This document shows positions 1 to 64,000 of a DNA stretch of 64,000 nt, piece after piece; positions within the stretch are counted from its first letter, which is position 1, and the number at the start of each line of letters is the position of its first letter. Origin of the DNA: Escherichia coli (lineage in GTDB: Bacteria; Pseudomonadota; Gammaproteobacteria; Enterobacterales; Enterobacteriaceae); NCBI RefSeq assembly GCF_009931435.1, contig NZ_CP043414.1. One strand, given 5' to 3'. The translations under genes were made by a program, and so were the position numbers. A model generated the notes under the pieces. It did not search any database, was not told the origin of the DNA, and saw only the letters and a list, made by a program, of their open reading frames with translations.

Positions 1-674
1 GTCGAGAAGCCGCCAATAGCGATAGTCGCAAAGCTATGGCCGATGGCATCAAAGGCATCCATTCCGGCAAACCACAACGCCAGCGCACAGGCGACGGTCA
101 GCAAGACATAAATCAACCACAGGGTTTTCGCCGTTTCCGCAATTCGCGGGCGCATTTTGTTATCTTTCAGCGGGCCGGGCATTTCCGCGCGATAGAGCTG
201 CATCCCACCCACGCCGAGGATAGGCAGTATCGCAACCGCCAAAACGATGATCCCCATCCCGCCAAACCATTGCAGCATCTGGCGATAAAAGAGGATTGCG
301 TGAGGAAGTGTATCCAGTCCCACCAGCGTAGTGGCCCCCGTGGTAGTCAGACCGGAGAAAGATTCAAAAAACGCATCGGTAATCGTGAGGTTTGGGCTTT
401 CCGAAAAGATAAAAGGGAGCGCACCGACGCTACCCAACACGGTCCAGAACAGCACCACTATCAGAAACCCTTCACGGGATTTCAGTTCGCCCTTTTCTTT
501 ACGGTTCGGCCACCACAGCATAGAACCAATGGCAAGGGCGACAAAAAAGGTCTGGGTAAAAGCGCGGCCCGCTCCATCCCGGTAGATGAGTGCTACCAGC
601 CCAGGGATAATCATGGTCCCTGAAAATAAGATGACCAGTAGTCCAACGATTCGGGTAATGGCGCGAAAATGCAT
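1..674 (-). CDS. trkH: Potassium uptake protein TrkH, N-terminal part; gene runs off the window start
   Basis: Reverse strand from the ATG at ~674 encodes [10 protein letters not shown]..., recognised as the TrkH N-terminus; no stop in window; sits downstream of yigZ as in E. coli. Confidence 0.8.
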
Positions 675-712
675 CTCTGCCGCTTCCTTAGTTCTGCAAA
701 ACGAAGTGGGGA

Positions 713-1327
713 TTATTCTTCAATCGCTAACAATTGCAATGAACCACGGCTAAAATCCGCCAGCTTTGCGGAAAATTCAGCCACTTTCGCCGCCGGAAGC
801 GCCACCCGCAGCAGAACGAATGCCTGATAATCACTGTTGATAATTTTGCCGCCACACTGCCCCAGCAACGCTTCAATGCCGGTTAACTGACTATATTCAC
901 ATTGCAAAGTATATTCGGTTAATGGCGTCTTGCGTTGGGTCGTTAGCTGGCGCAGTGCCTGATTCACGCCGCCGCCATACGCTTTCACTAACCCACCGGT
1001 GCCCAGCAATATGCCGCCGTAGTAGCGCACCACCACGGCGGTAATTTCCCCGACGCCGCTGCCCATAAGTTGGGCGAGCATCGGTTTACCTGCCGTTCCC
1101 GCCGGTTCCCCGTCATCAGAGAAACCCAGTTGTTGAGAATCATCCGGTGCGCCAGCTACCCACGCCACGCAATGGTGGCGGGCATCAGGGTGTTCTGCCC
1201 GCACCGATTCAACAAACGCTTTCGCCGCCTCGACGCCATCGGTATGCGCCAACAGCGTAATGAAGCGGCTTTTTTTGATCTCTTCAACAACCGTGACCGG
1301 TGCCGCAGGAATTAACCAGCTTTCCAT
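713..1327 (-). CDS. yigZ: IMPACT-family protein YigZ
   Basis: Track ORF 713..1330 (-); translation [22 protein letters not shown]... matches remembered YigZ; start taken at the second Met. Confidence 0.9.
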
Positions 1328-2658
1328 CACGCCAGTTTCAGATCCCGGGTCATGTTTTCCACGTTGTTTTCGTGGATCACCACGTTGTCTTCGATACGAA
1401 TACCGCCGAACGGTTTCAGTGCTTCAATTTTCTGCCAGTTGAAGTGTTTGCTGAACTGCCCTTCACGCCACGGTGCCAGCAGCGATTCGATGAAGTAGAT
1501 ACCCGGTTCGATGGTTAAGACCATGCCCGGCTGGAGAATACGGGTGCAGCGCAGGTACGGATATTTTGCCGGTGCCGCGAGGTGCGTACCGCTATCATCC
1601 TGCATAAAACCGGCCACGTCATGCACCTGCAGGCCCAGCGGATGGCCGATACCGTGCGGCATAAACGGTCCGGTAAGATCATTTTCGACCATCGCCTCTT
1701 CACTCATATCGGTGATGATTTGATGTTTACGCAGCAGTTTGGCGATACGCTGATGGAACTGGATGTGGTAATCCACATAGCTGACGCCTGCTTTCATGGT
1801 GGCGATCAGCGCCAGTTGTTCATCATTTACGTCTTTCACCAGCTGTGCATAGTCGTTGTCGCTTTTTGCCGACCAGGTACGAGTCAGGTCAGCCGCATAG
1901 CCGTTATATTCGGCCCCGGCATCCAGCAGGAAGCTGCGCATCTCTTCCGGTGCCTGATGGTCGAGTTTGGTGTAATGCAGTACCGCAGCGTGTTCGTTGA
2001 GCGCCACAATGTTGCTGTAAGGCACGTCGGTATCACGATGACCGGTCGCGGTCAGATAGGCAATGTTGATATCGAACTCGCTCATGCCAGAACGGAACGC
2101 TTCTTCTGCCGCGCGATGACCGTTGACCGCCATTTTCTGCGCTTCTCGCATACAGGCCAGTTCGTACTCGGTTTTGAAGGAGCGGTAGTAATGCAGGTAG
2201 TCGATCACCCCTTTCGGGTTGATATTGCTGGCCTCAATACCCAGTTGCAGCGCACGTTCTGGCACCGGACCGATATAACCGATATTGCCGCGCGCAGCAG
2301 GCAACAGACTACCAATGCCATCGGCTTTCGGCAGCGCGATCACTTCTACATCTTCAGTCCAGAAGGAGTTCGGCAGCGGTTCGACGTTGTGCCAGTAATC
2401 AACCGGCAGATAGAACCACAGTTTCGGCTTATTCACGCCATCCACCAGCAGCCAGCAGTTTGGCACCTGAGTTACCGGCACCCACGCTTTGAATTGCGGG
2501 TTCACTTTAAACGGATAGGGATGATCGTCGAGAAAAACGTTGAACAGTTCGCCGGAGTGAATAAGTAACGCATCCAGCTTGAAGCGCGCCAACGCATCGC
2601 GAGTCCGTTCCTGTAAGGTAGCTATATGATTTTTATAGAGCGAGGCCAGTGATTCCAT
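1327..2658 (-). CDS. pepQ: Xaa-Pro dipeptidase (prolidase) PepQ
   Basis: 443-aa [26 protein letters not shown]...; length and sequence match PepQ; divergent from fadB. Confidence 0.95.
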
Positions 2659-2804
2659 TTTTTACCCTTCTGTTTTTTGACCTTAAGTCTCCGCATCTTA
2701 GCACAACGTTAATACAGAGCGTGATTTCTGCCGAGCGTGATCAGATTGGCATTTCTTTAATCTTTTATTTGCATATTTTTAACACAAAATACACACTTCG
2801 TCTC

Positions 2805-2821
2805 ATCTGGTACGACCAGAT
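2805..2821. promoter_or_regulatory. FadR operator of the fadBA promoter (palindrome ATCTGGTACGACCAGAT)
   Basis: Perfect 17-bp dyad ATCTGGTACGACCAGAT seen about 26 bp upstream of the fadB ATG; matches the known FadR operator consensus. Confidence 0.7.
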
Positions 2822-2846
2822 CACCTTGCGGATTCAGGAGACTGAC

Positions 2847-5036
2847 ATGCTTTACAAAGGCGACACCCTGTACCTTGACTGGCTGGAAGATGGCATTGCC
2901 GAACTGGTATTTGATGCCCCAGGTTCAGTTAATAAACTCGACACTGCGACCGTCGCCAGCCTCGGCGAGGCCATCGGCGTGCTGGAACAGCAATCAGATT
3001 TAAAAGGGCTGCTGCTGCGTTCGAATAAAGCAGCCTTTATCGTCGGTGCTGATATCACCGAATTCTTGTCCCTGTTCCTCGTTCCTGAAGAACAGTTAAG
3101 CCAGTGGCTGCATTTTGCCAATAGCGTGTTTAATCGCCTGGAAGATCTGCCGGTGCCGACCATTGCTGCCGTCAACGGCTATGCGCTGGGCGGTGGCTGC
3201 GAATGTGTGCTGGCGACCGATTATCGTCTGGCGACGCCAGATCTGCGCATCGGTCTGCCGGAAACCAAACTGGGCATTATGCCGGGCTTTGGCGGTTCTG
3301 TACGTATGCCACGTATGCTCGGTGCTGATAGTGCGCTGGAAATCATTGCCGCCGGTAAAGATGTCGGCGCGGATCAGGCGCTGAAAATCGGTCTGGTGGA
3401 TGGCGTAGTCAAAGCAGAAAAACTGGTTGAAGGCGCGAAGGCGATTTTACGTCAGGCTATTAACGGCGACCTCGACTGGAAAGCGAAACGTCAGCCGAAG
3501 CTGGAACCGCTAAAACTGAGCAAGATTGAAGCCACCATGAGCTTCACCATCGCTAAAGGAATGGTCGCACAAACAGCAGGGAAACATTACCCCGCACCCA
3601 TCACCGCAGTAAAAACCATTGAAGCGGCTGCCCGTTTTGGTCGTGAAGAAGCATTAAATCTGGAAAACAAAAGTTTTGTCCCGCTGGCGCATACCAACGA
3701 AGCTCGCGCACTGGTCGGCATTTTCCTTAACGATCAATATGTAAAAGGTAAAGCGAAGAAACTCACCAAAGATGTTGAAACCCCGAAACAGGCCGCTGTG
3801 CTGGGCGCAGGCATTATGGGCGGCGGCATCGCTTACCAGTCTGCGTGGAAAGGCGTGCCGGTTGTCATGAAAGATATCAACGACAAGTCGTTAACCCTCG
3901 GCATGACCGAAGCCGCGAAACTGCTGAACAAGCAGCTTGAGCGCGGCAAGATCGACGGTCTGAAACTGGCTGGCGTGATCTCCACGATTCATCCAACGCT
4001 CGACTACACCGGGTTTGATCGCGTGGACGTTGTGGTAGAAGCGGTTGTCGAAAACCCGAAAGTGAAAAAAGCCGTGCTGGCAGAAACCGAGCAGAAAGTA
4101 CGCCCGGATACCGTGCTGGCTTCCAATACTTCAACCATTCCTATCAGCGAACTGGCCAACGCGCTGGAACGCCCGGAAAACTTCTGCGGGATGCATTTCT
4201 TTAACCCAGTGCACCGGATGCCGTTGGTGGAAATTATTCGCGGTGAGAAAAGCTCCGACGAAACCATCGCGAAAGTTGTCGCATGGGCGAGCAAGATGGG
4301 TAAAACGCCAATTGTGGTTAATGACTGCCCCGGCTTCTTTGTTAACCGCGTGCTGTTCCCCTATTTCGCCGGTTTCAGCCAGCTGCTGCGCGACGGCGCG
4401 GATTTTCGCAAGATCGACAAAGTGATGGAAAAACAGTTCGGCTGGCCGATGGGTCCGGCATACTTGCTGGATGTCGTGGGCATTGATACCGCGCATCACG
4501 CCCAGGCAGTGATGGCAGCAGGTTTCCCGCAGCGGATGCAGAAAGATTATCGCGATGCCATCGACGCTCTGTTTGATGCCAACCGTTTTGGTCAGAAGAA
4601 CGGCCTTGGTTTCTGGCGTTATAAAGAAGACAGCAAAGGTAAGCCGAAGAAAGAAGAAGATGCCGCCGTTGACGACCTGCTGGCAGAAGTCAGCCAGCCG
4701 AAGCGAGATTTCAGCGAAGAAGAGATTATCGCCCGCATGATGATCCCGATGGTCAACGAAGTGGTGCGTTGTCTGGAGGAAGGCATTATCGCCACTCCGG
4801 CAGAAGTCGATATGGCACTGGTCTACGGCCTGGGCTTCCCTCCGTTCCACGGCGGCGCGTTCCGCTGGCTGGACACCCTCGGTAGCGCAAAATATCTCGA
4901 TATGGCACAACAATATCAGCACCTCGGCCCGCTGTATGAAGTGCCGGAAGGTCTGCGTAATAAAGCGCGTCATAATGAACCGTACTATCCCCCGGTTGAG
5001 CCAGCCCGTCCGGTTGGCGACCTGAAAACGGCTTAA
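2847..5036 (+). CDS. fadB: Fatty acid oxidation complex alpha subunit FadB (enoyl-CoA hydratase / 3-hydroxyacyl-CoA dehydrogenase)
   Basis: Track ORF 2649..5036 trimmed to the internal Met giving [32 protein letters not shown] (729 aa); AGGAG-like RBS upstream. Confidence 0.95.
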
Positions 5037-6209
<1,173 letters not shown>

Positions 6210-6213
6210 CCAC

Positions 6214-6320
6214 TTGCCGGATGCGGCGTGAATGCCTTATCCGGTCTACCGACCCGGCACTAATGTAGGCCTGATAAGACGCGCCAGCGTCGCATCAGGC
6301 ATCGATTGCCGGATGCGACA
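6214..6320. repeat. REP (repetitive extragenic palindromic) cluster
   Basis: Copies of the GCCGGATGCGGCG / CCTTATCCGG-type REP motifs between fadA and fre. Confidence 0.7.
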
Positions 6321-6354
6321 TAGATCTAAATGCCACTGTATAAAGTTTTAGTTG

Positions 6355-6388
6355 CCGTTCTTCCCGCCTGTCAGGGGCGGGTTTTTTA
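6355..6388 (+). terminator. Rho-independent terminator downstream of fadBA
   Basis: Hairpin CCCGCCTGTCAGGGGCGGG followed by TTTTTT on the + strand. Confidence 0.7.
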
Positions 6389-6392
6389 TATC

Positions 6393-7094
6393 TCAGATAA
6401 ACGCAAACGCATCGCCAAACAGGCGGTCTTCCCGCGCATTACGCTCACTGCAAAACAGGTCACGGGCGATTTTCGCCATCTCAAAACGCCCGGCAATGTA
6501 GATATCATGCTCTGCCAGCGTGCCGTGATCCTGCAATACCGCCGTTAACACGGTGCCAGTACGCCCACGCCAACCCGCTTCCGGTTGTTCAACCACCGGC
6601 ACCACTTGCAGACCAGGATGCTTCAGCGAAAGCGCCTCAAGCTCGCAGAGATCATAAAGATGCTGCTCTTCACGCCCCCCCCAGTAAATGGTGATATCAC
6701 GGTTTGGGTTACGCGCCAGCGCCGTCAGCAAAATCGAGCGCGCATAAGAGAACCCGGTGCCACCCGCAATCAAAATCATCGGACGTTCTTCATCATCGCG
6801 CAGCCACGCTTCTCCGTGGGGAATATCGACCACGATTTGATGATCTTTGAGGATACGGTCCATGACTGCTTTCGCGTAAAGGTTGATTTCAGAAGCGCCA
6901 ATATGCAGCTCGATAAACTCTTTTTCATCCGGCGTCGAAGCCATTGAGAATGGACGTTTATCGCGCTCATCCATCACCACCATCAAATACTGACCAGCAC
7001 GAAAAGAAAAGGCCGCGTCTGGCACGATTCGAACACGATATACGGTATCGGTGATAGCTTCTACCGAGGTCACTTTACAGCTTAAGGTTGTCAT
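6393..7094 (-). CDS. fre: NAD(P)H-flavin reductase Fre
   Basis: Track ORF 6393..7127 trimmed to [31 protein letters not shown]... (233 aa). Confidence 0.92.
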
Positions 7095-7139
7095 GCGCTT
7101 TCTCTGTCGGATCGATAAATAGGGCAAAACAAACGCGCA

Positions 7140-8633
7140 TCAGGCGCTTTTACCGTTGTTAAAGATGGCCAGTTCATCCCAGATGGCGTCAATATGCGCG
7201 ACAACATCCGGATCTTTTTTGATGGGACGTCCCCATTCACGCTGGGTTTCCCCTGGCCATTTATTCGTGGCATCCAGCCCCATTTTTGAACCCAGCCCGG
7301 AGACAGGCGAGGCAAAATCCAGATAATCAATAGGCGTATTTTCTACCAGAACAGTATCCCGCGCCGGGTCCATACGGGTGGTAATCGCCCAAATCACATC
7401 GTTCCAGTCGCGTGCGTTGACGTCATCATCGCAAACGATCACAAATTTAGTGTACATAAACTGGCGTAAGAACGACCAGACGCCCATCATGACGCGCTTC
7501 GCGTGTCCGGCGTACTGTTTTTTGATCGTCACTACCGCCAGGCGATAAGAGCAGCCTTCCGGCGGCAGGTAAAAATCGACAATTTCCGGGAACTGTTTTT
7601 GCAGAATCGGCACAAACACTTCGTTCAGTGCGACACCCAGCACAGCAGGTTCATCCGGCGGACGCCCGGTATAGGTGGAATGATAAATCGCATCTTCACG
7701 CTGGGTAATATGCGTCACAGTAAATACCGGGAAACTATCGACTTCGTTATAGTAACCGGTGTGGTCGCCATACGGCCCTTCCGGCGCCGTTTCACCTTGT
7801 TCGATATACCCTTCCAGCACAATCTCCGCACTGGCGGGCACTTCAAGGTCATTGGAGATACACTTCACCACTTCGGTCTTGGTGCCGCGCAGCAATCCGG
7901 CAAACGCATATTCTGAAAGTGTATCCGGAACGGGCGTTACCGCACCGAGAATCGTAGCGGGATCAGCACCCAGCGCCACAGAAACCGGGAAACGTTCGCC
8001 CGGATGCGCCGCGCACCACTCCTGATAATCCAGCGCGCCGCCGCGATGCGACAGCCAACGCATAATCAGTTTGTTTTTACCAATCAGCTGCTGGCGATAA
8101 ATACCCAGATTCTGCCGTTCTTTATTCGGGCCGCGCGTTACGGTCAGCCCCCAGGTAATCAGCGGCGCGGCATCTTCCGGCCAGCAGGTCATAATGGGAA
8201 TGCGGTTAAGATCGACGTCATCGCCAGAGACGATTTTTTGTTGGCAGGGCGCACCACGCAGTCGCTTTGTCGGCATGTTCAATACTTGTTTAAACTGCGG
8301 CAGTTTATCAAACAGGTCGCGGAAACCTTTTGGCGGCTCCGGCTCTTTCAGAAACGCCAATAATTTACCCACTTCACGCAGCGCCGAAACATCTTCCTGC
8401 CCCATGCCCATCGCCACGCGCTTTGGCGTACCGAACAGGTTGCACAGCACCGGCATTGAGTAGCCTTTAGGGTTTTCGAACAACAACGCAGGCCCACCGG
8501 CACGCAAAGTGCGGTCAGCAATTTCAGTGATTTCCAGATGCGGATCCACCGGGAGCGTGATACGTTTTAGCTCACCCTGCTGTTCAAGCAGCGTCAGGAA
8601 GTCGCGTAAATCGTTATATTTCATGGCATCCAT
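7140..8633 (-). CDS. ubiD: 3-octaprenyl-4-hydroxybenzoate decarboxylase UbiD
   Basis: 497-aa [44 protein letters not shown]...; matches UbiD. Confidence 0.95.
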
Positions 8634-8754
8634 TGTAGCCTCTTAATCTGCGCCCATTATACGGCGTTCATCTTTGCGATGCTGTAAATTTGTTAAATTA
8701 GCGTGAACTCTGACGGTATAACGCAAACCGGGGAATATAATTAACTTAGCGTAA

Positions 8755-10067
<1,313 letters not shown>

Positions 10068-10108
10068 CCTGTACTCCATATGACAACCGCCCTGACGGGC
10101 GGTTGAAT

Positions 10109-10885
10109 TTATTCTTCAGTTTTTTCGCTTTCTGCTTCAGCGTCGTTTTCCTCTTCCCGGTTTCGACCCTTACCAACGTAAAAGCGTGAGAAGAAGACAC
10201 CGATTTCAAACAGGCAGTACATCGGGATCGCCAGCAGCGTTTGCGAGAAGACATCCGGCGGCGTCAGCAGCATCCCGACAACAAATGCGCCAACCAGCAC
10301 ATACGGACGTTTTTTGCGTAAGTCTTCTGGCGAGGTAATTCCCATCCAGCACAGCAGCACAATTGCCACCGGCACTTCAAAGGAGACACCAAACGCCATA
10401 AACAGCGCCATAACGAAGCTTAAATAGCTGGCGATGTCGGTGGATACCTGTACCCCTTCCGGCGCGGTATTGGCAAGGAAGCCAAATGCCAGCGGAAAGA
10501 CCACAAAGTAGGCGAACGCCATGCCGATATAAAACAACAGAGAGCTGGAAACCAGCAGCGGCACCACCAGACGACGTTCATGCTTATACAGCGCTGGGGC
10601 GATAAACGCCCACACCTGATAGAGAATCACCGGCGCTGACAGAATCAGCGACACCATAAAGGTCAGCTTGATCGGCGTAAAGAACGGTGAGGCCACGTCG
10701 GTGGCGATCATCGTTGAACCTTGCGGCAACTGCTTGATCAATGGCGCGGATACCAGGTGATAGATGTCATTGGCGAAATAGACCAGACACAGGAATATCA
10801 CGATCACCGCGATAATGCAGTTCAGCAGACGCTTACGCAGCTCAATCAGATGCGTGATAAGCGGTTGAGTATCTTCTACAGACAT
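10109..10885 (-). CDS. tatC: Twin-arginine translocase subunit TatC
   Basis: 258-aa [30 protein letters not shown]...; polytopic membrane protein; matches TatC. Confidence 0.95.
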
Positions 10886-10887
10886 GT

Positions 10888-11403
10888 TTACGGTTTATCA
10901 CTCGACGAAGGGGAAGGTGCAGCGGTTTTCGGTTCAGCGTCCGCAGCAGGTTTTACCACCGGCTCTGGCGTGGTTTCTGGCTTCTGTTCCGGCGAACTGG
11001 CCTGCGTTTGTGCAGCGGCAGGCGTTACGCCTTCATGCGCAGCTTCATTATCTTTCACCACCGGATTATGGATGGTGTGCGCTTCATCGCTCGCCTTTTC
11101 AGGATCGTTTGCAACGTAGGAACGCTTCATCGACTCCGCGGCCTGGCGTAGTTCATCCATCGACGCTTTCAGTTCGGGCGTCAGGTTAGTGAGGCTCGCC
11201 TTTTCAACCTTTTTCAGGCTGTCCTGAAACTCCTGGAGTTTTAACTCCTGGGTCAGTTCGTTCTGCACCGTTGTCGCCAGTGAACGCAACGCGCGAATCC
11301 AGCCCGCTACCGTTTTTACCGCCACAGGCAGTCGTTGCGGCCCCAGAACGACGAGGCCGATGATGAACACCAATAGCAGTTCGCTAAAACCGATATCAAA
11401 CAC
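10888..11403 (-). CDS. tatB: Twin-arginine translocase subunit TatB
   Basis: 171-aa [43 protein letters not shown]...; matches TatB. Confidence 0.95.
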
Positions 11404-11406
11404 GGA

Positions 11407-11676
11407 TTACACCTGCTCTTTATCGTGGCGCTTCGCGTCTTCTGTTTTAGCCTGTTCCTGATTCGTATCCGCCTGCTTATCGGCGATAGTTTTCGCAGTA
11501 AAATCAGCATCCTGACTGGTTTTATCCTGCTTTGGTTCATCATCGCTCATTGCTTTTTTAAAGCCTTTGATCGACGCACCAAGATCGGAACCGATGGAGC
11601 CGAGCTTTTTGGTGCCAAAAAGCAGTACAACGATGACGGCAATAATCAATAACTGCCAAATACTGATACCACCCAT
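11407..11676 (-). CDS. tatA: Twin-arginine translocase subunit TatA
   Basis: Track ORF 11407..11718 trimmed to [33 protein letters not shown]... (89 aa). Confidence 0.92.
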
Positions 11677-11754
11677 ACATGTTCCTCTGTGGTAGATGAT
11701 GATTAAACAAGGCCGCATTATACGTTACACGGCCCGCCTTGAGCGATGAAAAAA

Positions 11755-13997
<2,243 letters not shown>

Positions 13998-14010
13998 TTC
14001 CGGTCTCCTG

Positions 14011-14766
14011 TCAGAACTTATAACCACGATGCAGCGCCACAACCCCTGCCGTCAGGTTGTAATAGTCGACACTTTCGAATCCAGCATCCTGCATCATAGC
14101 TTTCAGGGTGTCCTGATCGGGATGCATGCGGATAGATTCAGCAAGATAACGGTAGCTGTCAGCGTCGTTCGCGACCAGTGAGCCAATACGCGGCAGCACA
14201 TGGAAGGAGTAAGCGTCATAGGCCTTACTTAACGGCTCGATAATCGGCTTCGAGAACTCAAGCACCAGCAGTCGGCCGCCAGGTTTCAGAACGCGATACA
14301 TTGAACGCAGAGCTTTATCTTTGTCAGTGACGTTACGCAGACCAAACGAAATGGTGATGCAATCAAAGGTGTTATCCGGGAACGGCAGCGCCTCAGCGTT
14401 CGCCTGAACATACTCAACGTTGCCAATCACACCAATATTACGCAGCTTCTCGCGGCCCATTTTGAGCATGGATTCATTGATATCAGCAAGGACCACTTTG
14501 CCAGTTTCACCCACCAGGCGGGAGAATTTCGCTGTCAGGTCGCCAGTACCGCCTGCCAGATCCAGCACGGTCTGCCCGCGGCGTACGCCACTGCAATCAA
14601 TCGTGAAGCGTTTCCACAAACGATGTATGCCAAAAGACATCAAATCATTCATGACATCGTATTTCGATGCCACGGAATGGAAAACGTGGGCGACCATATC
14701 CGCTTTTTGTTCCTTCGCGACGGTCTGAAAACCAAAGTGCGTCGTTTCTTGTGACTTATCCACCAT
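14011..14766 (-). CDS. ubiE: Ubiquinone/menaquinone C-methyltransferase UbiE
   Basis: 251-aa [49 protein letters not shown]...; SAM-binding LDLAGGTGD motif. Confidence 0.95.
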
Positions 14767-14860
14767 CTCAATGCCTGCTCATCAAAAAATTGTTCCAGAA
14801 GTGTAACAGATTGGGCGTCGATGCCCTAGATTTCTACCCGGCTTAACTACCCCCAATGGG

Positions 14861-16288
14861 CTAGCGCGACTGCTGATTATATTCATCATCGCGTTGATAA
14901 GCTTCATCATTCGGCTGCTCCGGTACCGACCGCAGTCGATACTCTTCATCCTGGCTCACCGCTTGTTCAGCCAAATCCGGATTAATCTCGCGTTTAATTT
15001 CTACTCCTAAACCGCGAAACGCTTCTGCTTGCGCCAGCACATTTCCGCGACCTGAAGAGAGTTTTTTCATTGCCTGACGATAGTTGTCCTGTGCTTTGTC
15101 CAGACTTTGACCAATCGCGGACATATCATCGACAAACAAGCGCATTTTGTCGTACAACTTGCTGGCACGATCGGCTATTTTCTGAGCGTTGCGGCTTTGA
15201 TGCTCATAGCGCCAGAGGTTGGCGATAGTGCGCAGCGCCACCAGCAGCGTGGTCGGGCTAACCAGCATGATATTGTTTTTCAACGCTTCGGTGATCAGCT
15301 CCGGCTGGCGGTCAAGCGCCAGTAAAAAAGCGGGTTCAACGGGAATAAACATCAGCACGTAATCCAGGGTTCGCAGCCCCGGCAGCTGTTGATAATCTTT
15401 GCGTCCCAGCAAACGGATATGGTTACGCACCGACGCGATATGTTCCTGTAGCGCGCTTTCGCGGGTGTAGTCGTCTTCTGCGTTGAAATAGCGTTCATAG
15501 GCGACCAGTGTCATTTTTGCGTCGATCACCACATCTTTTCCCTGCGGCAACCGCACGATGACATCCGGCTGCATCCGCGAGCGGGCGTCATTTTCGATGC
15601 TGACCTGGGTTTCATATTCATACCCTTCACGCAGACCGGAAGCCTCCAGCACACGCGTCAATACTACCTCGCCCCAGTTGCCCTGGGTTTTATTGTCGCC
15701 TTTCAGCGCACGCGTCAGGTTGATCGCTTCCTGGGCCATTTGCGCGTTGAGCTGCTGGAGATTGCGTATTTCGTGAGTCAGGGTATGGCGTTCTTGTGCT
15801 TCTTTACCGAAACTGTCCTGAACCTGACGACGAAAACCGTCCAGTTGTTCACGTAGTGGCGACAACAGGCTGTTCAGACTCTGACGGTTTTGCTCATCAA
15901 CCCGGCGATTGCTGTGCTCGAAAATACGGTTGGCGAGGTTTTCAAACTGCTCACTGAGGCGCTGTTCGCTGTTGATCATTTGGCGAATTTTATCGTCAGC
16001 ATGTTGCTGTACGGCCTCCATTCGCGTGGTGACTTCACGCAGATCCGCCTCCAGCGAGGTGTTAATGCTTTGCAGACTGCGCACTTCATTATTGAGTAAC
16101 TCGCACTCAGCACGCCAATGTTCGCTTTGGGTAATTTGTTGTTTTGCCGCACTTAACTCCGCGACCATCTCTTCACGTTCAGCGAATTGCTCGGCTTTTT
16201 GCTGCGCATGCTGATAACTGGCAATCAGCCAGCCAATCGCCACGCTCACCAACGCAATAACTGCGTAAACCATGATTGAGATATCCAC
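14861..16288 (-). CDS. rmuC: DNA recombination protein RmuC
   Basis: Track ORF 14861..16381 trimmed to an in-frame GTG (encoding VDISIMVYAVIAL...) preceded by GGAGG; about 475 aa as remembered for RmuC. Confidence 0.88.
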   Translation of the reverse strand: MDISIMVYAVIALVSVAIGWLIASYQHAQQKAEQFAEREEMVAELSAAKQQITQSEHWRAECELLNNEVRSLQSINTSLEADLREVTTRMEAVQQHADDKIRQMINSEQRLSEQFENLANRIFEHSNRRVDEQNRQSLNSLLSPLREQLDGFRRQVQDSFGKEAQERHTLTHEIRNLQQLNAQMAQEAINLTRALKGDNKTQGNWGEVVLTRVLEASGLREGYEYETQVSIENDARSRMQPDVIVRLPQGKDVVIDAKMTLVAYERYFNAEDDYTRESALQEHIASVRNHIRLLGRKDYQQLPGLRTLDYVLMFIPVEPAFLLALDRQPELITEALKNNIMLVSPTTLLVALRTIANLWRYEHQSRNAQKIADRASKLYDKMRLFVDDMSAIGQSLDKAQDNYRQAMKKLSSGRGNVLAQAEAFRGLGVEIKREINPDLAEQAVSQDEEYRLRSVPEQPNDEAYQRDDEYNQQSR

Positions 16289-16404
16289 AACGCCTCCAGC
16301 CTCATTACTTACCCGCACAAAATAGAATTGTGCTGTACAAACGTCCAGTTTGAAAGAAGTTTCCTGCGAGGCGCTACGCAAAACGATCCTTAATTTTTAT
16401 TATT

Positions 16405-16444
16405 TTATCCCACAATATGAGACCTAGTTTATATTGTGGGATAA
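16405..16444. promoter_or_regulatory. Perfect 14-bp inverted repeat (TTATCCCACAATAT-N12-ATATTGTGGGATAA), candidate operator for the adjacent IclR-family regulator
   Basis: Read directly in the rmuC / IclR-gene divergent intergenic region, about 60 bp upstream of the regulator ATG. Confidence 0.5.
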
Positions 16445-16503
16445 ATCACCTTTTCCCCACGTCATTATGTGGAACACTTCAGCAATATCATCAGGAGAAA
16501 CGT

Positions 16504-17271
16504 ATGGCAGATACCTCTTCAACCACCGCTGGCGCACAAACGTTATTACGCGGGCTCGCGGTTCTTAATGCTGTTTATAACGGCTGCCATGACCTGAAAA
16601 GTATCGGCGAGTTCACCGGCACGACCCGGAGCACAACCCATCGTTTAGTCACCGTTCTGGTGGAACAACGCTACCTGCGCCACGTCCCAACGCAGGGCTA
16701 CCAACTGGGCGCCAAACTGATCGAATTCGGTGCCAGAGCGCTGGAAAGCACCTCGCTGTACGAAGTTGCGCTGCCCGTTTTGCAACGCCTTGCCCGTTAC
16801 ACCCTGGACACCGTGCATCTGGGGATCGTTGAAGGCGACGAAGTGCTGTATCTGGAGAAGATCAACAGCCAGCGCGGGCTGGAAATGCGCTCACGCCCAG
16901 GCCATCGCATGCCACTGGCAATCACCGGCATCGGCAAGGCATTGATCCTCAACCGAACAGAAGAAGAGTGGCGCACGCTGTTTAAGACCTGTGGTGATGA
17001 AACAAAACTGGGCGCATTTATTCAGAACATGCGTCGTTATGCCGCGAGTGGTTTTGCTTTTGATCTGGAAGAGAACGAGCCGACTATCCGTTGCGTTGCA
17101 GCGCCGGTTTACAACGCCCGGGATGAAATTGTGGCGGCTATTTCTGTCGCCAGTACCACTACGTATATGTCACTGGCGCGTCTGGAAGAACTGGCACCTT
17201 ACGTCAAATCCTGTGCAGAAGAGATATCCGCTGAACTGGGCTGGGGTAAGCACGTCCGCAAAAATAAATAA
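16504..17271 (+). CDS. IclR-family transcriptional regulator
   Basis: Track ORF 16417..17271 trimmed to MADTSSTTAGAQTLLRGLAVLNAV... after an AGGAG RBS; N-terminal HTH plus C-terminal effector domain typical of IclR proteins. Confidence 0.8.
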   Translation: MADTSSTTAGAQTLLRGLAVLNAVYNGCHDLKSIGEFTGTTRSTTHRLVTVLVEQRYLRHVPTQGYQLGAKLIEFGARALESTSLYEVALPVLQRLARYTLDTVHLGIVEGDEVLYLEKINSQRGLEMRSRPGHRMPLAITGIGKALILNRTEEEWRTLFKTCGDETKLGAFIQNMRRYAASGFAFDLEENEPTIRCVAAPVYNARDEIVAAISVASTTTYMSLARLEELAPYVKSCAEEISAELGWGKHVRKNK

Positions 17272-17294
17272 ACCATGACTAAAGGAAACGGCTA

Positions 17295-18299
17295 ATGTCG
17301 GGAAACACCTCATTTATTGCCCTGGACTGGGGAACGTCATCGCTTCGGGCATGGCGTTTTGGCGATTCACCAAATCCACAAGAAAAACGTGAATTCCCGT
17401 GGGGGATCATGAAATTACCCTCCCAGGCAGCAACACGTGAGGACGCTTTCCACGATACGTTTTTACGTGTCTGCGGCGACTGGCTGGCACAATCCCCATG
17501 CCCGGTTCTGGCTTGCGGCATGATCGGCAGTGCGCAAGGGTGGCAACCCGCAGCTTATTTACCTTGCCCGGTCACTCTCGAGGGTCTGGCAAAGCAGTTG
17601 ACGCCTGTTATCCACCAGCAGCAGACAATGCTGCATATTATTCCTGGCGTGATTAAAGAAGGTGAAATGCCCGAAGTAATGCGTGGTGAAGAGACACAAA
17701 TCTTCGGTGCTATCTCGATGGAACCGGCCCTGCAAAACGCGATCCGCCAGGGTATGCCTGTGCTGATTGGCTTACCTGGCACACATGCGAAATGGGCGGT
17801 AGTTGAAAACAACACCATTACCGATTTCCGAACCTTTATGACTGGCGAGTTATTTGATGTTTTATCCCGCCATTCGATTCTCGGTGCCACCATGCGTTCG
17901 GGAGATGAACCGCACTGGGATGCCTTCACCCATGGGCTGACAGCAGCACAAGAGCATCATCAGACCGGATTATTATCGACGCTGTTTTCGACCCGTTCGC
18001 GCCTGCTGACCAGTAATCTTACGCCGTCCTCACAGGGGGATTACCTTTCAGGATTACTGATAGGCCATGAATTATGCGGTCTGGCATCCAGTTTGCTACG
18101 TGATTTACCCGCCACAACACCGATCGCCTTAATCGGTAGCGCCACTCTGAACAGCCGCTATTCACAAGCATTCAGCCACGTTTTTCCCGACAGACAGCTA
18201 CACGCCATTCCTAATGCCACTGAACAGGGGTTATGGCGAATCGCCCACGTTGCCGGGCTACTCTCCACCAACGCCAGGGAATGTACCCATGCCATTTAA
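17295..18299 (+). CDS. 2-dehydro-3-deoxygalactonokinase-like sugar-acid kinase (DgoK family)
   Basis: 334-aa ORF MSGNTSFIALDWGTSSLRAWRF...; N-terminal DWGT(S/T) motif and overall resemblance to DgoK. Confidence 0.7.
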   Translation: MSGNTSFIALDWGTSSLRAWRFGDSPNPQEKREFPWGIMKLPSQAATREDAFHDTFLRVCGDWLAQSPCPVLACGMIGSAQGWQPAAYLPCPVTLEGLAKQLTPVIHQQQTMLHIIPGVIKEGEMPEVMRGEETQIFGAISMEPALQNAIRQGMPVLIGLPGTHAKWAVVENNTITDFRTFMTGELFDVLSRHSILGATMRSGDEPHWDAFTHGLTAAQEHHQTGLLSTLFSTRSRLLTSNLTPSSQGDYLSGLLIGHELCGLASSLLRDLPATTPIALIGSATLNSRYSQAFSHVFPDRQLHAIPNATEQGLWRIAHVAGLLSTNARECTHAI

Positions 18300-18918
18300 T
18301 ACGCTTTTGCAAAAAACCGGGTTAGTCGCCATTTTACGCGGCGTGAAACCGGATGAGATTGTCGCCATCGGTGAAAAGCTGTATGCCGCTGGATTTCGCC
18401 TGATTGAGATTCCCATGAACTCGCCGGAGCCGTTGCAAAGTATCAGTTTACTGCGCGACGCCCTGCCTAAGGACTGCCTGGTCGGAGCCGGAACGGTGCT
18501 TTCGGTGGAGCAAGTCGTCGCGGTTAAAGAGGCTGGAGGCCAGATTATCGTGATGCCGCATTGCGATACTGCGGTGATCCGTCGTGCCCGTGCGCTGGGT
18601 ATGTATTGTGCGCCTGGCGTCGCTACGCCCACCGAAGCTTTTGCTGCCATTGAACATGGCGCCAATGCCATCAAGCTGTTCCCGGCTGAACAAATTACGC
18701 CTGAAGTCACCAAAGCCTGGCGTGCGGTTATTCCACAATCCGTTCCGATGTTACCGGTTGGCGGTATCACTCCAGACACAATGGCGCGTTATCTGAGCCA
18801 CGGCGCAAACGGCTTTGGCCTCGGTTCTGCGCTATATCGCCCCGGCATGACGCCAGAGCAAGTCTATGAAAATGCAGTACTGTTTATGAACGCATGGAAC
18901 AATTTAAATAGCAAATAA
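18289..18918 (+). CDS. KDPG / KDPGal aldolase-family protein (DgoA/Eda-like)
   Basis: Track ORF 18214..18918 trimmed to MPFNTLLQKTGLVAILRGVKPDEIVAIGEKLYAAGF...; overlaps the kinase stop by 11 nt. Confidence 0.7.
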   Translation: MPFNTLLQKTGLVAILRGVKPDEIVAIGEKLYAAGFRLIEIPMNSPEPLQSISLLRDALPKDCLVGAGTVLSVEQVVAVKEAGGQIIVMPHCDTAVIRRARALGMYCAPGVATPTEAFAAIEHGANAIKLFPAEQITPEVTKAWRAVIPQSVPMLPVGGITPDTMARYLSHGANGFGLGSALYRPGMTPEQVYENAVLFMNAWNNLNSK

Positions 18919-18942
18919 CTGATAAATAAGGATATAAAAGCA

Positions 18943-19917
18943 ATGATAAAACATCTTACCTTACCGAAAAAAATGGCTGCAATGGTACTTCTTGCCGGCG
19001 CTGCCCTCAGCACTGCGCCTGTACAGGCGGCCTCCTGGCCAACCAAACAAATCGAGTTAGTCGTACCCTACGCGGCCGGAGGCGGTACGGACCTGGTTGC
19101 CCGAGCCTTTGCTGATGCCGCCAAAAACCATTTACCCGTCAGCATCGGGGTTATCAATAAACCTGGCGGTGGCGGCGCTATCGGCCTGAGTGAAATCGCC
19201 GCTGCCCGCCCTAACGGTTACAAAATGGGTTTAGGCACGGTTGAACTGACCACCCTTCCCAGCCTCGGAATGGTGCGTTTTAAAACCAGCGACTTTAAAC
19301 CCATTGCCCGTCTGAATGCGGATCCGGCGGCTATCACCGTCCGTGCCGATGCGCCGTGGAATAGCTATGAAGAATTTATGACTTACGCCAAAGCGAATCC
19401 CGGAAAAGTACGCATTGGTAACTCAGGCACCGGAGCAATCTGGCATCTGGCGGCAGCTGCACTGGAAGACAAAACGGGCGTGAAGTTTTCTCATGTCCCG
19501 TATGACGGCGCAGCCCCTGCCATTACAGGCCTGTTAGGCGGGCATATTGAAGCGGTTTCCGTAAGCCCAGGTGAAGTTATCAATCATGTGAAAGGCGGCA
19601 AGCTGAAGACACTGGTAGTGATGGCGGATGAACGTATGAAAACCATGCCTGACGTCCCGACGTTAAAAGAGAAAGGCGTTGATCTCTCCATCGGCACCTG
19701 GCGCGGCCTGATTGTGTCGCAAAAAACGCCGCAGGATGTGGTGGATGTGCTGGCAAAGGCAGCAAAAGAGACGGCTGAAGAGCCTGCATTCCAGGATGCA
19801 CTGCAAAAGTTGAATCTCAACTATGCATGGCTTGATGGTGCCAGCTTCCAGACCCAAATCAACGAGCAGGAAAAGTACTTTGACGAGCTTCTGACTCGCC
19901 TGGGCCTGAAAAAATAA
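18943..19917 (+). CDS. Tripartite tricarboxylate transporter periplasmic substrate-binding protein (TctC/Bug family)
   Basis: 324-aa ORF with signal peptide MIKHLTLPKKMAAMVLLAGAALSTAPVQAA; TctC-like sequence. Confidence 0.75.
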   Translation: MIKHLTLPKKMAAMVLLAGAALSTAPVQAASWPTKQIELVVPYAAGGGTDLVARAFADAAKNHLPVSIGVINKPGGGGAIGLSEIAAARPNGYKMGLGTVELTTLPSLGMVRFKTSDFKPIARLNADPAAITVRADAPWNSYEEFMTYAKANPGKVRIGNSGTGAIWHLAAAALEDKTGVKFSHVPYDGAAPAITGLLGGHIEAVSVSPGEVINHVKGGKLKTLVVMADERMKTMPDVPTLKEKGVDLSIGTWRGLIVSQKTPQDVVDVLAKAAKETAEEPAFQDALQKLNLNYAWLDGASFQTQINEQEKYFDELLTRLGLKK

Positions 19918-19933
19918 TCCCGAGGTACGGTCG

Positions 19934-20440
19934 ATGAACACAAAACAGTCTGTTGCTCAACTCGCCGTACCGCACCGCAAGCGCCTTTCATCCACTGTGG
20001 TGGTGGCGCTGTTACTTTGTGTGGTTGCTGGCGCGGTGATAATTAATGCCGCTGATTTTCCAGCAACTGCCATTGAAACGGATCCCGGTGCAAGTGCCTT
20101 CCCTACTTTCTATGCCTGCGCTCTGATTGTGCTCGCTGTCTTACTGGTGATACGCGATCTTTTGCTGGCAAAACCAGTCCCTTGCGCCAACGCACAGGAA
20201 AAACCGGCATTAAGGAAAACGGCAACAGGAATTGCGGCAACCGCGTTTTATATTGTGGCGATGAGCTACTGCGGTTATCTCGTTACTACTCCTGTTTTCC
20301 TCATCGTCATTATGACGTTGATGGGCTACAGGCGATGGGTACTCACTCCGGGTATTGCGCTGCTGTTAACGGCAATCCTCTGGTTGCTGTTTGTCGAAGC
20401 GTTACAGGTGCCATTGCCTGTCGGCACATTTTTCGAATAA
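19934..20440 (+). CDS. Tripartite tricarboxylate transporter small membrane subunit (TctB family)
   Basis: 168-aa hydrophobic ORF between the TctC- and TctA-like genes. Confidence 0.65.
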   Translation: MNTKQSVAQLAVPHRKRLSSTVVVALLLCVVAGAVIINAADFPATAIETDPGASAFPTFYACALIVLAVLLVIRDLLLAKPVPCANAQEKPALRKTATGIAATAFYIVAMSYCGYLVTTPVFLIVIMTLMGYRRWVLTPGIALLLTAILWLLFVEALQVPLPVGTFFE

Positions 20441-20452
20441 CAGGGGCCTGCA

Positions 20453-21943
20453 ATGTTTGAAAGTGAACTTTTAACTCAGGGGTTTTCGACATTACTCAGT
20501 AATCCTCAGGCGCTGCTGTTTGCCACGTTTGGAGTGATGCTGGGTATTATGATTGGCGCTCTGCCTGGCCTGACAGCGACCATGGGTGTGGCGATTTTGC
20601 TGCCTTTCACCTACGGCATGGAGCCTGTTTCTGGCTTGTTGATGATTTGCGGTGTCTTTTTTGGTGGTGTGTATGGTGGTTCTATCACCGCAATTTTGCT
20701 CAAAATTCCCGGTACACCTGCCGCCGCTGCCACCGCCATTGACGGTTATGAGTTAACGAAGCAGGGAAAAGCCGGGCTGGCATTAAGTGCCGCCACGTTC
20801 TCTTCTTTTAGCGGTGGAACGCTCAGCATTATCGTATTGATGTTTCTCTCTCCGGTCCTTGCTAGTTGGGCGTTGAAATTTAGTGCCTCGGAGTCCTTCG
20901 CCCTGGCAACCTTCGGACTGAGCATTATTGCCAGTATTTCCGGTGAGTCGCTGATTAAAGGGCTGATCGCCGGGATTGGCGGATTAATGATCGCAACGAT
21001 AGGCCTCGATCCGATGGGCGGTTTTCCACGCTTTACGGGCGGGTTTGTGGAACTGATGAATGTGCCATTTATCCCGGTGATGATTGGTCTGTTTGCTGCT
21101 TCAGAAGCGTTCCGTTCTATGGAACAAAATCAGCATATTCGTCAGAGCGCGAACGTGGCTATCGGCAGTCTGTTACTGCCCTGGCAAACGCTACGCCGCA
21201 TCGCATTAACCATTTTGCGCTCATCAGGATTAGGGGTTTTTATCGGCATGATCCCCGGTGCGGGGGCAGATATTGCAGCTTTTGTTGCCTATAACGAAAC
21301 TCGTCGTTTCAGTAAGACGCCTGAAAACTTTGGTAAGGGTGAGATTAAGGCGGTGGCCTCCTGTGAGGCAGGCGCGAATGGCTGCACCGGTGGCGCATTG
21401 TTACCTATGCTGACGTTGGGGATCCCAGGCGATGCGGTAACTGCCATCATGCTGGGCGCGTTAACGTTACAAGGGATGCAGCCAGGCCCACTGATGTTTA
21501 CCGACCACGGCGATATGGTTTATACGTTATTTGTCGGCATGATCTTCTGTTACTTCATGCTGCTAGTTCTTGGACTGCTCTCTTTGAAAGTCATCGGTAA
21601 CGTGGTGAAAATTCCCGGCAATATTCTCACACCGATGATCCTCGCACTTTGTGTGGTCGGGACTTATGCGTTGAACAATAGCCTGTTTGATGTTGGCATT
21701 ATGCTGATTGCAGGCGTGGTGGGCTATTTCATGCAAAAAGGGGGATATCCGGCATCACCCGTAGTGCTGGCATTGATTATGGGGCCAATGGCGGAAAGTA
21801 ATTTTCGCCGTGCGCTGTCGCTTTCAGGGGGGTCACTCGACTTCCTGTATACCCGACCGATAACCCTGGCATTGCTGACACTGGCAGCCTTTACGCTACT
21901 GACGCCAATAATACGCAAAATTATGCGCTTACGGCGTCAGTAA
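20453..21943 (+). CDS. Tripartite tricarboxylate transporter large permease (TctA family)
   Basis: 496-aa polytopic membrane ORF MFESELLTQGFSTLLSNPQALLFATFGVMLGIMIGALPGLTATMG...; TctA-like. Confidence 0.75.
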   Translation: MFESELLTQGFSTLLSNPQALLFATFGVMLGIMIGALPGLTATMGVAILLPFTYGMEPVSGLLMICGVFFGGVYGGSITAILLKIPGTPAAAATAIDGYELTKQGKAGLALSAATFSSFSGGTLSIIVLMFLSPVLASWALKFSASESFALATFGLSIIASISGESLIKGLIAGIGGLMIATIGLDPMGGFPRFTGGFVELMNVPFIPVMIGLFAASEAFRSMEQNQHIRQSANVAIGSLLLPWQTLRRIALTILRSSGLGVFIGMIPGAGADIAAFVAYNETRRFSKTPENFGKGEIKAVASCEAGANGCTGGALLPMLTLGIPGDAVTAIMLGALTLQGMQPGPLMFTDHGDMVYTLFVGMIFCYFMLLVLGLLSLKVIGNVVKIPGNILTPMILALCVVGTYALNNSLFDVGIMLIAGVVGYFMQKGGYPASPVVLALIMGPMAESNFRRALSLSGGSLDFLYTRPITLALLTLAAFTLLTPIIRKIMRLRRQ

Positions 21944-21997
21944 TTGATATCGCTCCCCGACGTTGGGGAGTATGAGACTGATGACAAACGCTAAATT

Positions 21998-22100
21998 GCC
22001 TGATGCGCTGCGCTTATCAGGCCTACCACAGAAATGCAATATATTGAATTTGCATGCTTTTGTAGGCCGGATAAGGCGATCACGCCGCATCCGGTATGAA
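21998..22100. repeat. REP element cluster
   Basis: GCCTGATGCGCTGCGCTTATCAGGCCTAC and TGTAGGCCGGATAAGGCG...CCGCATCCGG motifs downstream of the TctA-like gene. Confidence 0.7.
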
Positions 22101-22128
22101 CAAAGGACACGTTAACAACAATCGGAAT

Positions 22129-22157
22129 GCTCCCCTAAGCCAGGGAGCGTTTTTTAT
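22129..22157. terminator. Bidirectional rho-independent terminator between the TctA-like gene and udp
   Basis: Hairpin GCTCCCCTAAGCCAGGGAGC followed by TTTTTTATTT on the + strand; overlaps the udp stop. Confidence 0.65.
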
Positions 22158-22918
22158 TTCAGCAGACGACGCGCCGCTTCCACCACGATTTTCACCGCCT
22201 GGCTTTCGGTTTGTTTCATCGTCTCAGCATTCGGGATCTCTTGCTGGGTACGATTGACGATAACGCCCGCCACCATACCCGCACGCAGGCCCTGGCTTGC
22301 ACACATGGTCAGCAGGGTTGCAGATTCCATTTCATAGTTCATTACGCCCATCGCCTGCCACTCTTCCATAGAACCTTTAAAGTGACGGACTACACGACCA
22401 GAGTAAGTATCGTAACGTTCCTGACCCGGGTAGAAGGTATCAGAAGAAGCCGTCACACCAACGTGAGTGGTGGCACCAATTGACTTCGCCGCTTCAACCA
22501 GCGCGGTCGTACATTCGAAATCTGCGACAGCCGGGAACTCCAGCGGAGCGAAGTGCAGGCTCGCGCCATCCAGACGAACAGACGCCGTGGTCACCAGCAC
22601 ATCGCCGACATTGATATGCGGCTGGATAGCGCCCGTTGTACCGATACGCAGGAAGGTGCGAATGCCCAGCTGTGCCAGCTCTTCAACCGCAATAGAGGTA
22701 GACGGGCCGCCGATACCGGTAGAGCAGACGATAACAGGTTTACCATCCAGCTCTGCACGCCAGGTGGTGAATTCGCGGTGAGATGCCAGCTTAACCGGCT
22801 TATCCATCAGCGCGGCGATCTTTTCCACACGATCCGGGTCGCCAGGGACGATGGCAAGCGTAGCCCCTTGTAAATCGTTTTTAGTGAGGCCGAGATGAAA
22901 AACATCAGACTTGGACAT
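22154..22918 (-). CDS. udp: Uridine phosphorylase Udp
   Basis: Track ORF 22154..22924 trimmed to [31 protein letters not shown]... with AGGAG RBS. Confidence 0.93.
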
Positions 22919-23179
22919 ATACAACTCCTCTGTGAATCGGTTTAGTCAGAAGAAGCAAAAAGACACTTTACCGAAGGGTTTAACATTTTTTCGTGACACT
23001 CATCACCTTGATGCAAATGCGTTGCATAAATTTACCCAGCAAAAGTGATGCGAATCACATAAATCACTCTTCATTCTGCATGACTGCATAAAAGATGAGC
23101 CGATTCAGGCAATGTGATTTGTTGCATGCTGACTATAGTTAACATTGCGCAACATTTTTATAAGGGTACGGAGAATACC

Positions 23180-23989
23180 ATGGCAACAACACAACAATCT
23201 GGATTTGCACCTGCTGCATCACCTCTCGCTTCGACCATCGTTCAGACCCCGGATGACGCGATTGTAGCAGGCATCACCTCTATCCCTTCACAAGGGGATA
23301 ACATGCCTGCTTACCATGCCAGACCAAAGCAGAGCGATGGCCTACTACCAGTGGTCATTGTAGTGCAGGAAATTTTTGGCGTGCATGAACATATCCGCGA
23401 TATTTGTCGCCGTCTGGCGCTGGAGGGGTATCTGGCTATCGCACCTGAACTTTACTTCCGCGAAGGCGATCCGAATGATTTTGCCGATATCCCTACGCTG
23501 CTTAGCGGTCTGGTAGCAAAAGTGCCTGACTCGCAGGTGCTGGCCGATCTCGATCATGTCGCCAGTTGGGCGTCACGCAACGGCGGCGATGTTCATCGCT
23601 TAATGATCACCGGATTTTGCTGGGGTGGGCGCATCACCTGGCTGTATGCTGCGCATAATCCACAACTGAAAGCAGCGGTGGCATGGTACGGCAAATTAAC
23701 CGGCGATAAGACGCTGAATTCACCGAAACAACCTGTTGATATCGCAACCGATCTTAACGCTCCGGTTCTCGGCTTATATGGCGGCCAGGATAACAGCATT
23801 CCGCAGGAGAGCGTTGAAACCATGCGCCAGGCGCTGCGGGCTGCTAATGCGAAAGCAGAGATTATCGTCTACCCGGATGCCGGGCATGCATTCAACGCCG
23901 ATTATCGCCCGAGCTATCATGCCGAATCTGCGAAAGATGGCTGGCAGCGAATGCTGGAGTGGTTTAAGCAGTATGGTGTTAAAAAGTAA
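23180..23989 (+). CDS. dlhH: Dienelactone hydrolase-family protein DlhH (YsgA)
   Basis: Track ORF 23114..23989 trimmed to MATTQQSGFAPAASPLASTIVQTPDD...; matches remembered YsgA. Confidence 0.85.
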   Translation: MATTQQSGFAPAASPLASTIVQTPDDAIVAGITSIPSQGDNMPAYHARPKQSDGLLPVVIVVQEIFGVHEHIRDICRRLALEGYLAIAPELYFREGDPNDFADIPTLLSGLVAKVPDSQVLADLDHVASWASRNGGDVHRLMITGFCWGGRITWLYAAHNPQLKAAVAWYGKLTGDKTLNSPKQPVDIATDLNAPVLGLYGGQDNSIPQESVETMRQALRAANAKAEIIVYPDAGHAFNADYRPSYHAESAKDGWQRMLEWFKQYGVKK

Positions 23990-24055
23990 CGCCATAGCCG
24001 CTAAATCTGATGATTAAGCTCACACAATTTCAACGATTTTTTTAATCTCAAAACC

Positions 24056-24084
24056 ATACAGCATCAAAAAATTTGTTGCTGTAT
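24056..24084. promoter_or_regulatory. Dyad ATACAGCA-N13-TGCTGTAT with a degenerate second copy about 75 bp downstream, candidate regulator binding site upstream of the accessory operon
   Basis: Read directly in the 256-bp leader upstream of the isochorismatase-like gene; second copy GCAAAAATTTCGTTGCTGTGC near 24132..24152. Confidence 0.35.
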
Positions 24085-24245
24085 GCCACTCTTTGACTCC
24101 CTTCACATTCGTCATCACACCACCTGTTGAATGCAAAAATTTCGTTGCTGTGCGGCAAACTTTTTTCCTGTTTTATGCCGCTTTTCTCCTGAATACTCGC
24201 TCTCAGAACAACTGGATCGTTTAAACATCAGACAGGAGATTTACC

Positions 24246-24914
24246 ATGACGCAATCCATTTTTCAGGCTCAACCCTTTGAATTACCTTTTGATCCGCGCA
24301 CAACTGCACTGGTCATGATCGACATGCAGCGTGACTTTGTCGAAGCAGGGGGCTTCGGTGAGGCACTGGGCAATGATGTTTCACTGGTACGCACGGCTAT
24401 CGCACCATGTACAGAGGTGCTGGCAGCCGCACGTCAAAAAGGAATTATGGTTATTCATACTCGTGAAGGCCATCGTGCAGACTTAAGCGACTGCCCGCCA
24501 GCCAAACTGACGCGCGGCGGAAAAACCTTTATTGGTGAACCAGGACCGATGGGACGCATTCTGGTCAGAGGTGAAGCGGGTCATGACATCATTCCTGAAC
24601 TGTACCCAGTGACAGGCGAACCGGTGATTGATAAGCCCGGTAAAGGCGCTTTTTATCAAACCGACTTACATCTGATTTTGCAAAACCACGGTATCAAGAC
24701 GCTGATAGTTTGTGGTGTAACAACCGAAGTTTGCGTAACCACCACCGTGCGCGAAGCAAATGACCGTGGCTATGAATGCATTATCCCGGAAGATTGTGTC
24801 GGCTCATATTTCCCGGAATTCCAGAAATATGCCCTCGAGATGATCAAAGCACAAGGTGCCATTTTCGGTTGGGTGAGTGATTCCAAAGCCATTATTGCAG
24901 GTCTGGAAGGCTAA
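24246..24914 (+). CDS. Isochorismatase-family cysteine hydrolase (RutB / N-carbamoylsarcosine amidase-like)
   Basis: 222-aa ORF; family motifs ALVMIDMQRDF (Asp), conserved Lys and LIVCGVTTEVCV (catalytic Cys); GGAG RBS. Confidence 0.75.
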   Translation: MTQSIFQAQPFELPFDPRTTALVMIDMQRDFVEAGGFGEALGNDVSLVRTAIAPCTEVLAAARQKGIMVIHTREGHRADLSDCPPAKLTRGGKTFIGEPGPMGRILVRGEAGHDIIPELYPVTGEPVIDKPGKGAFYQTDLHLILQNHGIKTLIVCGVTTEVCVTTTVREANDRGYECIIPEDCVGSYFPEFQKYALEMIKAQGAIFGWVSDSKAIIAGLEG

Positions 24915-24919
24915 CGCCG

Positions 24920-25780
24920 ATGGTACAGGTGACGCTTTGCGCATCATCGTTGGGATATCTTTTCCCGCAAAATGAAACGCAAGATTTACGTCTGCATAGT
25001 GCTTTTAAACATGCGGTAAATCTGTATTCAGAAGCGGGAACATTCATCACTCTGTTGTGTGCGCAAACGTATCTGAATCTCCCTGATGCCGCCAGAGTCA
25101 ACCTGCCTGAGAATTGGGACTGGCGAAGAGAGATTGCCCATTCAGATCCCATTCAGTTAACCCCAGGCTTGTTACAAACACCTCGCTTTTGCGTGGTGCT
25201 TCATAACACAACACTTTGGCAACCGCCATTTGTGGGGGGAATGCTGACACTTGAGGCATTCCCTTTGGTTTTCCAGCACTACCCAACGATGGCATCGCAA
25301 CGGCTTTTATTTTGTCTGGAGCATAACGTTCAAAGCACATTGCACCTGCCGGATAGTCTCACGCACCAGGGATTAGCGATTATGGAACATCCAGATGCAC
25401 TGGAACGCCAGGTGCCACAACTGATCGGCTTTGGTAAAGGCTTAACGCCCGATGGAGATGACTATTTGTTGGGCTATCTGGCAGCGCTCTGGTTATGGCA
25501 ACTCCCTGCAACACTTGCCGATCATCAATACCGGTTGCAGCAGGCAATTGATCAACATGCGCACAACACCACGGATATCAGTCGTCATTATCTGGAGCGT
25601 GCGCTTCAGGGGCATTTTTCAGAACCGATTTGCCAGTTACTCGCACAACTGGTTGGGGGCGCATCGGAAATGACAATCGCATCCTGTGCAGAACAGGTCA
25701 TGCAATTTGGCGCAACGTCAGGAGTAGATTGCCTTGCAGGAATGCTGCATGGCTTTCGAACCCTGAACACCATGAATTGA
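24920..25780 (+). CDS. DUF2877-family protein (YlbF/YahE-like)
   Basis: 286-aa ORF starting 6 bp after the hydrolase stop; resemblance to YlbF/YahE proteins that accompany FdrA-like genes. Confidence 0.55.
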   Translation: MVQVTLCASSLGYLFPQNETQDLRLHSAFKHAVNLYSEAGTFITLLCAQTYLNLPDAARVNLPENWDWRREIAHSDPIQLTPGLLQTPRFCVVLHNTTLWQPPFVGGMLTLEAFPLVFQHYPTMASQRLLFCLEHNVQSTLHLPDSLTHQGLAIMEHPDALERQVPQLIGFGKGLTPDGDDYLLGYLAALWLWQLPATLADHQYRLQQAIDQHAHNTTDISRHYLERALQGHFSEPICQLLAQLVGGASEMTIASCAEQVMQFGATSGVDCLAGMLHGFRTLNTMN

Positions 25781-25874
25781 TTTCAACCTTTTCTCCCGTA
25801 GCCCATTTATGGCGCTACACGGGGATGCTTTGCCCGAATTTTGCTATCGGGCGGAATAAAACAGGCGTAACAGC

Positions 25875-27434
25875 ATGAAAGTTAAATATAAAGTTTTCAG
25901 CAATCTTTATCAGGACTCGGTTTCTCTGATGCAGATTTCCGCGCAAATCAGTAAGTTGCCCGGTATTCAACAGGCCTCGGTCGTCATGGGAACACCCAAT
26001 AATCTCGAACAATTGCGCGATGCGGGTCTGGGTAACGAAATCAACGCCAGTCCCAATGATTTAGTGATTGCAGTCATGGGTGAAGAAGATATTTGCAATG
26101 AAGCACTGATACTGGCCCAGCAACGTCTGACCAGCAAACCCGATGATGAAACGGATAGTGGCATTAAAACACCGGAAAATGTCAGCCTGGAAATGGCACT
26201 GGAAGCCGACACCGAAGCCAACCTGGCACTCATTTCTGTACCGGGAGACTACGCCGCCGCCGAAGCAATTAAAGCGTTAAACCTCGGAATGAACGTGATG
26301 ATGTTCAGCGATAACGTCAGTATCGGGCAGGAAAAATCCATCAAAACACTTGCCCGAGAACGTCAGCGCATCGTAATGGGACCTGATTGTGGAACCGCCA
26401 TTGTTAACGGCATTCCGTTAGGCTTCGCTAATGTGGTGAAACGCGGAGCAATTGGTGTTATTGGCGCGTCAGGCACCGGGCTACAGGAAGTGACTTGCCG
26501 AATCGACCAGCTCGGAGCGGGTATTTCTCAGGCGTTGGGAACAGGCGGGCATGATCTCAGTGAAGAGATTGGTGGAATATCGATGCTCTTCGCTTTAGAT
26601 GCGCTGGCGCAAGACGATGAAACTCGCGTGATTGTGCTTATTTCAAAACCGCCTTCACCGATCGTTGCCCGGGCTATTCTGGAGCGCGCCGAGGCTTGTG
26701 GAAAACCCGTGGTGGTGAATTTCCTCGGTGCGAATCCGCATGATCTGGCACGTCCCAATATCACCGCTGCCGCCACACTTGCCAGCGCCGCAAATATCGC
26801 CGTGGCAGTACTGAATGATCAGCCACTTCCGACTGTCGAGACCGAGATTTCCTGCGACGATCTCACAATGTTACAAAACGCCTGCCAGCGTCTGCCAGCC
26901 CATCGCCAGGCGATACGCGGTGTTTTCGCCGGAGGAACCTTCTGTTACGAAGCGCAACTTATCTGCCAGCAAAAGGGATTCAGCGCCGCCTCCAATACGC
27001 CAGTTGCGGGTAATCGTACTCTGGCAAATATCTGGCAAAGCAAAGGTCACACGCTGATCGATATGGGCGACGATGATTTCACCCGTGGCAAACCGCATCC
27101 AATGATCGACCCGACTCTGCGCAATCAACGTCTGCTCAACGAACTCAACGACTCACACACTGCCGTCGTGTTATTCGACCTGGTACTTGGTTATGGCGCT
27201 TCCGCTACGCCTGCCAGCGAATTACTGGACCAACTTTCACACATCGACATGAATAACGCACCGTTGCTGATTGCGCACGTTTGCGGAACGGAAGCTGATC
27301 CGCAAATACGCAGTCAGCAGATAAGCGCACTACAAAATGCGGGCATCATCATTGCCAGCAGCAATGCACAGGCGGCGCTATGGGCCAGCGCCGTTGCGCA
27401 GACTCAGTTGCAGAAAAAGGGGCTAAACGCATGA
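25875..27434 (+). CDS. FdrA-family protein (CoA-ligase-like; FdrA/YahF paralogue)
   Basis: 519-aa ORF MKVKYKVFSNLYQDSVSLMQISAQ...; conserved blocks NVMMFSDNV, MGPDCGT, GVIGASGTGLQE and GKPHPMIDPTLRNQ match remembered FdrA. Confidence 0.75.
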   Translation: MKVKYKVFSNLYQDSVSLMQISAQISKLPGIQQASVVMGTPNNLEQLRDAGLGNEINASPNDLVIAVMGEEDICNEALILAQQRLTSKPDDETDSGIKTPENVSLEMALEADTEANLALISVPGDYAAAEAIKALNLGMNVMMFSDNVSIGQEKSIKTLARERQRIVMGPDCGTAIVNGIPLGFANVVKRGAIGVIGASGTGLQEVTCRIDQLGAGISQALGTGGHDLSEEIGGISMLFALDALAQDDETRVIVLISKPPSPIVARAILERAEACGKPVVVNFLGANPHDLARPNITAAATLASAANIAVAVLNDQPLPTVETEISCDDLTMLQNACQRLPAHRQAIRGVFAGGTFCYEAQLICQQKGFSAASNTPVAGNRTLANIWQSKGHTLIDMGDDDFTRGKPHPMIDPTLRNQRLLNELNDSHTAVVLFDLVLGYGASATPASELLDQLSHIDMNNAPLLIAHVCGTEADPQIRSQQISALQNAGIIIASSNAQAALWASAVAQTQLQKKGLNA

Positions 27435-28855
27435 ATACCTTATTTAATCAGCCTTTGAAGGTCGTGAACGCGGGACTACACAGTTTTGCTGACAATATTC
27501 AACATGCCGGGGGAAGCGCAATTGCACTCAACTGGCAGCCACCAGCACAAGGCGATATTGACGCTGGATTGGATCTGGCATCGTTGCTACGTCATCCACT
27601 AGTAGAAAATGCCAATCAAATCGCCATGACACGTTATCTCGAAGCACAACCCGTGCTGGTGGATGTCATGCTCGCTAAAGAGGCCATTCCAGCAATGGCT
27701 GAACAAAAACGTATTTTGCACTCTGGTCCGCCGATTGCCTGGGAAGAGATGTGTGGTCCGGTAAAAGGGGCGATTATTGGTGCCATGCTGTACGAAGGTT
27801 GGGCCACCAGCCAGCAAGACGCTGAAAACCAGATAAACACAGGCGAAATCGACCTTGCCCCTTGTCATCATTATCACGCGGTTGGACCAATGGCAGGCAT
27901 CATCAGCCCGTCGATGCCGTTATGGGTGGTAGAAAACAAAACCAACGGCCACCGTACTTTTAGCAATTTCAATGAAGGTCTGGGTAAGGTTCTCCGTTTT
28001 GGTGCCAATAACGATGAAGTTCTCAATCGTCTGGCCTGGATGCGCGATGAACTGGCACCGGCAATGAAAGCAGCAATCGCACAACACGGCGAGCTGGAAC
28101 TCAAGCCATTAATGGCGCAGGCGCTGCATATGGGGGATGAAGTTCATAACCGCAATGCTGCCGCTACCGGTTTGCTGATTAAGCGCCTGCTCCCGGCATT
28201 GCTGGCCTGCTCTATTCCACAGGAACATATCCAGCGCGTCGTGGCATTTATCACCAGTAACGATCACTTCTTCCTCAATCTGTCGATGGCTGCCTGTAAA
28301 GCGATGATGGATGCCGCCGCCAATGTACCGTTCAGTTCAATGGTTACGGTGATGGCGCGTAACGGGGTGAATTTTGGTATTCGGCTTTCCGGTACTGGCG
28401 ATCGCTGGTTCCAGGCTCCTGCCAATGCAGTTGAAGGTCTGTTCTTCCCCGGATTTGGCGTCGACGATGCCGCTGCTGACCTGGGTGATAGCGCAATTAC
28501 CGAAACCGCAGGTGTGGGTGGCTTCGCGATGGCGTCATCTCCAGCGATCGTCAAATTTGTGGGAGGCACCCCTGCCGATGCCACCAATAACAGCCGTAGG
28601 ATGCAAGCAATCACCCTCGGTGGTAACCCCGCATTTACACTTCCTGCCCTCAATTTTGCCCCCACCGCAGCAGGGATTGATGCGCGTAAAGTGACCGATC
28701 GCGGCATTTTACCGGTCATCAATACGGGTATCGCCCACAAACAAGCGGGGGTCGGGCAAATTGGTGCCGGGATCACCACTGCGCCGATGGCCTGTTTTGT
28801 CGCCGCTGTACGTGCACTGTCTGAGATCGTCGCAAAGGAGAACCATCATGGTTAA
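27431..28855 (+). CDS. DUF1116-family protein (YlbE/YahG-like)
   Basis: Track ORF 27380..28855 trimmed to MNTLFNQPLKVVNAGLHSFADNIQ...; ATGA overlap with the FdrA-like stop. Confidence 0.65.
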   Translation: MNTLFNQPLKVVNAGLHSFADNIQHAGGSAIALNWQPPAQGDIDAGLDLASLLRHPLVENANQIAMTRYLEAQPVLVDVMLAKEAIPAMAEQKRILHSGPPIAWEEMCGPVKGAIIGAMLYEGWATSQQDAENQINTGEIDLAPCHHYHAVGPMAGIISPSMPLWVVENKTNGHRTFSNFNEGLGKVLRFGANNDEVLNRLAWMRDELAPAMKAAIAQHGELELKPLMAQALHMGDEVHNRNAAATGLLIKRLLPALLACSIPQEHIQRVVAFITSNDHFFLNLSMAACKAMMDAAANVPFSSMVTVMARNGVNFGIRLSGTGDRWFQAPANAVEGLFFPGFGVDDAAADLGDSAITETAGVGGFAMASSPAIVKFVGGTPADATNNSRRMQAITLGGNPAFTLPALNFAPTAAGIDARKVTDRGILPVINTGIAHKQAGVGQIGAGITTAPMACFVAAVRALSEIVAKENHHG

Positions 28856-29804
28856 GCCACTGGCTGTTGTCGCAGTTGGCGGCAATGCGCTCATTCAGGA
28901 CGAGCAACGCAATAGTATTCCCGATCAATATGTTGCAGTGATGGAAAGCGTGCAGCATATCGTTGATATGGTTGAAGCCGGATGGGACCTGGTGCTTACC
29001 CACGGTAATGGCCCGCAGGTGGGCTTTATTCTGCGCCGCTCTGAACTCGCCAGTAACGAAGTTTCTCCGGTTCCACTTGATTACGCCGTGGGTGATACAC
29101 AAGGTGCAATTGGCTACATGTTCCAGAAAGCGCTGCATAACGAATTGGCTCGCCGTGGCATAAACAAACCGGTAATTGCGCTGGTGACACAAACGCGAGT
29201 CTGCCCACATGACGATGCTTTCACCAGCCCCAGTAAACCGATTGGCGCGTTTCTCGATGAAGCAACGGCCCTACAACGCCAACAGCAACTCGGCTGGACG
29301 CTGATGGAGGACGCCGGGCGTGGTTGGCGGCGTACAGTTCCCTCTCCTGCGCCACTGGAAATTATTGAGCACGACACCATCGCTCACCTGGTGCGCCAGG
29401 GATATCTGGTTATTGCCTGCGGCGGTGGCGGTATTCCGGTGGTGCGAGACGGACAACAACTGAAAGGTGTGGAAGCCGTGATCGATAAAGATCTGGCCTC
29501 CGCGCTGCTCGCCAGTCAGTTAGGCGCAGATCTGCTGGTGATCCCCACCGGTGTAGAAAAAGTGGCGATTAACTTTGGTACACCACAACAACAGTGGCTC
29601 GACGCTATCAGCGTTGCCGAAGCGCAAACGCTGTTACGGGAAGGTCAGTTTGGTGTCGGCAGTATGCAGCCCAAAGTGGAAGCCATTGTTGATTTCATCA
29701 ATGCCAGCCAACAACAAGGCAAACAGGCCAGCGGCCTGATTACTTCACCGCAAACCATAAAAGCAGCCCTTTCGCATCAGAGCGGCACATGGATAACCCT
29801 TTAA
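28848..29804 (+). CDS. Carbamate kinase-family protein (ArcC/YahI-like)
   Basis: Track ORF 28761..29804 trimmed to MVKPLAVVAVGGNALIQDEQ... after AAGGAG RBS; amino-acid-kinase fold signatures (AVGGNAL, THGNGPQVG, VIACGGGGIPV); overlaps upstream gene by 8 nt. Confidence 0.75.
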   Translation: MVKPLAVVAVGGNALIQDEQRNSIPDQYVAVMESVQHIVDMVEAGWDLVLTHGNGPQVGFILRRSELASNEVSPVPLDYAVGDTQGAIGYMFQKALHNELARRGINKPVIALVTQTRVCPHDDAFTSPSKPIGAFLDEATALQRQQQLGWTLMEDAGRGWRRTVPSPAPLEIIEHDTIAHLVRQGYLVIACGGGGIPVVRDGQQLKGVEAVIDKDLASALLASQLGADLLVIPTGVEKVAINFGTPQQQWLDAISVAEAQTLLREGQFGVGSMQPKVEAIVDFINASQQQGKQASGLITSPQTIKAALSHQSGTWITL

Positions 29805-29820
29805 TTCTCTGGAGAACTCA

Positions 29821-30210
29821 ATGACTACAACACTTTTAGCCGTTAACGGAACGCTGATGCGTGGCCTGGAACTCAACCCAAATATGCAAAAAGCGGGCGG
29901 CATTTTTGTCCGTGAAGACCGAACTGACGCCCATTACAGGTTGTGGAGTATTAACGATCGTCATCCGGGAATGATTCGCGTGAATGAAGGAGGAACACAC
30001 GTCGACGTAGAAATTTGGCAATTACCACTGACCAGTTTTGCCGCTCTGTTAATGAGCGAACCCGCTGGGCTGGCAATTGGCAAAATCAAACTTGCCGATG
30101 GTAGCGAAGTGCTGGGCGTACTGGCAGAAAACTGGCTGACCGAAGGCCAACGGGAAATTACAGAACTGGGTAGCTGGCGCAAATACACCGGGCATTTTCA
30201 TACTGTGTAA
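29821..30210 (+). CDS. Small protein, possibly gamma-glutamylcyclotransferase / AIG2-like fold
   Basis: 129-aa ORF MTTTLLAVNGTLMRGLELNPNM...; the N-terminal [YV]G[ST]LM/K motif resembles GGCT-like proteins; weak assignment. Confidence 0.4.
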   Translation: MTTTLLAVNGTLMRGLELNPNMQKAGGIFVREDRTDAHYRLWSINDRHPGMIRVNEGGTHVDVEIWQLPLTSFAALLMSEPAGLAIGKIKLADGSEVLGVLAENWLTEGQREITELGSWRKYTGHFHTV

Positions 30211-30235
30211 CGCGCATTTTTAAAGGGAACATACT

Positions 30236-31459
30236 ATGCGTAAAAAAGAAGAGAATCTGAATACAGCATCAGGATTGCGTATTGCCATGATTTTACTGGG
30301 TATTGCCGTCACACCTGTGCTGTTGTCATCCTCAAGCCTCGGCAATCAACTTTCCAGCGGCAGTTTAATTAGCGTCGTATTGTTAGGCGGCGTCATTCTG
30401 ACCTTACTTTCAGCCATCACCATTAGCGTGGGAGAAAAAGCCCGCCTGCCAACGTATGGCATTGTGAAATATTCGTTTGGCGAAAAAGGGGCCATCGCCA
30501 TTAACATTTTGATGGCGATAAGTCTGTTCGGCTGGATTGCCGTTACCGCCAATATGTTTGGTCATTCGGTACATGACTTACTGGCTCAACATGGACTGGA
30601 AGTTCCACTAGCACTGTTAGTGGCTGCTGGCTGTGTCATTTTTGTCGCCTCTACAGCATTTGGTTTTGCCGTTCTGGGAAAAATTGCCCAGGTTGCCGTG
30701 CCGGTTATCGCGCTGGTGCTGTGTTACATCCTCTATGTGGCAACCCATACCGAAGTGGCAGCACCAGCGGTGATTGTGGAGATGAATACGGGTGTCGCTG
30801 TTTCCACCGTTGTTGGCACCATTATTGTGCTGGTTGCCACACTGCCTGATTTCGGTAGTTTTGTGCATAACCGCAAACATGCGCTGATTGCCGCAGGCGT
30901 GACGTTTCTGGTTGCCTACCCTCTGCTCTACTGGGCGGGAGCAACGCCGAGCGCCATTAGTGGTCAGGGATCTTTACTGGGTGCGATGGCGGTATTCGGT
31001 GCGGTTCTGCCCGCGGCGCTGTTGTTGATTTTCGCCTGCGTCACCGGTAACGCGGGCAATATGTTCCAGGGCACGCTGGTGGTTTCCACACTGCTTACCC
31101 ACTTTCCCAAATGGCAGATTACCGTGGCGCTGGGTATCCTTTCCGCCATCGTAGGCAGTCTGGATATTATGGCGTGGTTTATTCCGTTTCTGCTGTTCCT
31201 GGGTATCGCCACGCCACCCGTTGCCGGAATTTATATCGCTGACTTTTTCCTTTATCGCCGTAATGGCTATCAAGAGTCAGTGTTAGCCCAGGAGTCACAG
31301 ATCAAAGTGCTGACATTCGCAGCATGGATCATAGGTGCAGCGGTTGGCTTTATGACCGTAAAAGGCTTATTCACCCTGACGACAATCCCTTCGGTAGACT
31401 CGATTCTGGTGGCATGTATCGCGTATGCGATTCTCAGTCGGGCAAGTCAACGCCGCTAA
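30236..31459 (+). CDS. Polytopic membrane permease, possibly nucleobase-cation symporter (CodB/NCS1-like)
   Basis: 407-aa highly hydrophobic ORF with about 12 predicted TM stretches; family assignment tentative. Confidence 0.5.
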   Translation: MRKKEENLNTASGLRIAMILLGIAVTPVLLSSSSLGNQLSSGSLISVVLLGGVILTLLSAITISVGEKARLPTYGIVKYSFGEKGAIAINILMAISLFGWIAVTANMFGHSVHDLLAQHGLEVPLALLVAAGCVIFVASTAFGFAVLGKIAQVAVPVIALVLCYILYVATHTEVAAPAVIVEMNTGVAVSTVVGTIIVLVATLPDFGSFVHNRKHALIAAGVTFLVAYPLLYWAGATPSAISGQGSLLGAMAVFGAVLPAALLLIFACVTGNAGNMFQGTLVVSTLLTHFPKWQITVALGILSAIVGSLDIMAWFIPFLLFLGIATPPVAGIYIADFFLYRRNGYQESVLAQESQIKVLTFAAWIIGAAVGFMTVKGLFTLTTIPSVDSILVACIAYAILSRASQRR

Positions 31460-31536
31460 TTCCTGGGTATACTCAGGCAATGATTACGGCTGAATCTGGA
31501 GAGATTCAGCCACTTTACCACTGACCAGGGAGCCTT

Positions 31537-32433
31537 ATGTTCATCTCAGACGAAACGCTTCGTGTTATTCATCTGGTCGCCAGACACCAGAGCATTACCA
31601 CCGCAGCCGAACAGTTAAATAAAGTCCCTTCCGCCATCAGTTACACCATCAAGAAAGTGGAAGAGAGCCTGGGCGTTGAACTGTTCATTCGTAAGGGACG
31701 CTATATTGAATTATCTCCGGCGGGGAGTTACTTCATCGAACATAGCAAAACTATTCTGGGCGACCTGGAAGCATTAAAGCGCAACACAGTGCTGATTCAC
31801 GATGGTATTGAACGTGAACTGACAATTGCGGTGAACAATATTATTCCTGGTGATTTGCTGGTGGCATTTATTCGAGATTTTGAACGGCAATTCACATCAA
31901 CAACACTGACGGTAGATCTTGAGGTATACAACGGCTGCTGGGATGCGCTGTACAGTAAGCGTGCTGATCTGGTCTACGGTGCTCCTCATGCAGTGCCAAG
32001 CAGTGAAGGCATCATTAGCGAACCGGTCGGACAAATGGAATGGGATTTTGTCGTCAGCCCACTCCACCCACTGGCAGCGAAGCGGCATCCATTAGAAAAC
32101 AGTGAATTGCGTCATTATCCAGCGGTTTGTATCCGCGATACCTCCGTTAACTTCCCCCCGATGCAAGCCTGGCTGTTGGAAGGACAAAAACCGATTTTTG
32201 TTCCTGACTTCGCTACGGCAATCGCCTTAATAGAACAAAACGTCGGTATTGGTTATATTCCACATCATCTGGCATTGCCGTTATTGAACAGCGGTAAATT
32301 GCTTAAAAAGCCAATGCGCGAACATAAACACGCCACCAAGTTATTTCTTGCCGCTCGTTCCGATGGTATGGGCAAAGCCTGTCAGTGGTGCATAGAATAT
32401 TTAAGAAATCCGCAATTAATTTTCTGTTCCTGA
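31537..32433 (+). CDS. LysR-family transcriptional regulator
   Basis: 298-aa ORF with N-terminal LTTR helix-turn-helix SITTAAEQLNKVPSAISYTIKKVEESLGVELFIRKGR; GGGAG RBS. Confidence 0.75.
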   Translation: MFISDETLRVIHLVARHQSITTAAEQLNKVPSAISYTIKKVEESLGVELFIRKGRYIELSPAGSYFIEHSKTILGDLEALKRNTVLIHDGIERELTIAVNNIIPGDLLVAFIRDFERQFTSTTLTVDLEVYNGCWDALYSKRADLVYGAPHAVPSSEGIISEPVGQMEWDFVVSPLHPLAAKRHPLENSELRHYPAVCIRDTSVNFPPMQAWLLEGQKPIFVPDFATAIALIEQNVGIGYIPHHLALPLLNSGKLLKKPMREHKHATKLFLAARSDGMGKACQWCIEYLRNPQLIFCS

Positions 32434-32462
32434 AGATCCACATCATACCTGGCATACATAGC

Positions 32463-32495
32463 AAAATGGCTTCCGGTGTTGGAAGCCATTATTGT
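32463..32495. terminator. Bidirectional terminator between the LysR gene and metE (convergent)
   Basis: Perfect hairpin AATGGCTTCCGGTGTTGGAAGCCATT flanked by T-runs on both strands. Confidence 0.6.
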
Positions 32496-32526
32496 GCTGC
32501 AATTTACAATGACTCGTTAATACTCA

Positions 32527-34788
32527 TCATCCCCGACGCAAATTCTGCGCCGCCTGCACCATGTTCGCCAGTGCCGCGCGGGTTTCTGGCCAGCCGCGCG
32601 TTTTCAAACCACAGTCCGGGTTAACCCACAGACGCTCTGCCGGAATGCGTTTTGCCGCTTTCTTCAGCAGGGACTCAATCCATTCCACGCTCGGTACGTT
32701 TGGCGAGTGAATGTCATAGACGCCTGGACCAATTTCATTTGGATAATCAAACTCTTCAAACGACTCCAGCAACTCCATGTCGGAACGCGAGGTTTCGATT
32801 GTGATGACGTCAGCATCCAGCGCCGCAATCGAATCCATGATGTCGTTGAACTCGCAGTAACACATGTGAGTGTGGATTTGCGTGTCATCTTTCGCTACGG
32901 CAGCGTTGATACGGAAAGCCTCCACGCCCCACTGGAGATAGGCATCCCAGTCGCTGCGACGCAGTGGTAAACCTTCGCGCAATGCCGGTTCGTCAATCTG
33001 AATGATGCCAATTCCAGCGGCTTCCAGATCGGCCACTTCATCACGCAGCGCCAGCGCAATTTGTTTGGCGATGGTTTCACGGCTGACATCTTCACGCGGG
33101 AACGACCAGCAGAGAATGGTCACCGGGCCAGTCAGCATCCCTTTCACCGGTTTGTCGGTCAGCGATTGCGCATACTTTGCCCACTCCACGGTAATCGGTG
33201 CCGGGCGGCTAACGTCACCAATGACAATCGGCGGTTTCACGCAGCGGGAACCGTAGCTCTGTACCCAACCGTTTTGTGTAAAGACAAAACCGTCGAGGTG
33301 CTCACCAAAGTATTCCACCATGTCATTACGCTCGGCCTCACCATGCACCAGCACATCCAGACCCAGACGTTCCTGCTCAACAATGGCCTGCTTGATATGT
33401 TCTGCAATGCCCGTACGATAGTTGTTGGCGTCGAGATTACCCTTTTTGAAATCCAGACGCAGGGTACGGATTTCTGTGGTTTGCGGGAAAGAGCCAATCG
33501 TGGTGGTCGGCCACGCGGGCAGTTTAAAACGCGCACGCTGGGCTTCAGCACGCACTTCATAGACATTCGCACGCTGACTGTCCTGGGCGGTGATCGCCGC
33601 CAGACGCTTTTCTACTGCCGGATTATGTACACGAGTAGAGTGACGACGCGCCTGAATCGGTGCACTCCACTCTGCCAGAGCTGCCGTGTCACCACTGTTC
33701 AGCGCATCGCGCAGCAATGCCAGTTCATGGCATTTTTGCAGGGCGAAGGCAAACCAGCTTTTCACTTCTGCATCAAGACGCGTTTCCACGCTCAGGTCGA
33801 TAGGGCTGTGCAGCAATGAGCAGGAAGATGCCACCCACAAATCACGTTTGCCGACAATGTCCTTAATTTGCGCATATTTCTCGGTAAGATCGGCGCGCCA
33901 GACGTTACGACCATTGATAAGACCAGCAGATAGCAGCCAGTCAGAAGGCAGACGCTTGTGCAGTTCAGCAACGTCATCTTTACCATGTACGAGATCGACA
34001 TGCAGACCCTGAACAGGCAGCGCAGTAATGGTGTCGAGGTTTGGCGTTACGCCTTCAAAATAGGTAGTCAGCAGCAGTTTCACCTGGCCCTGGAGCGCGT
34101 CGTAAGCGGGTTTATAGGCGTCCAGCCACGCCTGCGGCAGTTCCAGCACCAGCGCGGGTTCGTCGATCTGTACCCACTCAATGCCACGTTTTGCCAGTTC
34201 TGCCAACACTTGCTGATAAACCGGCAGAATGTCGCTCAGCAGGCTCAGGCGATCAAACTGTTCACCTTTCACTTTACCCAGCCACAGGTAGGTAACCGGT
34301 CCCAGCAGCACGGGCTTGACCTTGTGGCCCAGCGCCAGCGCCTCGTCCACTTCCTCCAGCAGCTGCGTCCAGGTCAGTTTGAACTGTTGGCCTTTAACGA
34401 ACTCCGGCACCATGTAGTGATAGTTGGTGTTAAACCATTTGGTCATTTCCGCTGCCGCCGCAGGTTCGCCAGTCGGTGCACGTCCACGACCAATACGGAA
34501 CAGAGTGTCGATATCTACCGAACCATCTTTGTTCTGGTGACGCGCCGGAACGTTACCCAGCAGCAGACTGGTGGTCAGTACATGATCGTACCAGGCAAAA
34601 TCGCCCACCGGCAGCAGGTCGATACCCGCTTGCTTTTGTTGATCCCAGTGACGAGCACGCAGTTCACGCCCTACCGCCAGCAGTTCTTCACGCGTGGAGT
34701 TCCCCGCCCAATAACTCTCTTGCGCTTTTTTCAGCTCGCGACGCAGGCCAACGCGAGGGAAACCGAGGGTGTGATTCAATATTGTCAT
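32527..34788 (-). CDS. metE: Cobalamin-independent methionine synthase MetE
   Basis: 753-aa [33 protein letters not shown]...; matches MetE. Confidence 0.97.
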
Positions 34789-34922
34789 TTTTCTTCCTCT
34801 AATTATATGTAAATCCTATGGATTTTGAATTTAGGGAAGGCGGCAAGTTTATTCATCCCCGGGAGCTTACTGAAGTAAGTGACCGGGGTGAAGAAACGCA
34901 GCCAACGCACCATAAATTTAAA

Positions 34923-34960
34923 AGACGAAGGATTTTAGCCGTCCAGATGTTTACACATCC
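34923..34960. promoter_or_regulatory. Tandem MetJ 'met box'-like repeats in the metE-metR divergent control region
   Basis: Tandem 8-mers resembling AGACGTCT (AGACGAAG, AGCCGTCC, AGATGTTT, ACACATCC); MetJ repression of metE/metR is established. Confidence 0.45.
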
Positions 34961-35023
34961 ATAATTGGCGGTTACTGTATATTCCTCAAGCGCAAATTAT
35001 TCATGCCGAAGTGAAGGACTTTC

Positions 35024-35977
35024 ATGATCGAAGTAAAACACCTGAAAACGCTACAAGCGTTGCGGAACTGCGGCTCACTCGCAGCCGCTGCGGCGACGTT
35101 GCATCAAACGCAATCCGCCCTGTCTCACCAGTTTAGCGATCTGGAACAACGCCTTGGCTTCCGGCTATTTGTGCGTAAAAGCCAGCCGCTTCGGTTTACA
35201 CCGCAGGGAGAAATCCTGTTGCAACTGGCGAATCAGGTGCTGCCGCAAATCAGCCAGGCACTGCAAGCCTGCAATGAACCGCAGCAGACGCGCCTGCGCA
35301 TTGCCATTGAGTGCCATAGCTGTATTCAGTGGCTGACGCCCGCGTTAGAAAATTTCCATAAGAACTGGCCGCAGGTGGAGATGGATTTTAAATCGGGCGT
35401 GACGTTTGACCCGCAGCCCGCGTTGCAGCAGGGTGAGCTGGATCTGGTGATGACCTCCGATATTCTGCCACGCAGTGGCCTGCATTATTCGCCGATGTTC
35501 GATTATGAAGTGCGTCTGGTGTTGGCACCTGACCATCCACTGGCGACAAAAACGCGAATCACGCCGGAAGATCTCGCCAGCGAGACGCTGTTAATTTATC
35601 CGGTGCAGCGTAGCCGACTGGATGTCTGGCGGCATTTTCTTCAGCCCGCAGGCGTTAGCCCGTCACTGAAAAGCGTCGATAACACCTTGTTGTTGATTCA
35701 GATGGTTGCCGCACGGATGGGCATCGCTGCGCTACCGCACTGGGTGGTGGAGAGTTTTGAACGCCAGGGTCTGGTGGTCACCAAAACCCTGGGCGAAGGC
35801 TTGTGGAGCCGACTGTACGCCGCCGTGCGCGATGGCGAGCAGCGTCAGCCGATTACAGAAGCGTTTATTCGCTCAGCGCGCAATCACGCCTGCGATCATC
35901 TGCCGTTTGTGAAGAGCGCGGAGCGACCCACTTACGATGCACCCACAGTGAGGCCAGGATCACCAGCGCGCCTGTAA
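35024..35977 (+). CDS. metR: LysR-family activator MetR
   Basis: 317-aa [52 protein letters not shown]...; matches MetR. Confidence 0.95.
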
Positions 35978-36764
35978 TAAACGTTGGCCAGTGCGGCTGT
36001 TGGTGCCAGATAGCCAGGTTAACCAACAGCCCTGCCGGAACGTGCATATTATTCATAATGCCCAGCGTTCCGGCGTCCACCTGAGTCGCGCCGTAGTTCC
36101 ACATAAAGTAGCCAATCCCGGAGGCCACCACGCCAAGAAACACCAGAATGCCCCATTGCAGCGTGGTTTGCGGCATTTTCTGCGCATTTCCCAGCAAAAA
36201 CCATGCAATCACTGCCACCAGAAACGCGCCAAGATAGAACCACGCAAAGGCGTTATGCTGTGGCATCGGACGAGTTTCCATCAGGCGTTTGTAACCCACC
36301 ATGCCGATAGCAAAAGTGATATTGGAGAGTTGCACCAGCAGCAGGCCAGTCCAGAAGTGGTCGGTGACCTGATCATAGCGAATAATTCCGGCACCAATCA
36401 CCGCCAACAAGGCGCTAAAAGCATAGCCCCAGCGCAGACGGCGCTTACTCATGATGTCATAAATCAGCGTGATGTAGAGCGGCGTCAGTACGGTGAACAG
36501 CAACAGCTCGGAGACCGTCAGGTAGAGATAGGCGCGAAAACTCAGCATATACATCACGCCAAGCTGCATCGCGCCCACCAGCATATACAGACCGACCGTT
36601 TTCAGGCTATTGCCACGGGTACGCAGAAACGGCAGAAACACGAGTGCCGCCAGGCCAACGCGCACCAGCACTGCAAAATAGCTATCGACGTGCCCCGCAA
36701 GGTACTCGCCATAAAAGCTAAAGGAGAAGGCCCACAGAATCGTGGTGATGATAAGTAGCGCCAC
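35865..36764 (-). CDS. bioP: Biotin transporter BioP (YigM), EamA/DMT family
   Basis: Track ORF 35865..36839 trimmed to an in-frame GTG giving (M)[23 protein letters not shown]... (299 aa); 3' end overlaps metR convergently. Confidence 0.8.
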
Positions 36765-36839
36765 AATGGAAAACTCTTTGATTAACGAGTATCCATTGTA
36801 GCGAAGTATCAGGTTGACAACTGGCCAAATAAAGAACAA

Positions 36840-37640
36840 TTACGATAAATAGAGTTTACGCAGATAATGCGGCACCGCATCGTCGGCATTAGTACCAATC
36901 ACTTCCAGCTCCGGATGCAGATCTTTCAGACGCTGGTGCGCACTGCCCATAATGCAGCCTTTACCTGCCATCGACAGCATTTCGGCGTCGTTCATCCCGT
37001 CACCAAAGGCAATACAATCTTTCAGACTGTAGCCCAGTTTCTTCGCCACCGCTTCCAGGGCATGGCCTTTTGAAACGCCGCCCGCCATCACTTCCAGACA
37101 AGTTAGGGTAGAGAAGCTGACGTTGACGCGATCGCCCCAACGAGCGTTGATTGCCTGTTCCAGCGGCAGCAGTTGTTCATGAGAATCACAGGTGAAGAAC
37201 ACTTTGCTGACGCCTTCCGGATCCAGTAATCCTGGCTCATACAGCGCATATTTGAACACCGCTTCTTTAAAAAAGCGCATCTCTTCCGGGCGGTGGCGAT
37301 TCATAAACCATTCGTCGTCGCGATAAACGTTAGTAATGATGTCCGGGTTGTCGTTGACCACGCCAAACAGATCGCTGGCAATGTCGCGATCCAGGTTATG
37401 AGCAAAAATCAGATTGCCATCCAGATCATGAACGCGCGCGCCATTGGAGGTAATCATGTAAGACTTAATCTCCAGATTATCGCGAATTTGCCCCACATCA
37501 ACGTGGTGGCGACCGGTCGCAAACACAAAGTTAATGCCGCGCGCGGTGAGGAGCTTCAGAGTTTCTTTGGCGTAAGGGGATAACGTATGGTCGGGAGAAA
37601 GTAACGTGCCATCTAAATCAGACGCAACAACCTGGTACAT
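36840..37640 (-). CDS. yigL: HAD-family sugar/pyridoxal phosphatase YigL
   Basis: Track ORF 36840..37766 trimmed to MYQVVASDLDGTLLSPDHTLSPYAKETLK... (266 aa); DxDGT HAD motif. Confidence 0.9.
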   Translation of the reverse strand: MYQVVASDLDGTLLSPDHTLSPYAKETLKLLTARGINFVFATGRHHVDVGQIRDNLEIKSYMITSNGARVHDLDGNLIFAHNLDRDIASDLFGVVNDNPDIITNVYRDDEWFMNRHRPEEMRFFKEAVFKYALYEPGLLDPEGVSKVFFTCDSHEQLLPLEQAINARWGDRVNVSFSTLTCLEVMAGGVSKGHALEAVAKKLGYSLKDCIAFGDGMNDAEMLSMAGKGCIMGSAHQRLKDLHPELEVIGTNADDAVPHYLRKLYLS

Positions 37641-37647
37641 AAGAAAT

Positions 37648-38670
37648 TTAAACCTCTGTAGAGCGGTTTCCGCTGGGTGAGTTATGCCTGTTGAAAAAAT
37701 CAACAATGGCGTGGAGCGCGACTGAGCGCATTGCGTCCTTTTCAAAAAGGATCTCATGGTACGCACCTTTAATTACCAGCGGTCGTCCCCCTTCGACAGG
37801 ATGGCCCGCAGCGGTGCGGAGTTCACAAAAACGGTCGTGCATGCGGTTATCCACCACGCGTTCCTCTTCAGCCTGCAAGAGAAGCGTTGGCGTGGCGTCA
37901 TCACCCGCACCGGCTAACACCTGTTCGCCAGCCAGAATACTTTCGCGTACCCAATGGTAGGTCGGCCCACCGACGCGAATCGTTGGGTCATCAGCATAGA
38001 AGCGTAAGTTACGTCGATATCGCTGTCTGCTGTGGGTCAGTACGTTGATAGCAAACGGCAACGCGCGCCAGCGCCCGGTGCCTATTGCATAGCCATCACG
38101 GAAACGTGGATGTGCTTCGGCCCAGTTAAGGAGCTGCCGCGCCATAAATGACGGCATACGAATCACGATCCCAAACATTGGCGCAGTTAGCGCAATGGCG
38201 TCACATACACCTGGATGGCGTTGCAGAAATAACGTGGAGATCGCACCGCCCATCGAATGTGCCAGTATATAGCGCTTACGCCACGGACCGGGCTGGACCT
38301 CCTGTTGCCAGAATGCCGCCAGATCATCAACATAATCATTAAAGCGATTAACATGCCCAAGATGCGGATCGGCTAACAGGCGACCGGAACGTCCCTGCCC
38401 GCGATGGTCGATGATTAAGACATCAAACCCCAAATGGAACAGGTCGTAGGCCAGTTCCGCATATTTTACGTAGCTCTCAATACGCCCCGGGCAGATGACT
38501 ATCACCCGGTCATGGTGCTGTGCGCGAAAACGGACAAAGCGCACCGGAATGTCATCTACACCAGTAAACTCTGCTTCATCACGCTGACGCCAGAAATCAG
38601 TCAGCGGTCCCATGGTAAAAGCAGCAAACGCGTTTTCTCTTGTTTCCCAGTCTTTTTGCTGCTGAAACAT
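37648..38670 (-). CDS. pldB: Lysophospholipase L2 PldB
   Basis: 340-aa ORF MFQQQKDWETRENAFAAFTMGPLTDFWRQRDEAEF...; GHSMGG lipase motif. Confidence 0.93.
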   Translation of the reverse strand: MFQQQKDWETRENAFAAFTMGPLTDFWRQRDEAEFTGVDDIPVRFVRFRAQHHDRVIVICPGRIESYVKYAELAYDLFHLGFDVLIIDHRGQGRSGRLLADPHLGHVNRFNDYVDDLAAFWQQEVQPGPWRKRYILAHSMGGAISTLFLQRHPGVCDAIALTAPMFGIVIRMPSFMARQLLNWAEAHPRFRDGYAIGTGRWRALPFAINVLTHSRQRYRRNLRFYADDPTIRVGGPTYHWVRESILAGEQVLAGAGDDATPTLLLQAEEERVVDNRMHDRFCELRTAAGHPVEGGRPLVIKGAYHEILFEKDAMRSVALHAIVDFFNRHNSPSGNRSTEV

Positions 38671-38780
38671 CGGGTAATCTGCCTCTTAAACCACGTAAAA
38701 TCGTTTTTTTAAGCGTGTCTGACACAACGCTGCGACAGTAGCGTATTGTGGCACAAAAATAGACACACCGGGAGTTCATC

Positions 38781-39401
38781 ATGACCTTAGAATGGTGGTT
38801 TGCCTACCTGCTAACATCAATCATTTTAAGCCTGTCGCCAGGCTCTGGTGCAATCAACACCATGACCACCTCGCTCAACCACGGTTATCGTGGTGCGATG
38901 GCGTCTATTGCTGGGCTTCAGACCGGACTGGCGATTCATATTGTGCTGGTTGGTGTGGGGTTGGGTACGCTATTTTCCCGCTCAGTGATTGCGTTTGAAG
39001 TGTTGAAGTGGGCAGGAGCAGCTTATTTGATTTGGCTGGGTATCCAGCAGTGGCGTGCTGCTGGCGCAATTGATCTTAAATCGCTGGCCTCAACCCAATC
39101 GCGCCGACATTTGTTCCAACGCGCAGTGTTTGTGAATCTCACCAATCCCAAAAGTATTGTGTTTCTGGCAGCACTTTTTCCACAATTCATCATGCCGCAA
39201 CAGCCGCAAGTTATGCAGTATGTAGTGCTCGGCGTCACCACCATTGTGGTCGATATTATTGTGATGATCGGTTACGCCACCCTCGCCCAACGGATCGCGT
39301 TATGGATAAAAGGGCCGAAACAGATGAAGGCATTGAATAAGATTTTCGGCTCGTTGTTTATGCTGGTGGGAGCGCTGTTAGCATCGGCGAGACATGCGTG
39401 A
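38781..39401 (+). CDS. rhtB: Homoserine / homoserine-lactone efflux protein RhtB
   Basis: 206-aa [41 protein letters not shown]...; LysE-family exporter. Confidence 0.93.
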
Positions 39402-39404
39402 AAA

Positions 39405-39445
39405 ATAATGTCGGATGCGGCGTAAACGCCTTATCCGACTTACTC
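39405..39445. repeat. REP element between rhtB and rhtC
   Basis: GTCGGATGCGGCGTAAACGCCTTATCCGAC palindromic REP motif. Confidence 0.65.
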
Positions 39446-39462
39446 TGATGACGCGTCTGGCA

Positions 39463-40083
39463 TCAACGCGAAATAATCAAATGAATACCAAATCCGGCAA
39501 ATAACGCCCCGGCAAAACCATCAATCCACTTCGCCAGACGTTGATAACCACGGCGCATTTGCGGCAGGGCAAACAGGCTGGCAACGACGGTAAACCACGC
39601 CAGTGTTTCGATAATAATCAACGCGAAAATGCCCCAGCGCTCAGTAGTGCCGACGTTATCGCCGACAAACAGCGAGAATACCGAACCAAAGTAGATAATC
39701 GCTTTCGGATTGGCGAGATTGGTCAGTAAGCCTTTCAGGAAACTGCGCCCGCTTTTTGCCAGTTCTACCTGTGGCGCAGGCGCAGAAACGACCTCTTTTT
39801 TCAGTGCGCTACGCAGCATCTGATAACCCATCCAGCAGAGATACAGGCCACCGCCCACCATAATCAGCGTATGCAGCCAGGCCATTTTTTCGATAATCAA
39901 ATGCAGGCCAAGCAACGCGATCCCTGCCCAGACCATTACGCCGCAGGTAATGCCCAGCACGCCCATCATCGCTTCTTTGCGCGAACGGCTAACGGCAGTC
40001 TGGGAGACAAAAAAGAAATCGGGACCGGGGCTCATAAGCGCCACAATGTGCACCATGGCGACGGTGAGGAATAACATCAACAT
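39463..40083 (-). CDS. rhtC: Threonine efflux protein RhtC
   Basis: 206-aa ORF MLMLFLTVAMVHIVALMSPGPDFFFVSQTAVSRSRKEAMMGVLG...; LysE family. Confidence 0.93.
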   Translation of the reverse strand: MLMLFLTVAMVHIVALMSPGPDFFFVSQTAVSRSRKEAMMGVLGITCGVMVWAGIALLGLHLIIEKMAWLHTLIMVGGGLYLCWMGYQMLRSALKKEVVSAPAPQVELAKSGRSFLKGLLTNLANPKAIIYFGSVFSLFVGDNVGTTERWGIFALIIIETLAWFTVVASLFALPQMRRGYQRLAKWIDGFAGALFAGFGIHLIISR

Positions 40084-40146
40084 ACAATTGACTCGCGGGG
40101 AAATCGTTTACGGAGTCTTCATCCTGGCACTTTTTTATGCTGCTGA

Positions 40147-41976
40147 CTACTCTTCGTCATCGCCATCGACATGCGCACGAATCAGCGCCATAAACGGTTT
40201 GCCAAAGCGTTCCAGCTTGCGCATCCCAACGCCGTTAACGCTGAGCATTTCGCTGGCGGTGATTGGCATCTGTTCCGCCATCTCAATCAAGGTCGCGTCG
40301 TTAAACACCACGTACGGCGGGACATTGCTTTCATCGGCAATCGATTTACGCAGTTTGCGTAATTTGGCGAACAGTTTGCGATCGTAATTGCCACCGAACG
40401 ATTTCTGCATCGCTTTCGGTTTGAGCGCCACAATACGCGGCACGGCAAGTTGTAAAGAGGATTCGCCGCGCAACACCGGGCGTGCGGCTTCTGTCAGTTG
40501 TAATGCCGAATGCTGGGCGATGTTTTGCGTCACCAGACCGAGATGAATCAACTGGCGGATTACGCTCACCCAGTGCTCATGACTTTTATCGCGGCCCATG
40601 CCGTAGACTTTCAGTTTGTCATGACCATAGTCGCGGATTCGCTGGTTATTCGCACCGCGAATCACTTCCACTACATAGCCCATACCAAAACGCTGATTCA
40701 CACGACCAATGGTGGAAAGCGCAATCTGCGCATCGGTTGAACCATCGTACTGTTTTGGCGGATCGAGACAGATATCGCAGTTCCCGCACGGCTCCTGCCG
40801 CCCTTCGCCAAAGTAATTCAGCAGCACCAGACGACGACAGGTTTGCGCCTCAGCAAACGCGCCCATCGCATTGAGTTTATGACGTTCGATATCCTGCAAC
40901 TGCCCCTGCGGTTTTTCTTCCAGGCAACGGCGCAGCCACGCCATATCGGCCGGATCGTAAAACAGCATCGCTTCCGCGGGCAGGCCATCACGCCCGGCGC
41001 GACCGGTTTCCTGATAATAGGATTCGATATTGCGTGGAATATCAAAGTGAACCACGAAGCGGACGTTAGGCTTGTTGATGCCCATGCCGAACGCTACCGT
41101 CGCCACCACAATTTGCAGGTCATCGCGCTGGAATTTTTCCTGCACGTCCGCACGGACATCGTTTTCAAGCCCGGCGTGATAAGCCGCTGCGCTGATACCC
41201 TTGCTTTGCAGACGCGCGGCGGTGTCTTCTACTTTCGCACGACTATTACAGTAAATAATCCCCGACTTACCGCGTTGTTCCTGCACGTAGCGCATCAGCT
41301 GATCGAGAGGTTTGAACTTCTCCATCAGCATGTAGCGAATATTCGGACGGTCAAAACTGCTGATTTGAATCAGCGGATCGTTCAGCCCCAGCAGGCGCAC
41401 GATATCCTGCCGCGTGGTGTCGTCGGCGGTGGCAGTCAGCGCCATAAACGGCAGCGTCGGAAAACGCTGACGCAGCTGACCGAGGGCAGCGTATTCCGGG
41501 CGGAAATCGTGGCCCCATTGGGAGATACAGTGCGCTTCATCAACGGCTAATAACACCGGATTCCAGTGCGCCAGATGCTCAAGGAAGTTATCCAGCATCA
41601 GGCGTTCCGGCGCGATATACAGCAGGCGGATTTGCCCGGTGCGGCAGCCTGTCATTACTTCAAGCTGCTGCTCGCGGGTTTGCGTCGAGTTAAGGCACGC
41701 CGCCGCCACGCCGTTGGCCTGTAGCTGATCCACCTGATCTTTCATCAACGAAATCAGTGGTGAAACAACCACGGTAAGACCGTTTAGCAGTAAGGCAGGA
41801 ATTTGATAGCAAAGGGATTTTCCGCCACCAGTGGGCATGACGACCAGGCAATCGCGACCGGAAAGTACGGTGTCGATAATCTCTTCCTGGCCGGGGCGAA
41901 ACTGTTGGTAGCCAAAGGTTTCTTGTAAAACCTGTTTAGCCCCGGACTCCAGATTCAACACTTCCGCCTGCGCCAC
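40147..41976 (-). CDS. recQ: ATP-dependent DNA helicase RecQ
   Basis: 609-aa [37 protein letters not shown]...; Walker [16 protein letters not shown] box; matches RecQ. Confidence 0.97.
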
Positions 41977-42107
41977 ATTAACCCCGATTGCCTGAAATAA
42001 AAACAGGCGCTATTTTCAGCGCCTGCGCGAGAAACTGCAATGCTTTTAGTCTCTGAGAGGGTAATCCTGGATGCTGGATTCCAGTTTTGCCTTTCAATCA
42101 ACTCACA

Positions 42108-42977
42108 TTAGAACAAGTCGTTCAGCATAACCCCCACACCCACACGGGTCTGGTTAAAGTTATAGTCGATGAGCGATTCGCCATAACCGCTGTAAACCTG
42201 GGTATAAAGGCGCACATGCCTGGTGATCGGGTAACTTAAGCCTAACTCCGCACCACCGTAACCGGTGTTCCAGTTGTACTGTCCTTTCGCACTCAGCACC
42301 GCATCACCCAGGTGATAGCCGATTTTAAGCTGGTAGTAACCCATATATTTGGTGATATCTGGGTTATCGTCAGTATTCCCCACCACATACCACGGCTTCA
42401 CCTCTACCAGCCAGTTACCGTTTTCTGCCATCAGACGGGTATAAAGGCGGTTCCAGCTGCGGGAAGTCGGGTCTGAACGCCCGTTAGAGTCGTGGTTATA
42501 ACCCATCTCCACATCGCGCAGCGTCCAGCCAGCAAAGCGGTAATCTGTGGCAAAACCAAGGAACAATTGCGGTTCGTAGTTGGTTTCACGAAACGGTGAA
42601 GACTCTTCGCTATTGGACAGTTGCCACCAGGATTTTTGCGTGTAAGAAGCCCCCAACACCGAATTTGGCCCCAAGATTCCGCGCCACAGCGGAAATGCCA
42701 GGCTCAACTGGAATTTCACTTCATCCTTACGCGCGTTTTCCGCCCAGTCATAACTGGCAATCGCTTCTTTATTCAGATCGCTGGTTTGGGTGTAGATGAG
42801 GTAGTTGGTGTCATAAGGATAGAGCGTGAAAGGATTGTCATGCTCCTGCAGCATATTCGCAATAATACTGCCACGCACCGCAGGCGCGTCATGCACCTCT
42901 TTTACCGTTGCCTCTTGCGCATACACTGCCATTGGCAACATAAACACCGGCAACAACCAGCCCTGCAGAGTCCGCAT
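42108..42977 (-). CDS. pldA: Outer-membrane phospholipase A PldA
   Basis: 289-aa ORF MRTLQGWLLPVFMLPMAVYAQEATVKEVHDAPAVRG...; signal peptide; matches PldA. Confidence 0.95.
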   Translation of the reverse strand: MRTLQGWLLPVFMLPMAVYAQEATVKEVHDAPAVRGSIIANMLQEHDNPFTLYPYDTNYLIYTQTSDLNKEAIASYDWAENARKDEVKFQLSLAFPLWRGILGPNSVLGASYTQKSWWQLSNSEESSPFRETNYEPQLFLGFATDYRFAGWTLRDVEMGYNHDSNGRSDPTSRSWNRLYTRLMAENGNWLVEVKPWYVVGNTDDNPDITKYMGYYQLKIGYHLGDAVLSAKGQYNWNTGYGGAELGLSYPITRHVRLYTQVYSGYGESLIDYNFNQTRVGVGVMLNDLF

Positions 42978-43141
42978 CGGTCGTGTTCTCCGTAACGAAT
43001 TATTGATTAGATGAATATTTTTCTGCGGGCTATTTTACATACTTAACTCCTTTGCCGTTAGTTATCCCTTCCTAAAGTAGAAACCAACAAAAAAGAAGCA
43101 TAAAATCAACATTTCATTAACTAATGAAGTGTAAGGATGAT

Positions 43142-43609
43142 ATGTCTGCCGTACTGACCGCTGAACAAGCCCTGAAATTAGTGGGTGAGATGTTTGTTTA
43201 TCACATGCCATTTAACCGCGCATTGGGGATGGAACTGGAGCGTTACGAAAAAGAGTTCGCACAGCTGGCCTTTAAAAATCAGCCAATGATGGTGGGTAAC
43301 TGGGCGCAAAGCATTTTGCACGGCGGGGTCATTGCGTCGGCGCTGGATGTCGCCGCCGGTCTGGTGTGCGTGGGAAGTACCTTAACCCGCCACGAAACCA
43401 TCAGTGAAGATGAACTACGCCAGCGGCTATCGCGAATGGGGACCATTGATCTTCGCGTCGATTATCTGCGCCCAGGCAGGGGTGAGCGTTTTACTGCTAC
43501 CAGTAGTCTGTTGCGTGCGGGCAATAAAGTCGCCGTCGCCCGCGTTGAATTACACAATGAAGAACAGCTTTATATAGCCAGTGCCACCGCCACCTATATG
43601 GTAGGTTGA
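43142..43609 (+). CDS. yigI: Hotdog-fold acyl-CoA thioesterase YigI
   Basis: Track ORF 43124..43609 trimmed to [29 protein letters not shown]... (155 aa). Confidence 0.88.
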
Positions 43610-43660
43610 TAACGTAAAAGCAGGTAAACTGCTTTTACCCATAAAAAATGAGTTTTGCCA

Positions 43661-44551
43661 ATGGACACCAAACAAACGCGGCAGGGCGTATTACTCGCTC
43701 TTGCCGCTTATTTTATTTGGGGTATTGCGCCAGCGTACTTCAAGCTGATTTACTACGTGCCCGCCGATGAGATCCTGACGCATCGCGTGATCTGGTCGTT
43801 TTTCTTTATGGTGGTGCTGATGAGCATTTGCCGCCAGTGGTCCTATTTAAAAACGCTGATTCAGACACCAAAGAAAATCTTCATGCTGGCCGTCTCTGCC
43901 GTGCTGATTGGTGGCAACTGGCTACTGTTTATCTGGGCGGTGAACAATCACCATATGCTGGAAGCGAGCCTTGGTTACTTTATTAACCCGCTGGTGAACA
44001 TTGTGCTGGGGATGATTTTCCTCGGCGAGCGATTCCGCCGGATGCAATGGCTGGCGGTGATTCTGGCGATATGTGGTGTATTGGTCCAGCTCTGGACTTT
44101 TGGTTCGCTGCCAATCATCGCGCTGGGGCTGGCGTTTAGTTTTGCCTTCTACGGCCTGGTACGCAAGAAAATTGCCGTTGAAGCGCAAACCGGCATGTTA
44201 ATCGAAACCATGTGGCTGCTGCCCGTGGCGGCGATTTACCTGTTTGCTATTGCCGACAGCTCAACCAGCCATATGGGGCAAAACCCGATGTCGCTGAATT
44301 TACTGCTGATCGCCGCCGGTATTGTCACCACCGTGCCACTGTTATGTTTTACCGCAGCAGCTACACGCTTACGACTCTCAACATTAGGCTTTTTCCAGTA
44401 CATTGGGCCGACGCTAATGTTCCTGTTGGCAGTGACGTTTTATGGTGAAAAACCGGGAGCCGATAAGATGGTGACTTTCGCCTTTATTTGGGTAGCGCTG
44501 GCAATTTTTGTGATGGATGCGATTTATACGCAGCGTAGAACGTCCAAATAA
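43661..44551 (+). CDS. rarD: EamA-family transporter RarD
   Basis: Track ORF 43655..44551 trimmed to MDTKQTRQGVLLALAAYFIWGIAPAYFKLIYYVPADEIL... Confidence 0.92.
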   Translation: MDTKQTRQGVLLALAAYFIWGIAPAYFKLIYYVPADEILTHRVIWSFFFMVVLMSICRQWSYLKTLIQTPKKIFMLAVSAVLIGGNWLLFIWAVNNHHMLEASLGYFINPLVNIVLGMIFLGERFRRMQWLAVILAICGVLVQLWTFGSLPIIALGLAFSFAFYGLVRKKIAVEAQTGMLIETMWLLPVAAIYLFAIADSSTSHMGQNPMSLNLLLIAAGIVTTVPLLCFTAAATRLRLSTLGFFQYIGPTLMFLLAVTFYGEKPGADKMVTFAFIWVALAIFVMDAIYTQRRTSK

Positions 44552-44854
44552 ATATATTCTGAAAAAATATGCCTGCTCTTGCATGAGAGTGGGCATATTG
44601 TCATGCTGACAGGATACTCACATAAGGAAAGGCAGAATTTCCAGACGTCGTTGTATATTTTCATTTGCTTTAATAAATTCCATTTTTGGTAAATTCAGCA
44701 TTATGTTATTAGCGATGAGCAAGACCAATCATTAACCAAGTTCTCTTCAGAATGTAATGAAAAATGTGAAGTGCATTTCTTTTTTAAAAATTTTTTACCC
44801 TATTATTTCTTATCAAATTAACATTGCCCTTAATTATAAGAAAGGAGAATATAA

Positions 44855-45703
44855 ATGAACAACATATTAGGCTCATCAATTAATATGCCCTGTACACTTT
44901 TCGAAACTATTACTTTATTCGATGATTTCTCTGCTGATGATATGCAGTATGGGGATATGGAAGAACAAGATTTTCTCTCACTCGGCTTAAGCGACATCTC
45001 TGCAAAAGTTGATCCTTACCGCCTCATTAAATACCATTTTCCTGGGCCGAATTCTACTTATGGTGCTTTTAGTATTCCAACTTCTGGAACAAAAATATCA
45101 CAAAGTGAATGTATTGATATTTTATTTGCAGAAATGAAAGATCTGGCAAAAATGTTTTCCTTTTTTGGACAATACAAAACACTCATCCAGGATCTGATTG
45201 ATCATTTTAGATATGGAAATGGCAACAGTTTCCATAGCCAGGAATTGAACTTATCTTTTCATGAACGAATAAACAAATATGATTATAATAGCCCAATACG
45301 TGTAATCAAAGAATGTATCGAAAATGATATTTCTTCAACACCTACGATAGGATACCGGCCTCTTCTCCTACAAAAGATTAAGACCGAATTACTTTCATCA
45401 AGACTAAATAAATTCAATGATTTTAAAGATAATTTTAATGGCCTGGGAATCAGCATTCATGATATCTCAGCTCAAAAAATATCTCTTTTAAATTTTCAAA
45501 AATATCCTATGGGCTGGAGCGCTACCATTCATTTCATAGCACAAGACCACTTTGGTTTGGATGTGACTGATATAAAAAACAAGATTTACAACAAGTATAG
45601 ATTTTTTCGCATATGGTTCTTTTTACAACGGCATAAAGACTTTGCTTTCAAACCTTTTTTTACCAATTTTAACACTATCGAAAGAATCGAAAATTATCTA
45701 TGA
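44855..45703 (+). CDS. Hypothetical protein, AT-rich accessory cassette gene A (282 aa, no recognisable domain)
   Basis: ORF MNNILGSSINMPCTLFETITLFDDFSADDMQYGDMEEQDF... preceded by strong RBS AAAGGAG; AT-rich codon usage; no signal peptide, no Walker motif. Confidence 0.6.
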   Translation: MNNILGSSINMPCTLFETITLFDDFSADDMQYGDMEEQDFLSLGLSDISAKVDPYRLIKYHFPGPNSTYGAFSIPTSGTKISQSECIDILFAEMKDLAKMFSFFGQYKTLIQDLIDHFRYGNGNSFHSQELNLSFHERINKYDYNSPIRVIKECIENDISSTPTIGYRPLLLQKIKTELLSSRLNKFNDFKDNFNGLGISIHDISAQKISLLNFQKYPMGWSATIHFIAQDHFGLDVTDIKNKIYNKYRFFRIWFFLQRHKDFAFKPFFTNFNTIERIENYL

Positions 45704-46197
45704 AAAGCAAACTCCAGAAAATTATATTATATTTATTTCTTCTATGCTGCATCTATAATTTATGGACATTGCGTCCTGTACAGATTTTGTATACATACTC
45801 TGATGCTGGCAATTCAGTCTTTCTGGTCGTTGATCATCTGCCATGGACTGATAGCGATAAAATAAATTGGTATCTGAAGCATCAGGATGAAATTAAAAGT
45901 CAAAATCCCCTACCAGAAGGTAGTTGGCATACCTGGTATGTTATTGATATCGGTAATGGCTTCACTGACTATAAAAAATATATCGAAGGGCCGTATGAAG
46001 ATCTCTACTGTTTCCCGACGATTAAGAGCAATGATAATTGCATCGTAAAAAACTATTTAATGGTTATTAATGAATATCCTTACCGTAATACTCATTTTTT
46101 TATTGCTGATAACAATGAGTATCAACTAACCCAGGAAAATAAGATAGAGCGAGTGTTCAACCCGCATGACTTTGAAAAAGACAATTTTCAGCAATAA
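45700..46197 (+). CDS. Hypothetical membrane-anchored/secreted protein, cassette gene B (165 aa)
   Basis: ORF MKSKLQKIILYLFLLCCIYNLWTLRPVQ... with N-terminal hydrophobic anchor; start overlaps gene A stop (ATGA); AT-rich. Confidence 0.6.
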   Translation: MKSKLQKIILYLFLLCCIYNLWTLRPVQILYTYSDAGNSVFLVVDHLPWTDSDKINWYLKHQDEIKSQNPLPEGSWHTWYVIDIGNGFTDYKKYIEGPYEDLYCFPTIKSNDNCIVKNYLMVINEYPYRNTHFFIADNNEYQLTQENKIERVFNPHDFEKDNFQQ

Positions 46198-46232
46198 GCC
46201 GGATAAAGAACAATCTTTACCCGGCATTTATA

Positions 46233-47183
46233 TTACAACCAGTTCTTCCGCTTAAAGTACAGATACGGTGCCAGGCCCGCGAGGATCATAAAGATAATCG
46301 CGCCTGGGTAGCCGAAGCTCCACTTCAGTTCCGGCATAAACTCAAAGTTCATCCCGTAGCTGGAAGCGACCAGCGTCGGTGGCAGGAACACCACGGATAC
46401 CACCGAGAAGATTTTGATGATGCGGTTCTGCTCGATATTGATAAAGCCCATCGCCGCCTGCATCAGGAAGTTCACCTTCTGGAACAGGGATTCGTTATGC
46501 GGCAGCAGGGATTCGATATCTCGCAGGATTTCACGCGCCTGTTCCAGTTGTCCACCCGGTAAACGCGCTTTACGCACCAGGAAATTGAGCGCACGCTGGG
46601 TATCCATAAGACACAGGCGAACTTTCCAGCCGATATCTTCCAGCTCCGCCAGTGTGGAGAGTGCTTCGTCGTACTCATCGCCCTGATGCCCTTCCATAAT
46701 TACCCGGCTCAACTGCTCCAGGTCGCTGTAGATATTTTCAATTTCATCTGCCAACTGTTCGATTTTGGTTTCGAACAGATCCAGCAGCAGCTCGTAGGCG
46801 TTACCGTCCACCATTGACTGGCTACGGGCACGCATACGATACAGACGAAAAGCGGGTAGCTCGCGCTCACGCAGGGTAAACAGGCGACCGTCGCGGATGG
46901 TAAATGCCACAGTGGAGTTACCGGCGTGATCTTCCGCATCTTCAAAGAAGAAGAAGGAGTGAATATGCAGGCCGTCATCGTCTTCAAAGAAACGCGCCGA
47001 TGCTTCGATGTCTTCCAGTTCTGGGCGTGTTGCCAGGCTCTGCCCAAGTTCAGATTGTACGCGCAGTCGCTCGTCGTCATCCGGTTCGACAAGATCAATC
47101 CATACTGCATTTACAAGGGGTTGTGACTCTTCGACTTCCAGCCGGGTCAGTCGGTTATTTTCCAGTTGAAATGCGCTCAGCAT
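46233..47183 (-). CDS. corA: Magnesium/cobalt transport protein CorA
   Basis: Track ORF 46233..47198 trimmed to [31 protein letters not shown]... (316 aa); C-terminal YGMNF motif. Confidence 0.95.
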
Positions 47184-47552
47184 GACCGGGACTCCCAATG
47201 CTTAAAATATCGGACAGTTCGGTGGGCACACAGAAACAAATTGGGTTTCAGACCATTAAACAGCCTGACTCAGCGCGACGGGAAAAATTGAGGTCGCTGA
47301 CAACCGCTAAGGCTATCAGCAAAAAGGGATAGCCTTAGGAGTTGATCCTGGATGACAGGATAATGAGCCAGTATCTACTGGGTGTGTCCAAGGCGAATGT
47401 CCTCTTAGAGTGATCGTGCGCGCATGTTACGCCAGCAAAATTTTGCCGTCAACACGCAACAGAACACCACAGAACAATAGTTGAACTTCGCGCTTTTTGG
47501 TACTCGTCAAGGTCGCTAACAGGATAAAAAAATCCCACATCCAGGACCTATA

Positions 47553-48317
47553 ATGGCGCATCGGCTACTCATTGGTAAAGGAATGATCACCTTGAATCTC
47601 AAACGGATTTTTCTCGCCCTCACCTTACTTCCCTTGTTTGCTGTTGCCGCTGATGATTGCGCATTATCAGATCCGACACTGACCGTACAGGCGTATACCG
47701 TTAATCCTCAAACAGAGCGGGTGAAAATGTACTGGCAAAAAGCCAATGGCGAAGCGTGGGAAACGTTACATGCGCTGCTGACGGATATTAATAGTCAGGG
47801 TCAGGTGCAAATGGCGATGAACGGCAGCATATATGATGAAAGCTATGCGCCGCTCGGTTTGTACATCGAAAACGGTCAGCAGAAGGTGGCGTTAAATCTC
47901 GCTTCAGGTGAAGGGAATTTCTTTATCCGTCCTGGCGGTGTGTTTTATGTCGCGGGAGATAAAGTCGGCATCGTTCGTCTGGATGCCTTTAAAACCAGTA
48001 AAGAGATTCAGTTCGCGGTGCAGTCAGGGCCAATGTTGATGGAAAACGGCGTCATTAATCCGCGTATTCATCCCAACGTCGCCTCACGCAAAATTCGTAA
48101 CGGTGTTGGGATTAATAAACAAGGGAACGCCGTGTTTTTGTTGAGCCAGCAGGTGACAAATTTTTATGATTTTGCCTGTTATGCCAAAACGAAACTGAAC
48201 GTTGAGCAACTGCTTTATCTTGATGGCACGATTTCACATATGTATGTGAAAGGCGGGGCAATCCCGTGGCAACGCTATCCTTTTGTTACCATGATTTCCG
48301 TCGAGCAGAAAAGTTAA
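47553..48317 (+). CDS. yigE: Uncharacterised secreted protein YigE (DUF2233)
   Basis: 254-aa ORF with signal peptide ...RIFLALTLLPLFAVAADD...; matches remembered YigE. Confidence 0.85.
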   Translation: MAHRLLIGKGMITLNLKRIFLALTLLPLFAVAADDCALSDPTLTVQAYTVNPQTERVKMYWQKANGEAWETLHALLTDINSQGQVQMAMNGSIYDESYAPLGLYIENGQQKVALNLASGEGNFFIRPGGVFYVAGDKVGIVRLDAFKTSKEIQFAVQSGPMLMENGVINPRIHPNVASRKIRNGVGINKQGNAVFLLSQQVTNFYDFACYAKTKLNVEQLLYLDGTISHMYVKGGAIPWQRYPFVTMISVEQKS

Positions 48318-48349
48318 AACAACCGTTTTGTGTCACTGAATATGGTGCA

Positions 48350-48465
48350 GATGCCGGATGCGGCGCAAACGCCTTACCCGGCCTACATGACATTGCAATT
48401 TATTGAATCTACATGATTTTGTAGGCCGGATAAGGTGCGCAGCACCGCATCCGGCAACGTTATAC
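48350..48465. repeat. REP element cluster between yigE and uvrD
   Basis: GATGCCGGATGCGGCGCAAACGCCTTACCCGGCCTACA and TGTAGGCCGGATAAGGTGCGCAGCACCGCATCCGGCA motifs. Confidence 0.7.
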
Positions 48466-50622
48466 CGTCTCCAGCCGGGCGTAAGCCGCCACCAGCCATT
48501 TAATACCCTGGCCCTGAAATGCCACCTGCAAACGACTATGTTCGCCGCTGCCTTCCATATTGACGATGGTGCCTTCACCAAACTTGGCGTGGCGTACGCG
48601 CTGGCCGAGCTTGTAGCCGCTGTCGTTCTCGACCATCGGCGTACCCATCCGTTGATGGCTGACCGGGCGGCTTACCGTAGCGCGTAAACGCACCTCTTCC
48701 ACACACTCTTCCGGCAACTCGCCAATAAAACGCGACGGGCGATGGTAAACCTCTTTGCCATACAGACGCCGGGTTTCCGCGTAGGTCAGCGTCAGTTTCT
48801 GCATCGCGCGGGTTACGCCAACGTAGGCCAGACGGCGTTCTTCTTCCAGACGCCCGCCTTCATCCAGCGACATCTGGCTTGGGAACATCCCCTCTTCCAT
48901 ACCGACAATAAACACCTGCGGGAACTCCAGACCTTTCGCCGAGTGCAGCGTCATCAACTGCACCGCGTCCTGCCAGGTGTCCGCCTGTCCTTCACCCGCT
49001 TCCAGCGCGGCATGAGACAGAAACGCCTGTAACGGCATTAAATCTTCGTCTTCTTCGTTGTACGCAAACTGGCGCGTCGCCGTCACCAGTTCGTCTAAGT
49101 TTTCGATTCGCGTCTGGCCTTTTTCGCCCTTCTCTTGCTCGTACATGGTGCGCAGGCCGGAGTCTTTAATTACCCGATCAGTCTGTACATGCAGCGGCAT
49201 ATCGGCAGTTTCTTGCGCTAAGGCGTCGATCAGTTCCATAAACCGTTGCAAAGCGCTGGCAGCACGCCCGGCGAGCGCTTTTTCCTGCAATAATTCGCGG
49301 CACGCCTGCCAGAGTGTTAACTGGCGATCGCGCGATGTCTGACGTACCACGTCCAGCGTCCGGTCACCAATACCCCGCGTTGGCGTATTCACCACGCGCT
49401 CAAAGGCCGCGTCGTCGTTACGGTTGGCAATCAGGCGCAGATACGAGAGCGCATCTTTGATTTCCTGGCGTTCGAAGAAGCGCATCCCGCCATAAATACG
49501 GTACGGCATACTGGCTTGTAATAACGCCTCTTCCAGTACACGCGACTGGGCATTGCTACGATAGAGAATGGCGCACTCGGCGAGCGCCCCGCCGTTGTCC
49601 TGCCAGGTCTTGATGCGGTTAACCACAAAACGCGCTTCGTCGAGTTCGTTAAAAGCGCAATAGAGGGAAATCGGCTCACCGTCCGCGCCATCGGTCCACA
49701 ACTTTTTACCCAAACGCCCGTTGTTGTTTTCAATCAGGGCGTTCGCGGCGCTCAGGATATTGCTGGTAGAGCGGTAGTTCTGCTCCAGACGGATAGTTTC
49801 GGCACCGGGAAAATCATTGAGGAAACGCTGAATGTTCTCGACCTGCGCCCCGCGCCAGCCGTAGATTGACTGGTCGTCATCGCCAACGATCATCACTTTG
49901 CCAGTATCGCCTGCCAGCAGTCGTATCCACGCGTACTGAATGTTGTTGGTATCCTGGAATTCGTCCACCAGGATATTGGTAAAACGTTCGCGGTAGTGTT
50001 GCAGAATATGCGGCTTGTTAAGCCACAACTCGTGAGCGCGCAGCAGCAGCTCGGCGAAGTCCACCAGGCCCGCGCGGTCACACGCTTCCTGATACGCCTG
50101 ATACACCTTCTGCCAGGTCTGCTCCACCGGGTTACCGTAGCTTTGAATATGATGCGGACGCAGCCCTTCATCTTTCTGGCTGTTGATGTACCACATTGCC
50201 TGGCGCGGTGGCCACTGCTTCTCGTCGAGGTTCATAGCTTTGATCAGACGCTTAAGCAGGCGCAGCTGGTCTTCGCTGTCGAGGATCTGGAAATCCTGCG
50301 GCAGGTTGGCGTCCATATGGTGCGCACGCAGCAGACGGTGTGCCAGCCCGTGGAAAGTGCCGACCCACATACCGCCCTGGCTGGTGCCCATCAGTTGCCC
50401 GATACGATGACGCATTTCCGCCGCCGCTTTGTTGGTAAACGTCACCGCCATAATCGAGTACGGCGAGCAGTTTTCCACACTCATCAGCCAGGCGATACGA
50501 TGCACCAGTACGCGCGTCTTACCACTGCCCGCGCCCGCCAGCACCAGAAGGTTGCTGCGTGGCGCGGCCACCGCTTCGCGCTGTTTGTCATTAAGGCTGT
50601 CGAGCAGGTAAGAAACGTCCAT
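48460..50622 (-). CDS. uvrD: DNA helicase II UvrD
   Basis: Track ORF 48460..50808 trimmed to MDVSYLLDSLNDKQREAVAAPRSNLLVLAGAGSGKTRVLVHRIAWL... (720 aa). Confidence 0.95.
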   Translation of the reverse strand: MDVSYLLDSLNDKQREAVAAPRSNLLVLAGAGSGKTRVLVHRIAWLMSVENCSPYSIMAVTFTNKAAAEMRHRIGQLMGTSQGGMWVGTFHGLAHRLLRAHHMDANLPQDFQILDSEDQLRLLKRLIKAMNLDEKQWPPRQAMWYINSQKDEGLRPHHIQSYGNPVEQTWQKVYQAYQEACDRAGLVDFAELLLRAHELWLNKPHILQHYRERFTNILVDEFQDTNNIQYAWIRLLAGDTGKVMIVGDDDQSIYGWRGAQVENIQRFLNDFPGAETIRLEQNYRSTSNILSAANALIENNNGRLGKKLWTDGADGEPISLYCAFNELDEARFVVNRIKTWQDNGGALAECAILYRSNAQSRVLEEALLQASMPYRIYGGMRFFERQEIKDALSYLRLIANRNDDAAFERVVNTPTRGIGDRTLDVVRQTSRDRQLTLWQACRELLQEKALAGRAASALQRFMELIDALAQETADMPLHVQTDRVIKDSGLRTMYEQEKGEKGQTRIENLDELVTATRQFAYNEEDEDLMPLQAFLSHAALEAGEGQADTWQDAVQLMTLHSAKGLEFPQVFIVGMEEGMFPSQMSLDEGGRLEEERRLAYVGVTRAMQKLTLTYAETRRLYGKEVYHRPSRFIGELPEECVEEVRLRATVSRPVSHQRMGTPMVENDSGYKLGQRVRHAKFGEGTIVNMEGSGEHSRLQVAFQGQGIKWLVAAYARLETV

Positions 50623-50680
50623 TGGCACCGCCGCGTAAAAATAGGTTGGGCGGAGAAGCGCAACGCCCTCCGCCAAAAAG

Positions 50681-50696
50681 CTGGGTATATATACAG
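50681..50696 (-). promoter_or_regulatory. LexA (SOS) box of the uvrD promoter
   Basis: Reverse complement reads ATCTGTATATATACCCAGCT, fitting CTGT-N8-ACAG; about 60 bp upstream of the uvrD start. Confidence 0.75.
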
Positions 50697-50705
50697 ATTT
50701 GCTGA

Positions 50706-51422
50706 TTATATCAGCGAGGTCAGAGATGCCAACCGGGAAATTTCCAGATGCGGCAGTAAACGGCTGTCCCAGGTTTGCATCAGATCGCCATTTTCCGGTC
50801 TGATCCAACAGGCCTGCATTCCGCTGCGAATTGCCCCACCCACGTCAGTGGTGAGATCGTCCCCGACATGTAAGATCTCGCCGATCGGCACGTTGAGTTT
50901 TTCCGCCGCCAGGAAGTACATATCGCTGAACGGTTTTGAGCGCCCGTGCGGGCCAGCGCGCAACACAAACTCAAAATAATCCCCCAAACCAAACAGCTCC
51001 GGCTGGGCGTTACCGTTGGTGATCGCCACCAGCGGCCATTTCTTCGCCAGCTGTTTTAAGGTGTCGTGCGTTTGCTGCGGAACGTCGATCCGGCTACGCC
51101 ATTTGGCAAAGTTGATCATTGCCGCGTGTGCGCCTGCACTGGCTTCTTCTGCGCTCAGCCCGGCGTCGAGCATCGCTTGTTCTATTGAGCGAAAACGCCA
51201 GCGCGTCACATCATGATAAATCTCGGGTTCCGCTTCCCGTACCGCCTGACGCAGACGTTGCAGATCTTCATTCTGGAAGCTGCGCAGCGCCGGATGGTAA
51301 TTTTGCACAAAGGTAAGCGCCTCCTGCTCAGTGCGCAAAATCACCGGACGGTTATCGTAAAGGGTATCATCCAGGTCAAAGGTGAGCGCCGAGATGCGCC
51401 CCAAAGGCCGGTAAAAACGCAT
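50706..51422 (-). CDS. yigB: HAD-family phosphatase YigB (riboflavin-pathway phosphatase)
   Basis: 238-aa [39 protein letters not shown]...; DxDDT HAD motif. Confidence 0.9.
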
Positions 51423-52318
51423 TATTTCCCCCGTTTGGCGCGTGGATGCGCCGCATCGTACACCGAGGCAAGGTGTTGAAAATCAAGATGAGTATAGATT
51501 TGCGTGGTAGAGAGATTGGCATGACCCAGCAGCTCCTGCACACCACGAAGATCACCGCTCGACTCCAGCATATGCGTAGCGAACGAGTGACGTAATTTAT
51601 GCGGGTGAACGTGATTATTCAGCCCTTGTTTTATGCCCCATTCGGCAAAGCGTTTCTGCACATTACGCGCGGAGATACGCTTGCCCAGTTTCGACAGAAA
51701 AAGCGCGTCGTCTTCGCTGCCAAACAGGTCGCGCAAATCAAGCCAGTGCTCAATCCACGCTACAGCGTTGCGACCAATCGGCAGGCGACGCTCTTTGCTG
51801 CCTTTCCCCATCACCCACACTTCACCGGACTCCAGGTCGAGGTGTTTGATATCGAGCCCCACCAGTTCGGAAAGACGCAGACCCGCGCCGTACATCACTT
51901 CCAGCATTGCCCGATCGCGCACGGCAAGGGGATCGTTGATATCAATATCCAGCAGCCGATTTATATCATCGACGTCGATATTTTTCGGCAGATGACGCGG
52001 CGCTTTCGGTGCCGAAACACCTTTCGCCGGGTTGGCTTTAAGTTCGTTCTGGCTGACCAACCAGTCAAAAAAGCTACGTAGCGCAGAGAGGCGTAATGCG
52101 AGGCTTGCCGCGCCCAGCCCTTTACGGCGACTGCGTACAGCGAAATTGCGCACCATCGCCGCATCACATTGCTGCCAGCTTTGCAGGCCGTTTTCGCTGG
52201 CAAAATTGATGATCGCCTCAAGTTGGCGCTGGTAGTTAAGCAGGGTTATCGGGCTAAGCTGACGCTCCACGCTCAGATAACGTAGGTAGCGTTCTACATC
52301 GGTGTGTAAATCGGTCAT
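51422..52318 (-). CDS. xerC: Tyrosine site-specific recombinase XerC
   Basis: 298-aa [39 protein letters not shown]...; C-terminal HxxR...Y catalytic signature ([11 protein letters not shown]...IYTH). Confidence 0.95.
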
Positions 52319-53022
52319 ACGCGTTCAATCCAACGCTCCAGAAGCTCCGGCAACATCAGCGCAATTTCATGAAGTAACTCCGTTCCCTGCCCTTGTTGAT
52401 AGTGACTGGCATCGCGGCTGGTGAACAGCACGACACCCAAATCAGCATCGCTTCCCAGCATCGACATCGCCACCGATCCCACCGCTTTCGCTTCCGGTAG
52501 CACCACCAGCAGCTCCGGTCCGTTAAGCGGCCCAAGATAGTGCTGTTCCTGCCCCAGACGCTGAATACGCAGCGGTTCGAAAGACTGACGGCTTAATGCG
52601 AGATGAGTGTGGTTCGACGGCGCACCTAAGCGCCAGCGATCCGGAAACAGGCGCAGACTCGCACCTGCCAGACCGAGATCGCGCGCCCAGCGGTGAAAAC
52701 GCATCAGCATATCGTCGAGACTGCTGGCGGCGGTGAGACTACGCTGCAGGTAAAGTAAGCGATAGAACAAGCCTTCGTTGGCGATAGCCTGTTCCATCAA
52801 CAGCGCCATGTTCTCTTCCAGAACATGAATATGATGACGTGCGCGGGCCATGTGCCACTCGACCAACGAAACGGTGCCGCGTACCGGATGCGGCACACGT
52901 ATCGCTTCTACTGCGCGCGCATTGCGGATAAAAAACTCAGGATTTTTAATCAGATAATCGACAACCGCCCGGTCATCTAGCTCCGTGAGTGTTTCCTGTA
53001 GTTCTTCCCCTGGTTGCTTCAT
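52315..53022 (-). CDS. yigA: DUF484-family protein YigA
   Basis: 235-aa [42 protein letters not shown]...; operonic with dapF and xerC. Confidence 0.88.
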
Positions 53023-53843
53023 AGATGAATAAATCCGTCGTAGACATGTACCGCCGGCCCCGTCATATATAAGGGGTGACCCGGACCTTTCCAGGCGATA
53101 TCAAGACGACCGCCGGGGAGTTCCACGCGTACTTCTTCGGCCAGCAAACCTTGCTGAATCCCTACCGCCACCGCCGCACACGCGCCGCTGCCGCAGGCCT
53201 GGGTTTCTCCTGCCCCACGCTCATAAACGCGTAAACGAATATGCTCGCGCTTAACCACTTGCATAAAACCGATATTAGCGCGCTCCGGAAAACGTTCGTG
53301 GCTTTCCAGAACAGGACCAAGCGTTTCTACCGCTGCAGTATCGACATCATCAACCTGAATCACGCAGTGCGGATTTCCCATCGACACCACGCCGCATAAG
53401 ATTGTCTGCTCGGCGGCGCGCATAATATAGGTCTTTTCCGCTTTGTTAGCGCGAAATGGCACGGCAGAAGGTTCGAAGTTGGGTTCGCCCATATTGACGC
53501 GCACCAGATCGTCATCGGTGACGGTCAGAACCATCCGCCCGTTGGCAGTACTGACGCGGATATCGCGCTTATTGGTCAGCCCTTTCAGACGCACAAAACG
53601 GGCAAAGCAGCGTGCGCCGTTGCCGCACTGCGCCACTTCACTGCCATCAGCATTGAAAATGCGATAGTGAAAATCCAGTTCCGGATCATACGGTGGCTCA
53701 ACCACCAGCAGTTGGTCAAACCCTATCCCCAGGTGCCGATCCGCCAGGCGACGAATCAGTTCTGGTGAAAAAAAGACATTCTGCGTTACCGCGTCGACGA
53801 CCATAAAATCGTTGCCAAGGCCATGCATTTTCGAGAACTGCAT
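53019..53843 (-). CDS. dapF: Diaminopimelate epimerase DapF
   Basis: Track ORF 53019..53846 trimmed to [32 protein letters not shown]... (274 aa). Confidence 0.95.
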
Positions 53844-53879
53844 CATTTACTCCAATCACGCGGGTACAGAAACTGACTT

Positions 53880-54083
53880 TTAGTAATTCACCTGGGATGG
53901 GCCATCGCCAGTGGCGCGGTCGTTTTTATCCGGCACCGTGGATTGCGTTTGCGTCTCTACCGGTTTGGTCGGTGGCGGTGCGTTTTTATCTGCAGGCGGG
54001 AAATAGAGCGGACCTTTCAGACCGCAGCCCGTCAGGCTGAAGAGAGTAAGTAATACAGTGAGTGCCTTAAACACGTTTTTCAT
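53880..54083 (-). CDS. yifL: Small lipoprotein YifL
   Basis: 67-aa ORF MKNVFKALTVLLTLFSLTGCGLKGPLYFPP... with lipobox LTGC. Confidence 0.88.
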   Translation of the reverse strand: MKNVFKALTVLLTLFSLTGCGLKGPLYFPPADKNAPPPTKPVETQTQSTVPDKNDRATGDGPSQVNY

Positions 54084-54271
54084 TATGGATTGCCTGTAAA
54101 GTTCATCGCTTTCTGCTTTCTATCATCGCAGGAGAAGACGTAAAAGCAAGCGTTTAGCGACTCTTTATGAAGTCTGAAAAATGAGGAATTGCTGCGAGTA
54201 TAACGCTTACACGTGGGGATTTATGTTTTGCTGATAGTTTCGTGATCGGCACCTCGCGCCAGGATGGCTTT

Positions 54272-56299
54272 ATGCACTATCGCAATGTGGTTTGTTTGTT
54301 GTCTTTTTTAGTTCCGTCAGCGTGGGGATGCTCGCTCGGTGAACCTGATCATAATATTTACCAGAAACAGGGAAAAGGCGTGGTATACCTGCGCCCTAAT
54401 GAAGAGACAAATCTTTCGTTACCGGAAGTAAATTACCAGCGACTGCGTCGTTTACCTGATTTATTCATTGTTCCTGACACCCAGGACGATGGGGAAAAAG
54501 AACCGCCGTTAAACGACCTTACCACCGATTATATTGATCAGGGCGCATGGGCCTGGTATCCAAATTATGCTTACTTTAGCGATGGCCGTTTTGTTATTTA
54601 TGCGGGCAAGATTGTACAAAATCCATCTGGTTATCCACCGGTCGATGTAGCCTCGTTCCATTCATGGGGCGATTTTGCCGTCGATAAAAACAGCATTTAT
54701 TACAAAGGCCAACGGACAGATGAAAATGGCGGCAAGCAACGCGTCGATGAAAAAACGCTGCGCAAAGTAGGATTAGGTAGCCGTTGGATGCCTGATCGGC
54801 TGGGATTGGTGCTACGTGACGCGCATTTTCTTTATATCGATGGGCACCGTTTTGATAACCCAGAGAGTTTTTCCGTGATCGCGCAAAAATCCTGGGGTCA
54901 ACAAGGGAAATTCGCTTCAACGTTTTTTCCCTGCATTGCCTACCCCTTTGGCCCGTGGGATATGCTTACCCGCACACGAACAAAGTTGCTGATCAATGGA
55001 GAGCAACTGGATGCAGATCCGGACAATTTTTCTGTCGTTCGCTGGATGCCCGGCACCCTGTTTAGCTGGCGTGATAAACACGGCGAGCATCGTAAAGTCA
55101 TTGATCAGGTTCGTTTGGCAAGGAATGAAGATATATCCCGGCAATGTGACAACTTTACGCTGTTAGAAAAAAAGGTGTTCTGGCGCAAGGGGCCAGATTG
55201 TGAGCAGGAAGAATTACCCAGTCTCGACCCGGAGCAGTTTCACCCGATCAGTGACATCGTGGCGCAGTATCAGGACAAGTTGTATGCAATCAGTAAGACC
55301 CCCTTCGGTGAAAATCAGTTGGAGATCATCACCCTGGATAACCCGAATCTGATCATCAATAAACGTTTTAATGCCGGAAGGCATCATGGCTATTTAATCA
55401 CCCGATCAACAAATTGGGACGGACATGAGAAAGACGGTTTACAGGTGTTTGAATCCGTTGGCCCACTGATACTGCTGGACTACCGTGTGCCGAATGAAGC
55501 AGATGCACACCGTGGCAATAACCCGCATTACAAAAAATGGTTTGCTCGCGACGATCGTTACGTTTATGCATTCGATGGTGCGCAGCTTTGGCGTTACCCT
55601 ACGCAATATCCCAAAGCGGCACGTATCAAAGCCGCTAAAGACGACTGGCTGAACGTCAGCCTTAGCCAATTGGACGGTGAGATAATGAAAGATGGCTCAT
55701 TTACTCCCACTGGCATCAAGCACACATCCTCTTTAAAACCCGCCAAGGCATACGAAGATGGGGACAATGAATCTTCATTTATCGTAAATAAATCGGGAGT
55801 AGGCTGGCGAAAAGCGCTTTCACCCGACCTGCAATGGAGTGAGTGGCATTACCTGGAAGGCATTTATCCAAAAAAGTTACATCTGATTACCGAACGTATT
55901 GCACAGTACAAAAACCAACTCTACGTCGTCAGGCGCTCGCATTTTGGAGAAGATCGGCTAGAAATCATAGAGTTGGAGTCATCTTTGCCCATCAAAAATA
56001 AACCGATAAATACGGGCAAGGAGCGTCATTACTTTCTGCAAAGTACCCGACAAAAACAGGATGTGCAGGTATTCACCAGCAGCGGTGCGCTGATAGCAAC
56101 GGAGCGCTTTGCTTATGACGATAGCTATGTCTACACCTGGATTGACGATCAGCTTTATCGCACACCCTCCCCCTGCCCAGCGAAAACATACGTCAGAGAA
56201 AAGAATGTCCGTGAAATTCATAACAGCGACATTATTATTCCGGTGACGGAGGAATCGTGCCGGAACGCAGCAGCAGACGGGCAAACTTTGAAGCCCTGA
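54272..56299 (+). CDS. Large secreted/lipoprotein-like repeat protein with DKNYY-like motifs, accessory insertion
   Basis: Track ORF 54242..56299; likely start at the Met giving MHYRNVVCLLSFLVPSAWGC (signal peptide with Cys); repeated D-K-N-x-x-Y-Y-like motifs and an internal tandem duplication. Confidence 0.6.
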   Translation: MHYRNVVCLLSFLVPSAWGCSLGEPDHNIYQKQGKGVVYLRPNEETNLSLPEVNYQRLRRLPDLFIVPDTQDDGEKEPPLNDLTTDYIDQGAWAWYPNYAYFSDGRFVIYAGKIVQNPSGYPPVDVASFHSWGDFAVDKNSIYYKGQRTDENGGKQRVDEKTLRKVGLGSRWMPDRLGLVLRDAHFLYIDGHRFDNPESFSVIAQKSWGQQGKFASTFFPCIAYPFGPWDMLTRTRTKLLINGEQLDADPDNFSVVRWMPGTLFSWRDKHGEHRKVIDQVRLARNEDISRQCDNFTLLEKKVFWRKGPDCEQEELPSLDPEQFHPISDIVAQYQDKLYAISKTPFGENQLEIITLDNPNLIINKRFNAGRHHGYLITRSTNWDGHEKDGLQVFESVGPLILLDYRVPNEADAHRGNNPHYKKWFARDDRYVYAFDGAQLWRYPTQYPKAARIKAAKDDWLNVSLSQLDGEIMKDGSFTPTGIKHTSSLKPAKAYEDGDNESSFIVNKSGVGWRKALSPDLQWSEWHYLEGIYPKKLHLITERIAQYKNQLYVVRRSHFGEDRLEIIELESSLPIKNKPINTGKERHYFLQSTRQKQDVQVFTSSGALIATERFAYDDSYVYTWIDDQLYRTPSPCPAKTYVREKNVREIHNSDIIIPVTEESCRNAAADGQTLKP

Positions 56300-56346
56300 C
56301 ACCATGCCGCTATACTGCCGCCATCACCTAAAAACAGGAAACAACA

Positions 56347-56667
56347 ATGAACGACAGTGAATTTCATCGCCTGGCCGATACCCTGTGGCTGACCATTGAA
56401 GAACGTCTGGACGACTGGGATGGCGACAGCGATATCGACTGCGAAATCAACGGCGGTGTGCTGACCATTACCTTTGAAAATGGCAGCAAAATCATTATCA
56501 ACCGTCAGGAACCGCTGCACCAGGTGTGGCTGGCAACCAAACAGGGTGGCTACCATTTTGACCTGAAAGGCGACGAATGGATTTGCGACCGTAGCGGCGA
56601 AACCTTCTGGGATTTGCTGGAACAGGCGGCAACGCAGCAAGCGGGTGAAACAGTCAGTTTCCGCTAA
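56347..56667 (+). CDS. cyaY: Frataxin homologue CyaY
   Basis: 106-aa [59 protein letters not shown]... Confidence 0.95.
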
Positions 56668-56706
56668 GATTGCATGCCGGATAAGCCTCGCTTTCCGGCA
56701 CGTTCA

Positions 56707-59253
56707 TCACGAAAAATACTGCTGTAATAGCGGCGTGTCGTGATCCTGATTGGCAGGCGGCATGTTGCCGATAGATTTGGTGCGGAACGGAATCACCTGT
56801 TCACGACCATCAACCTTCACAATCTGATAGAACTGCGGCAGGTTGAAGTTGATGAAGCTTGAGCCGTAGGTAAAACGGTCGTGCGATGACGAGTAGAAGC
56901 GACTGACGTCACGCACCAGCTCCTCTTTGCTGCCTTCGCAGTGGTGATACACCTCAACCCGGTTGCTTTCGTCGAGAATGTAGATATTAAAGCCATTCTC
57001 GTCTTGCGTTTCTTCGAAGAAGAACTGGATGATCCCTTCGCTGGCAAAGCCGTCCACCACCGCCGGTAATTTGACGTGATTGGTTTCAACCTGCACTGAC
57101 AGGCCGTGCAGTTTGTTATGCGAAATAGCGCCATAAAACTCAATGGCATTTTCCAGTTTCTGTACCGATACATTCAGCCGTTCGAAGAACAACCCCCAGG
57201 TTTGACCAGAAACGCGCAGCGCCTTGAAGCGCCCTGTTTCCTGACGGGTGCTGGACAGACGCAGTTCAATACACTCAGAAACCAGTTGCTGCACGCGAGT
57301 ACGGATTAAGCCGCGCAGATGCTGGCTGTAGCAGAAGACTTCCACGCTATCTGGCGGTGCGGCGTCCTGATGCATTTTACCGAGAATAGTTTTCAGGGCT
57401 TCGATCATCGACTGCTCGCCGTTGAAGTGCAGCGTACGCACTTCGTTCCACGAGTTGCGGTACAGCAGGTCCACGCTACCTACCAGGCAATTTTGGTTTT
57501 CGCCAAAGCTGAAGACGTCCAGCTTACGGAAATCAAAATGCACCACCTGATTGCGGAACGCAGCTGTCGGGTCATATTCCAGGTTAACGATAATCGCCAG
57601 ATGGCGAATTTCACACGGGCTGTAGAGCGCTTTTGGCGTCGGTGCAGGCAGGCGCAGCGGGAAATGGTGCGACACATCGGCGACCATCTCCTGCAACTTA
57701 GGCAAATCGACAATGCCGTTGCCTTTAATATACAAGCGGGTGCGCGAGGTCAGCAGGCCGTTAAACCATGCCCACGCCACCAGTTTATTCAGGTAACGGT
57801 TATATTCCAGCGGCTGATGGCTGATGATCGACTCAATATTTGGCGCGCGGTTATACAGATACCAACCTGAACGGTTAGCCCGGCCCGGCGGCACATAAAT
57901 AAAGGTCAGATTCGGTTCCGAGAGATCGGGCGAAATCTGCGGGTTTACCAGCGTCACTTTACCTGGCAATGCTTCAAACGCGGCGTACAGTTTACGCGTC
58001 AGAACACCGATATCCTGTGGGCTGGCGGAGACGCTAAGGTTATTGCGACGCGCAAAGCGGATCAGATTACGGTAGCTCTGCATCATTGCATCGAGCAGCT
58101 CGTTGTGCGCCTCACGCACCTGATCAATCTTCCAGTTAGCGCGGTTATCGAGCATTGCAAGACGACCATCGTCCCATTCCCACTCTTTCACTAACTGGGT
58201 TAGCACTTCACGACGCCAGCCTACACAGGCGCGTTCACGGCTGAGTTTTTCGCACACTTTTAAATAGAAGCAGCGACGCACTAAATCCAGACGGGTGAAA
58301 TCTTCAATCGCCGTCAGGTATTCAGTAACACGCTCCAGCATCATGCAGTACGGATCGAGACCAAACGATACAATCTCGCCATCGTGCAAACGCTGTTTGA
58401 TATCTTTCGCCAGCAGACGTGGGTTCGGGTATTCCCAGGAATAGGCTTCCAGCAGCAGTGTTTTCAGCACCGCTTTGTATGGGGAATCGATACTCTTATA
58501 GAGCTGCCAAAGGCTGGCACCAAAGTACTCTTCGGCAGAAAGTGAGCTTAAGCCGCCGAGATCCAGCCATTCATTAGGAGTAAGCACGCCCTGCGCGTAA
58601 AGCGTCATCACATAGTCGTCGTAATGCTCTTCTTCGTCACACGGCACCATATTCCACAGAATACGCTTACCCGCGAGACGCACGGCAGTGCGATAAAATT
58701 CGTCAAGCAGCAGTATATGCTGGGTGGAGCCACAATCTTCGCCCCCCAGGCTGCCGCTTTCATTATGACGGAAGCGATTTTCATCAATCAGGAAGAAGCT
58801 AACTTCCACGCCCAGCGAGGCGGCCCAGCTTTCCAGCAGGCTGCATTTACGTTGTAGTAACTGGCGCTCTTCGCTATCAAGCCAGGATTGATGACAGACC
58901 CAGATATCCAGGTCAGAGGAACAACTTTGCCCTACGGACGAGGTGCTGCCCATGGTGTATACACCAGTAATTGGAAGCTCACCTTTCGGCGGATCCTGTA
59001 CTGACATTCCACGATACAGTTCAAGCTCGTTCAGGTAGTGGCGTTGAGTTTCATCAGGCGTGTAAAGGCAAATGCCTTTGGGAACGTTACCATCAAGGTA
59101 ACCCGGCATTAGCGGATGGTGATAGTGCAACAATGTCGGCAGTAGACTGTAGACCTGTTGGAATGCAGGCCCCATAGCAGCAAGCGCGCGATCCACACGC
59201 AATTGATTTATGGCATCCAGTCTCTGTTTCAGAGTCTCAATATAGAGGTACAA
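56707..59253 (-). CDS. cyaA: Adenylate cyclase CyaA
   Basis: 848-aa [38 protein letters not shown]...; initiation codon is TTG, as established for E. coli cyaA. Confidence 0.95.
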
Positions 59254-59404
59254 GACGTATCGCCTGATTTGCTACCCGTCATGACTGTGATTCCGCCAAC
59301 ATCAACGGTAACACGCGGCATTCGGGATATTTCGTATGTCAAAGGTAACCGTTACCACTTTTCGCGCCTGGTTTTTTTAGTTTCACGACGAAAAAATGGT
59401 CTAA

Positions 59405-59424
59405 AACGTGATCAATTTAACACC
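59405..59424. promoter_or_regulatory. Candidate CRP site in the cyaA-hemC divergent control region
   Basis: AACGTGATCAATTTAACACC, a partial match to TGTGA-N6-TCACA; cAMP-CRP repression of cyaA is established but this site is assigned by eye only. Confidence 0.3.
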
Positions 59425-59639
59425 TTGCTGATTGACCGTAAAGAAAGATGCGCTACATACAAGTGTAGCACCGTTTATTCTCTGTAAATTCCTTATTACG
59501 ACGGCGTGAAACGCCTGTCAGGATCCACTGCCAGACCTCATTTTACGGTTTGCGCAGGCGTCTACGTTTCACCACAACACTGACATCGCTCTGGCAAGGA
59601 TGTTAGGATGGACCACGGATGATAATGACGGTAACAAGC

Positions 59640-60581
59640 ATGTTAGACAATGTTTTAAGAATTGCCACACGCCAAAGCCCACTTGCACTCTGGCAGGCAC
59701 ACTATGTCAAAGACAAGTTGATGGCGAGCCATCCGGGCCTGGTCGTTGAACTGGTACCGATGGTGACGCGCGGCGATGTGATTCTTGATACGCCGCTGGC
59801 GAAAGTAGGCGGAAAAGGCTTATTTGTAAAAGAGCTGGAAGTCGCGCTCCTCGAAAATCGCGCCGATATCGCCGTACATTCAATGAAAGATGTGCCGGTT
59901 GAATTCCCGCAAGGTCTGGGGCTGGTCACCATTTGCGAGCGTGAAGATCCTCGCGATGCCTTTGTGTCCAATAACTATGACAGTCTGGATGCGTTACCTG
60001 CAGGCAGTATCGTCGGGACGTCCAGTTTACGTCGCCAGTGCCAACTGGCTGAACGCCGCCCGGATCTGATTATCCGCTCCCTGCGCGGCAACGTCGGCAC
60101 TCGCCTGAGCAAACTGGATAACGGCGAATACGATGCCATCATTCTTGCCGTAGCCGGACTAAAACGTTTAGGTCTGGAGTCACGCATTCGCGCCGCGTTG
60201 CCACCCGAGATTTCTCTTCCGGCGGTAGGACAAGGTGCGGTCGGTATTGAATGCCGCCTTAATGATACTCGCACTCGCGAGCTGCTTGCCGCGCTGAATC
60301 ACCACGAAACTGCACTGCGTGTTACCGCAGAACGCGCCATGAATACCCGTCTCGAAGGCGGATGTCAGGTGCCAATTGGTAGCTACGCCGAGCTTATTGA
60401 TGGCGAAATCTGGCTGCGTGCGCTGGTCGGCGCGCCGGACGGTTCGCAGATTATTCGCGGTGAACGCCGCGGTGCGCCGCAAGATGCCGAACAAATGGGG
60501 ATTTCGCTGGCAGAAGAGCTACTGAATAACGGCGCGCGCGAGATCCTTGCTGAAGTCTATAACGGAGACGCCCCGGCATGA
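59640..60581 (+). CDS. hemC: Porphobilinogen deaminase (hydroxymethylbilane synthase) HemC
   Basis: Track ORF 59619..60581 trimmed to [34 protein letters not shown]... (313 aa). Confidence 0.95.
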
Positions 60582-61318
60582 GTATCTTGGTCACCCGCCC
60601 GTCTCCCGCTGGAGAAGAGTTAGTGAGCCGTCTGCGCACACTGGGGCAGGTGGCCTGGCATTTTCCGCTGATTGAGTTTTCTCCGGGTCGACAATTACCG
60701 CAACTTGCTGATCAACTGGCAGCGCTGGGGGAGAGGGATCTGTTGTTTGCCCTCTCGCAACACGCGGTTGCTTTTGCCCAATCACAGCTGCATCAGCAAG
60801 ATCGTAAATGGCCCCGACTACCTGATTATTTTGCCATTGGACGGACCACCGCACTGGCGCTACATACCGTAAGCGGACAGAAGATTCTCTACCCGCAGGA
60901 TCGGGAAATCAGCGAAGTCTTGCTACAATTACCTGAATTACAAAATATTGCGGGCAAACGTGCGCTGATATTACGTGGCAATGGCGGTCGTGAGCTAATT
61001 GGGGATACCCTGACGGCGCGCGGTGCTGAGGTCACTTTTTGTGAATGTTATCAACGATGCGCAATCCATTACGATGGCGCAGAAGAAGCGATGCGCTGGC
61101 AATCCCGCGAGGTGACGACGGTCGTTGTTACCAGCGGTGAAATGTTGCAGCAACTCTGGTCGCTGATCCCACAATGGTATCGTGAGCACTGGTTACTACG
61201 CTGTCGACTATTGGTCGTCAGTGAGCGTTTGGCGAAACTCGCCCGGGAACTGGGCTGGCAAGACATTAAGGTCGCCGATAACGCTGACAACGATGCGCTT
61301 TTACGGGCATTACAATAA
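60578..61318 (+). CDS. hemD: Uroporphyrinogen-III synthase HemD
   Basis: 246-aa [37 protein letters not shown]...; ATGA overlap with hemC. Confidence 0.95.
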
Positions 61319-61339
61319 CTCTCATAACAGGAAGCCATA

Positions 61340-62545
61340 ATGACGGAACAAGAAAAAACCTCCGCCGTGGTTGAAGAGACCAGGGAGGCCGTGGACACCA
61401 CGTCACAACCTGTCGCAACAGAAAAAAAGAGCAAGAACAACACCGCATTGATTCTCAGCGCGGTGGCTATCGCTATTGCTCTGGCGGCGGGCGTCGGTTT
61501 GTATGGCTGGGGTAAACAACAGGCCGTCAATCAGACTGCCACCAGCGATGCCCTGGCTAACCAACTTACGGCACTGCAAAAAGCCCAGGAGAGCCAAAAA
61601 GCCGAGCTGGAAGGCATTATCAAGCAACAAGCTGTACAGCTTGAGCAAGCGAATCGTCAGCAAGAAACGCTGGCAAAACAGCTGGATGAAGTCCAACAAA
61701 AGGTCGCGACTATTTCCGGCAGCGATGCTAAAACCTGGCTGCTGGCTCAGGCTGATTTCCTGGTGAAACTCGCCGGAAGGAAGCTGTGGAGCGATCAGGA
61801 CGTCACGACCGCTGCAGCGTTGCTGAAAAGTGCAGATGCCAGCCTGGCGGATATGAATGACCCGAGTCTGATTACCGTTCGTCGGGCAATTACCGATGAT
61901 ATCGCCAGCCTTTCTGCGGTATCGCAGGTGGATTATGACGGCATCATCCTTAAGCTGAACCAGCTTTCTAATCAGGTAGATAACCTGCGTCTGGCCGATA
62001 ATGACAGCGATGGTTCACCGATGGATTCCGACGGTGAAGAGCTTTCCAGTTCCCTCAGCGAATGGCGTATCAATCTACAAAAAAGCTGGCAGAACTTTAT
62101 GGACAACTTCATTACGATTCGCCGTCGTGATGACACCGCCGTACCACTGTTAGCACCGAATCAGGATATCTATCTGCGCGAAAATATTCGCTCCCGCCTG
62201 CTGGTCGCGGCACAAGCCGTACCGCGTCATCAGGAAGAGACTTACCGCCAGGCGCTGGAGAACGTCTCCACCTGGGTTCGTGCTTATTACGATACTGATG
62301 ATGCCACCACCAAAGCGTTCCTCGACGAGGTGGATCAGCTAAGTCAGCAAAATATCTCGATGGATCTCCCGGAAACCCTGCAAAGCCAGGCGATGCTGGA
62401 AAAACTGATGCAGACTCGCGTGCGTAACCTGCTGGCACAACCGGCAGCGGGGACAACGGAAGCTAAACCTGCACCTGCACCTGCACCTGCACCTGCACCT
62501 GCACCGCAAGCTGATACTCCGGCAGCCGCGCCGCAAGGAGAATAA
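61340..62545 (+). CDS. hemX: HemX (putative uroporphyrinogen-III C-methyltransferase-like membrane protein)
   Basis: 401-aa [54 protein letters not shown]...; coiled-coil middle region and Pro-Ala repeat tail. Confidence 0.92.
62468..62497 (+). repeat. Tandem hexanucleotide repeat (CCTGCA)x5 encoding (PA)n near the hemX C-terminus
   Basis: Five perfect tandem CCTGCA units read directly; encodes [10 protein letters not shown]. Confidence 0.85.
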
Positions 62546-62547
62546 CC

Positions 62548-63744
62548 ATGCTAAAAGTGTTGTTGCTCTTTGTTTTGCTGATTGCGGGGATAGTGGTTGG
62601 CCCGATGATTGCCGGTCATCAGGGTTACGTATTGATTCAGACCGACAACTACAATATCGAAACCAGCGTCACTGGCCTGGCGATTATTTTGATTCTGGCG
62701 ATGGTAGTGCTGTTTGCCATTGAGTGGCTACTGCGGCGGATCTTCCGCACAGGCGCACACACCCGTGGGTGGTTTGTCGGACGTAAGCGTCGCCGTGCCC
62801 GTAAGCAGACCGAACAGGCGCTGCTGAAACTAGCGGAAGGCGATTATCAGCAAGTTGAAAAGCTGATGGCGAAAAATGCCGATCACGCTGAACAACCGGT
62901 GGTGAACTATCTGCTGGCTGCCGAAGCCGCGCAACAACGCGGTGATGAAGCACGCGCCAACCAACATCTGGAACGCGCAGCGGAGCTGGCCGGCAACGAC
63001 ACAATTCCGGTAGAAATCACCCGTGTACGTCTGCAACTGGCCCGTAATGAAAACCATGCAGCACGTCACGGCGTTGATAAGCTGCTGGAAGTTACGCCAC
63101 GCCATCCGGAAGTATTACGTCTGGCGGAACAGGCGTATATCCGCACTGGTGCATGGAGTTCGCTGCTGGATATCATCCCATCAATGGCAAAAGCCCACGT
63201 TGGCGATGAAGAGCATCGTGCAATGCTGGAACAACAGGCATGGATTGGCCTGATGGATCAGGCGCGTGCCGATAACGGTAGCGAAGGTTTGCGTAACTGG
63301 TGGAAAAACCAAAGCCGGAAAACGCGTCATCAGGTGGCGTTACAGGTGGCAATGGCGGAACATCTTATTGAATGTGACGATCATGATACTGCCCAGCAAA
63401 TTATCATCGACGGCCTGAAACGCCAGTATGACGATCGCCTGCTGCTGCCGATCCCGCGTCTGAAAACCAATAACCCGGAACAGCTGGAAAAAGTGCTGCG
63501 CCAACAGATCAAAAACGTGGGCGATCGCCCGTTGTTGTGGAGCACACTGGGTCAGTCGCTGATGAAGCACGGCGAATGGCAGGAAGCATCGCTCGCCTTC
63601 CGCGCGGCGCTGAAACAACGTCCGGACGCCTACGATTACGCATGGCTTGCCGACGCGCTGGACAGACTGCACAAGCCGGAAGAAGCCGCAGCGATGCGTC
63701 GCGATGGCTTGATGCTAACGTTGCAGAACAACCCGCCACAGTAG
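62548..63744 (+). CDS. hemY: HemY (TPR-containing inner-membrane protein of the hem operon)
   Basis: 398-aa ORF MLKVLLLFVLLIAGIVVGPMIAGHQGYVLIQTDNYNIETSVTGLAIILIL... Confidence 0.95.
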   Translation: MLKVLLLFVLLIAGIVVGPMIAGHQGYVLIQTDNYNIETSVTGLAIILILAMVVLFAIEWLLRRIFRTGAHTRGWFVGRKRRRARKQTEQALLKLAEGDYQQVEKLMAKNADHAEQPVVNYLLAAEAAQQRGDEARANQHLERAAELAGNDTIPVEITRVRLQLARNENHAARHGVDKLLEVTPRHPEVLRLAEQAYIRTGAWSSLLDIIPSMAKAHVGDEEHRAMLEQQAWIGLMDQARADNGSEGLRNWWKNQSRKTRHQVALQVAMAEHLIECDDHDTAQQIIIDGLKRQYDDRLLLPIPRLKTNNPEQLEKVLRQQIKNVGDRPLLWSTLGQSLMKHGEWQEASLAFRAALKQRPDAYDYAWLADALDRLHKPEEAAAMRRDGLMLTLQNNPPQ

Positions 63745-63755
63745 CTCTTTCTCAC

Positions 63756-63790
63756 CCGGAGGCAAGCACCTCCGGGGCCTTTCTGATATA
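63756..63790 (+). terminator. hemCDXY operon terminator
   Basis: Hairpin CCGGAGGCAAGCACCTCCGG followed by a T-rich tract directly after the hemY stop. Confidence 0.55.
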
Positions 63791-63791
63791 T

Positions 63792-63998
63792 AAAAAAACG
63801 CCTGCTCTTATTACGGAGCAGGCGTTAAAACAGGTCTGTATGACAACAAGTGGGTGCTTCACTCAACGTTGTGTCCATGGTGTCTGATGAGGCATAAGCG
63901 ACATCTGTCAGTGGACGATAAGCACCGTAAACGGCTCTGCGTCATTCCGGAGTTTATGAGGCACTAAGGCGAACATAAGAGATGGAATGAGCATCTAC
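63792..63998 (-). ncRNA. glmZ: Small regulatory RNA GlmZ (SraJ)
   Basis: Reverse strand reads GTAGATGCTCATTCCATCTCTTATGTTCGCCTTAGTGCC...ACAGACCTGTTTTAACGCCTGCTCCGTAATAAGAGCAGGCGTTTTTTT, matching remembered GlmZ with its terminator hairpin and U-tract; position downstream of hemY agrees. Confidence 0.8.
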
Positions 63999-64000
63999 TC

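Follow-up and report, generated by a model that had tools for sequence, protein, structure and literature searches.

The window is the whole 64-kb stretch of E. coli DNA that was analysed. Between its rmuC and udp genes lies a block of six tightly packed genes on the + strand, with REP/BIME repeats and a terminator downstream of the last one. The features of the region are as follows.

14861-16288, - strand: rmuC, left flank, divergent from the six-gene block
16384-16503, + strand: left junction and regulatory leader (120 bp); homology to the region upstream of K-12 rmuC stops at 16383
16404-16445, no strand: putative IclR operator, a perfect 15-bp inverted repeat, TTTATCCCACAATAT-N12-ATATTGTGGGATAAA
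16504-17271, + strand: IclR regulator (255 aa), start as in RefSeq
17295-18299, + strand: DGOK-family kinase, a paralogue of DgoK (2-keto-3-deoxygalactonate kinase) (334 aa; PF05035)
18289-18918, + strand: DgoA-type 2-keto-3-deoxy-6-phosphogalactonate aldolase paralogue (209 aa; NF006600)
18943-19917, + strand: TctC/Bug-family periplasmic substrate-binding protein with a signal peptide (324 aa; PF03401)
19934-20440, + strand: TctB small membrane subunit (168 aa; PF07331)
20453-21943, + strand: TctA large permease subunit (496 aa; PF01970)
21951-22153, no strand: 3' end region (hairpin, REP/BIME pair, terminator), adjoining the udp stop codon
22154-22918, - strand: udp, right flank, convergent with the six-gene block

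In K-12, rmuC and udp are neighbours separated by a 140-bp spacer and the block is absent, in agreement with the initial annotation, which gave the two genes as adjacent there. Homology to K-12 ends at window position 16383 and picks up again at 22156; window 16384-22155 stands in place of 43 bp of the spacer. The intergenic gaps from IclR through TctA are, in order, 23, -11, 24, 16 and 12 nt. These coordinates and gaps bear out the six co-directional, tightly spaced genes divergent from rmuC that had been described from the sequence, and the reported overlap of kinase and aldolase is exactly 11 nt. The gene block and the observation that drew attention to it are real. All six ORFs are intact, and all have metabolic or regulatory products. 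Every gene of the block is already named in RefSeq, and the system is of an ordinary kind. The DgoK, DgoA and TctABC family calls all hold in profile searches against Pfam or NCBIfam.

The IclR protein gives full-length NCBIfam matches to the BhcR, KdgR, PcaR and IclR models, none of which reaches its equivalog cut-off, and its orthologues carry both the HTH_IclR and the IclR effector domain (PF09339 and PF01614). RefSeq annotates a coding sequence with the same bounds in strain 2013C-4282. A longer iclR ORF, beginning at 16417, would read through the operator; the RefSeq start at 16504 was adopted, and upstream of its ATG is a ribosome-binding site, AGGAG, at 16492-16496. A consensus scan of the leader (16384-16503) gave no sigma-70 promoter match on the + strand, which weighs against the operon reading proposed below. 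Beside the putative operator, near 16463-16474, is a third half-site-like sequence, ATTATGTGGAAC, and exact copies of ATCCCACAATAT are confined to the putative operator region within the 64-kb window. A TCCCAyaATAtGGGA-like box is kept upstream of the orthologous iclR genes of Buttiauxella, Phytobacter, Brenneria, K. oxytoca, Spirabiliibacterium, Photobacterium, Rhodoferax and Azospirillum, and the putative palindromic operator is conserved across classes.

The kinase matches Pfam DGOK (PF05035) with an E value of 1.7e-89 over the full model (positions 1-281 of 281). Its identity to K-12 DgoK is 35%, and its DWGTS, MRGEETQ, PGTHAKW and FRTFMTGEL motifs line up with the ASKHA-type motifs of that protein. 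Its nearest solved structures are 3r1x and 3t69 (DgoK 3r1x, E 3e-36). The aldolase scores 323 bits against NF006600 (KDPGal aldolase; cut-off 207) and 135 against the eda model TIGR01182, under the cut-off of 156; these scores place it with the KDPGal type and not with the Eda type. Its identity to K-12 DgoA is 46%, and its top PDB match is 2v81, the E. coli KDPGal aldolase. The equivalents of DgoA Glu37, Lys126 and Val154 are kept as E40, K129 and V157, with both the general-base Glu and the Schiff-base Lys retained. Val154 of DgoA (2v81) presumably sets KDPGal rather than KDPG stereoselectivity. By family, the kinase and aldolase of the E. coli block are predicted to be galactonate-type, not gluconate-type.

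No NCBIfam model matched the kinase or any of TctC, TctB and TctA, and Pfam was used for these. The three adjacent transporter genes stand in the order C-B-A, and the assignments claimed for them are upheld by significant matches of TctC to PF03401 (E 2.5e-55), TctB to PF07331 (E 1.9e-20) and TctA to PF01970 (E 2.8e-151), the three genes of a TTT system. An N-terminal signal peptide, ending VQA/AS, is visible in TctC. The nearest solved structure to TctC, about 60% identical over 295 residues, is that of Polaromonas Bpro_3516 (PDB 4x9t), which was solved without ligand and whose function is listed as unknown (PMC11452294). Identity is about 40% to 25hk, the Vibrio TTT-C, which binds unsaturated alginate oligosaccharides (PMC13390454). 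TctC retains 7 of the 11 ligand-contacting residues of this protein, including the positions of Gly24, Gly183 and Thr225, said to enlarge the binding pocket (PMC13390454). No TTT binding protein of known ligand is more than about 40% identical to TctC, and members of the family bind many different carboxylates (PMC11452294, PMC13390454). The genomic partners of TctCBA point to a sugar acid as the probable substrate, not a tricarboxylate such as citrate.

The combination of IclR, kinase, aldolase and TctCBA, with its palindromic operator, recurs over the Alpha-, Beta- and Gammaproteobacteria. The pairing had been called unusual; it is rather a standard architecture across these classes, with published precedents (PMC3349570, PMC5507952). 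Linkage was surveyed by tblastn in 28 sequences (27 related loci and the window) with a binding protein of 50% identity or more. A kinase and an Eda/DgoA-superfamily aldolase lie within 8 kb in 23 of the 28, and an IclR gene is present in 23 of the 28. The Firmicutes version has a PfkB (KdgK-like) kinase and an Eda-type aldolase. PfkB kinases occur with Eda-type aldolases in all five typed loci, and DGOK kinases with DgoA-type aldolases in three of four, the remaining locus (L030) being DGOK with an Eda-type aldolase. This co-variation of kinase and aldolase types argues that the transporter feeds a keto-deoxy-hexonate kinase/aldolase step.

Accessory genes are found in many of the relatives. 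A glucose-1-dehydrogenase-like SDR is present in 17 of the 28 sequences and an SMP-30-type lactonase in 8. Both lie within the operon in Photobacterium pectinilyticum and Spirabiliibacterium, and in Photobacterium they are translationally coupled. Genes for KduI, KdgT, Fe-ADH and a GhrB-like dehydrogenase adjoin the module in several loci. The modules of E. coli, Buttiauxella, Phytobacter, Brenneria and K. oxytoca are without these accessory genes. The SDR and lactonase speak against 2-keto-3-deoxy-D-galactonate (KDGal) as the simple answer in the relatives, where the imported compound, or a second substrate, would therefore need oxidoreduction or lactone opening.

Dehydratases were sought by tblastn with four E. 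coli references (DgoD, Edd, UxaA and UxuA) in 36 related loci, each of about 20 kb with about 10 kb of flank, and in the window. Homologues of DgoD, Edd and UxuA were found in none of the 37 sequences and a UxaA-like gene in two, leaving 35 of the 37 without any of the four families within about 10 kb. The initial annotation had noted that the block has no dehydratase, and no DgoD, Edd/IlvD, UxaA or UxuA homologue was found in it or elsewhere in the 64 kb. The galactonate dehydratase of a complete De Ley-Doudoroff lower-pathway operon is likewise not among its genes. In a Pfam scan of 129 neighbouring proteins there was no dehydratase among the 20 commonest families listed. These counts (0 of 37 for DgoD, Edd and UxuA; 2 of 37 for UxaA-like), together with the kinase and aldolase linkage in 23 of 28, lend comparative support to the earlier suggestion that what is imported may be a keto-deoxy acid from the start. 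Against a dehydratase-free reading is the presence of DgoD in E. coli itself, and the search covered four families and about 10 kb of flank.

The nearest known system is E. coli dgoRKADT, which shares with the block both enzyme families, the predicted chemistry (KDGal to KDPGal to pyruvate and glyceraldehyde-3-phosphate) and a like overlap of kinase and aldolase genes. The block differs from it in sequence (the 35% and 46% identities given above), in having no DgoD dehydratase, in transport (TctCBA rather than the MFS permease DgoT) and in regulation (an IclR-type regulator in place of DgoR, which is GntR-type). In its three transporter components and their Pfam families the block is like Salmonella TctCBA, the citrate transporter, and like the Bug/TTT family (BugD, BugE, AdpC, MatC, TphC, Vibrio TTT-C), and its TctC keeps the carboxylate-binding loop residues conserved in that family. 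Unlike Salmonella TctCBA, the block has no TctDE two-component regulator, and its transporter partners sugar-acid enzymes, not tricarboxylate metabolism. A DgoK-IclR('GalR')-TTT locus of Salinivirga fredricksonii HL-109, with the same regulator, kinase and transporter families, was predicted to serve D-galactonate (Leyn et al. 2017, PMC5507952) and is likewise a computational prediction. That prediction runs against KDGal, whereas the recurrent absence of a dehydratase in the present survey favours a keto-deoxy acid. The block itself was noted in 2012 as an islet of unknown function (PMC3349570). In the literature covered, which leaves out most subscription journals, a search for an experimental function turned up only this note, the prediction of 2017 and a Vibrio TTT paper of 2026, and no demonstration of a TTT system with a KDGal-type ligand was found.

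These features suggest, with about an even chance of being right, that the block is a self-contained, IclR-controlled operon for the uptake, phosphorylation and cleavage of KDGal. The TctC-like protein would capture a six-carbon 2-keto-3-deoxy sugar acid, likeliest KDGal, and pass it to the TctB/TctA membrane unit for import. The DGOK-family kinase would phosphorylate the imported acid at C6, and the DgoA-type aldolase would split the product into pyruvate and glyceraldehyde-3-phosphate. IclR would bind the palindromic boxes at 16404-16445 and presumably be let go by the substrate or its phosphate. We infer the ligand, this direction of regulation and the actual expression of the operon. Canonical dgoRKADT was found in 5008 of the 5426 E. 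coli genomes and coexists with the block in most carriers; the block is therefore a second, separately regulated kinase/aldolase set, which would make sense if its inducer is not D-galactonate. Somewhat more tentatively, and at less than even chance, the TctC-like proteins, marked by an invariant NSGTGAIWHLAA motif, may form a conserved TTT binding group specific for 2-keto-3-deoxy-hexonate (KDGal) from Enterobacteriaceae to Firmicutes.

The main rival to KDGal is that the transporter imports D-galactonate as a high-affinity alternative to DgoT, with core DgoD making KDGal and the block's kinase and aldolase adding capacity. The prediction for the Salinivirga locus (PMC5507952) speaks for it, as do the carriage of dgoD by nearly all E. 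coli and the way the relatives' SDR and lactonase fit the De Ley-Doudoroff galactose pathway in its upstream steps. Canonical dgo operons include dgoD, however, whereas the 35 sequences without a nearby homologue of the four dehydratase families span several phyla. DgoR would also be expected to derepress the canonical kinase and aldolase, leaving the block copies redundant, yet these are under purifying selection. We regard D-galactonate as unlikely, though a serious contender. The ligand may instead be another related acid that the host or accessory oxidoreductases turn into KDGal or KDG, in which case the E. coli version would be a shortened form of a longer pathway. The acid could be KDG itself, a 3-deoxy-hexonate or the lactone of one, or a 4-deoxy-5-keto-uronate released when pectin, alginate or glycosaminoglycans are broken down. 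Among characterised binding proteins, the nearest takes unsaturated uronate oligosaccharides (PMC13390454). Also consistent with such an acid are the SDR and lactonase inside the operons of P. pectinilyticum and Spirabiliibacterium, the adjoining KduI, KdgT, Fe-ADH and GhrB-like genes, and the Firmicute pairing of KdgK-like PfkB kinase with Eda-type aldolase. But the accessory genes are missing from the five enterobacterial modules named above, the E. coli enzymes are by family galactonate-type, and the uronate-derived route is already served in this species by KdgT, KduI, KduD, KdgK and Eda. This alternative seems to us rather improbable.

A further explanation holds that the block arrived recently as a genomic island, or that it is decaying and no longer has a function. 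The initial annotation had called it an inserted island, a published comparison named it an islet (PMC3349570), and it is missing from K-12. Of 5426 complete E. coli genomes, 1452 (about a quarter) carry it, among them BL21 and B2/ExPEC (extraintestinal pathogenic) lineages; it is not core and is absent from 73%. A mobile genomic island was nevertheless rejected. Comparison of the junctions with K-12 revealed no direct repeats, integrase or transposase, or tRNA/att site. The GC content of the block (0.48-0.57) is like that of the flanks and host, and the dS of its genes (0.06-0.23) is flank-like (0.14-0.25). With dN/dS of 0.03-0.29, the six intact genes are under purifying selection. The strains nearest to the window by flank are also nearest by block. 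Buttiauxella and Phytobacter hold the module at the same udp-proximal site; TctA and TctC there show 84-90% identity, a level like that of the core genes ubiB, ubiE and udp. Divergence in step with the flanks and the shared site argue that the block belongs to the Escherichia chromosome as an old segment that varies between strains and is no mobile island of recent arrival, and an old segment lost in K-12-like lineages explains the data at least as well as an insertion does. Recent acquisition or decay thus appears very improbable.

If KDGal is confirmed as the ligand, an operon that varies among E. coli strains, and that BL21 and many extraintestinal pathogenic lineages carry, would gain a function, the poorly characterised TTT family a new substrate class, and free keto-deoxy sugar acids would become a nutrient niche separating E. 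coli lineages. The module would be a dehydratase-independent salvage route by which about a quarter of E. coli strains scavenge keto-deoxy sugar acids; these could come from other gut microbes, dietary polysaccharides or sugar breakdown. The proposal challenges no established concept.

The REP elements and terminator reported after the last gene are both present. A hairpin lies at 21951-21970, just 3' of tctA, followed by a REP/BIME pair at about 21997-22095 that matches REP copies elsewhere in K-12 and by a terminator hairpin with a T-run at 22124-22153, beside the udp stop codon. The 3' end has a fold z-score of -4.6, and a search against Rfam returned solely sub-threshold, REP-derived matches to naRNA4/ES036. 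BL21-AI has at the same place a single hairpin, GCTCCCCgaagttGGGGAGC, then T6, with no REP, which makes the REP block of the window's lineage a secondary insertion.

The block consists of six co-directional genes on the plus strand, flanked by rmuC on one side and udp on the other in the ORF listing. The identical six CDSs are annotated by RefSeq in 2013C-4282, the strain closest to the window.

Genes and 3' elements of the rmuC-udp interval (genes from the ORF listing; the six plus-strand genes also as RefSeq CDSs in 2013C-4282).
14861-16288, minus strand, rmuC
16504-17271, plus strand, IclR regulator
17295-18299, plus strand, kinase
18289-18918, plus strand, aldolase
18943-19917, plus strand, TctC (binding protein)
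19934-20440, plus strand, TctB
20453-21943, plus strand, TctA
21951-21970, small hairpin downstream of tctA
about 21997-22095, REP/BIME pair downstream of tctA
22124-22153, hairpin then T-run, abutting the udp stop codon
22154-22918, minus strand, udp

The intergenic gaps are, in gene order, 23, -11, 24, 16 and 12 nt, so the kinase and aldolase genes overlap by exactly 11 nt. In K-12, udp is the direct neighbour of rmuC across a 140-bp spacer. Alignment to K-12 stops at window position 16383 and restarts at 22156, leaving 5772 bp in the window versus 43 bp in K-12 that hold a terminator hairpin. The rmuC and udp genes of the window are only 93-95% identical to those of K-12, and the best identity of its flank (9000-16380 and 22154-22918) among 5426 complete E. 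coli genomes is 99.1%; thus the window belongs to an Escherichia lineage that has been sparsely sampled.

PF05035 identifies the kinase as a DGOK protein of full length (E 1.7e-89); it is 35% identical to K-12 DgoK and keeps the family motifs. The aldolase reaches 323 bits against the KDPGal-aldolase model NF006600 (cut-off 207) and stays under the cut-off of the Eda model; it is 46% identical to K-12 DgoA. Its residues E40, K129 and V157 are the counterparts of DgoA Glu37, Lys126 and Val154, and the valine presumably has the role of its DgoA equivalent. These profile matches bear out the families given in the initial annotation, and neither enzyme falls in an unrelated one. TctC, TctB and TctA match PF03401, PF07331 and PF01970, respectively. 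Several IclR-family models align with the regulator over its whole length, every score being under the equivalog cut-off. PDB matches are DgoK (3r1x) for the kinase, E. coli KDPGal aldolase (2v81) for the aldolase, and 4x9t, the structure closest to the binding protein, whose ligand is listed as unknown.

Some of this has precedents. An islet between udp and rmuC with "6 ORFs with unknown functions" was described in APEC O1 (PMC3349570), the tctA of the block is present in an EPEC transcriptome table, and all six products are named in RefSeq. An association of DgoK, IclR and TTT was predicted in 2017 (PMC5507952). No experimental characterisation of the block was found in the searchable part of the literature, which is incomplete. 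The block adds a further example to the known kind of system in which a TTT importer is predicted to serve a sugar-acid catabolic operon.

A scan of species-representative genomes by binding-protein alignment gave 78 loci. The binding protein is unusually conserved, with 60-67% identity in Rhodoferax, Azospirillum, Brenneria and even Brevibacillus; orthology at 50-67% identity is assumed from conserved context. The gene order in Brenneria is IclR-DGOK-aldolase-TctCBA, and Azospirillum has a module of the same type. Rhodoferax adds to it an SDR gene upstream and an SMP-30-type lactonase gene downstream. Brevibacillus has IclR-TctCBA-PfkB kinase-aldolase-2-hydroxyacid dehydrogenase. The Klebsiella oxytoca locus (L005, 4079-13003) has a Brenneria-type module with a divergent Fe-dependent alcohol dehydrogenase gene and, downstream, a second DGOK-family kinase and a second IclR gene; these extra genes hint at a further substrate branch.

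Partners were counted by tblastn, since gene calling in GC-rich loci was heuristic, in 28 sequences: the window and 27 related loci with 50% or more identity in the binding protein. Within 8 kb, an IclR gene is present in 23 of the 28, a DGOK kinase in 19, a PfkB kinase in 6, an Eda/DgoA-superfamily aldolase in 24, kinase and aldolase together in 23, an SDR (glucose-1-dehydrogenase-like) in 17 and a lactonase in 8. Among the nine loci with a typed aldolase, all five PfkB loci have the Eda type and three of the four DGOK loci the DgoA type, the exception being locus L030, with a DGOK kinase and an Eda-type aldolase. In its conserved core, the module is predicted to combine a carboxylate importer dependent on a binding protein with a keto-deoxy-hexonate kinase, a class I aldolase and a regulator dedicated to it. 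In some extended operons certain genes overlap and a dehydratase is absent: Photobacterium pectinilyticum (L024, 6993-14935) has an SDR and an SMP-30-type lactonase amid regulator, transporter, kinase and aldolase genes, and Spirabiliibacterium (L020, 8438-14569) has an SDR in the same setting.

Since the enzymes are of the galactonate type and the E. coli block has no dehydratase, oxidoreductase or lactonase gene, the simplest pathway would be import of KDGal by TctCBA, its phosphorylation by the kinase, and cleavage of the product by the aldolase to pyruvate and glyceraldehyde-3-phosphate. The binding protein shares 7 of 11 ligand-contacting residues with a Vibrio TTT-C whose ligands are unsaturated alginate oligosaccharides, including three positions said to enlarge the Vibrio pocket (PMC13390454), and this would fit a ligand the size of a sugar acid. 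Since 92% of E. coli genomes have the canonical dgoRKADT operon, the island supplies an additional enzyme pair under separate control. According to work cited in PMC10507020, D-galactonate is the signal for DgoR; direct import of KDGal would therefore leave the canonical enzymes uninduced, and this would account for the module having enzymes of its own.

Import of D-galactonate itself, followed by dehydration by the core DgoD, is what has been predicted for a similar locus (PMC5507952). We consider it the less likely reading, because the island enzymes would be redundant with the canonical set and a nearby dehydratase is recurrently missing across phyla. Using E. coli queries, tblastn detected DgoD, Edd and UxuA homologs in none of 37 sequences (36 loci of about 20 kb and the whole window) and a UxaA-like gene in only two; the search was confined to these four families and to flanks of about 10 kb. 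No dehydratase is among the 20 commonest Pfam families listed for 129 neighbouring proteins. Alternatively, with a slightly lower probability, the true ligand might be a precursor that the SDR and lactonase found in many relatives would process. These two genes are translationally coupled inside the Photobacterium operon, which indicates that the module of some species handles a compound besides or instead of KDGal.

By megablast, at least 80% of the block is present in 1452 of 5426 complete E. coli genomes (27%), BL21-AI among them; it is thus neither core nor rare. Its alleles form two classes, about 18 genomes 97.8-98.7% identical to the window with the REP block, and a majority about 96% identical without REP. 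Essentially all E. coli match the core flank at 95-99% identity, and the strains nearest the window in the flank are also nearest in the island. Between the window and BL21-AI, dS is 0.06-0.23 for island genes and 0.14-0.25 for the flanking ubiB, ubiE, rmuC and udp. The ORFs are intact and island dN/dS is low (0.03-0.29), which makes a non-functional remnant unlikely. Junction repeats, mobility genes and a compositional shift were looked for at the block and none was found. In Buttiauxella warmboldiae the six genes occupy the corresponding site between rmuC and udp, and Phytobacter massiliensis (L022, 6549-13801) has the module between ubiE and udp. TctA and TctC share 84-90% identity with their Buttiauxella and Phytobacter counterparts, in the range of the core genes of these two species; for the regulator, the two enzymes and TctB the figure is 55-72%. 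The shared nearest strains, flank-like dS, lack of junction repeats or mobility genes and common site in relatives favour an old chromosomal segment, probably lost or swapped by homologous recombination in many lineages; insertion of an island, as initially proposed, becomes only one possibility. At the Phytobacter site rmuC was undetected by tblastn and appears missing or replaced.

Upstream of the regulator gene is a TCCCAyaATAtGGGA-like palindrome kept from Enterobacteriaceae to Alpha- and Betaproteobacteria. In the window it takes the form of a perfect 15-bp inverted repeat (arms 16404-16418 and 16431-16445) whose 12-mer core occurs at this single site in the 64 kb. A sigma-70 consensus scan of the operon leader located no plus-strand promoter. 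At the 3' end, the REP part resembles REP copies elsewhere in K-12 and matches REP-derived RNA families only below threshold. In BL21-AI the tctA-udp gap is 33 bp with one shared terminator hairpin (GCTCCCCgaagttGGGGAGC then T6); in the window this hairpin is present as two diverged copies (21951-21970 and 22128-22147) with about 150 bp of REP sequence between. The REP/BIME block thus appears to be a secondary insertion into the terminator common to tctA and udp.

A second strain-variable block, absent from K-12, lies between ysgA and metE (24100-32450). It encodes a biuret-amidohydrolase-like cysteine hydrolase, DUF2877, FdrA and DUF1116-like proteins, a carbamate kinase, an NCS1 cytosine-permease-like transporter and a LysR regulator, and looks like a cluster for the catabolism of nitrogen heterocycles or ureide-type compounds. 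BL21-AI has the same genes there, 2013C-4282 has a tssD pseudogene in their place, and APEC O1 has the 16-kb tkt1 island at this site (PMC3349570).

Follow-up and report, generated by a model that had tools for sequence, protein, structure and literature searches.

The long inverted repeat that lies between rmuC and the neighbouring IclR-family gene is probably the operator of that regulator. With good though not full confidence, we predict a two-box site for a dimer of dimers, through which the adjacent sugar-acid regulator would repress an operon for taking up and degrading sugar acids. The repeat sits in a 216-bp gap within the window, by which we mean the whole 64-kb stretch of Escherichia coli DNA that was analysed (Table 1). 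An inverted-repeat search found its arms to be complementary at 15 of 15 positions on either side of a 12-nt spacer, one pair more than the perfect 14/14 dyad with the same spacer that a first, sequence-only reading had described. That reading had also placed the dyad between rmuC and the IclR gene at about 60 bp before the ATG, and the right arm indeed ends 58 bp before the ATG at 16504. The window holds no other perfect inverted repeat of at least 15 nt with a spacer of at most 60, and 200 shuffles gave a mean of 0.01 such repeats per window; a chance origin of the dyad is excluded. No further copy of an arm occurs in the window apart from one chance match with three mismatches. The outer three to four pairs of the dyad are private to the lineage of the window, and the pair 16405/16444 is formed in one of eight distinct Escherichia sequences, that of the window itself. 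The conserved symmetric core of the dyad comprises 11 bp, TCCCACAATAT / ATATTGTGGGA.

The dyad is most likely an ordinary type of bacterial switch and not an insertion scar, and no general principle is changed by this result. What it offers is a concrete model of operator and promoter for an accessory catabolic operon, so far uncharacterised, that is found in about a quarter of E. coli genomes, together with a cross-phylum recognition motif that is usable for annotating the regulator subfamily or for building a sugar-acid biosensor.

Table 1. Features of the dyad region and of the accessory segment, in window coordinates
Feature	Position	Strand	Basis or remark
rmuC	GTG start about 16288	-	NF007686, 1061 bits
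Accessory segment, relative to island-free E. coli K-12	16384..22159		alignment
Left arm, 15-bp repeat TTTATCCCACAATAT	16404..16418		repeat search
Box 1 TCCCACAATATGAGA, 15-bp pseudo-palindrome of type TCCCA-N5-TGGGA, strong half left	16408..16422		nearly invariant in 8 Escherichia sequences
Linker, 4 bp, CCTA in the window	16423..16426		unconstrained, 4/4 positions vary
Box 2 GTTTATATTGTGGGA, strong half right	16427..16441		invariant in 8 Escherichia sequences
Right arm, 15-bp repeat ATATTGTGGGATAAA	16431..16445		repeat search
CRP-like site TGTGG-GATAAA-TCACC	16435-16449		consensus match; overlaps box 2 and right arm
Candidate weak -10 hexamer AACACT	16473..16478	+	inferred from geometry to the CRP-like site
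Shine-Dalgarno AGGAG of the regulator gene	16494..16498	+	sequence reading
IclR-family regulator gene, 255 aa	16504..17271	+	HTH_IclR and IclR_C domains
2-dehydro-3-deoxygalactonokinase-like gene (dgoK-like, DGOK family)	17295..18299	+	domain search and RefSeq annotation
2-dehydro-3-deoxy-6-phosphogalactonate aldolase-like gene (dgoA-like, KDPGal-aldolase family)	18289..18918	+	profile/domain match
tctC	18943-19917	+	tripartite tricarboxylate-type transporter
tctB	19934-20440	+	tripartite tricarboxylate-type transporter
tctA	20453-21943	+	tripartite tricarboxylate-type transporter

Related boxes at dgoK and dgoA loci of other genera

The 11-mer TCCCACAATAT was derived from Escherichia, and it recurs with 11 of 11 positions at -84 of a regulator-dgoK-dgoA locus in the myxobacterium Vitiosangium. 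There it is the sole match of at least 9/11 in 8.76 kb of a GC-rich genome and forms part of a 15-bp palindrome, TCCCATATTGTGGGA; the Vitiosangium regulator is 50% identical to that of the window. Homologues of 52-72% identity were fetched with their gene context after the box had been defined. All of the later-fetched loci, from the enterobacterium L022 (TCCCACATATAGGGA), Phytobacter (TCCCACATATTGGGA), Brenneria (TCCCTATATATGGGA), Collimonas (TCCCAATATATGGGA, divergent from dgoK-dgoA-dgoD) and Xylophilus (TCCCATATATAGGGA), carry a box matching at 9-10 of 10 positions upstream of the regulator gene. Related boxes were found in eight other lineages.

Nine boxes score at least 9/10 in 105.6 kb of non-Escherichia loci, and eight of them are placed at -129 to -38 relative to the regulator start. 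The window itself contains three boxes at this threshold, one of them in the dyad, a number that matches the chance rate of about 2 per 64 kb. Furthermore, in nine of nine lineages the strong box has a weaker companion at a distance of 19-20 bp, the summed second-box score being 52 at offset 20 and 21-39 at offsets other than 19-20.

In the Pseudomonas locus L034, where the regulator gene is 5 kb downstream, a 15-mer identical to box 1, TCCCACAATATGAGA, stands 100 bp upstream of dgoK, with a second box, AATTACATATTGAGA, at +20 from it. Here, where the regulator gene and the operon are apart, the boxes follow the operon and not the regulator gene, as had been predicted. A Citrobacter-like locus (L033) has the arrangement TCCCTATATATGAAA-CACGA-GTTTATAATGTGGTA upstream of regulator-dgoK-dgoA-tctCBA. 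In Klebsiella the same type of box also precedes the regulator/dgoK operon and was found through its TCCCA/TGGGA ends; the 11-mer core misses the Klebsiella sites owing to divergence in the middle of the box. No clear box was seen directly upstream of the regulator gene in Burkholderia (L028) or Serratia (L024).

The boxes and the same genes occur together at unrelated chromosomal positions in Brenneria, Pseudomonas, Collimonas and Vitiosangium. By these sequence comparisons, the dyad has at its core a sequence-specific element that goes with this regulator subfamily and with its dgoK/dgoA targets. The sequence-only reading had taken the dyad for an operator, probably of the IclR protein, and this part of it is strengthened by the co-occurrence of the core with regulator/dgoK loci in distant taxa.

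A related arrangement was seen in five MAG loci (L009, L010, L012, L018 and L019), where TCCCACATACTAATA-CGGG-TACCACATAATGAGA stands at -82 to -49 of an IclR gene. The regulators there are 46-48% identical, and the start of the divergent gene was read as that of an L-rhamnonate dehydratase gene, an RhmR-like context. The two boxes of these sites are spaced at 19 bp, as in the window, and their half-sites are related. The sites suggest that a recognition code may be common to sugar-acid IclR subfamilies.

The regulator, the CRP-like site and the promoter model

The protein encoded at 16504-17268 scores well above the cut-offs for both domains of the family (36 bits against 22 for PF09339, 129 against 24 for PF01614), and RefSeq genomes annotate it as IclR family. 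It reaches no NCBIfam equivalog cut-off, its best match being BhcR (142 against 350) and its second-best KdgR (127 against 275, E = 6.6e-37). The recognition-helix stretch RST(T/A)HRL is kept in all 11 aligned homologues (52-71% identity), and one homologue from Collimonas is labelled 'D-galactonate regulator' by its source. The protein is probably a DgoR-like sugar-acid regulator, distinct from the GntR-type DgoR of K-12. Literature searches returned no experimental study of this E. coli operon, regulator or operator. Only 23 bp separate the regulator gene from the kinase gene, so that a single operon driven from the dyad region is the simplest reading; the regulator gene and the dgoK-like gene are probably co-transcribed.

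Several known systems resemble this locus in part. The dgoRKADT operon of K-12 shares the chemistry of kinase and aldolase (DGOK and KDPGal-aldolase families), and in both cases the pathway regulator is encoded first; K-12 differs in having the GntR-family DgoR where an IclR-type protein is found here, the MFS transporter DgoT where TctCBA is found here, and another chromosomal position. Because the regulator families differ, the K-12 dgo operator is unrelated to that of the window. KdgR represses keto-deoxy sugar-acid genes (2-keto-3-deoxygluconate, pectin catabolism) through palindromic operators. Its box sequence differs from the one described here, and the window regulator is not KdgR, since its score against that family is far below the cut-off. 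E. coli IclR recognises TGGAAAT-N-ATTTCCA. Both IclR and TtgV of Pseudomonas putida (PDB 2XRO) have the HTH_IclR plus IclR_C architecture of the window regulator, and their operators resemble the window's in being long (about 34-42 bp), with two sub-sites on one face of the DNA at the promoter. The recognition sequence differs, being TCCCA-N5-TGGGA here, as does the effector class, and the present site is a prediction made from sequence. The gene combination of the window, an IclR regulator with dgoK and a TTT-family transporter, is also that of the 'GalR' locus of Salinivirga, for which comparative genomics has predicted uptake and use of D-galactonate or a compound of that type (Leyn et al. 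2017, PMC5507952). The Escherichia island, in contrast, is without the dgoD dehydratase gene, and the likeness to 'GalR' is one of gene content. The element described here is so far only a predicted member of a well-known kind of operator.

A CRP-like site overlaps box 2 and the right arm. The 22-mer at 16432-16453, a predicted site, agrees with the consensus of TGTGA-N6-TCACA type at 15 of 22 positions. The motif TGTG-N7-TCAC is centred 61-63 bp before the ATG in Escherichia, L022, Phytobacter and Klebsiella, and is almost absent elsewhere in those enterobacterial loci. In the other genera the CRP-like site begins 2-3 bp past box 2; Escherichia is about 10 bp shorter there, and for this reason box 2 overlaps the left half of the CRP-like site, by 7 bp. 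The candidate -10 hexamer is weak, and AATACT in L022 and CAGAAT in Klebsiella were read at the same offset. If this is a class II CRP promoter, transcription would start near 16485, and the centre of the CRP-like site would lie about 42 bp upstream of that start. A simple sigma-70 scan called no promoter on the + strand at its threshold. At the promoter of udp, CytR acts by anti-activation through a protein-protein contact with CRP. The promoter of the present operon would resemble that of udp in being a catabolic promoter at which the CRP site is overlapped by, or interleaved with, the site of a dedicated repressor, whereas simple overlap and competition would operate here.

Other candidate elements in this stretch were set aside. 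A promoter with its -10, TATATT (16430-16435), in box 2 and its -35 in box 1 was dropped because the CRP-like site stands at a fixed distance from the ATG and the boxes do not, being displaced by about 10 bp from one genus to another. Another CRP-like stretch, TGTGGAACACTTCAGC (16469-16484), is too near the ATG and is not conserved in L022, and TTATCCCACA can be likened to a DnaA box only by allowing a 1-bp insertion against TTATCCACA.

IclR-family proteins are reported to act on DNA as dimers or tetramers, with TtgV as an example of a tetramer on its operator, and those that repress do so by occluding RNA polymerase; the family also includes activators (bioRxiv 10.1101/2023.07.27.550818). In the model that we favour, each box would be bound by one dimer, giving a tetramer (a dimer of dimers) on the full site. 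With no inducer present, CRP and RNA polymerase would be kept out by the bound regulator. Repression would shut the single operon regulator-dgoK-dgoA-tctCBA, the regulator's own gene included, until 2-keto-3-deoxy-galactonate or a galactonate-type sugar acid released the regulator as inducer. The sequence itself, the way it is conserved, its cross-phylum association with the regulator/dgoK genes and the spacing of its two boxes are shown; we infer that the protein binds and in what stoichiometry, that it represses and does not activate, what CRP does, where the promoter lies and which compound is the inducer.

The same operator might instead serve an activator, or a dual regulator cooperating with CRP, bound at about -51 and -70. 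We regard this as unlikely, though it is the alternative with most to be said for it. With a start near 16485, the box centres at 16434 and 16415 would sit upstream of the core promoter, as activators do, and no good -35 hexamer is present; activators do occur in the IclR family, and the best NCBIfam match of the regulator is BhcR. Against an activator stands the position of the strong box in Collimonas and Xylophilus, where it lies only 38-43 bp before the start codon of the regulator, inside the divergent dgoK promoter region, a position more typical of a repressor. Moreover, the overlap of box 2 with the CRP-like site in Escherichia favours competition. Sugar-acid relatives within the IclR family, such as KdgR, are repressors.

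A more far-reaching view can be put forward only tentatively, and it may well prove wrong. The loss of about 10 bp in Escherichia may have fused box 2 with the CRP site, in such a way that the 7-bp TGTGGGA (16435-16441) would be read by regulator and CRP alike, and the box may be the signature of a cross-phylum regulon. Given this loss relative to Klebsiella, Phytobacter and L022, repression would amount to direct competition with CRP. If this view is true, TCCCA-N5-TGGGA paired at 19-20 bp marks an IclR-type keto-deoxy-galactonate regulon that spans Gamma- and Betaproteobacteria as well as Myxococcota and is experimentally undescribed.

Conservation of boxes and arms within Escherichia

Eight intact Escherichia sequences were compared, namely those of the window, four E. 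coli lineages, E. coli SCPM-O-B-8794, E. whittamii and Escherichia sp. E1V33. The two boxes, whose centres are 19 bp apart, both lie 58-96 bp before the regulator ATG. Variable sites number 2 of 30 in the boxes against 27 of 90 elsewhere (Fisher p=0.012), a value that is partly post hoc since the box boundaries were set after six of the eight sequences had been viewed. When the same sequences are divided by arms, 6 of 30 sites vary in the arms against 23 of 90 elsewhere (p=0.63). The cross-genus tests are not post hoc in this way and weigh more, because the partition into boxes was partly drawn after seeing the data. Within the arms, positions 16406 and 16442-16444 vary; the latter are the three positions just outside box 2 and fall within the N6 spacer of the CRP-like site. 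No variation occurs in the asymmetric inner bases, GAGA (16419-16422) and GTTT (16427-16430). Box 2 of Escherichia scores only 6/10 against the family pattern, and the overlapping CRP-like site could account for part of its conservation.

The pair of boxes reads as one long perfect dyad because the strong halves face outward. The sequence-only reading had supposed a dimeric site composed of two 14-bp halves, and the perfect 15/15 symmetry speaks for a single dimer recognising both 14-15-bp arms across the 12-bp spacer. Such a dimer is nonetheless very improbable. Conservation follows the two 15-bp boxes, in that the outer 3-4 bp of the arms vary and the asymmetric inner bases are kept, and the relatives have compact 15-bp palindromes accompanied by a second box. 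The strong outer half-sites are 29 bp apart in the window, against 10 bp between the TCCCA and TGGGA half-sites within the family box. Since 10 bp is the normal reach of a helix-turn-helix dimer, one dimer cannot span the strong halves. Two dimers, one on each box and separated by about two helical turns along the same face of the helix, fit better.

One further E. coli sequence, that of strain HS-02 (L030, 301-396), has a degraded left end of the island, with indels in box 1 (ATCCACAATATGAGA) and a shortened linker. This copy has no annotated regulator gene and is either a decaying remnant or an assembly error.

A role for the dyad as a hairpin in RNA or DNA, whether as terminator, attenuator, 5'-UTR structure or cruciform, has a negligible probability: the RNA does fold to an 18-pair stem of -22.1 kcal/mol (z = -7.1), but the eight Escherichia sequences hold no compensatory pair and four that are simply broken, covariation does not exceed that of shuffled data (the observed score is reached in 136 of 500 shuffles), the AT-rich stem has no U-tract and was not called by a terminator scan, the 15-bp palindromes of distant relatives are too short for stable folding, and with the putative promoter the dyad would not be transcribed.

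The accessory segment, its junctions and the flanking genes

The accessory segment is 5.8 kb long and contains the IclR regulator, the dgoK-like kinase, the dgoA-like aldolase and tctCBA only; udp follows tctCBA on the opposite strand. Of 5426 complete E. coli genomes, 1456 have the 120-bp island-side intergenic region (16384-16503), as a single copy each, and 3970 are without it; a dispersed repeat (REP/BIME or MITE) was rejected on this distribution. Carriers of the segment include BL21, APEC O1, NC101 and ST131. No complete E. coli genome is 100% identical to the window over 16384-16503, the best reaching 98.3%. The same island adjoins rmuC in E. whittamii, two Klebsiella species and the enterobacterium L022, and adjoins ubiE in Phytobacter.

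The island-free genomes of MG1655 and O157:H7 align only to about position 16383 of the window, and alignment with island-free K-12 locates the left junction at 16383/16384; the dyad stands 20 bp to its right. The right junction is the udp stop codon and holds only terminator and REP sequences. The dyad is thus close to the left boundary of the segment, and the sequence-only reading had offered, as its alternative, that it marks the insertion junction. We give this suggestion almost no credence, whether the mark is seen as an att site or as a mobile element's terminal repeat. K-12 homology ends short of the dyad, which has no second copy at the right end or anywhere in the window. Neither junction shows a flanking direct repeat or target duplication, and neither a domain search nor the annotation revealed a recombinase, integrase or transposase gene in the island. 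Additionally, the dyad region occupies exactly one place per genome in the 1456 E. coli carriers, and the boxes accompany the same genes at unrelated positions in the four genera named above. The dyad thus belongs to the island yet is no junction structure.

The island varies in content and setting among related bacteria. In Phytobacter massiliensis (L023, 3211-3501) it lies directly beside ubiE, with no rmuC called between them. Escherichia sp. E1V33 (L005, about 6412-6767) has the regulator, dgoK and dgoA beside rmuC, is without tctCBA and has udp directly after; its operator boxes are intact. The Citrobacter-like contig L033 (2311-8765) holds two IclR-family genes in the island, one before dgoK (52% identical to the window regulator) and one after tctA (60%), and has a second DGOK gene and an Fe-ADH gene divergently upstream of the island.

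On the rmuC side, a LexA-box-like CTG-N10-CAG motif, CTGTACAAACGTCCAG (16333-16348), overlaps what is likely to be the promoter of rmuC; Escherichia and Klebsiella share this motif, and L022 has it in slightly altered form. The rmuC gene (yigN) is listed among the genes of the SOS/LexA regulon (PMC6590174). An action of the dyad on either of the divergent promoters, which the first reading had allowed for, is doubtful, as the rmuC promoter and the LexA-like box lie wholly in core DNA. Because that box is entirely in DNA common to island-free strains, control of rmuC is probably independent of the dyad.

On the udp side, the window contains about 177 bp of extra sequence (21971-22147) between the tctA terminator hairpin (CTCCCCGACGTTGGGGAG, 21953-21970) and udp. 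This stretch is missing in BL21 and present in E. coli 2013C-4282, and it includes REP/BIME-like palindromes, GCCTGATGCGCTGCGCTTATCAGGCCTAC ... GTAGGCCGGATAAGGCG. In island strains the 3' end of udp (22154-22159) reads ...CTGCTGAAATAA, giving a 765-bp gene with an extra C-terminal Lys; in K-12 it reads ...CTGCTGTAA and the gene measures 762 bp. The udp terminator of K-12 is replaced in island strains by one that is shared with tctA. Upstream of udp, TGTGATTCGCATCAC (23045-23059, - strand) is a good CRP-type motif and the window's other well-placed TGTG-N7-TCAC, in keeping with the known control of udp by CRP and CytR.

Follow-up and report, generated by a model that had tools for sequence, protein, structure and literature searches.

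What controls the carbamate-kinase island of Escherichia coli, and does the inverted repeat in the 256-bp gap ahead of its first gene belong to that control? The DNA under study (64 kb in all, referred to below as the window) is E. coli chromosome in which udp and ysgA are followed by an eight-gene plus-strand island and then by metE on the minus strand. Of 5426 complete E. coli genomes, 1499 carry the gap at 95-100% identity, Nissle 1917 among them. In K-12, a stretch of 39 bp with a bidirectional terminator lies between ysgA and metE, and the island takes the place of this 39-bp segment and of the last ysgA codons; because the island replaces the K-12 ysgA-metE segment, the whole 256-bp gap belongs to the island. 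The same island is 'GR 29' of strain BEN2908, for which there is in silico annotation only, silent on regulation (PMC12928451), and our literature search found no study on the regulation of the carbamate-kinase island. An ortholog scan limited to one genome per species gave 80 loci, about 50 of which carry the whole operon in the same gene order, and even very distant bacteria have a cysteine hydrolase of 80-92% identity.

From the sequence comparisons below it is probable that the gap is the promoter/operator of the catabolic operon, made up of three LysR-type boxes, two CRP-like sites and a conserved -10, with the island LysR as the presumed binder (Table 1). This three-box/CRP-site switch is newly mapped for the island, a set of accessory E. 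coli nitrogen-catabolism genes; it is an ordinary kind of switch, with a mechanism of familiar type.

Table 1. Features of the gap and of the genes around it (positions in the window; for boxes and sites, the value after the centre is the distance from the predicted start)
Feature	Position	Strand	Sequence and remarks
udp	22154-22924	minus	
ysgA	23114-23989		
Probable promoter/operator gap	23990-24245		256 bp, from ysgA to the cysteine-hydrolase gene
CRP-like site A	24009-24024	+	GATGA-TTAAGC-TCACA, 8/10 of the TGTGA-N6-TCACA core; centre 24016.5, ~-187.5; block A, TCACA, 24020-24024
Conserved T-tract	24031-24046	.	CAACGATTTTTTTAAT, weak inverted copy of the box right half; T-tract block, ATTTTTT, 24036-24043
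Distal operator box (dyad)	24055-24085	.	conserved core 24061-24079, GC-at-CAA-aaaat-TTG-tt-GC; centre 24070, ~-134; block B, CAGCATCAA-N4-TTTGC.GC
CRP-like site C	24092-24107	+	TTTGA-CTCCCT-TCACA (TTTGACTCCCTTCACA), 9/10; centre 24099.5, ~-104.5; block C, ttTGa-N6-TCACAyTt, 24092-24107
Proximal operator box (second copy)	24130-24148	+	aaTGCAA-AAATT-TCGTTGC; centre 24139, ~-65; block D, TGCAAAATTTTCGTTGCTG; putative recognition-binding site
Third, degenerate box	24151-24171	+	CAAA-CTT-TTTT then CTGT; centre 24161, ~-43; block E, AAAtCaTTT..CTGT; putative activation-binding site over the -35 region
-10 hexamer	24192-24197	+	AATACT (TATACT in most genera), block (T/A)ATACT; predicted start ~24204; no good -35
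BiuH-like cysteine hydrolase	24246-24914	+	first island gene
Island structural genes	24246-31459	+	BiuH-like cysteine hydrolase, DUF2877, FdrA, DUF1116, carbamate kinase, allophanate-hydrolase-C-terminal-like protein, NCS1 permease
LysR-family regulator	31537-32433	+	PunR/AllS subfamily; last island gene; presumed binder of the boxes

The sequence-only reading had reported a dyad of perfect 8-bp arms, ATACAGCA (24056-24063) and TGCTGTAT (24077-24084), with a 13-nt separation, and this dyad is present inside the gap as claimed. It exceeds the claimed length, being part of a 31-bp palindrome whose arms (24055-24068 and 24072-24085) are complementary at 13 of 14 positions around a 3-nt centre. 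Perfect 8-bp inverted arms are common (53 in the window, or about 0.2 per 256 bp) and A+T-rich spacers inflate similarity, both of which speak for a chance similarity in an A+T-rich intergenic region that has no function. However, inverted arms as long as 14 nt and with no more than one mismatch are found at just two places in the 64 kb against 0.55 expected per random window, and a second copy of the motif further downstream is identical with the right half of the palindrome at 16 of 18 positions, a value never attained in 200 shuffles of the region. Palindrome (13/14) and direct repeat (16/18) thus beat all controls, and both sequence and spacing are conserved across orders. It is the conservation across genera that effectively refutes the chance reading, which is left with next to no probability.

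This conservation was seen in a footprint alignment of first-gene upstream regions, 260 nt each, taken from 21 enterobacterial loci in about 14 genera, with which further loci from Vibrio, Shewanella, Silvimonas, Caballeronia and Dyella were compared. Among the enterics it is limited to discrete blocks, namely TCACA, CATCAA..TTTG, TG-A-N6-TCACA, TGCAAAA..TTCG..GC, AAA-N3-TTT..CTGT and ATACT, which correspond to blocks A to E and the -10 in Table 1. The spacing between blocks A and B is 48-49 bp in the 21 enterics and that between B and C 35-36 bp; D and E, the proximal and third boxes, are spaced by exactly 22 bp in 21 of 21 loci, and the third box lies 35-36 bp from the -10 (40 in two Serratia loci). 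Blocks C and D are 34-35 bp apart, or 44-46 bp in five genera, and this addition of 10-11 bp, one helical turn, is the sole tolerated indel. Between the -10 and the start codon the spacing is variable (42-65). Rigid spacing together with an indel of one helical turn fits a protein-DNA complex that depends on the face of the helix, not an RNA element or neutral sequence. Within E. coli, three alleles differ at 20 polymorphic sites, two of which lie inside boxes, both at degenerate spacer positions (P = 0.007). In the group of Photobacterium, Motilimonas, Shewanella and Vibrio, where the regulator gene lies upstream on the same strand, the boxes take the form of ATCAA-N5-TTGAT palindromes with 100-103 bp between them.

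The inner palindrome of the distal box, GC-N2-CAA-N5-TTG-N2-GC (24061-24079), is the only part kept in other genera. Among 19 non-E. coli sequences, the dyad pairs in 17-19 at offsets 3-5 (CAA/TTG) and in 12-13 at offsets 8-9 (GC/GC), and in just 5-11 at the outer offsets 10-15; most of the claimed 8-bp arms (the outer ATACA/TGTAT) is therefore an E. coli-specific extension. These figures bear on the idea that the palindrome acts as RNA, either as a terminator or stabilising hairpin of ysgA or as a leader structure of the operon. The E. coli palindrome does fold into a stable hairpin (-14.7 kcal/mol, z = -5.2), and the bidirectional terminator found after ysgA in K-12 has been replaced by the island. 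Nevertheless, after the A/U-rich stem comes GCCACUCUUUGAC with no U-tract, and the palindrome is not among the calls of the terminator scan. Across genera the inner bases stay invariant and do not covary, the outer stem positions pair in only the 5-11 of 19 sequences given above, and Rfam gave two weak chance matches, which scored 19.8 and 17.1 bits where the gathering scores are 49 and 45. Moreover, the palindrome lies upstream of the conserved -10, and the box recurs in genomes that have no ysgA neighbour. A role as RNA is very improbable on this evidence. The only terminator-like call that the scan made, at 24144-24156 plus a T-run, is a weak 5-bp stem overlapping the proximal and third boxes, and was treated as incidental.

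To return to the boxes as operator DNA, a position weight matrix (PWM) was built from the enteric distal and proximal boxes with E. coli left out, and 127,960 positions of the window were scored with it. The distal box ranks first at 28.0 bits, its reverse strand second, and the proximal box is third-best of all positions at 20.8 bits, whereas the next unrelated match in the window reaches 13.3 bits. The third box is weak in the same matrix (7.3 bits, rank 20). Around the distal box there is no conserved activation-type partner at +/-22 bp, only a weak inverted copy about 31 bp upstream. This copy is the T-tract, which forms inverted repeats with both boxes and shows the column conservation CaaC.AtTTTTTt; at its position, minus-strand PWM matches of 12.6-16.8 bits are found in Citrobacter and Serratia. 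At about -134, the distal palindrome would be an auxiliary upstream operator.

The second copy noted in the sequence-only reading, GCAAAAATTTCGTTGCTGTGC (24133-24153), is real, and its distance from the first is 69 bp in register rather than the 75 bp or so that had been given. Its consensus as proximal box in the 21 enterics is TgCAAAATTTTCGTTGCTG; in E. coli it is a poor palindrome, with TCG where PunR-type boxes carry TTG. A third box, absent from that reading, follows 22-23 bp after the second copy, and its enteric consensus, AAAtCaTTT..CTGT, is also present in Silvimonas, Amantichitinum, Dyella and Caballeronia. The three boxes have in common a CAAA-N3-TTTG core (distal CAAA-AAA-TTTG, proximal CAAA-AAT-TTCG, third CAAA-CTT-TTTT), which we take to be the T-N11-A box of the LysR family type.

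Downstream of the third box, ATACT (24193-24197) is kept in 20 of the 21 enterics and is the only -10-like element at a fixed spacing to the boxes. A strict sigma-70 consensus scan found no plus-strand promoter in the gap, and an activator-dependent promoter with a poor -35 would look just so. The start site was predicted about 7 nt past the -10, and all positions given here as -65, -43 and -134 rest on this predicted start. From the centre of the proximal box to the last base of the -10 there are 58 bp. When loci from about nine orders were stacked on the proximal box, a TAnnnT-type hexamer lay 52-58 bp past its centre in Enterobacterales, Vibrionales, Shewanella, Motilimonas, Halomonas, Silvimonas, Amantichitinum, Paraburkholderia, Caballeronia and Dyella, and AAATCATTT lay at +18 to +26 from the same centre in enterics, beta-proteobacteria and Dyella. 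Because it is kept across these stacked orthologous promoters, we regard the -65/-43/-10 geometry as an ancestral conserved unit. A second promoter starting from block A, with CTCACA as -35 and TTTAAT as -10, was considered and rejected; its -10 is without the conserved A2 and differs from genus to genus.

This geometry changes the parts assigned to the two copies. The sequence-only reading took them for the recognition and activation sites of the LysR protein, in which case the palindrome would be the recognition site, the second copy about 70 bp further on the activation site, and the promoter would lie just past the second copy. The palindrome is in fact the most symmetric and the best-scoring box (28.0 bits), as recognition sites usually are, and both copies are conserved. 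The distance between them is, however, 69-81 bp, against about two helical turns in the known pairs of LysR-type promoters, and the conserved -10 lying 58 bp past the second copy puts this copy at about -65, the recognition position, with the third box at about -43 and the palindrome at about -134. In addition, the beta-proteobacterial and Dyella orthologues have the proximal box and the box 22 bp downstream of it only, without the distal box, and the box-to--10 distance is unchanged in them. There is thus only a slight chance that the palindrome and the second copy form the recognition-activation pair, and the proximal and third boxes are the better candidates for these two parts.

Two conserved CRP-like sites, A and C, which had gone unnoticed in the sequence-only reading, flank the distal box, and we read them, from their sequence and placement, as putative cAMP-CRP sites. 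The CRP-like core with at most one mismatch occurs twice in the window, at site C and in the udp promoter region, against a chance expectation of 2.04; as two matches are at chance level, the case for site C rests on its position and conservation. In the 21 enterics, the right half of site C, the TG-A of its left half and the 6-bp spacing are conserved, and its centre is always 29.5 bp from the distal-box centre, likewise in the Photobacterium/Motilimonas group. At about -104.5 (+/- 1), it is in the helical phase of class I CRP positions. The TCACA of site A is invariant in the 21 enterobacterial promoters, always 48-49 bp from the distal-box centre; its left half is poorly conserved in several genera, and the CRP identity of A is the weaker one. 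In Shewanella a perfect TGTGAGCTAGCTCACA stands 54.5 bp ahead of the distal box, where the enteric counterpart, site A, is at 53.5 bp. In the group of Photobacterium, Motilimonas, Shewanella and Vibrio, CRP-like sites take up three offsets: 54.5 bp upstream of the distal box, 29.5 bp past it, and 29.5-30.5 bp ahead of the proximal box; those of the Vibrio group at equivalent offsets score 7-10 out of 10. In the beta-proteobacterial loci, inspected by eye, neither the distal box nor the CRP-like sites were seen.

Which protein would bind the boxes? The island LysR scores 289 bits with the NCBIfam model of PunR (cut-off 345) and 216 bits with that of AllS (cut-off 372); by sequence it is a member of the PunR/AllS subfamily, yet neither of the two proteins. 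PunR is its closest characterised paralogue, at 34% identity, and the presumed recognition helices are nearly identical (VPSAISYTIKK in the island LysR, VPSAVSYTVRQ in PunR); orthologues from Motilimonas, Silvimonas and Caballeronia retain the island helix. The sequence-only reading described the operon as ending with this regulator. The gene is the last one on the same strand in E. coli and the other enterics, but it may not be a simple operon end, for it has a -10-like element of its own in these genomes and probably its own promoter; no box was found upstream of it. Among the orthologous loci, lysR is divergent only in Crenobacter, Laribacter and Pseudovibrio.

Boxes and regulator genes tend to occur together. 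In the non-enteric loci, a box of at least 10 bits stands upstream of the first gene in 27 of 31 loci with a LysR homologue and in 2 of 29 without (P = 1e-10, Fisher's exact test), an association confounded by phylogeny and G+C content, since the LysR-less loci are mostly those of high-G+C Mycobacterium, Chloroflexi and alphaproteobacteria. The contrast within Caballeronia is a cleaner test: five loci with the regulator keep the box, whereas among six with no regulator in the fetched DNA four are boxless (L037, L038, L042 and L050) and two (L029 and L032) have only weak matches of 11-12 bits, which lie elsewhere, at -57. In L037 a decayed version of the box is found at the homologous place. 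The earlier suggestion that the island LysR recognises the repeats gains support from the PunR-like core, the near-identical helix, the fixed geometry across genera and the co-occurrence with the LysR gene.

It could also be argued that the boxes serve another regulator, through PunR cross-talk or some other chromosomal factor, and that the linked LysR acts elsewhere. The TCAA-N5-TTG core is common to the PunR operator, PunR is present in all E. coli, and two enteric loci (L011 and L017) keep the boxes with no LysR gene in the fetched +/-10 kb. Against this, the flanks differ, being GCAnCAA...TTGnnGC in the island (GC at offsets 8-9) and TsttwTCAA...TTGaaGGCA in PunR, and the boxes accompany the island and its LysR as far as Caballeronia, Dyella and Vibrio, in differing chromosomal contexts. 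Binding by such a different regulator seems to us unlikely, with a small but real share of the probability. Several other candidates were compared with the boxes by eye, through their consensus sequences, and were rejected: for sigma-54 (GG-N10-GC) the GG is missing at the required spacing; the boxes do not match NtrC or Nac (ATA-N9-TAT); PurR, ACGCAAACGTTTGCGT, agrees with the left half of the proximal box and not with the central CG and the right half; the spacing of the ArgR ARG box is wrong; and IHF, WATCAANNNNTTR, is one base off in conserved columns.

With the island LysR as the presumed binder, a working model can be outlined. A tetramer of this PunR/AllS-type protein would sit on the -65 (recognition) and -43 (activation) boxes and, when bound by inducer, would draw RNA polymerase to the promoter, with its good -10 and missing -35. 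Catabolite control and a bend in the DNA would come from cAMP-CRP at about -104.5. An extra LysR dimer or tetramer on the distal palindrome might join the proximal one in a phase-dependent manner, probably via the CRP-induced bend, so that the distal box could serve in co-activation, in looping or in repression without inducer. A more specific proposal is that the palindrome is not redundant but part of a phase-locked LysR-CRP-LysR complex conserved in Enterobacterales and Vibrionales, with the order box, 29.5 bp, CRP site, 39.5 bp (or this plus one helical turn) and box pair, in which the CRP bend brings a regulator tetramer on the palindrome into contact with the promoter-proximal one and produces an octamer-like activation/anti-activation loop that gates a ureide/biuret-type pathway; we regard this as tentative and somewhat doubtful. 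If true, the loop would gate a widespread pathway in which an oxamate-transcarbamylase-like complex and carbamate kinase could yield ATP.

Wherever the operon was compared between Enterobacterales and Burkholderiales, this operator and its geometry came back with it, so that regulator and operator appear to travel with the pathway as one module. The delineated promoter, with its three LysR boxes, CRP-like sites and predicted start, offers an experimental handle on an uncharacterised and widespread catabolic island, and the PWM offers a means to find further members of the regulon. One such candidate, a 21-bit match in Rahnella/AwEntero, was rejected as a chance match, as it lies about 9 kb past the operon start within the signal-peptide codons of a small secreted protein; this match in coding sequence shows that strong chance PWM matches do occur.

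How does this arrangement compare with known systems? In classical LysR-type promoters, such as those of CbnR, BenM/CatM and AtzR, both sites are T-N11-A boxes, the one for recognition near -65 and the one for activation near -35/-45. The island promoter is similar in its dyad box at about -65, its less symmetric box two helical turns further on over the -35, its weak -35, good -10 and linked regulator, and differs in having a strong palindrome at about -134 between CRP-like sites. A divergent regulator gene autoregulated via the same recognition site, which is common in the family though not obligatory, is not the arrangement of E. coli and the other enterics. At araBAD, CRP is located at -93.5, and at uhpT at -103.5, upstream of the UhpA sites; these promoters resemble that of the island in having a specific activator (presumed in the island) over about -75 to -35 and a CRP site (CRP-like in the island) further upstream, and they differ in that the island appears to have a second activator box upstream of the putative CRP site. 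GcvA at gcvT is a LysR-type regulator with promoter-proximal and far-upstream sites, where Lrp, not CRP, serves the architecture. What it would share with the island is the use of distal sites, over 100 bp upstream, besides a proximal one; it differs in subfamily, box and distances.

Next to PunR, the characterised paralogue nearest to the island LysR is AllS (216 bits), which in E. coli K-12 activates the allDCE promoter of the allantoin regulon. The neighbourhood under its control includes the paralogous fdrA/DUF1116/DUF2877/carbamate-kinase genes, allFGHK (PMC12625717). By eye, the allD-fdrA intergenic region has a half-box only, TTATCAAATAAATTC, on the minus strand.

The PunR-punC operator is the closest known system. 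Its validation used ChIP-exo, fluorescence polarisation and EMSA, with the consensus TsttwTCAAwAwwwTTGaaGGCA and the E. coli probe ggactggtttcaaaaattttgcaggcagag (PMC8376909). In the K-12 punR-punC gap, this reads CTGCAAAATTTTTGAAACCAGTCATCAAATATTACCG on the punC strand, a CAAA-ATT-TTTG box with the half-box TCAAATATT 22 bp further on, and the core and 22-bp pair spacing of PunR (YdhB)/punC are those of boxes D and E. With respect to the TCAA-N5-TTGA core, the distal box matches at 7 of 8 positions (TCAA-AAAAT-TTGT) and the Vibrio-group boxes at 8 of 8, while the proximal box (GCAA-AAATT-TCGT) is weaker. The likeness extends to the LysR subfamily, to the punC target, which includes a nucleobase-type transporter, and to the context of purines and nitrogen sources. 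On the other hand, the island regulator is not a PunR ortholog (289 bits against the cut-off of 345, and 34% identity), and the flanks differ, caGCA...c.GCtg in the island against TsttW...aaGGCA in PunR, a difference that could separate the two regulons. Furthermore, punR is divergent from punC, whereas the island lysR follows its operon in the same orientation. The island promoter has in addition the distal palindrome and the CRP-like sites.

The operon on the plus strand between ysgA and metE (window 24246-31459) is conserved among the island-operon loci compared (L002-L081), from Enterobacterales to Burkholderiales, Mycobacterium and Chloroflexi, and the identity of its BiuH-like hydrolase across these loci is 70-92%. 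Besides this hydrolase, it encodes a DUF2877/FdrA/DUF1116 set paralogous to the oxamate transcarbamylase AllFGH, a carbamate kinase, an allophanate-hydrolase C-domain protein and an NCS1 permease. This gene content suggests a pathway that degrades a ureide resembling biuret, allophanate or oxalurate and yields ATP. In nitrifiers, biuH has been reported next to allFGHK (PMC12625717).

In K-12, the stop codons of ysgA and metE are separated by 39 bp, inside which lies a bidirectional terminator, accgggtggtattaccacccggt (L084, the K-12 region). The window has this K-12-type segment replaced together with the final ysgA codons, and its ysgA product ends in QYGVKK, as against QYGGKKSL in K-12; because of the replacement, ysgA is without its terminator. 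At the other end, metE comes directly after the LysR gene in the window (32434-32527), whereas in Nissle 1917 a MurR/RpiR regulator gene and then a transketolase gene lie downstream of LysR (L001 18654-20261). E. coli strains thus differ at the right-hand edge of this island region.

Coordinates of the island boundaries and of candidate regulatory features (window positions unless a locus is named)
Feature	Position	Location
Island boundaries	23975-23989 and 32520-32530; K-12 locus L084 2815-2855	
NCS1 permease-LysR gene gap	31460-31536	
-10-like TATACT	31468-31473	inside permease-LysR gap
Hairpin GGCTGAATCT-ggag-AGATTCAGCC	~31489-31512	permease-LysR gap, 3' of -10-like TATACT
AGTGATGCGAATCACA, 9/10 match to CRP core	23044-23059	udp-ysgA divergent promoter region
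Long inverted repeat TTTATCCCACAATAT-N12-ATATTGTGGGATAAA	16403-16446	upstream of IclR-family regulator gene

The sequence-only reading had the operon end with the LysR regulator. LysR is indeed last in gene order, but may be more than a plain last gene, since a -10-like element and, after it, a hairpin precede it. The counterpart of the former is TATAAT in most enterics; the latter retains its pairing across genera despite changed sequence, and is followed by a T-run in Rahnella and Silvimonas. These two elements suggest that the LysR gene may have its own promoter and/or lie behind an attenuator or terminator.

A short hairpin is also maintained with differing sequences in the 5' leaders of the Vibrio-group operons (L014, L018, L020 and L047 versus L044, L045 and L049), at about -60 to -35 relative to the start codon in the first four loci. 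Photobacterium, Motilimonas and Shewanella have GTTAACCACTTTGAGTTAAC, and Vibrio has ACGCAAAAGAGCGT; the hairpin may be a leader RNA structure.

Elsewhere in the window, the CRP-core match is probably a udp CRP site. Apart from the palindrome upstream of the island operon, the sole long inverted repeat within the 64 kb looks like an operator for the IclR-family regulator whose gene lies downstream of it. This gene is the first in a cluster, inserted between rmuC and udp, that encodes a 2-dehydro-3-deoxygalactonate kinase/aldolase and a TctCBA transporter.

At L023 19262-19282, and likewise in L019, L024 and L027, the box PWM (the island's LysR-type operator motif) gave a 21-bit match. It was rejected as an operator and taken as a chance match, since it falls within codons for the signal peptide (MKNVKIFAVA) of a small secreted protein; strong chance matches to this A+T-rich box thus do arise within coding sequence.

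In the K-12 allD-fdrA intergenic region (L083 21460-21500), CTCACTTTT and, after it, a T/A tract stand just downstream of a TTTGAT half-box, and the third-box regions of the Vibrio-group island promoters carry the same element and tract (GATTTACTCACTTTTTTAAT) just 3' of a TTTGAT half-box. CTCACTTTT with a T/A tract after the half-box may be a feature common to promoters of the AllS/PunR subfamily.

Follow-up and report, generated by a model that had tools for sequence, protein, structure and literature searches.

In the window examined here, a 64,000-nucleotide stretch of Escherichia coli contig NZ_CP043414.1, eight genes lie between ysgA and metE and combine a TrtA-type hydrolase with AllH, AllF and AllG homologues, a carbamate kinase, a stand-alone allophanate-hydrolase C-terminal-domain protein, an NCS1 permease and a LysR-type regulator. 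It is highly probable that this gene set converts a ureide to carbamoyl phosphate and thence yields ATP. The genes form a mobile, self-contained operon; that it takes up and breaks down a small linear ureide, with triuret as the best candidate, is put at about an even chance, whilst triuret itself as the substrate has even or marginally lower chances. The features are given below by window position.

23979..32526, no strand assigned: entire accessory block of 8,548 bp, as compared with K-12
24060..24081, plus strand: conserved dyad site 1, AGCATCAA-N6-TTGTTGCTG, of the GCA-N10-TGC type (phylogenetic footprint)
24131..24160, plus strand: conserved dyad site 2, ATGCAAAAATTTCGTTGCTGTGCGGCAAAC (invariant or nearly invariant alignment columns)
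24192..24197, plus strand: putative -10 hexamer AATACT with a weak -35 (A153, T155, A156, C157 and T158 invariant in 12 genera)
24234-24238, plus strand: Shine-Dalgarno AGGAG ahead of the hydrolase gene
24246..24914, plus strand: TrtA-type isochorismatase-like cysteine hydrolase, 222 aa (Pfam Isochorismatase, 2.5e-47)
24920..25780, plus strand: AllH/DUF2877-family protein, 286 aa (Pfam AllH, 1.8e-27)
25875..27434, plus strand: AllF/FdrA-family subunit, putative carbamoyltransferase, 519 aa (Pfam Ligase_CoA, 1.5e-39, and CoA_binding)
27431..28855, plus strand: AllG/DUF1116-family subunit, 474 aa (Pfam AllG, 7.1e-99)
28848..29804, plus strand: carbamate kinase, 318 aa (Pfam AA_kinase, 5.9e-23)
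29821..30210, plus strand: stand-alone allophanate-hydrolase C-terminal-domain (AH_C) protein, 129 aa (Pfam AH_C, 3.0e-41)
30236..31459, plus strand: NCS1-family permease, putative substrate importer, 407 aa (Pfam Transp_cyt_pur, 3.0e-14)
31537..32433, plus strand: LysR-type regulator, PunR/AllS subgroup, 298 aa (Pfam HTH_1 and LysR_substrate)
32466..32489, no strand assigned: hairpin with a 9-bp stem, ATGGCTTCC-GGTGTT-GGAAGCCAT, between the LysR and metE stops (direct sequence reading)

As the original prediction had it, eight co-directional open reading frames occupy 24246-32433, in the order hydrolase, AllH, AllF, AllG, carbamate kinase, AH_C, permease and LysR. The AllF and AllG genes overlap by 4 bp (ATGA, the AllG start codon lying over the AllF stop) and the AllG and carbamate kinase genes by 8 bp; the non-overlapping junctions measure, in order, 5, 94, 16, 25 and 77 bp. 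The left flank comprises udp (minus strand) and ysgA (plus strand; named dlhH in the prediction), and the right flank metE (minus strand) and metR. The K-12 site is empty, again as predicted, with the stop codons of the convergent ysgA and metE genes 39 bp apart and nothing between them. This 39-bp hairpin spacer has been replaced by the accessory block, K-12 homology stopping at 23978, in the last codons of ysgA, and restarting at 32527 with the stop codon of metE. The block showed neither an integrase nor a tRNA, and no direct repeats. The hairpin downstream of the LysR gene, which a terminator scan did not flag, is a possible bidirectional terminator. RefSeq annotation of the closest genome (99.5% identical) gives the identical eight genes, and two publications discuss the island (PMC2831201, PMC12928451), as a structure paper, known through the citing article PMC7558591, does its small protein c4763; the block is therefore already known, and less novel than had been assumed.

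Searches against Pfam profiles and NCBIfam profiles with per-model bit cut-offs bore out the predicted families, with scores far above chance. One correction concerns the small protein, described earlier as GGCT-like, which belongs to Pfam AH_C, the GGACT match reaching merely 1.9e-3. AllF scored 495 bits against the NCBIfam FdrA subfamily model (cut-off 433), and the carbamate kinase 362.2 bits against the arcC equivalog (cut-off 358.25) and 373 bits versus 266 for PRK12352.

The set was predicted to be a third paralogue, distinct from the all and yah loci, and identities of 25-48%, approximately the all-versus-yah distance, agree with this. Relative to the K-12 all set, identities were 41% for AllF (FdrA), 48% for AllG (YlbE), 38% for the kinase (AllK, YbcF) and 33%, over a partial alignment, for AllH (YlbF); relative to the yah set they were 42% (YahF), 46% (YahG), 25% (YahE) and 48% (YahI), YahI being the closest relative of the island kinase. 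The allFGH-allK genes (fdrA-ylbE-ylbF-ybcF) comprise the same three families with an adjacent carbamate kinase, and in both sets an N-carbamoyl compound is presumed to be phosphorolysed to carbamoyl phosphate, from which ATP is then gained. However, they are core genes at another locus, ordered F-G-H-K rather than H-F-G-K, whereas the island is accessory and brings along a hydrolase, an AH_C protein, a permease and a regulator of its own, and its substrate is probably different. The uncharacterised yahEFG-yahI-yahJ genes, with the divergent LysR gene yahB, share the H-F-G-K order, an amidohydrolase and a LysR protein with the island; YahJ, though, is of the metal-dependent amidohydrolase family rather than the isochorismatase family, and the yah set lacks the AH_C protein and NCS1 permease. 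Both yah and the island are present in strain NRG857c. The original suggestion that such genes generate carbamoyl phosphate for a carbamate kinase has since been shown by experiment for AllFGH and AllK: AllFGH splits oxalurate into carbamoyl phosphate plus oxamate (PMC11326118), and AllK serves as the catabolic carbamate kinase when allantoin is degraded anaerobically (PMC9843812).

By sequence, the hydrolase is assigned to the TrtA (triuret hydrolase) clade. Its predicted isochorismatase family was upheld, but RutB and N-carbamoylsarcosine amidase are not its nearest characterised relatives, TrtA and BiuH being nearer; the best PDB matches were TrtA (6XIX, 269 bits) and BiuH (6AZO, 239 bits), with RutB at 106 bits. 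The catalytic triad is D26/K130/C163, with Q203. All 14 of the triad, ligand-contact and TrtA-versus-BiuH discriminating positions match TrtA, including the six discriminators F35, N41, A134, E160, Y187 and I205 (discriminating residues as defined in PMC7948467), and this signature recurs in 75 of 82 relatives. A neighbour-joining tree nested the hydrolase within the TrtA clade, apart from BiuH. Overall identity is 58% to the sole characterised TrtA and 54% to BiuH, which leaves the signature residues and the position in the tree as the basis of the assignment. Together with the AH_C homology, the TrtA-like hydrolase narrows the originally unspecified ureide to the triuret, biuret and allophanate chemical family.

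The island, carried by ~29% of complete E. coli genomes (1554 of 5426), is over-represented among extraintestinal pathogenic strains and also occurs as a cassette on conjugative plasmids, many from poultry. Gene order is kept across Enterobacterales, Vibrionales, Burkholderiales and Neisseriales; Caballeronia, Photobacterium and Silvimonas have the identical order within different flanks, whilst mycobacteria carry a five-gene core (hydrolase, AllF, AllG, carbamate kinase and AH_C) with unrelated flanks. AllG is 56-98% identical to cassette orthologues in other phyla, and AllH is the least conserved cassette gene. Co-occurrence was assessed by tblastn with eight probes in 80 species-level loci encoding a hydrolase at least 68% identical. 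AllF and AllG both lay within 9 kb of the hydrolase in 69 loci, accompanied by the carbamate kinase in 63, and all eight genes occurred together in 34. Loci without AllF/G (L073, L078 and L086) instead encode a full-length allophanate hydrolase and/or a BiuH-type paralogue, and no position separates cassette hydrolases from TrtA proteins found beside BiuH/AtzF (82 positions are common to both).

AllF, AllG and AllH could instead make up a second oxamic transcarbamylase, with a hydrolase that turns an amide precursor, for instance oxaluramide or a parabanate- or alloxan-derived ureide, into oxalurate or a related N-carbamoyl-oxo-acid or, in a variant, takes the amide off the product oxamate. 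The sole characterised family member uses oxalurate (PMC11326118), the LysR protein resembles AllS, and a paper in mSystems takes allFGHK beside trtA/biuH as an oxalurate pathway; an AllD-like dehydrogenase also adjoins the related cluster in a metagenome-assembled genome (L075), where AllHFGK could thus simply serve oxalurate. However, 99.6% of complete E. coli genomes already have allFGHK (5407 of 5426; yahEFGIJ is in 4667), and the cassette proteins are no nearer to All than to Yah. The hydrolase moreover has every triuret-contacting residue of the extremely specific TrtA, and both the AH_C protein and the BiuH/AtzF genes of the alternative context suggest chemistry of the allophanate family, leaving the oxalurate route unlikely.

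A biuret hydrolase, or a generalist, would instead yield allophanate for phosphorolysis by AllF/G/H. BiuH was indeed the best curated NCBIfam match, many orthologues are named "biuret amidohydrolase" by JGI, and a natural biuret/triuret generalist is known (RhdBiuH). Nevertheless, the 280 bits obtained fall under the BiuH cut-off of 370, and all six discriminators are TrtA-type whereas the genuine BiuH paralogues in L078 and L086 have the BiuH pattern. TrtA itself is ~10^4-fold less active on biuret and is not converted by single swaps, and we consider biuret a decidedly unlikely substrate.

The permease scored 146 bits against the NCBIfam CodB model (cut-off 326), and is therefore not CodB itself; it was found in 48 of the 80 related loci. 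In the BEN2908 genome paper, a CodB-like permease was envisaged to import a pyrimidine and a RutB-like hydrolase to free carbamate from a ureidoacrylate-like intermediate, scavenging pyrimidine nitrogen. The permease does fall in the NCS1 cytosine-permease branch, and the hydrolase, like RutB, is an isochorismatase-like cysteine hydrolase expected to act on a ureido compound. This reading is nonetheless very unlikely, given the distance from CodB and a RutB score of 113 bits (cut-off 378), much weaker than TrtA/BiuH in both NCBIfam and PDB comparisons. No other Rut genes are at the island, and no ring-opening enzyme (RutA/F, dihydropyrimidinase or barbiturase) was found in the cassette across the 80 loci probed or in annotated flanks.

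In NCBIfam, the LysR protein most resembles two regulators linked to purines, PunR (289 bits against a cut-off of 345) and AllS (216 bits against 372), falling short of both cut-offs; this resemblance was counted in favour of the ureide reading. Its gene is placed downstream in Enterobacterales and Burkholderiales but upstream in Vibrionales. Twelve Enterobacterales upstream regions were aligned (55% mean column identity) for the phylogenetic footprint. Dyad site 1 is a candidate regulator-binding site, the LysR protein being its putative binder. Dyad site 2, ~70 bp away and likewise of the GCA...TGC type, is a candidate LysR-type site centred ~45 nt upstream of the -10 box. The AATACT hexamer was not flagged by a generic sigma-70 scan, which would fit an activator-dependent promoter.

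The small protein corresponds to CFT073 c4763 (PDB 5C5Z, 128 of 129 residues matching), the crystal structure of which is an apo form. It shares Pfam AH_C and a GGCT-like fold with the C domain of allophanate hydrolase and urea amidolyase (PDB 4ISS, 4GYR, 5I8I; PMC5770610), but stands alone, without an amidase domain. Thirteen positions invariant in stand-alone proteins differ in the fused AH/AtzF domains, and a His invariant in all eight fused domains examined is Leu (Leu12) in 59 of 59 stand-alone proteins. These occur in 59 of the 80 loci, never without AllF/G nearby. Urease-independent urea use via allophanate, reported in the citing article as a suggestion for c4763, draws on this homology but is most improbable, as the cassette lacks both urea carboxylase and an amidase-signature domain and the invariant His is replaced.

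In the scheme we favour, triuret would be imported by the NCS1 permease, and the TrtA-type hydrolase would take off one terminal amide to give carboxybiuret and NH3. An AllF/AllG(/AllH)-type carbamoyltransferase would then move the terminal carbamoyl group of the intermediate to phosphate, replacing hydrolytic continuation via BiuH and allophanate hydrolase. Phosphorolysis by an AllFGH-type enzyme is proposed by analogy, with carboxybiuret, a close oxalurate analogue, as the most likely carbamoyl donor and allophanate or biuret also possible. Carbamate kinase would convert carbamoyl phosphate and ADP to ATP and carbamate, the latter giving NH3 and CO2. The AH_C protein may act on, or channel, an unstable N-carboxy intermediate, and the PunR/AllS-like LysR protein would activate the promoter. 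Carboxybiuret decarboxylates to biuret with a half-life of ~20 min, and biuret would be a dead end in the cassette because BiuH is lacking, which speaks for a step that intercepts carboxybiuret. To our knowledge E. coli has no urease, so any branch ending in urea would waste half of the nitrogen, a point against the scheme.

For homologues, work elsewhere has demonstrated TrtA's reaction, that of AllFGH on oxalurate and AllK's role in catabolism, all of which would extend to the cassette by analogy. Several observations count against the scheme: cassette AllF/G/H are just 33-48% identical to the characterised enzyme; the AH_C protein has no necessary step in it, and its invariant residues are unlike those of allophanate-hydrolase C domains; and AllH, which the oxamic transcarbamylase (OXTCase) of E. 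coli requires for activity (PMC11326118), is missing in ~14 of 69 cassettes. Triuret (carbonyldiurea) is a non-enzymatic product of uric acid oxidation, formed from urate and peroxynitrite, and is present in human urine; this ecology, with the extraintestinal pathogenic strains and poultry-derived plasmids, was counted in favour of triuret.

In comammox Nitrospira and ammonia-oxidising archaea, trtA/biuH/atzF are co-located with allFGHK and codB (PMC12625717), so that hydrolases of the triuret/biuret type likewise accompany AllFGH-type genes, a carbamate kinase and a gene resembling a cytosine permease. That system, however, retains BiuH/AtzF and was read as two neighbouring pathways, for triuret and oxalurate, whereas the compact cassette without BiuH/AtzF argues for one integrated pathway. 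The hydrolytic TrtA-(TrtB)-BiuH-AtzF pathway of Herbaspirillum and Rhizobium (PMC7948467) begins with an enzyme of the same clade and identical active-site and discriminant signature, and the island keeps a homologue of the AtzF C-terminal domain; AllH/F/G and carbamate kinase replace BiuH, TrtB and the AtzF amidase domain, with substrate-level ATP rather than pure hydrolysis as the predicted outcome. Since loci without AllF/G have the BiuH/AtzF context, the same hydrolase appears to be followed by either one enzyme set or the other, and the cassette thus seems to offer a phosphorolytic, ATP-yielding route in place of the hydrolytic triuret pathway.

The eight co-directional genes originally predicted at 24246-32433, between ysgA/dlhH and metE, were found at exactly these open reading frame positions, and the RefSeq annotation of a goat isolate (99.5% identical) gives the same eight genes. 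Their predicted family assignments were borne out by profile searches with both Pfam (E-values for the cassette families spanning 1e-14 to 1e-99) and NCBIfam, whose curated cut-offs were exceeded by the FdrA-like protein and the carbamate kinase.

Genes of the cassette, with window coordinates, strand and supporting profile matches
24246-24914, + strand, putative TrtA-type isochorismatase-like hydrolase (Pfam Isochorismatase)
24920-25780, + strand, AllH, formerly DUF2877 (Pfam AllH, 1.8e-27)
25875-27434, + strand, FdrA-like protein, AllF (Pfam CoA_binding and Ligase_CoA, 1.5e-39; NCBIfam FdrA subfamily, 495 bits against a cut-off of 433)
27431-28855, + strand, AllG, formerly DUF1116 (Pfam AllG, 7.1e-99)
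28848-29804, + strand, carbamate kinase (Pfam AA_kinase; TIGR00746, 362.2 bits against 358.25; PRK12352, 373.4 against 266)
29821-30210, + strand, 129-aa AH_C protein (Pfam AH_C, 3.0e-41)
30236-31459, + strand, NCS1-family permease (Pfam Transp_cyt_pur, 3.0e-14)
31537-32433, + strand, LysR regulator (Pfam HTH_1 and LysR_substrate)

Two of the junctions are overlaps (4 and 8 bp), the remaining gaps being 5, 94, 16, 25 and 77 bp. All three subunit types of the AllFGH (oxamic transcarbamylase) family are encoded by adjacent or overlapping genes, and the kinase passed both the equivalog and the subfamily cut-off of the ArcC/AllK type. One assignment required refinement, in that the small protein described as ‘GGCT-like’ is indeed present but belongs to the AH_C family, with only a marginal match to GGACT.

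In E. coli K-12 the metE and ysgA stop codons are separated by 39 bp, which agrees with the prediction that K-12 carries no such genes at this position. Homology between K-12 and the window is lost at 23978, within the final ysgA codons, and regained at the metE stop at 32527, a small hairpin spacer in K-12 being replaced in the window by an 8.5-kb block. At the island junction the YsgA/DlhH C-terminus is altered, ending in QYGVKK in the window (23960-23989) versus QYGGKKSL in K-12 (L008 5355-5400), and the metE stop codon is TGA in the window and TAA in K-12. Comparison of the junctions with K-12 revealed no integrase, tRNA or flanking repeats at the chromosomal block, and the GC composition profile of the island displayed no clear anomaly.

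The possibility that the cassette represents the canonical all or yah locus was ruled out by its separate site, by a gene order differing from that of all, and by identities of only 25-48%. The window proteins are 41, 48, 33 and 38% identical to AllF, AllG, AllH and AllK, and 42, 46, 25 and 48% identical to YahF, YahG, YahE and YahI, respectively, with the all and yah sets lying about equally distant from one another. The K-12 all genes are arranged fdrA-ylbE-ylbF-ybcF, and the yah genes yahE-yahF-yahG-(yahH)-yahI-yahJ with a divergent LysR gene, yahB. The AllF/G/H homologues of the window are thus not orthologues of the characterized E. coli AllF/G/H, being equidistant from the Yah proteins and found at another locus in another order. 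Of the 5426 complete E. coli genomes surveyed, 5407 contain allFGHK, 4667 yahEFGIJ and 1554 (about 29%) the block, with strain NRG857c harbouring both the yah set and the block. The block is therefore a genuine extra set distinct from both loci, as the third paralogous set originally envisaged.

Some features would fit a mobile island, namely presence/absence polymorphism at a fixed site, unrelated flanks in many phyla and IS-flanked plasmid copies. The plasmid cassette, approximately 94% identical to the chromosomal copy, resides on IS-flanked segments of conjugative plasmids; the complete E. coli genomes have it at 129 plasmid sites, and PLSDB has it on 82 conjugative plasmids (78 from E. 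coli and four from Klebsiella). In the avian pathogenic E. coli (APEC) plasmid pEND_Eco 16002 (L002 8012-16190) the copy is flanked by IS fragments and adjoined by genes for an ABC transporter and for bacteriocin immunity. When 25 of the plasmid records were sampled evenly, 14 proved to come from poultry (chicken, duck or turkey), birds that excrete uric acid.

Other variable blocks were observed nearby. Strains NC101 (L009 19644-26866) and NRG857c (L011 27236-34458) carry an extra ~7.5 kb between the cassette LysR gene and metE, comprising RpiR, transketolase, ptsG-like and hxlB genes and a tssD pseudogene, which is missing from the window (32434-32526) and the goat isolate. Since this block varies between strains, the metE-ysgA gap holds at least two independently variable modules. 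A second accessory block occupies the rmuC-udp interval (window ~16000-21943; L001 1-3944; L009 3681-9120), encoding an IclR regulator, 2-dehydro-3-deoxygalactonokinase-like and aldolase-like proteins and a TctC/TctB/TctA tripartite tricarboxylate transporter; in K-12, rmuC directly follows udp.

Beyond E. coli, hydrolase orthologues of 79-88% identity occur in several proteobacterial orders, and the cassette keeps its gene content and order amid wholly different neighbours in Caballeronia, Photobacterium profundum and Silvimonas, a genome-neighbourhood comparison that favours the predicted island. A scan of one genome per species retrieved 80 loci with hydrolases of 68-98% identity, around which partner genes were sought within 9 kb. 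AllF and AllG were encoded beside the hydrolase at 69 of the 80 loci, and were joined by a carbamate kinase at 63; a stand-alone AH_C gene was found at 59, never without AllF/G. Hydrolase, AllF, AllG, kinase, AH_C and NCS1 permease occurred together at 48 loci, and the complete eight genes at 34. The hosts encompassed Enterobacterales, Vibrionales, Shewanella, Avibacterium, Aeromonas, Burkholderiales, Neisseriales, Dyella, Pseudovibrio, Mycobacterium/Mycolicibacterium, Chloroflexi metagenome-assembled genomes (MAGs) and a Desulfotomaculum MAG. A complete cassette was also present in a record titled Chryseobacterium sp. 18061 (L017), at 80-89% identity to those of Buttiauxella and E. coli; contamination or mislabelling is more likely here than cross-phylum transfer.

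Mycobacterial loci, flanked by unrelated regulators, retain only the hydrolase, AllF, AllG, the kinase and AH_C, and this remnant set defines a five-gene core, to which the stand-alone AH_C belongs. AllH is the most divergent cassette protein (26-59% identity) and could not be found, even by profile HMM, in approximately 14 otherwise intact cassettes (L013, L021, L026, L046, L047, L051, L056, L067, L074, L077, L079, L080, L083 and L087), including all six from mycobacteria. The E. coli oxamic transcarbamylase reportedly needs AllH as a subunit (PMC11326118), so members of the cassette subfamily may either do without it or have it provided in trans.

Against solved structures, the hydrolase scored highest with the Herbaspirillum triuret hydrolase TrtA (PDB 6XIX, 269 bits), followed by the biuret hydrolase BiuH (234-239 bits) and RutB (106 bits). 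In TrtA, a catalytic triad and the triuret contacts D24, E72, K132, Q202, T158 and E160 have been defined, along with six consensus positions separating it from BiuH (F35, N41, A134, E160, Y187 and I205 in TrtA numbering), and its activity on biuret is ~10^4-fold lower (PMC7948467). The window triad D26/K130/C163 and the V158-T159 cis-peptide motif align with D24/K129/C162 and V157-T158 of TrtA, and the discriminating residues F37, N43, A135, E161, Y188 and I206, plus Q203, follow the 6XIX pattern, where BiuH sequences have Y, Y, S, D, T and V. The window protein matched TrtA at 14 of 14 signature positions, as did 75 of 82 relatives; the remaining seven (six from mycobacteria, one from a Chloroflexota MAG) deviated only by A134S, a substitution neutral in TrtA, and the full BiuH pattern was seen in three BiuH-type sequences.

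A neighbour-joining distance tree rooted on BiuH and computed without support values placed the window hydrolase within the TrtA clade. Overall identity was 58% to TrtA, of which a single representative has been characterized, and 54% to BiuH. Membership of the BiuH family fails on both the NCBIfam equivalog (279.6 bits, cut-off 370) and the discriminating residues. An alignment of cassette hydrolases with TrtA-type hydrolases located beside BiuH/AtzF contained 82 shared positions and none that was conserved in the cassette yet different elsewhere. Signature residues and tree position both indicate that the hydrolase is of the TrtA type. RutB was rejected as an identity (TIGR03614, 113 bits against a cut-off of 378), and the block contains no other Rut genes. 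A search of 50%-cluster representatives with the hydrolase returned mostly fragments and two-domain fusions, hence the tree was built from genome loci instead; many of these representatives, of ~460-640 aa (among them P0121-P0128, P0132 and P0135), consist of two isochorismatase-like domains in tandem, each resembling the hydrolase, and may be natural TrtA-BiuH fusions.

The association with biuH and atzF described for TrtA is missing from the window cassette and from 69 of the 80 related loci, which have no BiuH-type or amidase gene and carry AllF/G and a kinase instead. Nine loci lacked AllF/G, two of them being tiny contigs. At L073 and L086 the hydrolase gene adjoins a full-length allophanate hydrolase gene scoring above the curated cut-off, and a BiuH-type paralogue is encoded at L078 and L086; this corresponds to the canonical hydrolytic TrtA/BiuH/AtzF context (PMC7948467). 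Because such AllF/G-less loci carry BiuH/AtzF, the same type of hydrolase has two alternative downstream sets: either BiuH and AtzF, or AllF/G(/H), a carbamate kinase and the AtzF C-domain as a protein of its own. According to a 2025 study, trtA/biuH adjoin allFGHK and a codB-like gene in comammox bacteria and ammonia-oxidising archaea, an arrangement taken there for two adjacent pathways (PMC12625717). The compact E. coli-type cassette differs from these nitrifier loci in having neither BiuH nor amidase, which suggests one integrated pathway rather than two neighbouring ones. One marine alphaproteobacterial MAG (L075 3947-9681) encodes a TrtA-type hydrolase, permease and AllHFGK in a single operon, upstream of which lie a divergent full-length allophanate hydrolase gene, two more amidase genes and an AllD-like dehydrogenase gene; BiuH was not found within 20 kb. 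This hybrid arrangement could help to identify the carbamoyl donor.

The 129-aa AH_C protein corresponds to c4763 of strain CFT073, being identical to PDB 5C5Z at 128 of 129 residues. A citing paper refers to c4763 as a uropathogenic E. coli (UPEC)-specific allophanate hydrolase homologue (PMC7558591). It does not qualify as a complete allophanate hydrolase, since it covers only model positions 472-595 of 600 and the amidase-signature N-terminal domain is missing; Pfam and NCBIfam searches of the cassette likewise detected no amidase gene. The N and C domains of allophanate hydrolase are said to perform sequential steps (PMC5770610).

Across 59 stand-alone AH_C sequences, 50 of 129 positions were at least 95% conserved, and 13 invariant positions (N9, T11, L12, R14, N21, E32, W42, H48, E80, G83, K88, L98 and V100) differed from eight fused AH/AtzF C-domains, which included those of L073, L075, L082, L086, L090, 4GYR and 5I8I. 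Residues R14, E32, E80 and K88 are newly invariant in the stand-alone form, whilst Lys is changed to Leu98, Arg/Lys to His48, and a His present in all fused domains to Leu12. This His is presumably the equivalent of His492 in K. lactis, a proposed catalytic residue. By these criteria the stand-alone AH_C proteins form a sharply distinct subfamily, and the 13 switched positions, including His to Leu12, indicate that they probably do not carry out the canonical C-domain reaction.

The permease contains the NCS1 family domain, though it falls below the CodB equivalog cut-off (146 bits against 326). The best NCBIfam matches of the LysR protein were also below cut-off, and were to PunR (289 bits, cut-off 345) and AllS (216 bits, cut-off 372), both purine-linked regulators. 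An alignment of 12 Enterobacterales upstream regions revealed shared dyads at 24060-24081 and 24131-24160 amid otherwise diverged sequence, an invariant AATACT box at 24192-24197 and a common Shine-Dalgarno sequence, a pattern that fits a candidate activator-dependent promoter. A promoter and terminator pattern scan of 23800-32700 was uninformative, with matches less frequent than in a shuffled control and the conserved -10 box not among them, and an Rfam search at E<=1 returned no RNA element, only sub-threshold matches to Fluoride (20 bits, gathering threshold 34) and Mu-gpT-DE (20 bits, threshold 49).

A pathway can be proposed in which the NCS1 permease would import the substrate and the TrtA-type hydrolase would convert triuret to carboxybiuret and NH3. 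Carboxybiuret is short-lived, breaking down to biuret with a half-life of ~20 min (PMC7948467), and as the cassette contains no BiuH, some component of it must intercept an intermediate. The K-12 AllFGH enzyme was established in 2024 as an oxamic transcarbamylase, converting oxalurate and phosphate to carbamoyl phosphate and oxamate (PMC11326118), and YbcF/AllK has been shown to be the catabolic carbamate kinase (PMC9843812). Carboxybiuret (H2N-CO-NH-CO-NH-COO-) is an analogue of oxalurate (H2N-CO-NH-CO-COO-) with one more atom in its chain, and the simplest reading is accordingly that AllF/G(/H) would phosphorolyse carboxybiuret to carbamoyl phosphate and allophanate. The latter could possibly enter a second AllF/G(/H) round, and carbamate kinase would then yield ATP. 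Alternatively, AH_C might accelerate decarboxylation to biuret (the TrtB role), with AllF/G converting biuret to carbamoyl phosphate and urea. We infer all of these steps, the only demonstrated reactions being those of the homologues TrtA, AllFGH and AllK.

The full proposal, a new phosphorolytic, ATP-yielding triuret route in which a TrtA-type hydrolase would produce carboxybiuret, an AllF/G-type enzyme of new specificity (a carboxybiuret and/or allophanate:phosphate carbamoyltransferase) would obtain one or two carbamoyl phosphates per molecule and a re-tooled AH_C would be an essential partner, is tentative and less likely than not. The triuret-family assignment draws on signature residues and cross-phylum gene context. 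The broader original interpretation, of a candidate ureide-type catabolic island with an ATP-yielding ending, holds.

Amongst other readings, an oxalurate-type pathway is possible, an AllD-like gene being a neighbour of one related locus (L075). A biuret pathway is disfavoured by the TrtA-type character of the discriminating hydrolase residues. Pyrimidine-derived nitrogen scavenging draws on weak similarities to RutB and CodB, and the cassette has no ring-opening enzyme. A role for c4763 in urea utilization was rejected, the cassette having neither urea carboxylase nor an amidase domain.

The block lies within a CFT073 gene block common to three of four UPEC genomes in a 2010 synteny survey (PMC2831201), the only publication found for locus tags in this part of CFT073. 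In a 2026 genome paper on APEC it appears as ‘GR 29 metE..ysgA’, with a guess of pyrimidine-derived nitrogen scavenging (PMC12928451). The literature searched yielded no paper giving the block a substrate or tying it to triuret, nor anything on N-carboxycarbamate or the AtzF C-terminal domain, and a UPEC in-patient transcriptome paper mentions fdrA/ylbE for the core all locus only. In the adherent-invasive strain NRG857c, a transposon screen listed ‘carbamate kinase (NRG857_19070)’ among the genes for fitness in the gut in vivo (PMC8016931); judging from its place in the genome, it may be the cassette kinase NRG857_RS19505 (NC_017634.1 4047296-4048252; L011 37297-38253). The island was therefore already catalogued as accessory, and what is new is a testable, predicted triuret-family assignment with a putative phosphorolytic, ATP-yielding ending.

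This offers a concrete function for a block flagged for more than 15 years as uropathogen-specific or extraintestinal-pathogen-associated. Were the substrate guess wrong, cross-phylum conservation would still mark the five-gene core as a widespread, uncharacterized nitrogen-catabolic module. If the proposal is true, a second class of substrates would be added to the recently defined family of AllFGH carbamoyltransferases, the triuret/biuret pathway would display a natural swap between hydrolytic and phosphorolytic (energy-conserving) endings, and the orphan c4763 structure would acquire a pathway context; the co-location of trtA/biuH and allFGHK in nitrifiers could likewise be one pathway, not two. 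Bacterial fitness would also be tied to the oxidation of urate in urine, in the inflamed gut and in birds: a compound formed by this oxidation at inflamed or urate-rich host sites would supply urease-negative extraintestinal and avian E. coli with both nitrogen and energy.

Follow-up and report, generated by a model that had tools for sequence, protein, structure and literature searches.

Two gene overlaps in an accessory island of Escherichia coli: probable translational coupling of an FdrA-like, a DUF1116 and a carbamate kinase gene

In the 64,000-nucleotide stretch of Escherichia coli DNA that we analysed (the window), out-of-frame overlaps of 4 and 8 nt join the genes for an FdrA-like protein (F), a DUF1116 protein (G) and a carbamate kinase (K). 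As read from the sequence, both overlaps are genuine and correctly annotated, and they lie within one co-directional accessory operon. The explanation that we favour overall, with good though not complete confidence, is that these overlaps couple translation, that F and G are the two parts of a split enzyme, and that the kinase is the next enzyme of the pathway.

The genes belong to an eight-gene mobile accessory island located between ysgA and metE, of which plasmid copies also occur. The gene order is BiuH/TrtA-like hydrolase, AllH-like, F, G, K, AH_C-like, NCS1 permease and LysR regulator. The features discussed below are the following.

24246–24914, + strand: isochorismatase-family cysteine hydrolase, BiuH/TrtA-like, first gene of the island (Pfam Isochorismatase, 2e-47)
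24920–25780, + strand: DUF2877/AllH-like subunit gene, beginning 5 nt past the hydrolase gene (Pfam AllH PF11392, 97 bits)
25781–25874, + strand: spacer of 94 nt that separates the AllH-like gene from the FdrA-like one and is predicted to form two hairpins (fold z −2.27)
25875–27434, + strand: FdrA/AllF-like gene (F), 519 aa (Pfam CoA_binding and Ligase_CoA; 41% identity to E. coli AllF)
27417–27422, + strand: AAGGGG, Shine–Dalgarno (SD)-like motif for G within the F coding sequence (anti-SD duplex −7.0 kcal/mol)
27431–27434, + strand: ATGA stop/start overlap of F and G, 4 nt (read from the sequence; −4 also in 35 of 75 orthologous loci)
27431–28855, + strand: DUF1116/AllG-like gene (G), 474 aa (Pfam AllG PF06545, 330 bits; start confirmed by alignment)
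27452–27586, + strand: N-terminal module of G, residues 8–52, which in E. coli allFG is the C-terminus of AllF
28835–28840, + strand: AAGGAG, SD motif for K within the G coding sequence (−8.7 kcal/mol)
28848–28855, + strand: ATGGTTAA, 8-nt overlap of the G stop (TAA) and the K start (ATG) (sequence and PGAP)
28848–29804, + strand: carbamate kinase gene (K), 318 aa (TIGR00746 arcC, 362.3 bits, above the 358.25 cutoff; YahI/YbcF-like N-terminus)
29821–30210, + strand: stand-alone allophanate-hydrolase C-terminal-domain-like (AH_C-like) protein, 129 aa (Pfam AH_C, 141 bits; PDB 5c5z, 6e-85)
30236–31459, + strand: NCS1 (cytosine-permease family) transporter gene (Pfam Transp_cyt_pur; NCBIfam cytosine permease, 146 bits, below cutoff)
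31537–32433, + strand: LysR-family regulator, PunR/AllS-like, last gene of the island (Pfam HTH_1 and LysR_substrate)

F scores 495.3 bits against the NCBIfam FdrA subfamily NF004760 (cutoff 433), it adjoins AllG and AllH homologues that are above the Pfam cutoffs, and a carbamate kinase gene is adjacent; the set is thus of the AllFGH-type carbamoyltransferase plus kinase kind. PDB 3clq matches residues 57–464 of G. The island occurrences include one that closely matches a solved protein, taken here to be CFT073 c4763; a literature search by CFT073 locus tag found no functional data. The closest PDB chains to the hydrolase are TrtA 6xix (3e-79) and BiuH 6azo (5e-70), and its score against the BiuH equivalog NF050097 is 279.6 bits, below the cutoff of 370. 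The regulator scores 289 bits against PunR and 216 bits against AllS (NCBIfam), both below cutoff. Of 5,426 complete E. coli genomes, 1,559 (about 29%) carry the island, BL21 and Nissle 1917 among them, and allG is found in 5,420 of the same 5,426, that is, in addition to the island.

The overlaps, with the embedded AAGGAG, had been described in an earlier note and can be read directly from the letters. The F reading frame (25875–27434) ends with TGA at 27432–27434, and the ATG of G is at 27431–27433; the G frame (27431–28855) ends with TAA at 28853–28855, and the ATG of K is at 28848–28850, preceded by AAGGAG (28835–28840) at a distance of 7 nt. Both junctions have the spacing of coupled pairs (co-directional, −8 to about +6). 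A ribosome ending F at TGA 27432–27434 would sit on the ATG of G at 27431, and one ending G at TAA 28853–28855 would sit 5 nt beyond the ATG of K at 28848; the SD motifs inside the upstream genes may help re-initiation, or hand-over to a new 30S subunit, so that G and K would be produced whenever F is. Judging from this architecture, the overlaps probably couple the translation of F to that of G and of G to that of K. In reporter experiments with other E. coli pairs, coupling was strong at such spacings and was gone by about 20 nt (PMC10666635).

The predicted SD pairing (−7.0 kcal/mol for the G start, −8.7 kcal/mol for the K start) is equalled at only 3.6% and 1.6% of intragenic positions, respectively, and that of K is the strongest among the eight annotated gene starts of the operon. 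The AAGGAG of K is unpaired in the predicted fold, and the 120-nt windows at both junctions fold no better than shuffled sequences (z +0.62 and +0.84), which leaves RNA unmasking unsupported as a mechanism of coupling. The earlier note had also taken the overlaps to suggest a fixed stoichiometry. This does not follow: G and K have strong, unstructured ribosome-binding sites, so that independent initiation could uncouple the protein ratios.

That the genes form a single transcription unit is plausible from the sequence. Predicted promoters and terminators were at or below the numbers expected from shuffled sequences, with none at the F/G or G/K junctions, and the + strand of the spacer 25781–25874 carried no promoter or terminator call. 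A 140-nt window over this spacer (25761–25900) folds better than its shuffles (z −2.27; 4 of 200 as good). The Rfam/riboswitch scan gave no match above threshold; below threshold, it gave Fluoride (20.2 bits versus 34), on the opposite strand within G, and Mu-gpT-DE (19.8 bits versus 49).

The junctions were compared among 80 orthologous loci, Nitrospira loci included, in which start codons were picked by an alignment-based rule and not by a gene caller; F-to-G could be measured in 75 of them and G-to-K in 66. The F-to-G distance (range −11 to +51) is at most 20 nt in 73/75 loci and an overlap in 41/75; after reduction to less than 70% identity, 95% of the loci are still within 20 nt and 57% overlap. 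The G-to-K distance (range −14 to +166) is at most 20 nt in 57/66 loci and an overlap in 35/66; the overlapping fraction falls from 53% to 31% on the same de-replication, and 75–86% are within 20 nt. The commonest G-to-K spacing is −4 (33/66), and −8 occurs in just one locus. The nearest relatives (Citrobacter, Lelliottia, Serratia) differ from E. coli in having −4 instead of −8, owing to an altered C-terminal tail of G, which is a variable region. Tightness is therefore conserved while the exact overlap length drifts, and G-to-K is looser than F-to-G. Overlaps were never found at the K-to-AH_C and AH_C-to-permease junctions of these loci. In the full set of loci, the F-G-K junctions clearly stand apart from the others of the operon. 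The AllH-to-F junction overlaps in 5 of 10 loci after de-replication at 70% identity, which weakens the contrast, and we therefore make no claim that F, G and K alone are tightly spaced.

The earlier note had regarded the overlaps as consistent with the three proteins acting as a complex. For F with G this is well supported by the co-purification of paralogues, by a module found now on one protein and now on the other, and by natural fusions; for the kinase we found no independent support. AllF–AllG–AllH is oxamic transcarbamylase (OXTCase): untagged AllG co-purifies with His-AllF/AllH-His, and the activity requires all three genes (PMC11326118). In the comparison by hhalign of a 27-sequence profile of G with AllF, residues 8–52 of G matched AllF 510–554 (probability 96.2%, E 2.6e-9); BLASTP matches for this module had E values of 3e-4 and 1e-4, and the NCBIfam FdrA model matches residues 6–42 of G.

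Moreover, at least ten cluster representatives, each about 1,000 aa in length, can be aligned over the whole of concatenated F+G, with the order kept. They surfaced when the concatenated sequence was searched against the library of representatives; with G alone as the query, a word-indexed homologue search listed no fusions, only close orthologues of about 470 aa. The five fusions tested have CoA_binding, Ligase_CoA and AllG in a single chain. The fusion genes sit on contigs in normal gene contexts, except for one contig (P0121) too short to show its context. From these comparisons, it appears well supported that a single enzyme is divided between F and G, with a cut whose position varies from operon to operon and which some organisms lack altogether. 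Their behaviour as one variably cut polypeptide speaks for an obligate 1:1 pair. Tight coupling of F to G thus plausibly helps to make the parts of a split protein in matched amounts and to assemble them co-translationally. The subunit relation, a point not settled by the sole biochemical paper on these enzymes, thereby gains a firmer footing, and for structural studies of AllFGH-type carbamoyltransferases the natural fusions of about 1,000 aa are a convenient source of single chains.

The overlaps per se are a textbook operon feature of little weight. According to published counts, the commonest spacings in E. coli are −4, −1 and −8. In the annotated equivalent of the window, 10 of 42 same-strand neighbour pairs overlap, most of them of unrelated function (for example yigB-xerC-yigA-dapF and hemC-hemD), and the TatABC and FadBA genes in the window do not overlap. 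Subunits of heteromeric complexes are enriched 4.5-fold among E. coli pairs of the −4/−8 type (PMC6728339, PMC10666635); where E. coli genes are spaced −8 to +10, the two products are complex partners in only 30.4% of the pairs, and in about 70% they are not. In the island itself, the gene of the third presumed subunit (AllH-like) ends 94 nt upstream of F, therefore overlap does not track subunit membership. An overlap by itself is thus weak ground for inferring a complex, being the commonest type of operon junction in E. coli.

The frequency of such junctions also lends some weight to a different explanation, according to which the overlaps are neutral operon compaction: starts and stops would drift within loosely constrained termini, with no role in stoichiometry or assembly. 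ATGA and ATGnnTAA arrangements arise easily, the distances vary among orthologues (as with the −8 of E. coli versus the −4 of its relatives), and so do the paralogue junctions (allF-to-allG +9, yahF-to-yahG −1, yahG-to-yahI +421). However, F-to-G is within 20 nt in 95–97% of the orthologues, across phyla, where other junctions of the operon are looser; among the overlapping starts of the orthologues, 88% (G) and 71% (K) are preceded by an SD at least as strong as −6 kcal/mol, versus 10% of background positions; and F and G are, by the evidence above, parts of one enzyme. We regard purely neutral compaction as unlikely, although it is the most serious of the competitors.

Somewhat less likely still is that F, G and the kinase, together with the AllH-like protein, form a single complex that channels carbamoyl phosphate from transferase to kinase, a reading that the earlier note implies as far as the three proteins are concerned. 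Carbamoyl phosphate is unstable, hence channelling would be useful. K directly follows G, with the strongest SD of the operon, it overlaps G or lies close to it in most orthologues, and in allFGHK the kinase gene, placed after that of AllH, overlaps it by 4 nt. On the other hand, no fusion of F or G with a kinase was found among the best 150 representatives, and where the kinase is fused, its partner is the AH_C-like protein, not G; this is so in three loci (L028, L029 and L067), the lineages being Mycolicibacterium, a Verrucomicrobia MAG and a Burkholderiales MAG. In the yah cluster of K-12, the kinase gene yahI is separated from yahG by 421 nt. The OXTCase preparation is active as AllF–AllG–AllH alone (PMC11326118), and AllK, as presented in PMC9843812, was characterised apart from it. 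Neither fusion, nor co-purification, nor an adjacency to F/G conserved in all paralogues was found for the kinase; and, as noted above, tight spacing in E. coli does not go with complex partnership in the majority of pairs. We therefore regard the kinase as the next enzyme of the pathway, which would consume carbamoyl phosphate and be tightly co-expressed with F and G, but is not evidently a subunit.

The earlier note had named a corrected start-codon assignment as the result that would remove the overlaps. It is very unlikely that they are such annotation artefacts. In-frame alternatives do exist, either downstream (GTG or TTG) or upstream, where ATG 27380 (G) and TTG 28761 (K) would give longer open reading frames, and TTG 28761 has an SD-like match of −9.3 kcal/mol. 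But the N-terminus of G, MNTLFNQPLKVVNAGL, aligns with that of YahG, MSQSLFSQPLNVINVGI, the N-terminus of K, MVKPLAVVAVGGNAL, aligns with the MKxLVVAxGGNA of YahI/YbcF, and the start codons are at alignment offset 0 in most of the 80 orthologous loci. The 17 and 29 residues that the longer frames would add have no counterpart in any homologue. The longer starts and the downstream ones were rejected because N-terminal conservation disagrees with them. PGAP gives identical starts and identical −4/−8 overlaps for the closest E. coli chromosome and for a plasmid copy.

Least probable of all is a programmed −1 frameshift at CAG AAA AAG (27411–27419) that would yield an F–G fusion mimicking the natural ones: A-AAG is a slippery site in E. 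coli, and the frame of G, −1 relative to F, is open from before 27380, but we rejected this possibility because the run of A is not kept in relatives (Citrobacter has GAG AAG AAG), and in addition many orthologues are non-overlapping and in other frames, no stimulatory structure is predicted (z +0.6), and G is equipped with a conserved ATG and SD of its own.

As to the function of the island, we tentatively suggest a phosphorolytic, ATP-yielding route for a biuret/triuret-type ureide, which would dispense with the AtzF amidase, rather than a second oxalurate pathway; this is a speculative proposal, which we think more likely wrong than right as it stands. The NCS1 permease would import the ureide, the BiuH/TrtA-like hydrolase would make allophanate (or carboxybiuret), and the split F–G(+H) carbamoyltransferase would cleave this product, using phosphate, to form carbamoyl phosphate and carbamate; the kinase would then turn carbamoyl phosphate into ATP, and the AH_C-like protein, which is fused to the kinase in some lineages, would handle an N-carboxy intermediate. 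If this is true, the tight F-to-G-to-K junctions would serve both the assembly of a split enzyme and the fast hand-over of labile carbamoyl phosphate. The link to a gene resembling biuret and triuret hydrolases in any case offers a testable hypothesis for a candidate nitrogen-scavenging pathway.

The same four families as in the island (FdrA type, DUF1116/AllG, DUF2877/AllH and carbamate kinase) are found in allFGHK (fdrA-ylbE-ylbF-ybcF), described as encoding the oxamic transcarbamylase AllF–AllG–AllH and the catabolic carbamate kinase AllK (PMC11326118, PMC9843812). The junctions of allFGHK are also tight (+9 for allF-allG, then +10 and −4). However, F, G and K of the island are only 41–49% identical to their allFGHK counterparts and AllH is undetected by BLAST, the order is H-F-G-K instead of F-G-H-K, and the F/G boundary is about 55 codons earlier than in allFG, so that the module is on G and not on F. 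The neighbours differ too: the BiuH/TrtA-like hydrolase, the AH_C-like protein and the NCS1 permease in the island, allantoin genes next to allFGHK. We considered and rejected the island as an oxamic transcarbamylase proper, orthologous to allFGH, on the basis of this identity, of its being a separate accessory island and of the additional presence of allG.

The yahDEFGHIJ cluster of K-12 shares much of the layout: YahE (DUF2877), YahF (FdrA-like), YahG (DUF1116) and YahI (carbamate-kinase-like) have the H-F-G...K order of the island, YahG bears the N-terminal module like G, and there are overlaps at yahE-yahF (−11) and yahF-yahG (−1). The proteins are 42–48% identical to those of the island, the kinase gene is further away, and yah lacks the BiuH-like and AH_C-like genes of the island, its neighbours being an ankyrin-repeat protein and the amidohydrolase YahJ.

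Regarding translation, the pairs coupled by termination–reinitiation (Huber et al. 2019, 2023) are, like those of the island, co-directional and spaced −4 or −8, with an SD inside the upstream gene. Regarding metabolism, the biuret/triuret pathway comprises TrtA, (TrtB), BiuH and AtzF (PMC7948467), and the island differs from it by having no AtzF-type amidase. In comammox Nitrospira and ammonia-oxidising archaea, biuH is collocated with allFGHK and codB, and the biuret and oxalurate genes are treated as two neighbouring pathways (PMC12625717). The island resembles these nitrifier contigs, in that it, too, clusters an AllFGH-like set and a kinase with an NCS1 permease and an AH_C-like protein.

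The two overlaps lie within a block of eight co-directional genes that has ysgA on one side and metE on the other:

24246-24914, plus strand, isochorismatase-family cysteine hydrolase (Pfam, NCBIfam and PDB matches)
24920-25780, plus strand, DUF2877/AllH-like gene, H (Pfam, NCBIfam)
25875-27434, plus strand, FdrA/AllF-like gene, F (ORF from the sequence; Pfam, NCBIfam)
27431-28855, plus strand, DUF1116/AllG-like gene, G (Pfam, NCBIfam)
28848-29804, plus strand, carbamate kinase gene, K (Pfam, NCBIfam)
29821-30210, plus strand, 129-aa protein resembling the allophanate hydrolase C-terminal domain, AH_C (Pfam, NCBIfam, PDB 5c5z)
30236-31459, plus strand, NCS1 permease (Pfam, NCBIfam)
31537-32433, plus strand, LysR regulator (Pfam, NCBIfam)

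The whole block is mobile and accessory: 1,559 complete E. coli genomes out of 5,426 (about 29%) carry it, B/BL21, C and Nissle among them, and there are 129 plasmid copies, on about 125 plasmids; on plasmids such as paAPEC5202 (locus L085), it is bordered by transposase and IS fragments. A 2026 comparative paper (PMC12928451) catalogues it as 'GR 29 metE..ysgA', and the coordinates listed there imply identical overlaps. The AH_C-like protein is near-identical to PDB 5c5z (6e-85), an entry whose name, 'Glutamyl-tRNA amidotransferase', is misleading. Just upstream, a second apparently accessory block (16504-21943) encodes an IclR regulator and a TctCBA tripartite tricarboxylate transporter, together with a 2-dehydro-3-deoxygalactonokinase-like gene and an aldolase gene that overlap by 11 nt.

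The overlaps that the earlier note had described are present in the sequence: the F stop TGA (27432-27434) and the G start ATG (27431-27433) form ATGA, a 4-nt overlap, and the K start ATG (28848-28850) precedes the G stop TAA (28853-28855), which gives an 8-nt overlap (28848-28855). The ribosome-binding site that it placed inside G is there too (AAGGAG, 28835-28840, 7 nt before the K ATG). A corrected start assignment, which according to that note could remove the overlaps, does not apply, because alignment to homologues and PGAP support both starts. The N-terminus of G (MNTLFNQPLKVVNAGL) aligns with that of YahG, and the N-terminus of K (MVKPLAVVAVGGNAL) with those of YahI and YbcF; most of 80 orthologous loci have a start codon at the equivalent aligned position. 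PGAP assigns identical starts and spacings of -4 and -8 (negative values being overlaps, in nt) both in a plasmid-borne copy and in the E. coli chromosome that comes closest, at 99.5% identity. Longer in-frame ORFs begin at ATG 27380 (G) and TTG 28761 (K); we rejected them, since their additional residues have no match in homologues.

Overlapping neighbours are nothing unusual: 10 of the 42 same-strand neighbour pairs overlap in the annotated equivalent of the window. The other eight are yigZ-pepQ, ubiB-ubiJ, a dgoK/dgoA-like pair, yigB-xerC, xerC-yigA, yigA-dapF, a DKNYY pair and hemC-hemD, mostly pairs for which no partnership is known. The well-known complexes of the window are encoded without overlap (tatA-B-C, +3 and +2; fadB-A, +9). 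The convergent genes metR (+) and bioP (-) have 3' ends that overlap by ~113 nt (~35864-35976, closest E. coli annotation). Published genome-wide counts for E. coli put -4 first among the spacings, with -1 and -8 next; 707 of 2,987 unidirectional pairs are spaced by -8 to +6, and complex subunits account for 30.4% of the pairs spaced by -8 to +10 vs 6.8% of those more than 20 nt apart (PMC10666635). Overlap therefore lifts the prior for a complex to about one third, no further.

A scan of orthologues, with one genome per species, gave 80 loci (54-87% identity) that span Serratia, Citrobacter, Caballeronia, Vibrio, Mycolicibacterium, Nitrospira, Chloroflexi and Halolactibacillus, with gene order mostly kept.

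Spacing at orthologous junctions (downstream starts set by our own rule, at the aligned N-terminus, with an uncertainty of a few codons)
F to G: 75 loci; 41 overlapping (35 at -4); 73 at 20 nt or less; median -1
G to K: 66 loci; 35 overlapping (33 at -4; -8 once, at locus L027); 57 at 20 nt or less; median -4
Hydrolase to H: 23 loci; 2 overlapping (9%); 19 at 20 nt or less; median +12
H to F: 36 loci; 7 overlapping (19%); 12 at 20 nt or less; median +42
K to AH_C: 27 loci; 0 overlapping; 8 at 20 nt or less; median +35
AH_C to permease: 23 loci; 0 overlapping; 0 at 20 nt or less; median +31

After de-replication (<70% identity), 95% of F-G junctions are at 20 nt or less and 57% overlap; the G-K values fall to 75% and 31%, and overlap at H-F rises to 5 of 10. 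Only the F-G junction is robustly special in its tightness. The exact overlap drifts among relatives: at G-K, E. coli has ATGGTTAA, which followed a change in G's variable C-terminal tail, in place of the ATGA or GTGA of its nearest relatives (Citrobacter, Lelliottia, Serratia, Edwardsiella).

The ribosome-binding signals of G and K are real. The G start pairs with the anti-Shine-Dalgarno sequence at -7.0 kcal/mol and the K start at -8.7 kcal/mol, values attained by 3.6% and 1.6%, respectively, of positions within these genes, and the K signal is the strongest among the eight annotated gene starts of the operon. A Shine-Dalgarno motif within the upstream gene is strongly conserved at overlapping orthologue junctions: 88% (G) and 71% (K) have one of -6 kcal/mol or better, compared to 10% of background positions. 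This architecture is compatible with translation of G and K by termination-reinitiation (reviewed in PMC12548453) or by Shine-Dalgarno-assisted hand-over. Coupling has been shown by experiment at other E. coli pairs spaced by -4 or -1 and is gone at ~20 nt (PMC10666635); coupling of F, G and K is thus plausible, and would be typical. Independent initiation at G and K is also possible, because their signals are strong and accessible, and the fixed stoichiometry that had been proposed does not follow: such starts would not imply 1:1:1. Coupling by RNA unfolding is not supported, as the junctions fold no better than shuffled sequences (z +0.62 and +0.84) and AAGGAG is unpaired. No internal terminator, promoter or Rfam element stands out in the operon; a fluoride riboswitch match antisense in G (27887-27962, minus strand; 20.2 bits vs a gathering threshold of 34, E 0.058) is most likely due to chance. 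The 94-nt H-F spacer (25781-25874) is predicted to form two hairpins (z -2.27 vs shuffles for the 140-nt window 25761-25900) and the F start has a weak signal (-2.5 kcal/mol); the spacer could be an element of processing, stability or translational control.

The earlier note took the overlaps as consistent with a complex of all three proteins. The F-G part is supported by three independent lines, none of which is the overlap, and from which we infer that the window's own pair would associate. First, in the paralogous allFGHK system, untagged AllG co-purified with His-AllF/AllH-His, activity requires all three genes, and AllF and AllG seemed to be present in similar amounts (PMC11326118).

Second, the F/G gene boundary is mobile. 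Residues 8-52 of G (27452-27586; motif V[IV]N[VA]GL.SFA...W.PPA.GD) are kept in all orthologues and in YahG, and AllG and PDB 3clq lack this module, both beginning at about the equivalent of residue 57. In the K-12 allFGHK set, the ~45-residue module is the C-terminus of AllF (residues 510-554; 5208-5345 in locus L002), as judged from hhalign (probability 96.2%, E 2.6e-9) and BLASTP (3e-4 and 1e-4); the NCBIfam FdrA model matches G residues 6-42. The summed length of F and G holds steady, at 993 aa in the window, 974 in the all set and 987 in the yah set.

Third, a phmmer search with concatenated F+G against 1.84 billion representatives gave, as best matches, single ~1,000-aa proteins aligned end to end; one of them (P0121, 1,007 aa) covers query positions 4-981. 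At least 10 cluster representatives (P0121-P0131, P0139; ~1,000-1,095 aa) are single-chain fusions, from metagenomes and one eukaryotic data set. All five fusions tested combine CoA_binding, Ligase_CoA and AllG in one chain, and one fusion has an extra C-terminal cupin domain. Their contigs are ordinary (loci L087, L088 at 2123-5134, and L089 at 7001-10087); in L088, the AllH gene comes next, with a 17-nt overlap, and an NCS1 permease and an amidase are close by. The same search returned both split forms, F with the module (~570-600 aa) and G without it (~410-430 aa). F and G thus look like a split protein with a moving cut point, which makes their tight coupling biologically sensible.

The inclusion of the kinase in the complex is unsupported. 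None of the best 150 matches of that search fuses F or G to a kinase, yahI lies 421 nt from yahG, and AllK was studied separately (PMC9843812). Single ~450-aa proteins that join the kinase to AH_C occur in Mycolicibacterium, a Verrucomicrobia MAG and a Burkholderiales MAG (L028, 7410-8774; L029, 2276-3652; L067, 7422-8765), which links the kinase functionally to the product of 29821-30210. The gene of the presumed third subunit, H, is 94 nt upstream of F, across the spacer. Overlap does not track subunit membership.

Regarding the pathway, the closest PDB entries to the hydrolase are triuret hydrolase TrtA (6xix, 3e-79) and then biuret hydrolase BiuH (6azo, 5e-70); it scores 279.6 bits against the BiuH equivalog, below the cutoff of 370, and is 81-92% identical in most proteobacterial loci with the full eight-gene cluster. 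The island encodes AH_C as a stand-alone protein but no AtzF-type amidase. These findings suggest that the AllFGH-like enzyme and the kinase act downstream of biuret/triuret-type hydrolysis. A 2025 study (PMC12625717) noted that biuH, codB and allFGHK sit together in comammox Nitrospira and in ammonia-oxidising archaea, and read the biuH/allFGHK collocation as two neighbouring pathways. A single pathway, in which allophanate or carboxybiuret made by the hydrolase would undergo phosphorolysis by F-G-H to carbamoyl phosphate, from which the kinase would make ATP, strikes us as rather unlikely; the proposed step would be chemically analogous to oxalurate cleavage.

Overall, the observation of the earlier note is confirmed and its interpretation partly supported. 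As a feature, the junction is of an ordinary operon type, had been annotated already and belongs to a new paralogue of an enzyme system whose description is recent. Useful by-products are the moving boundary between F and G, their natural fusions and the link to biuret hydrolase. AllF-AllG-AllH is oxamic transcarbamylase (PMC11326118), and AllK is the catabolic carbamate kinase of allFGHK (PMC9843812). The island set is a third paralogue beside K-12 allFGHK and yahEFGI: F, G and K are 41-49% identical to their all and yah paralogues, H is more diverged (25% identity to YahE), and no similarity was detected between H and YlbF. Since allG is a core gene (5,420 of 5,426 genomes), island carriers have the island set on top of allFGHK, which suggests a different substrate. 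The junctions also differ: the island has -4 at F-G and -8 at G-K, whereas the all set has +9 (allF-allG), +10 (allG-allH) and -4 (allH-allK), and the yah set -11 (yahE-yahF), -1 (yahF-yahG) and +421 (yahG-yahI).
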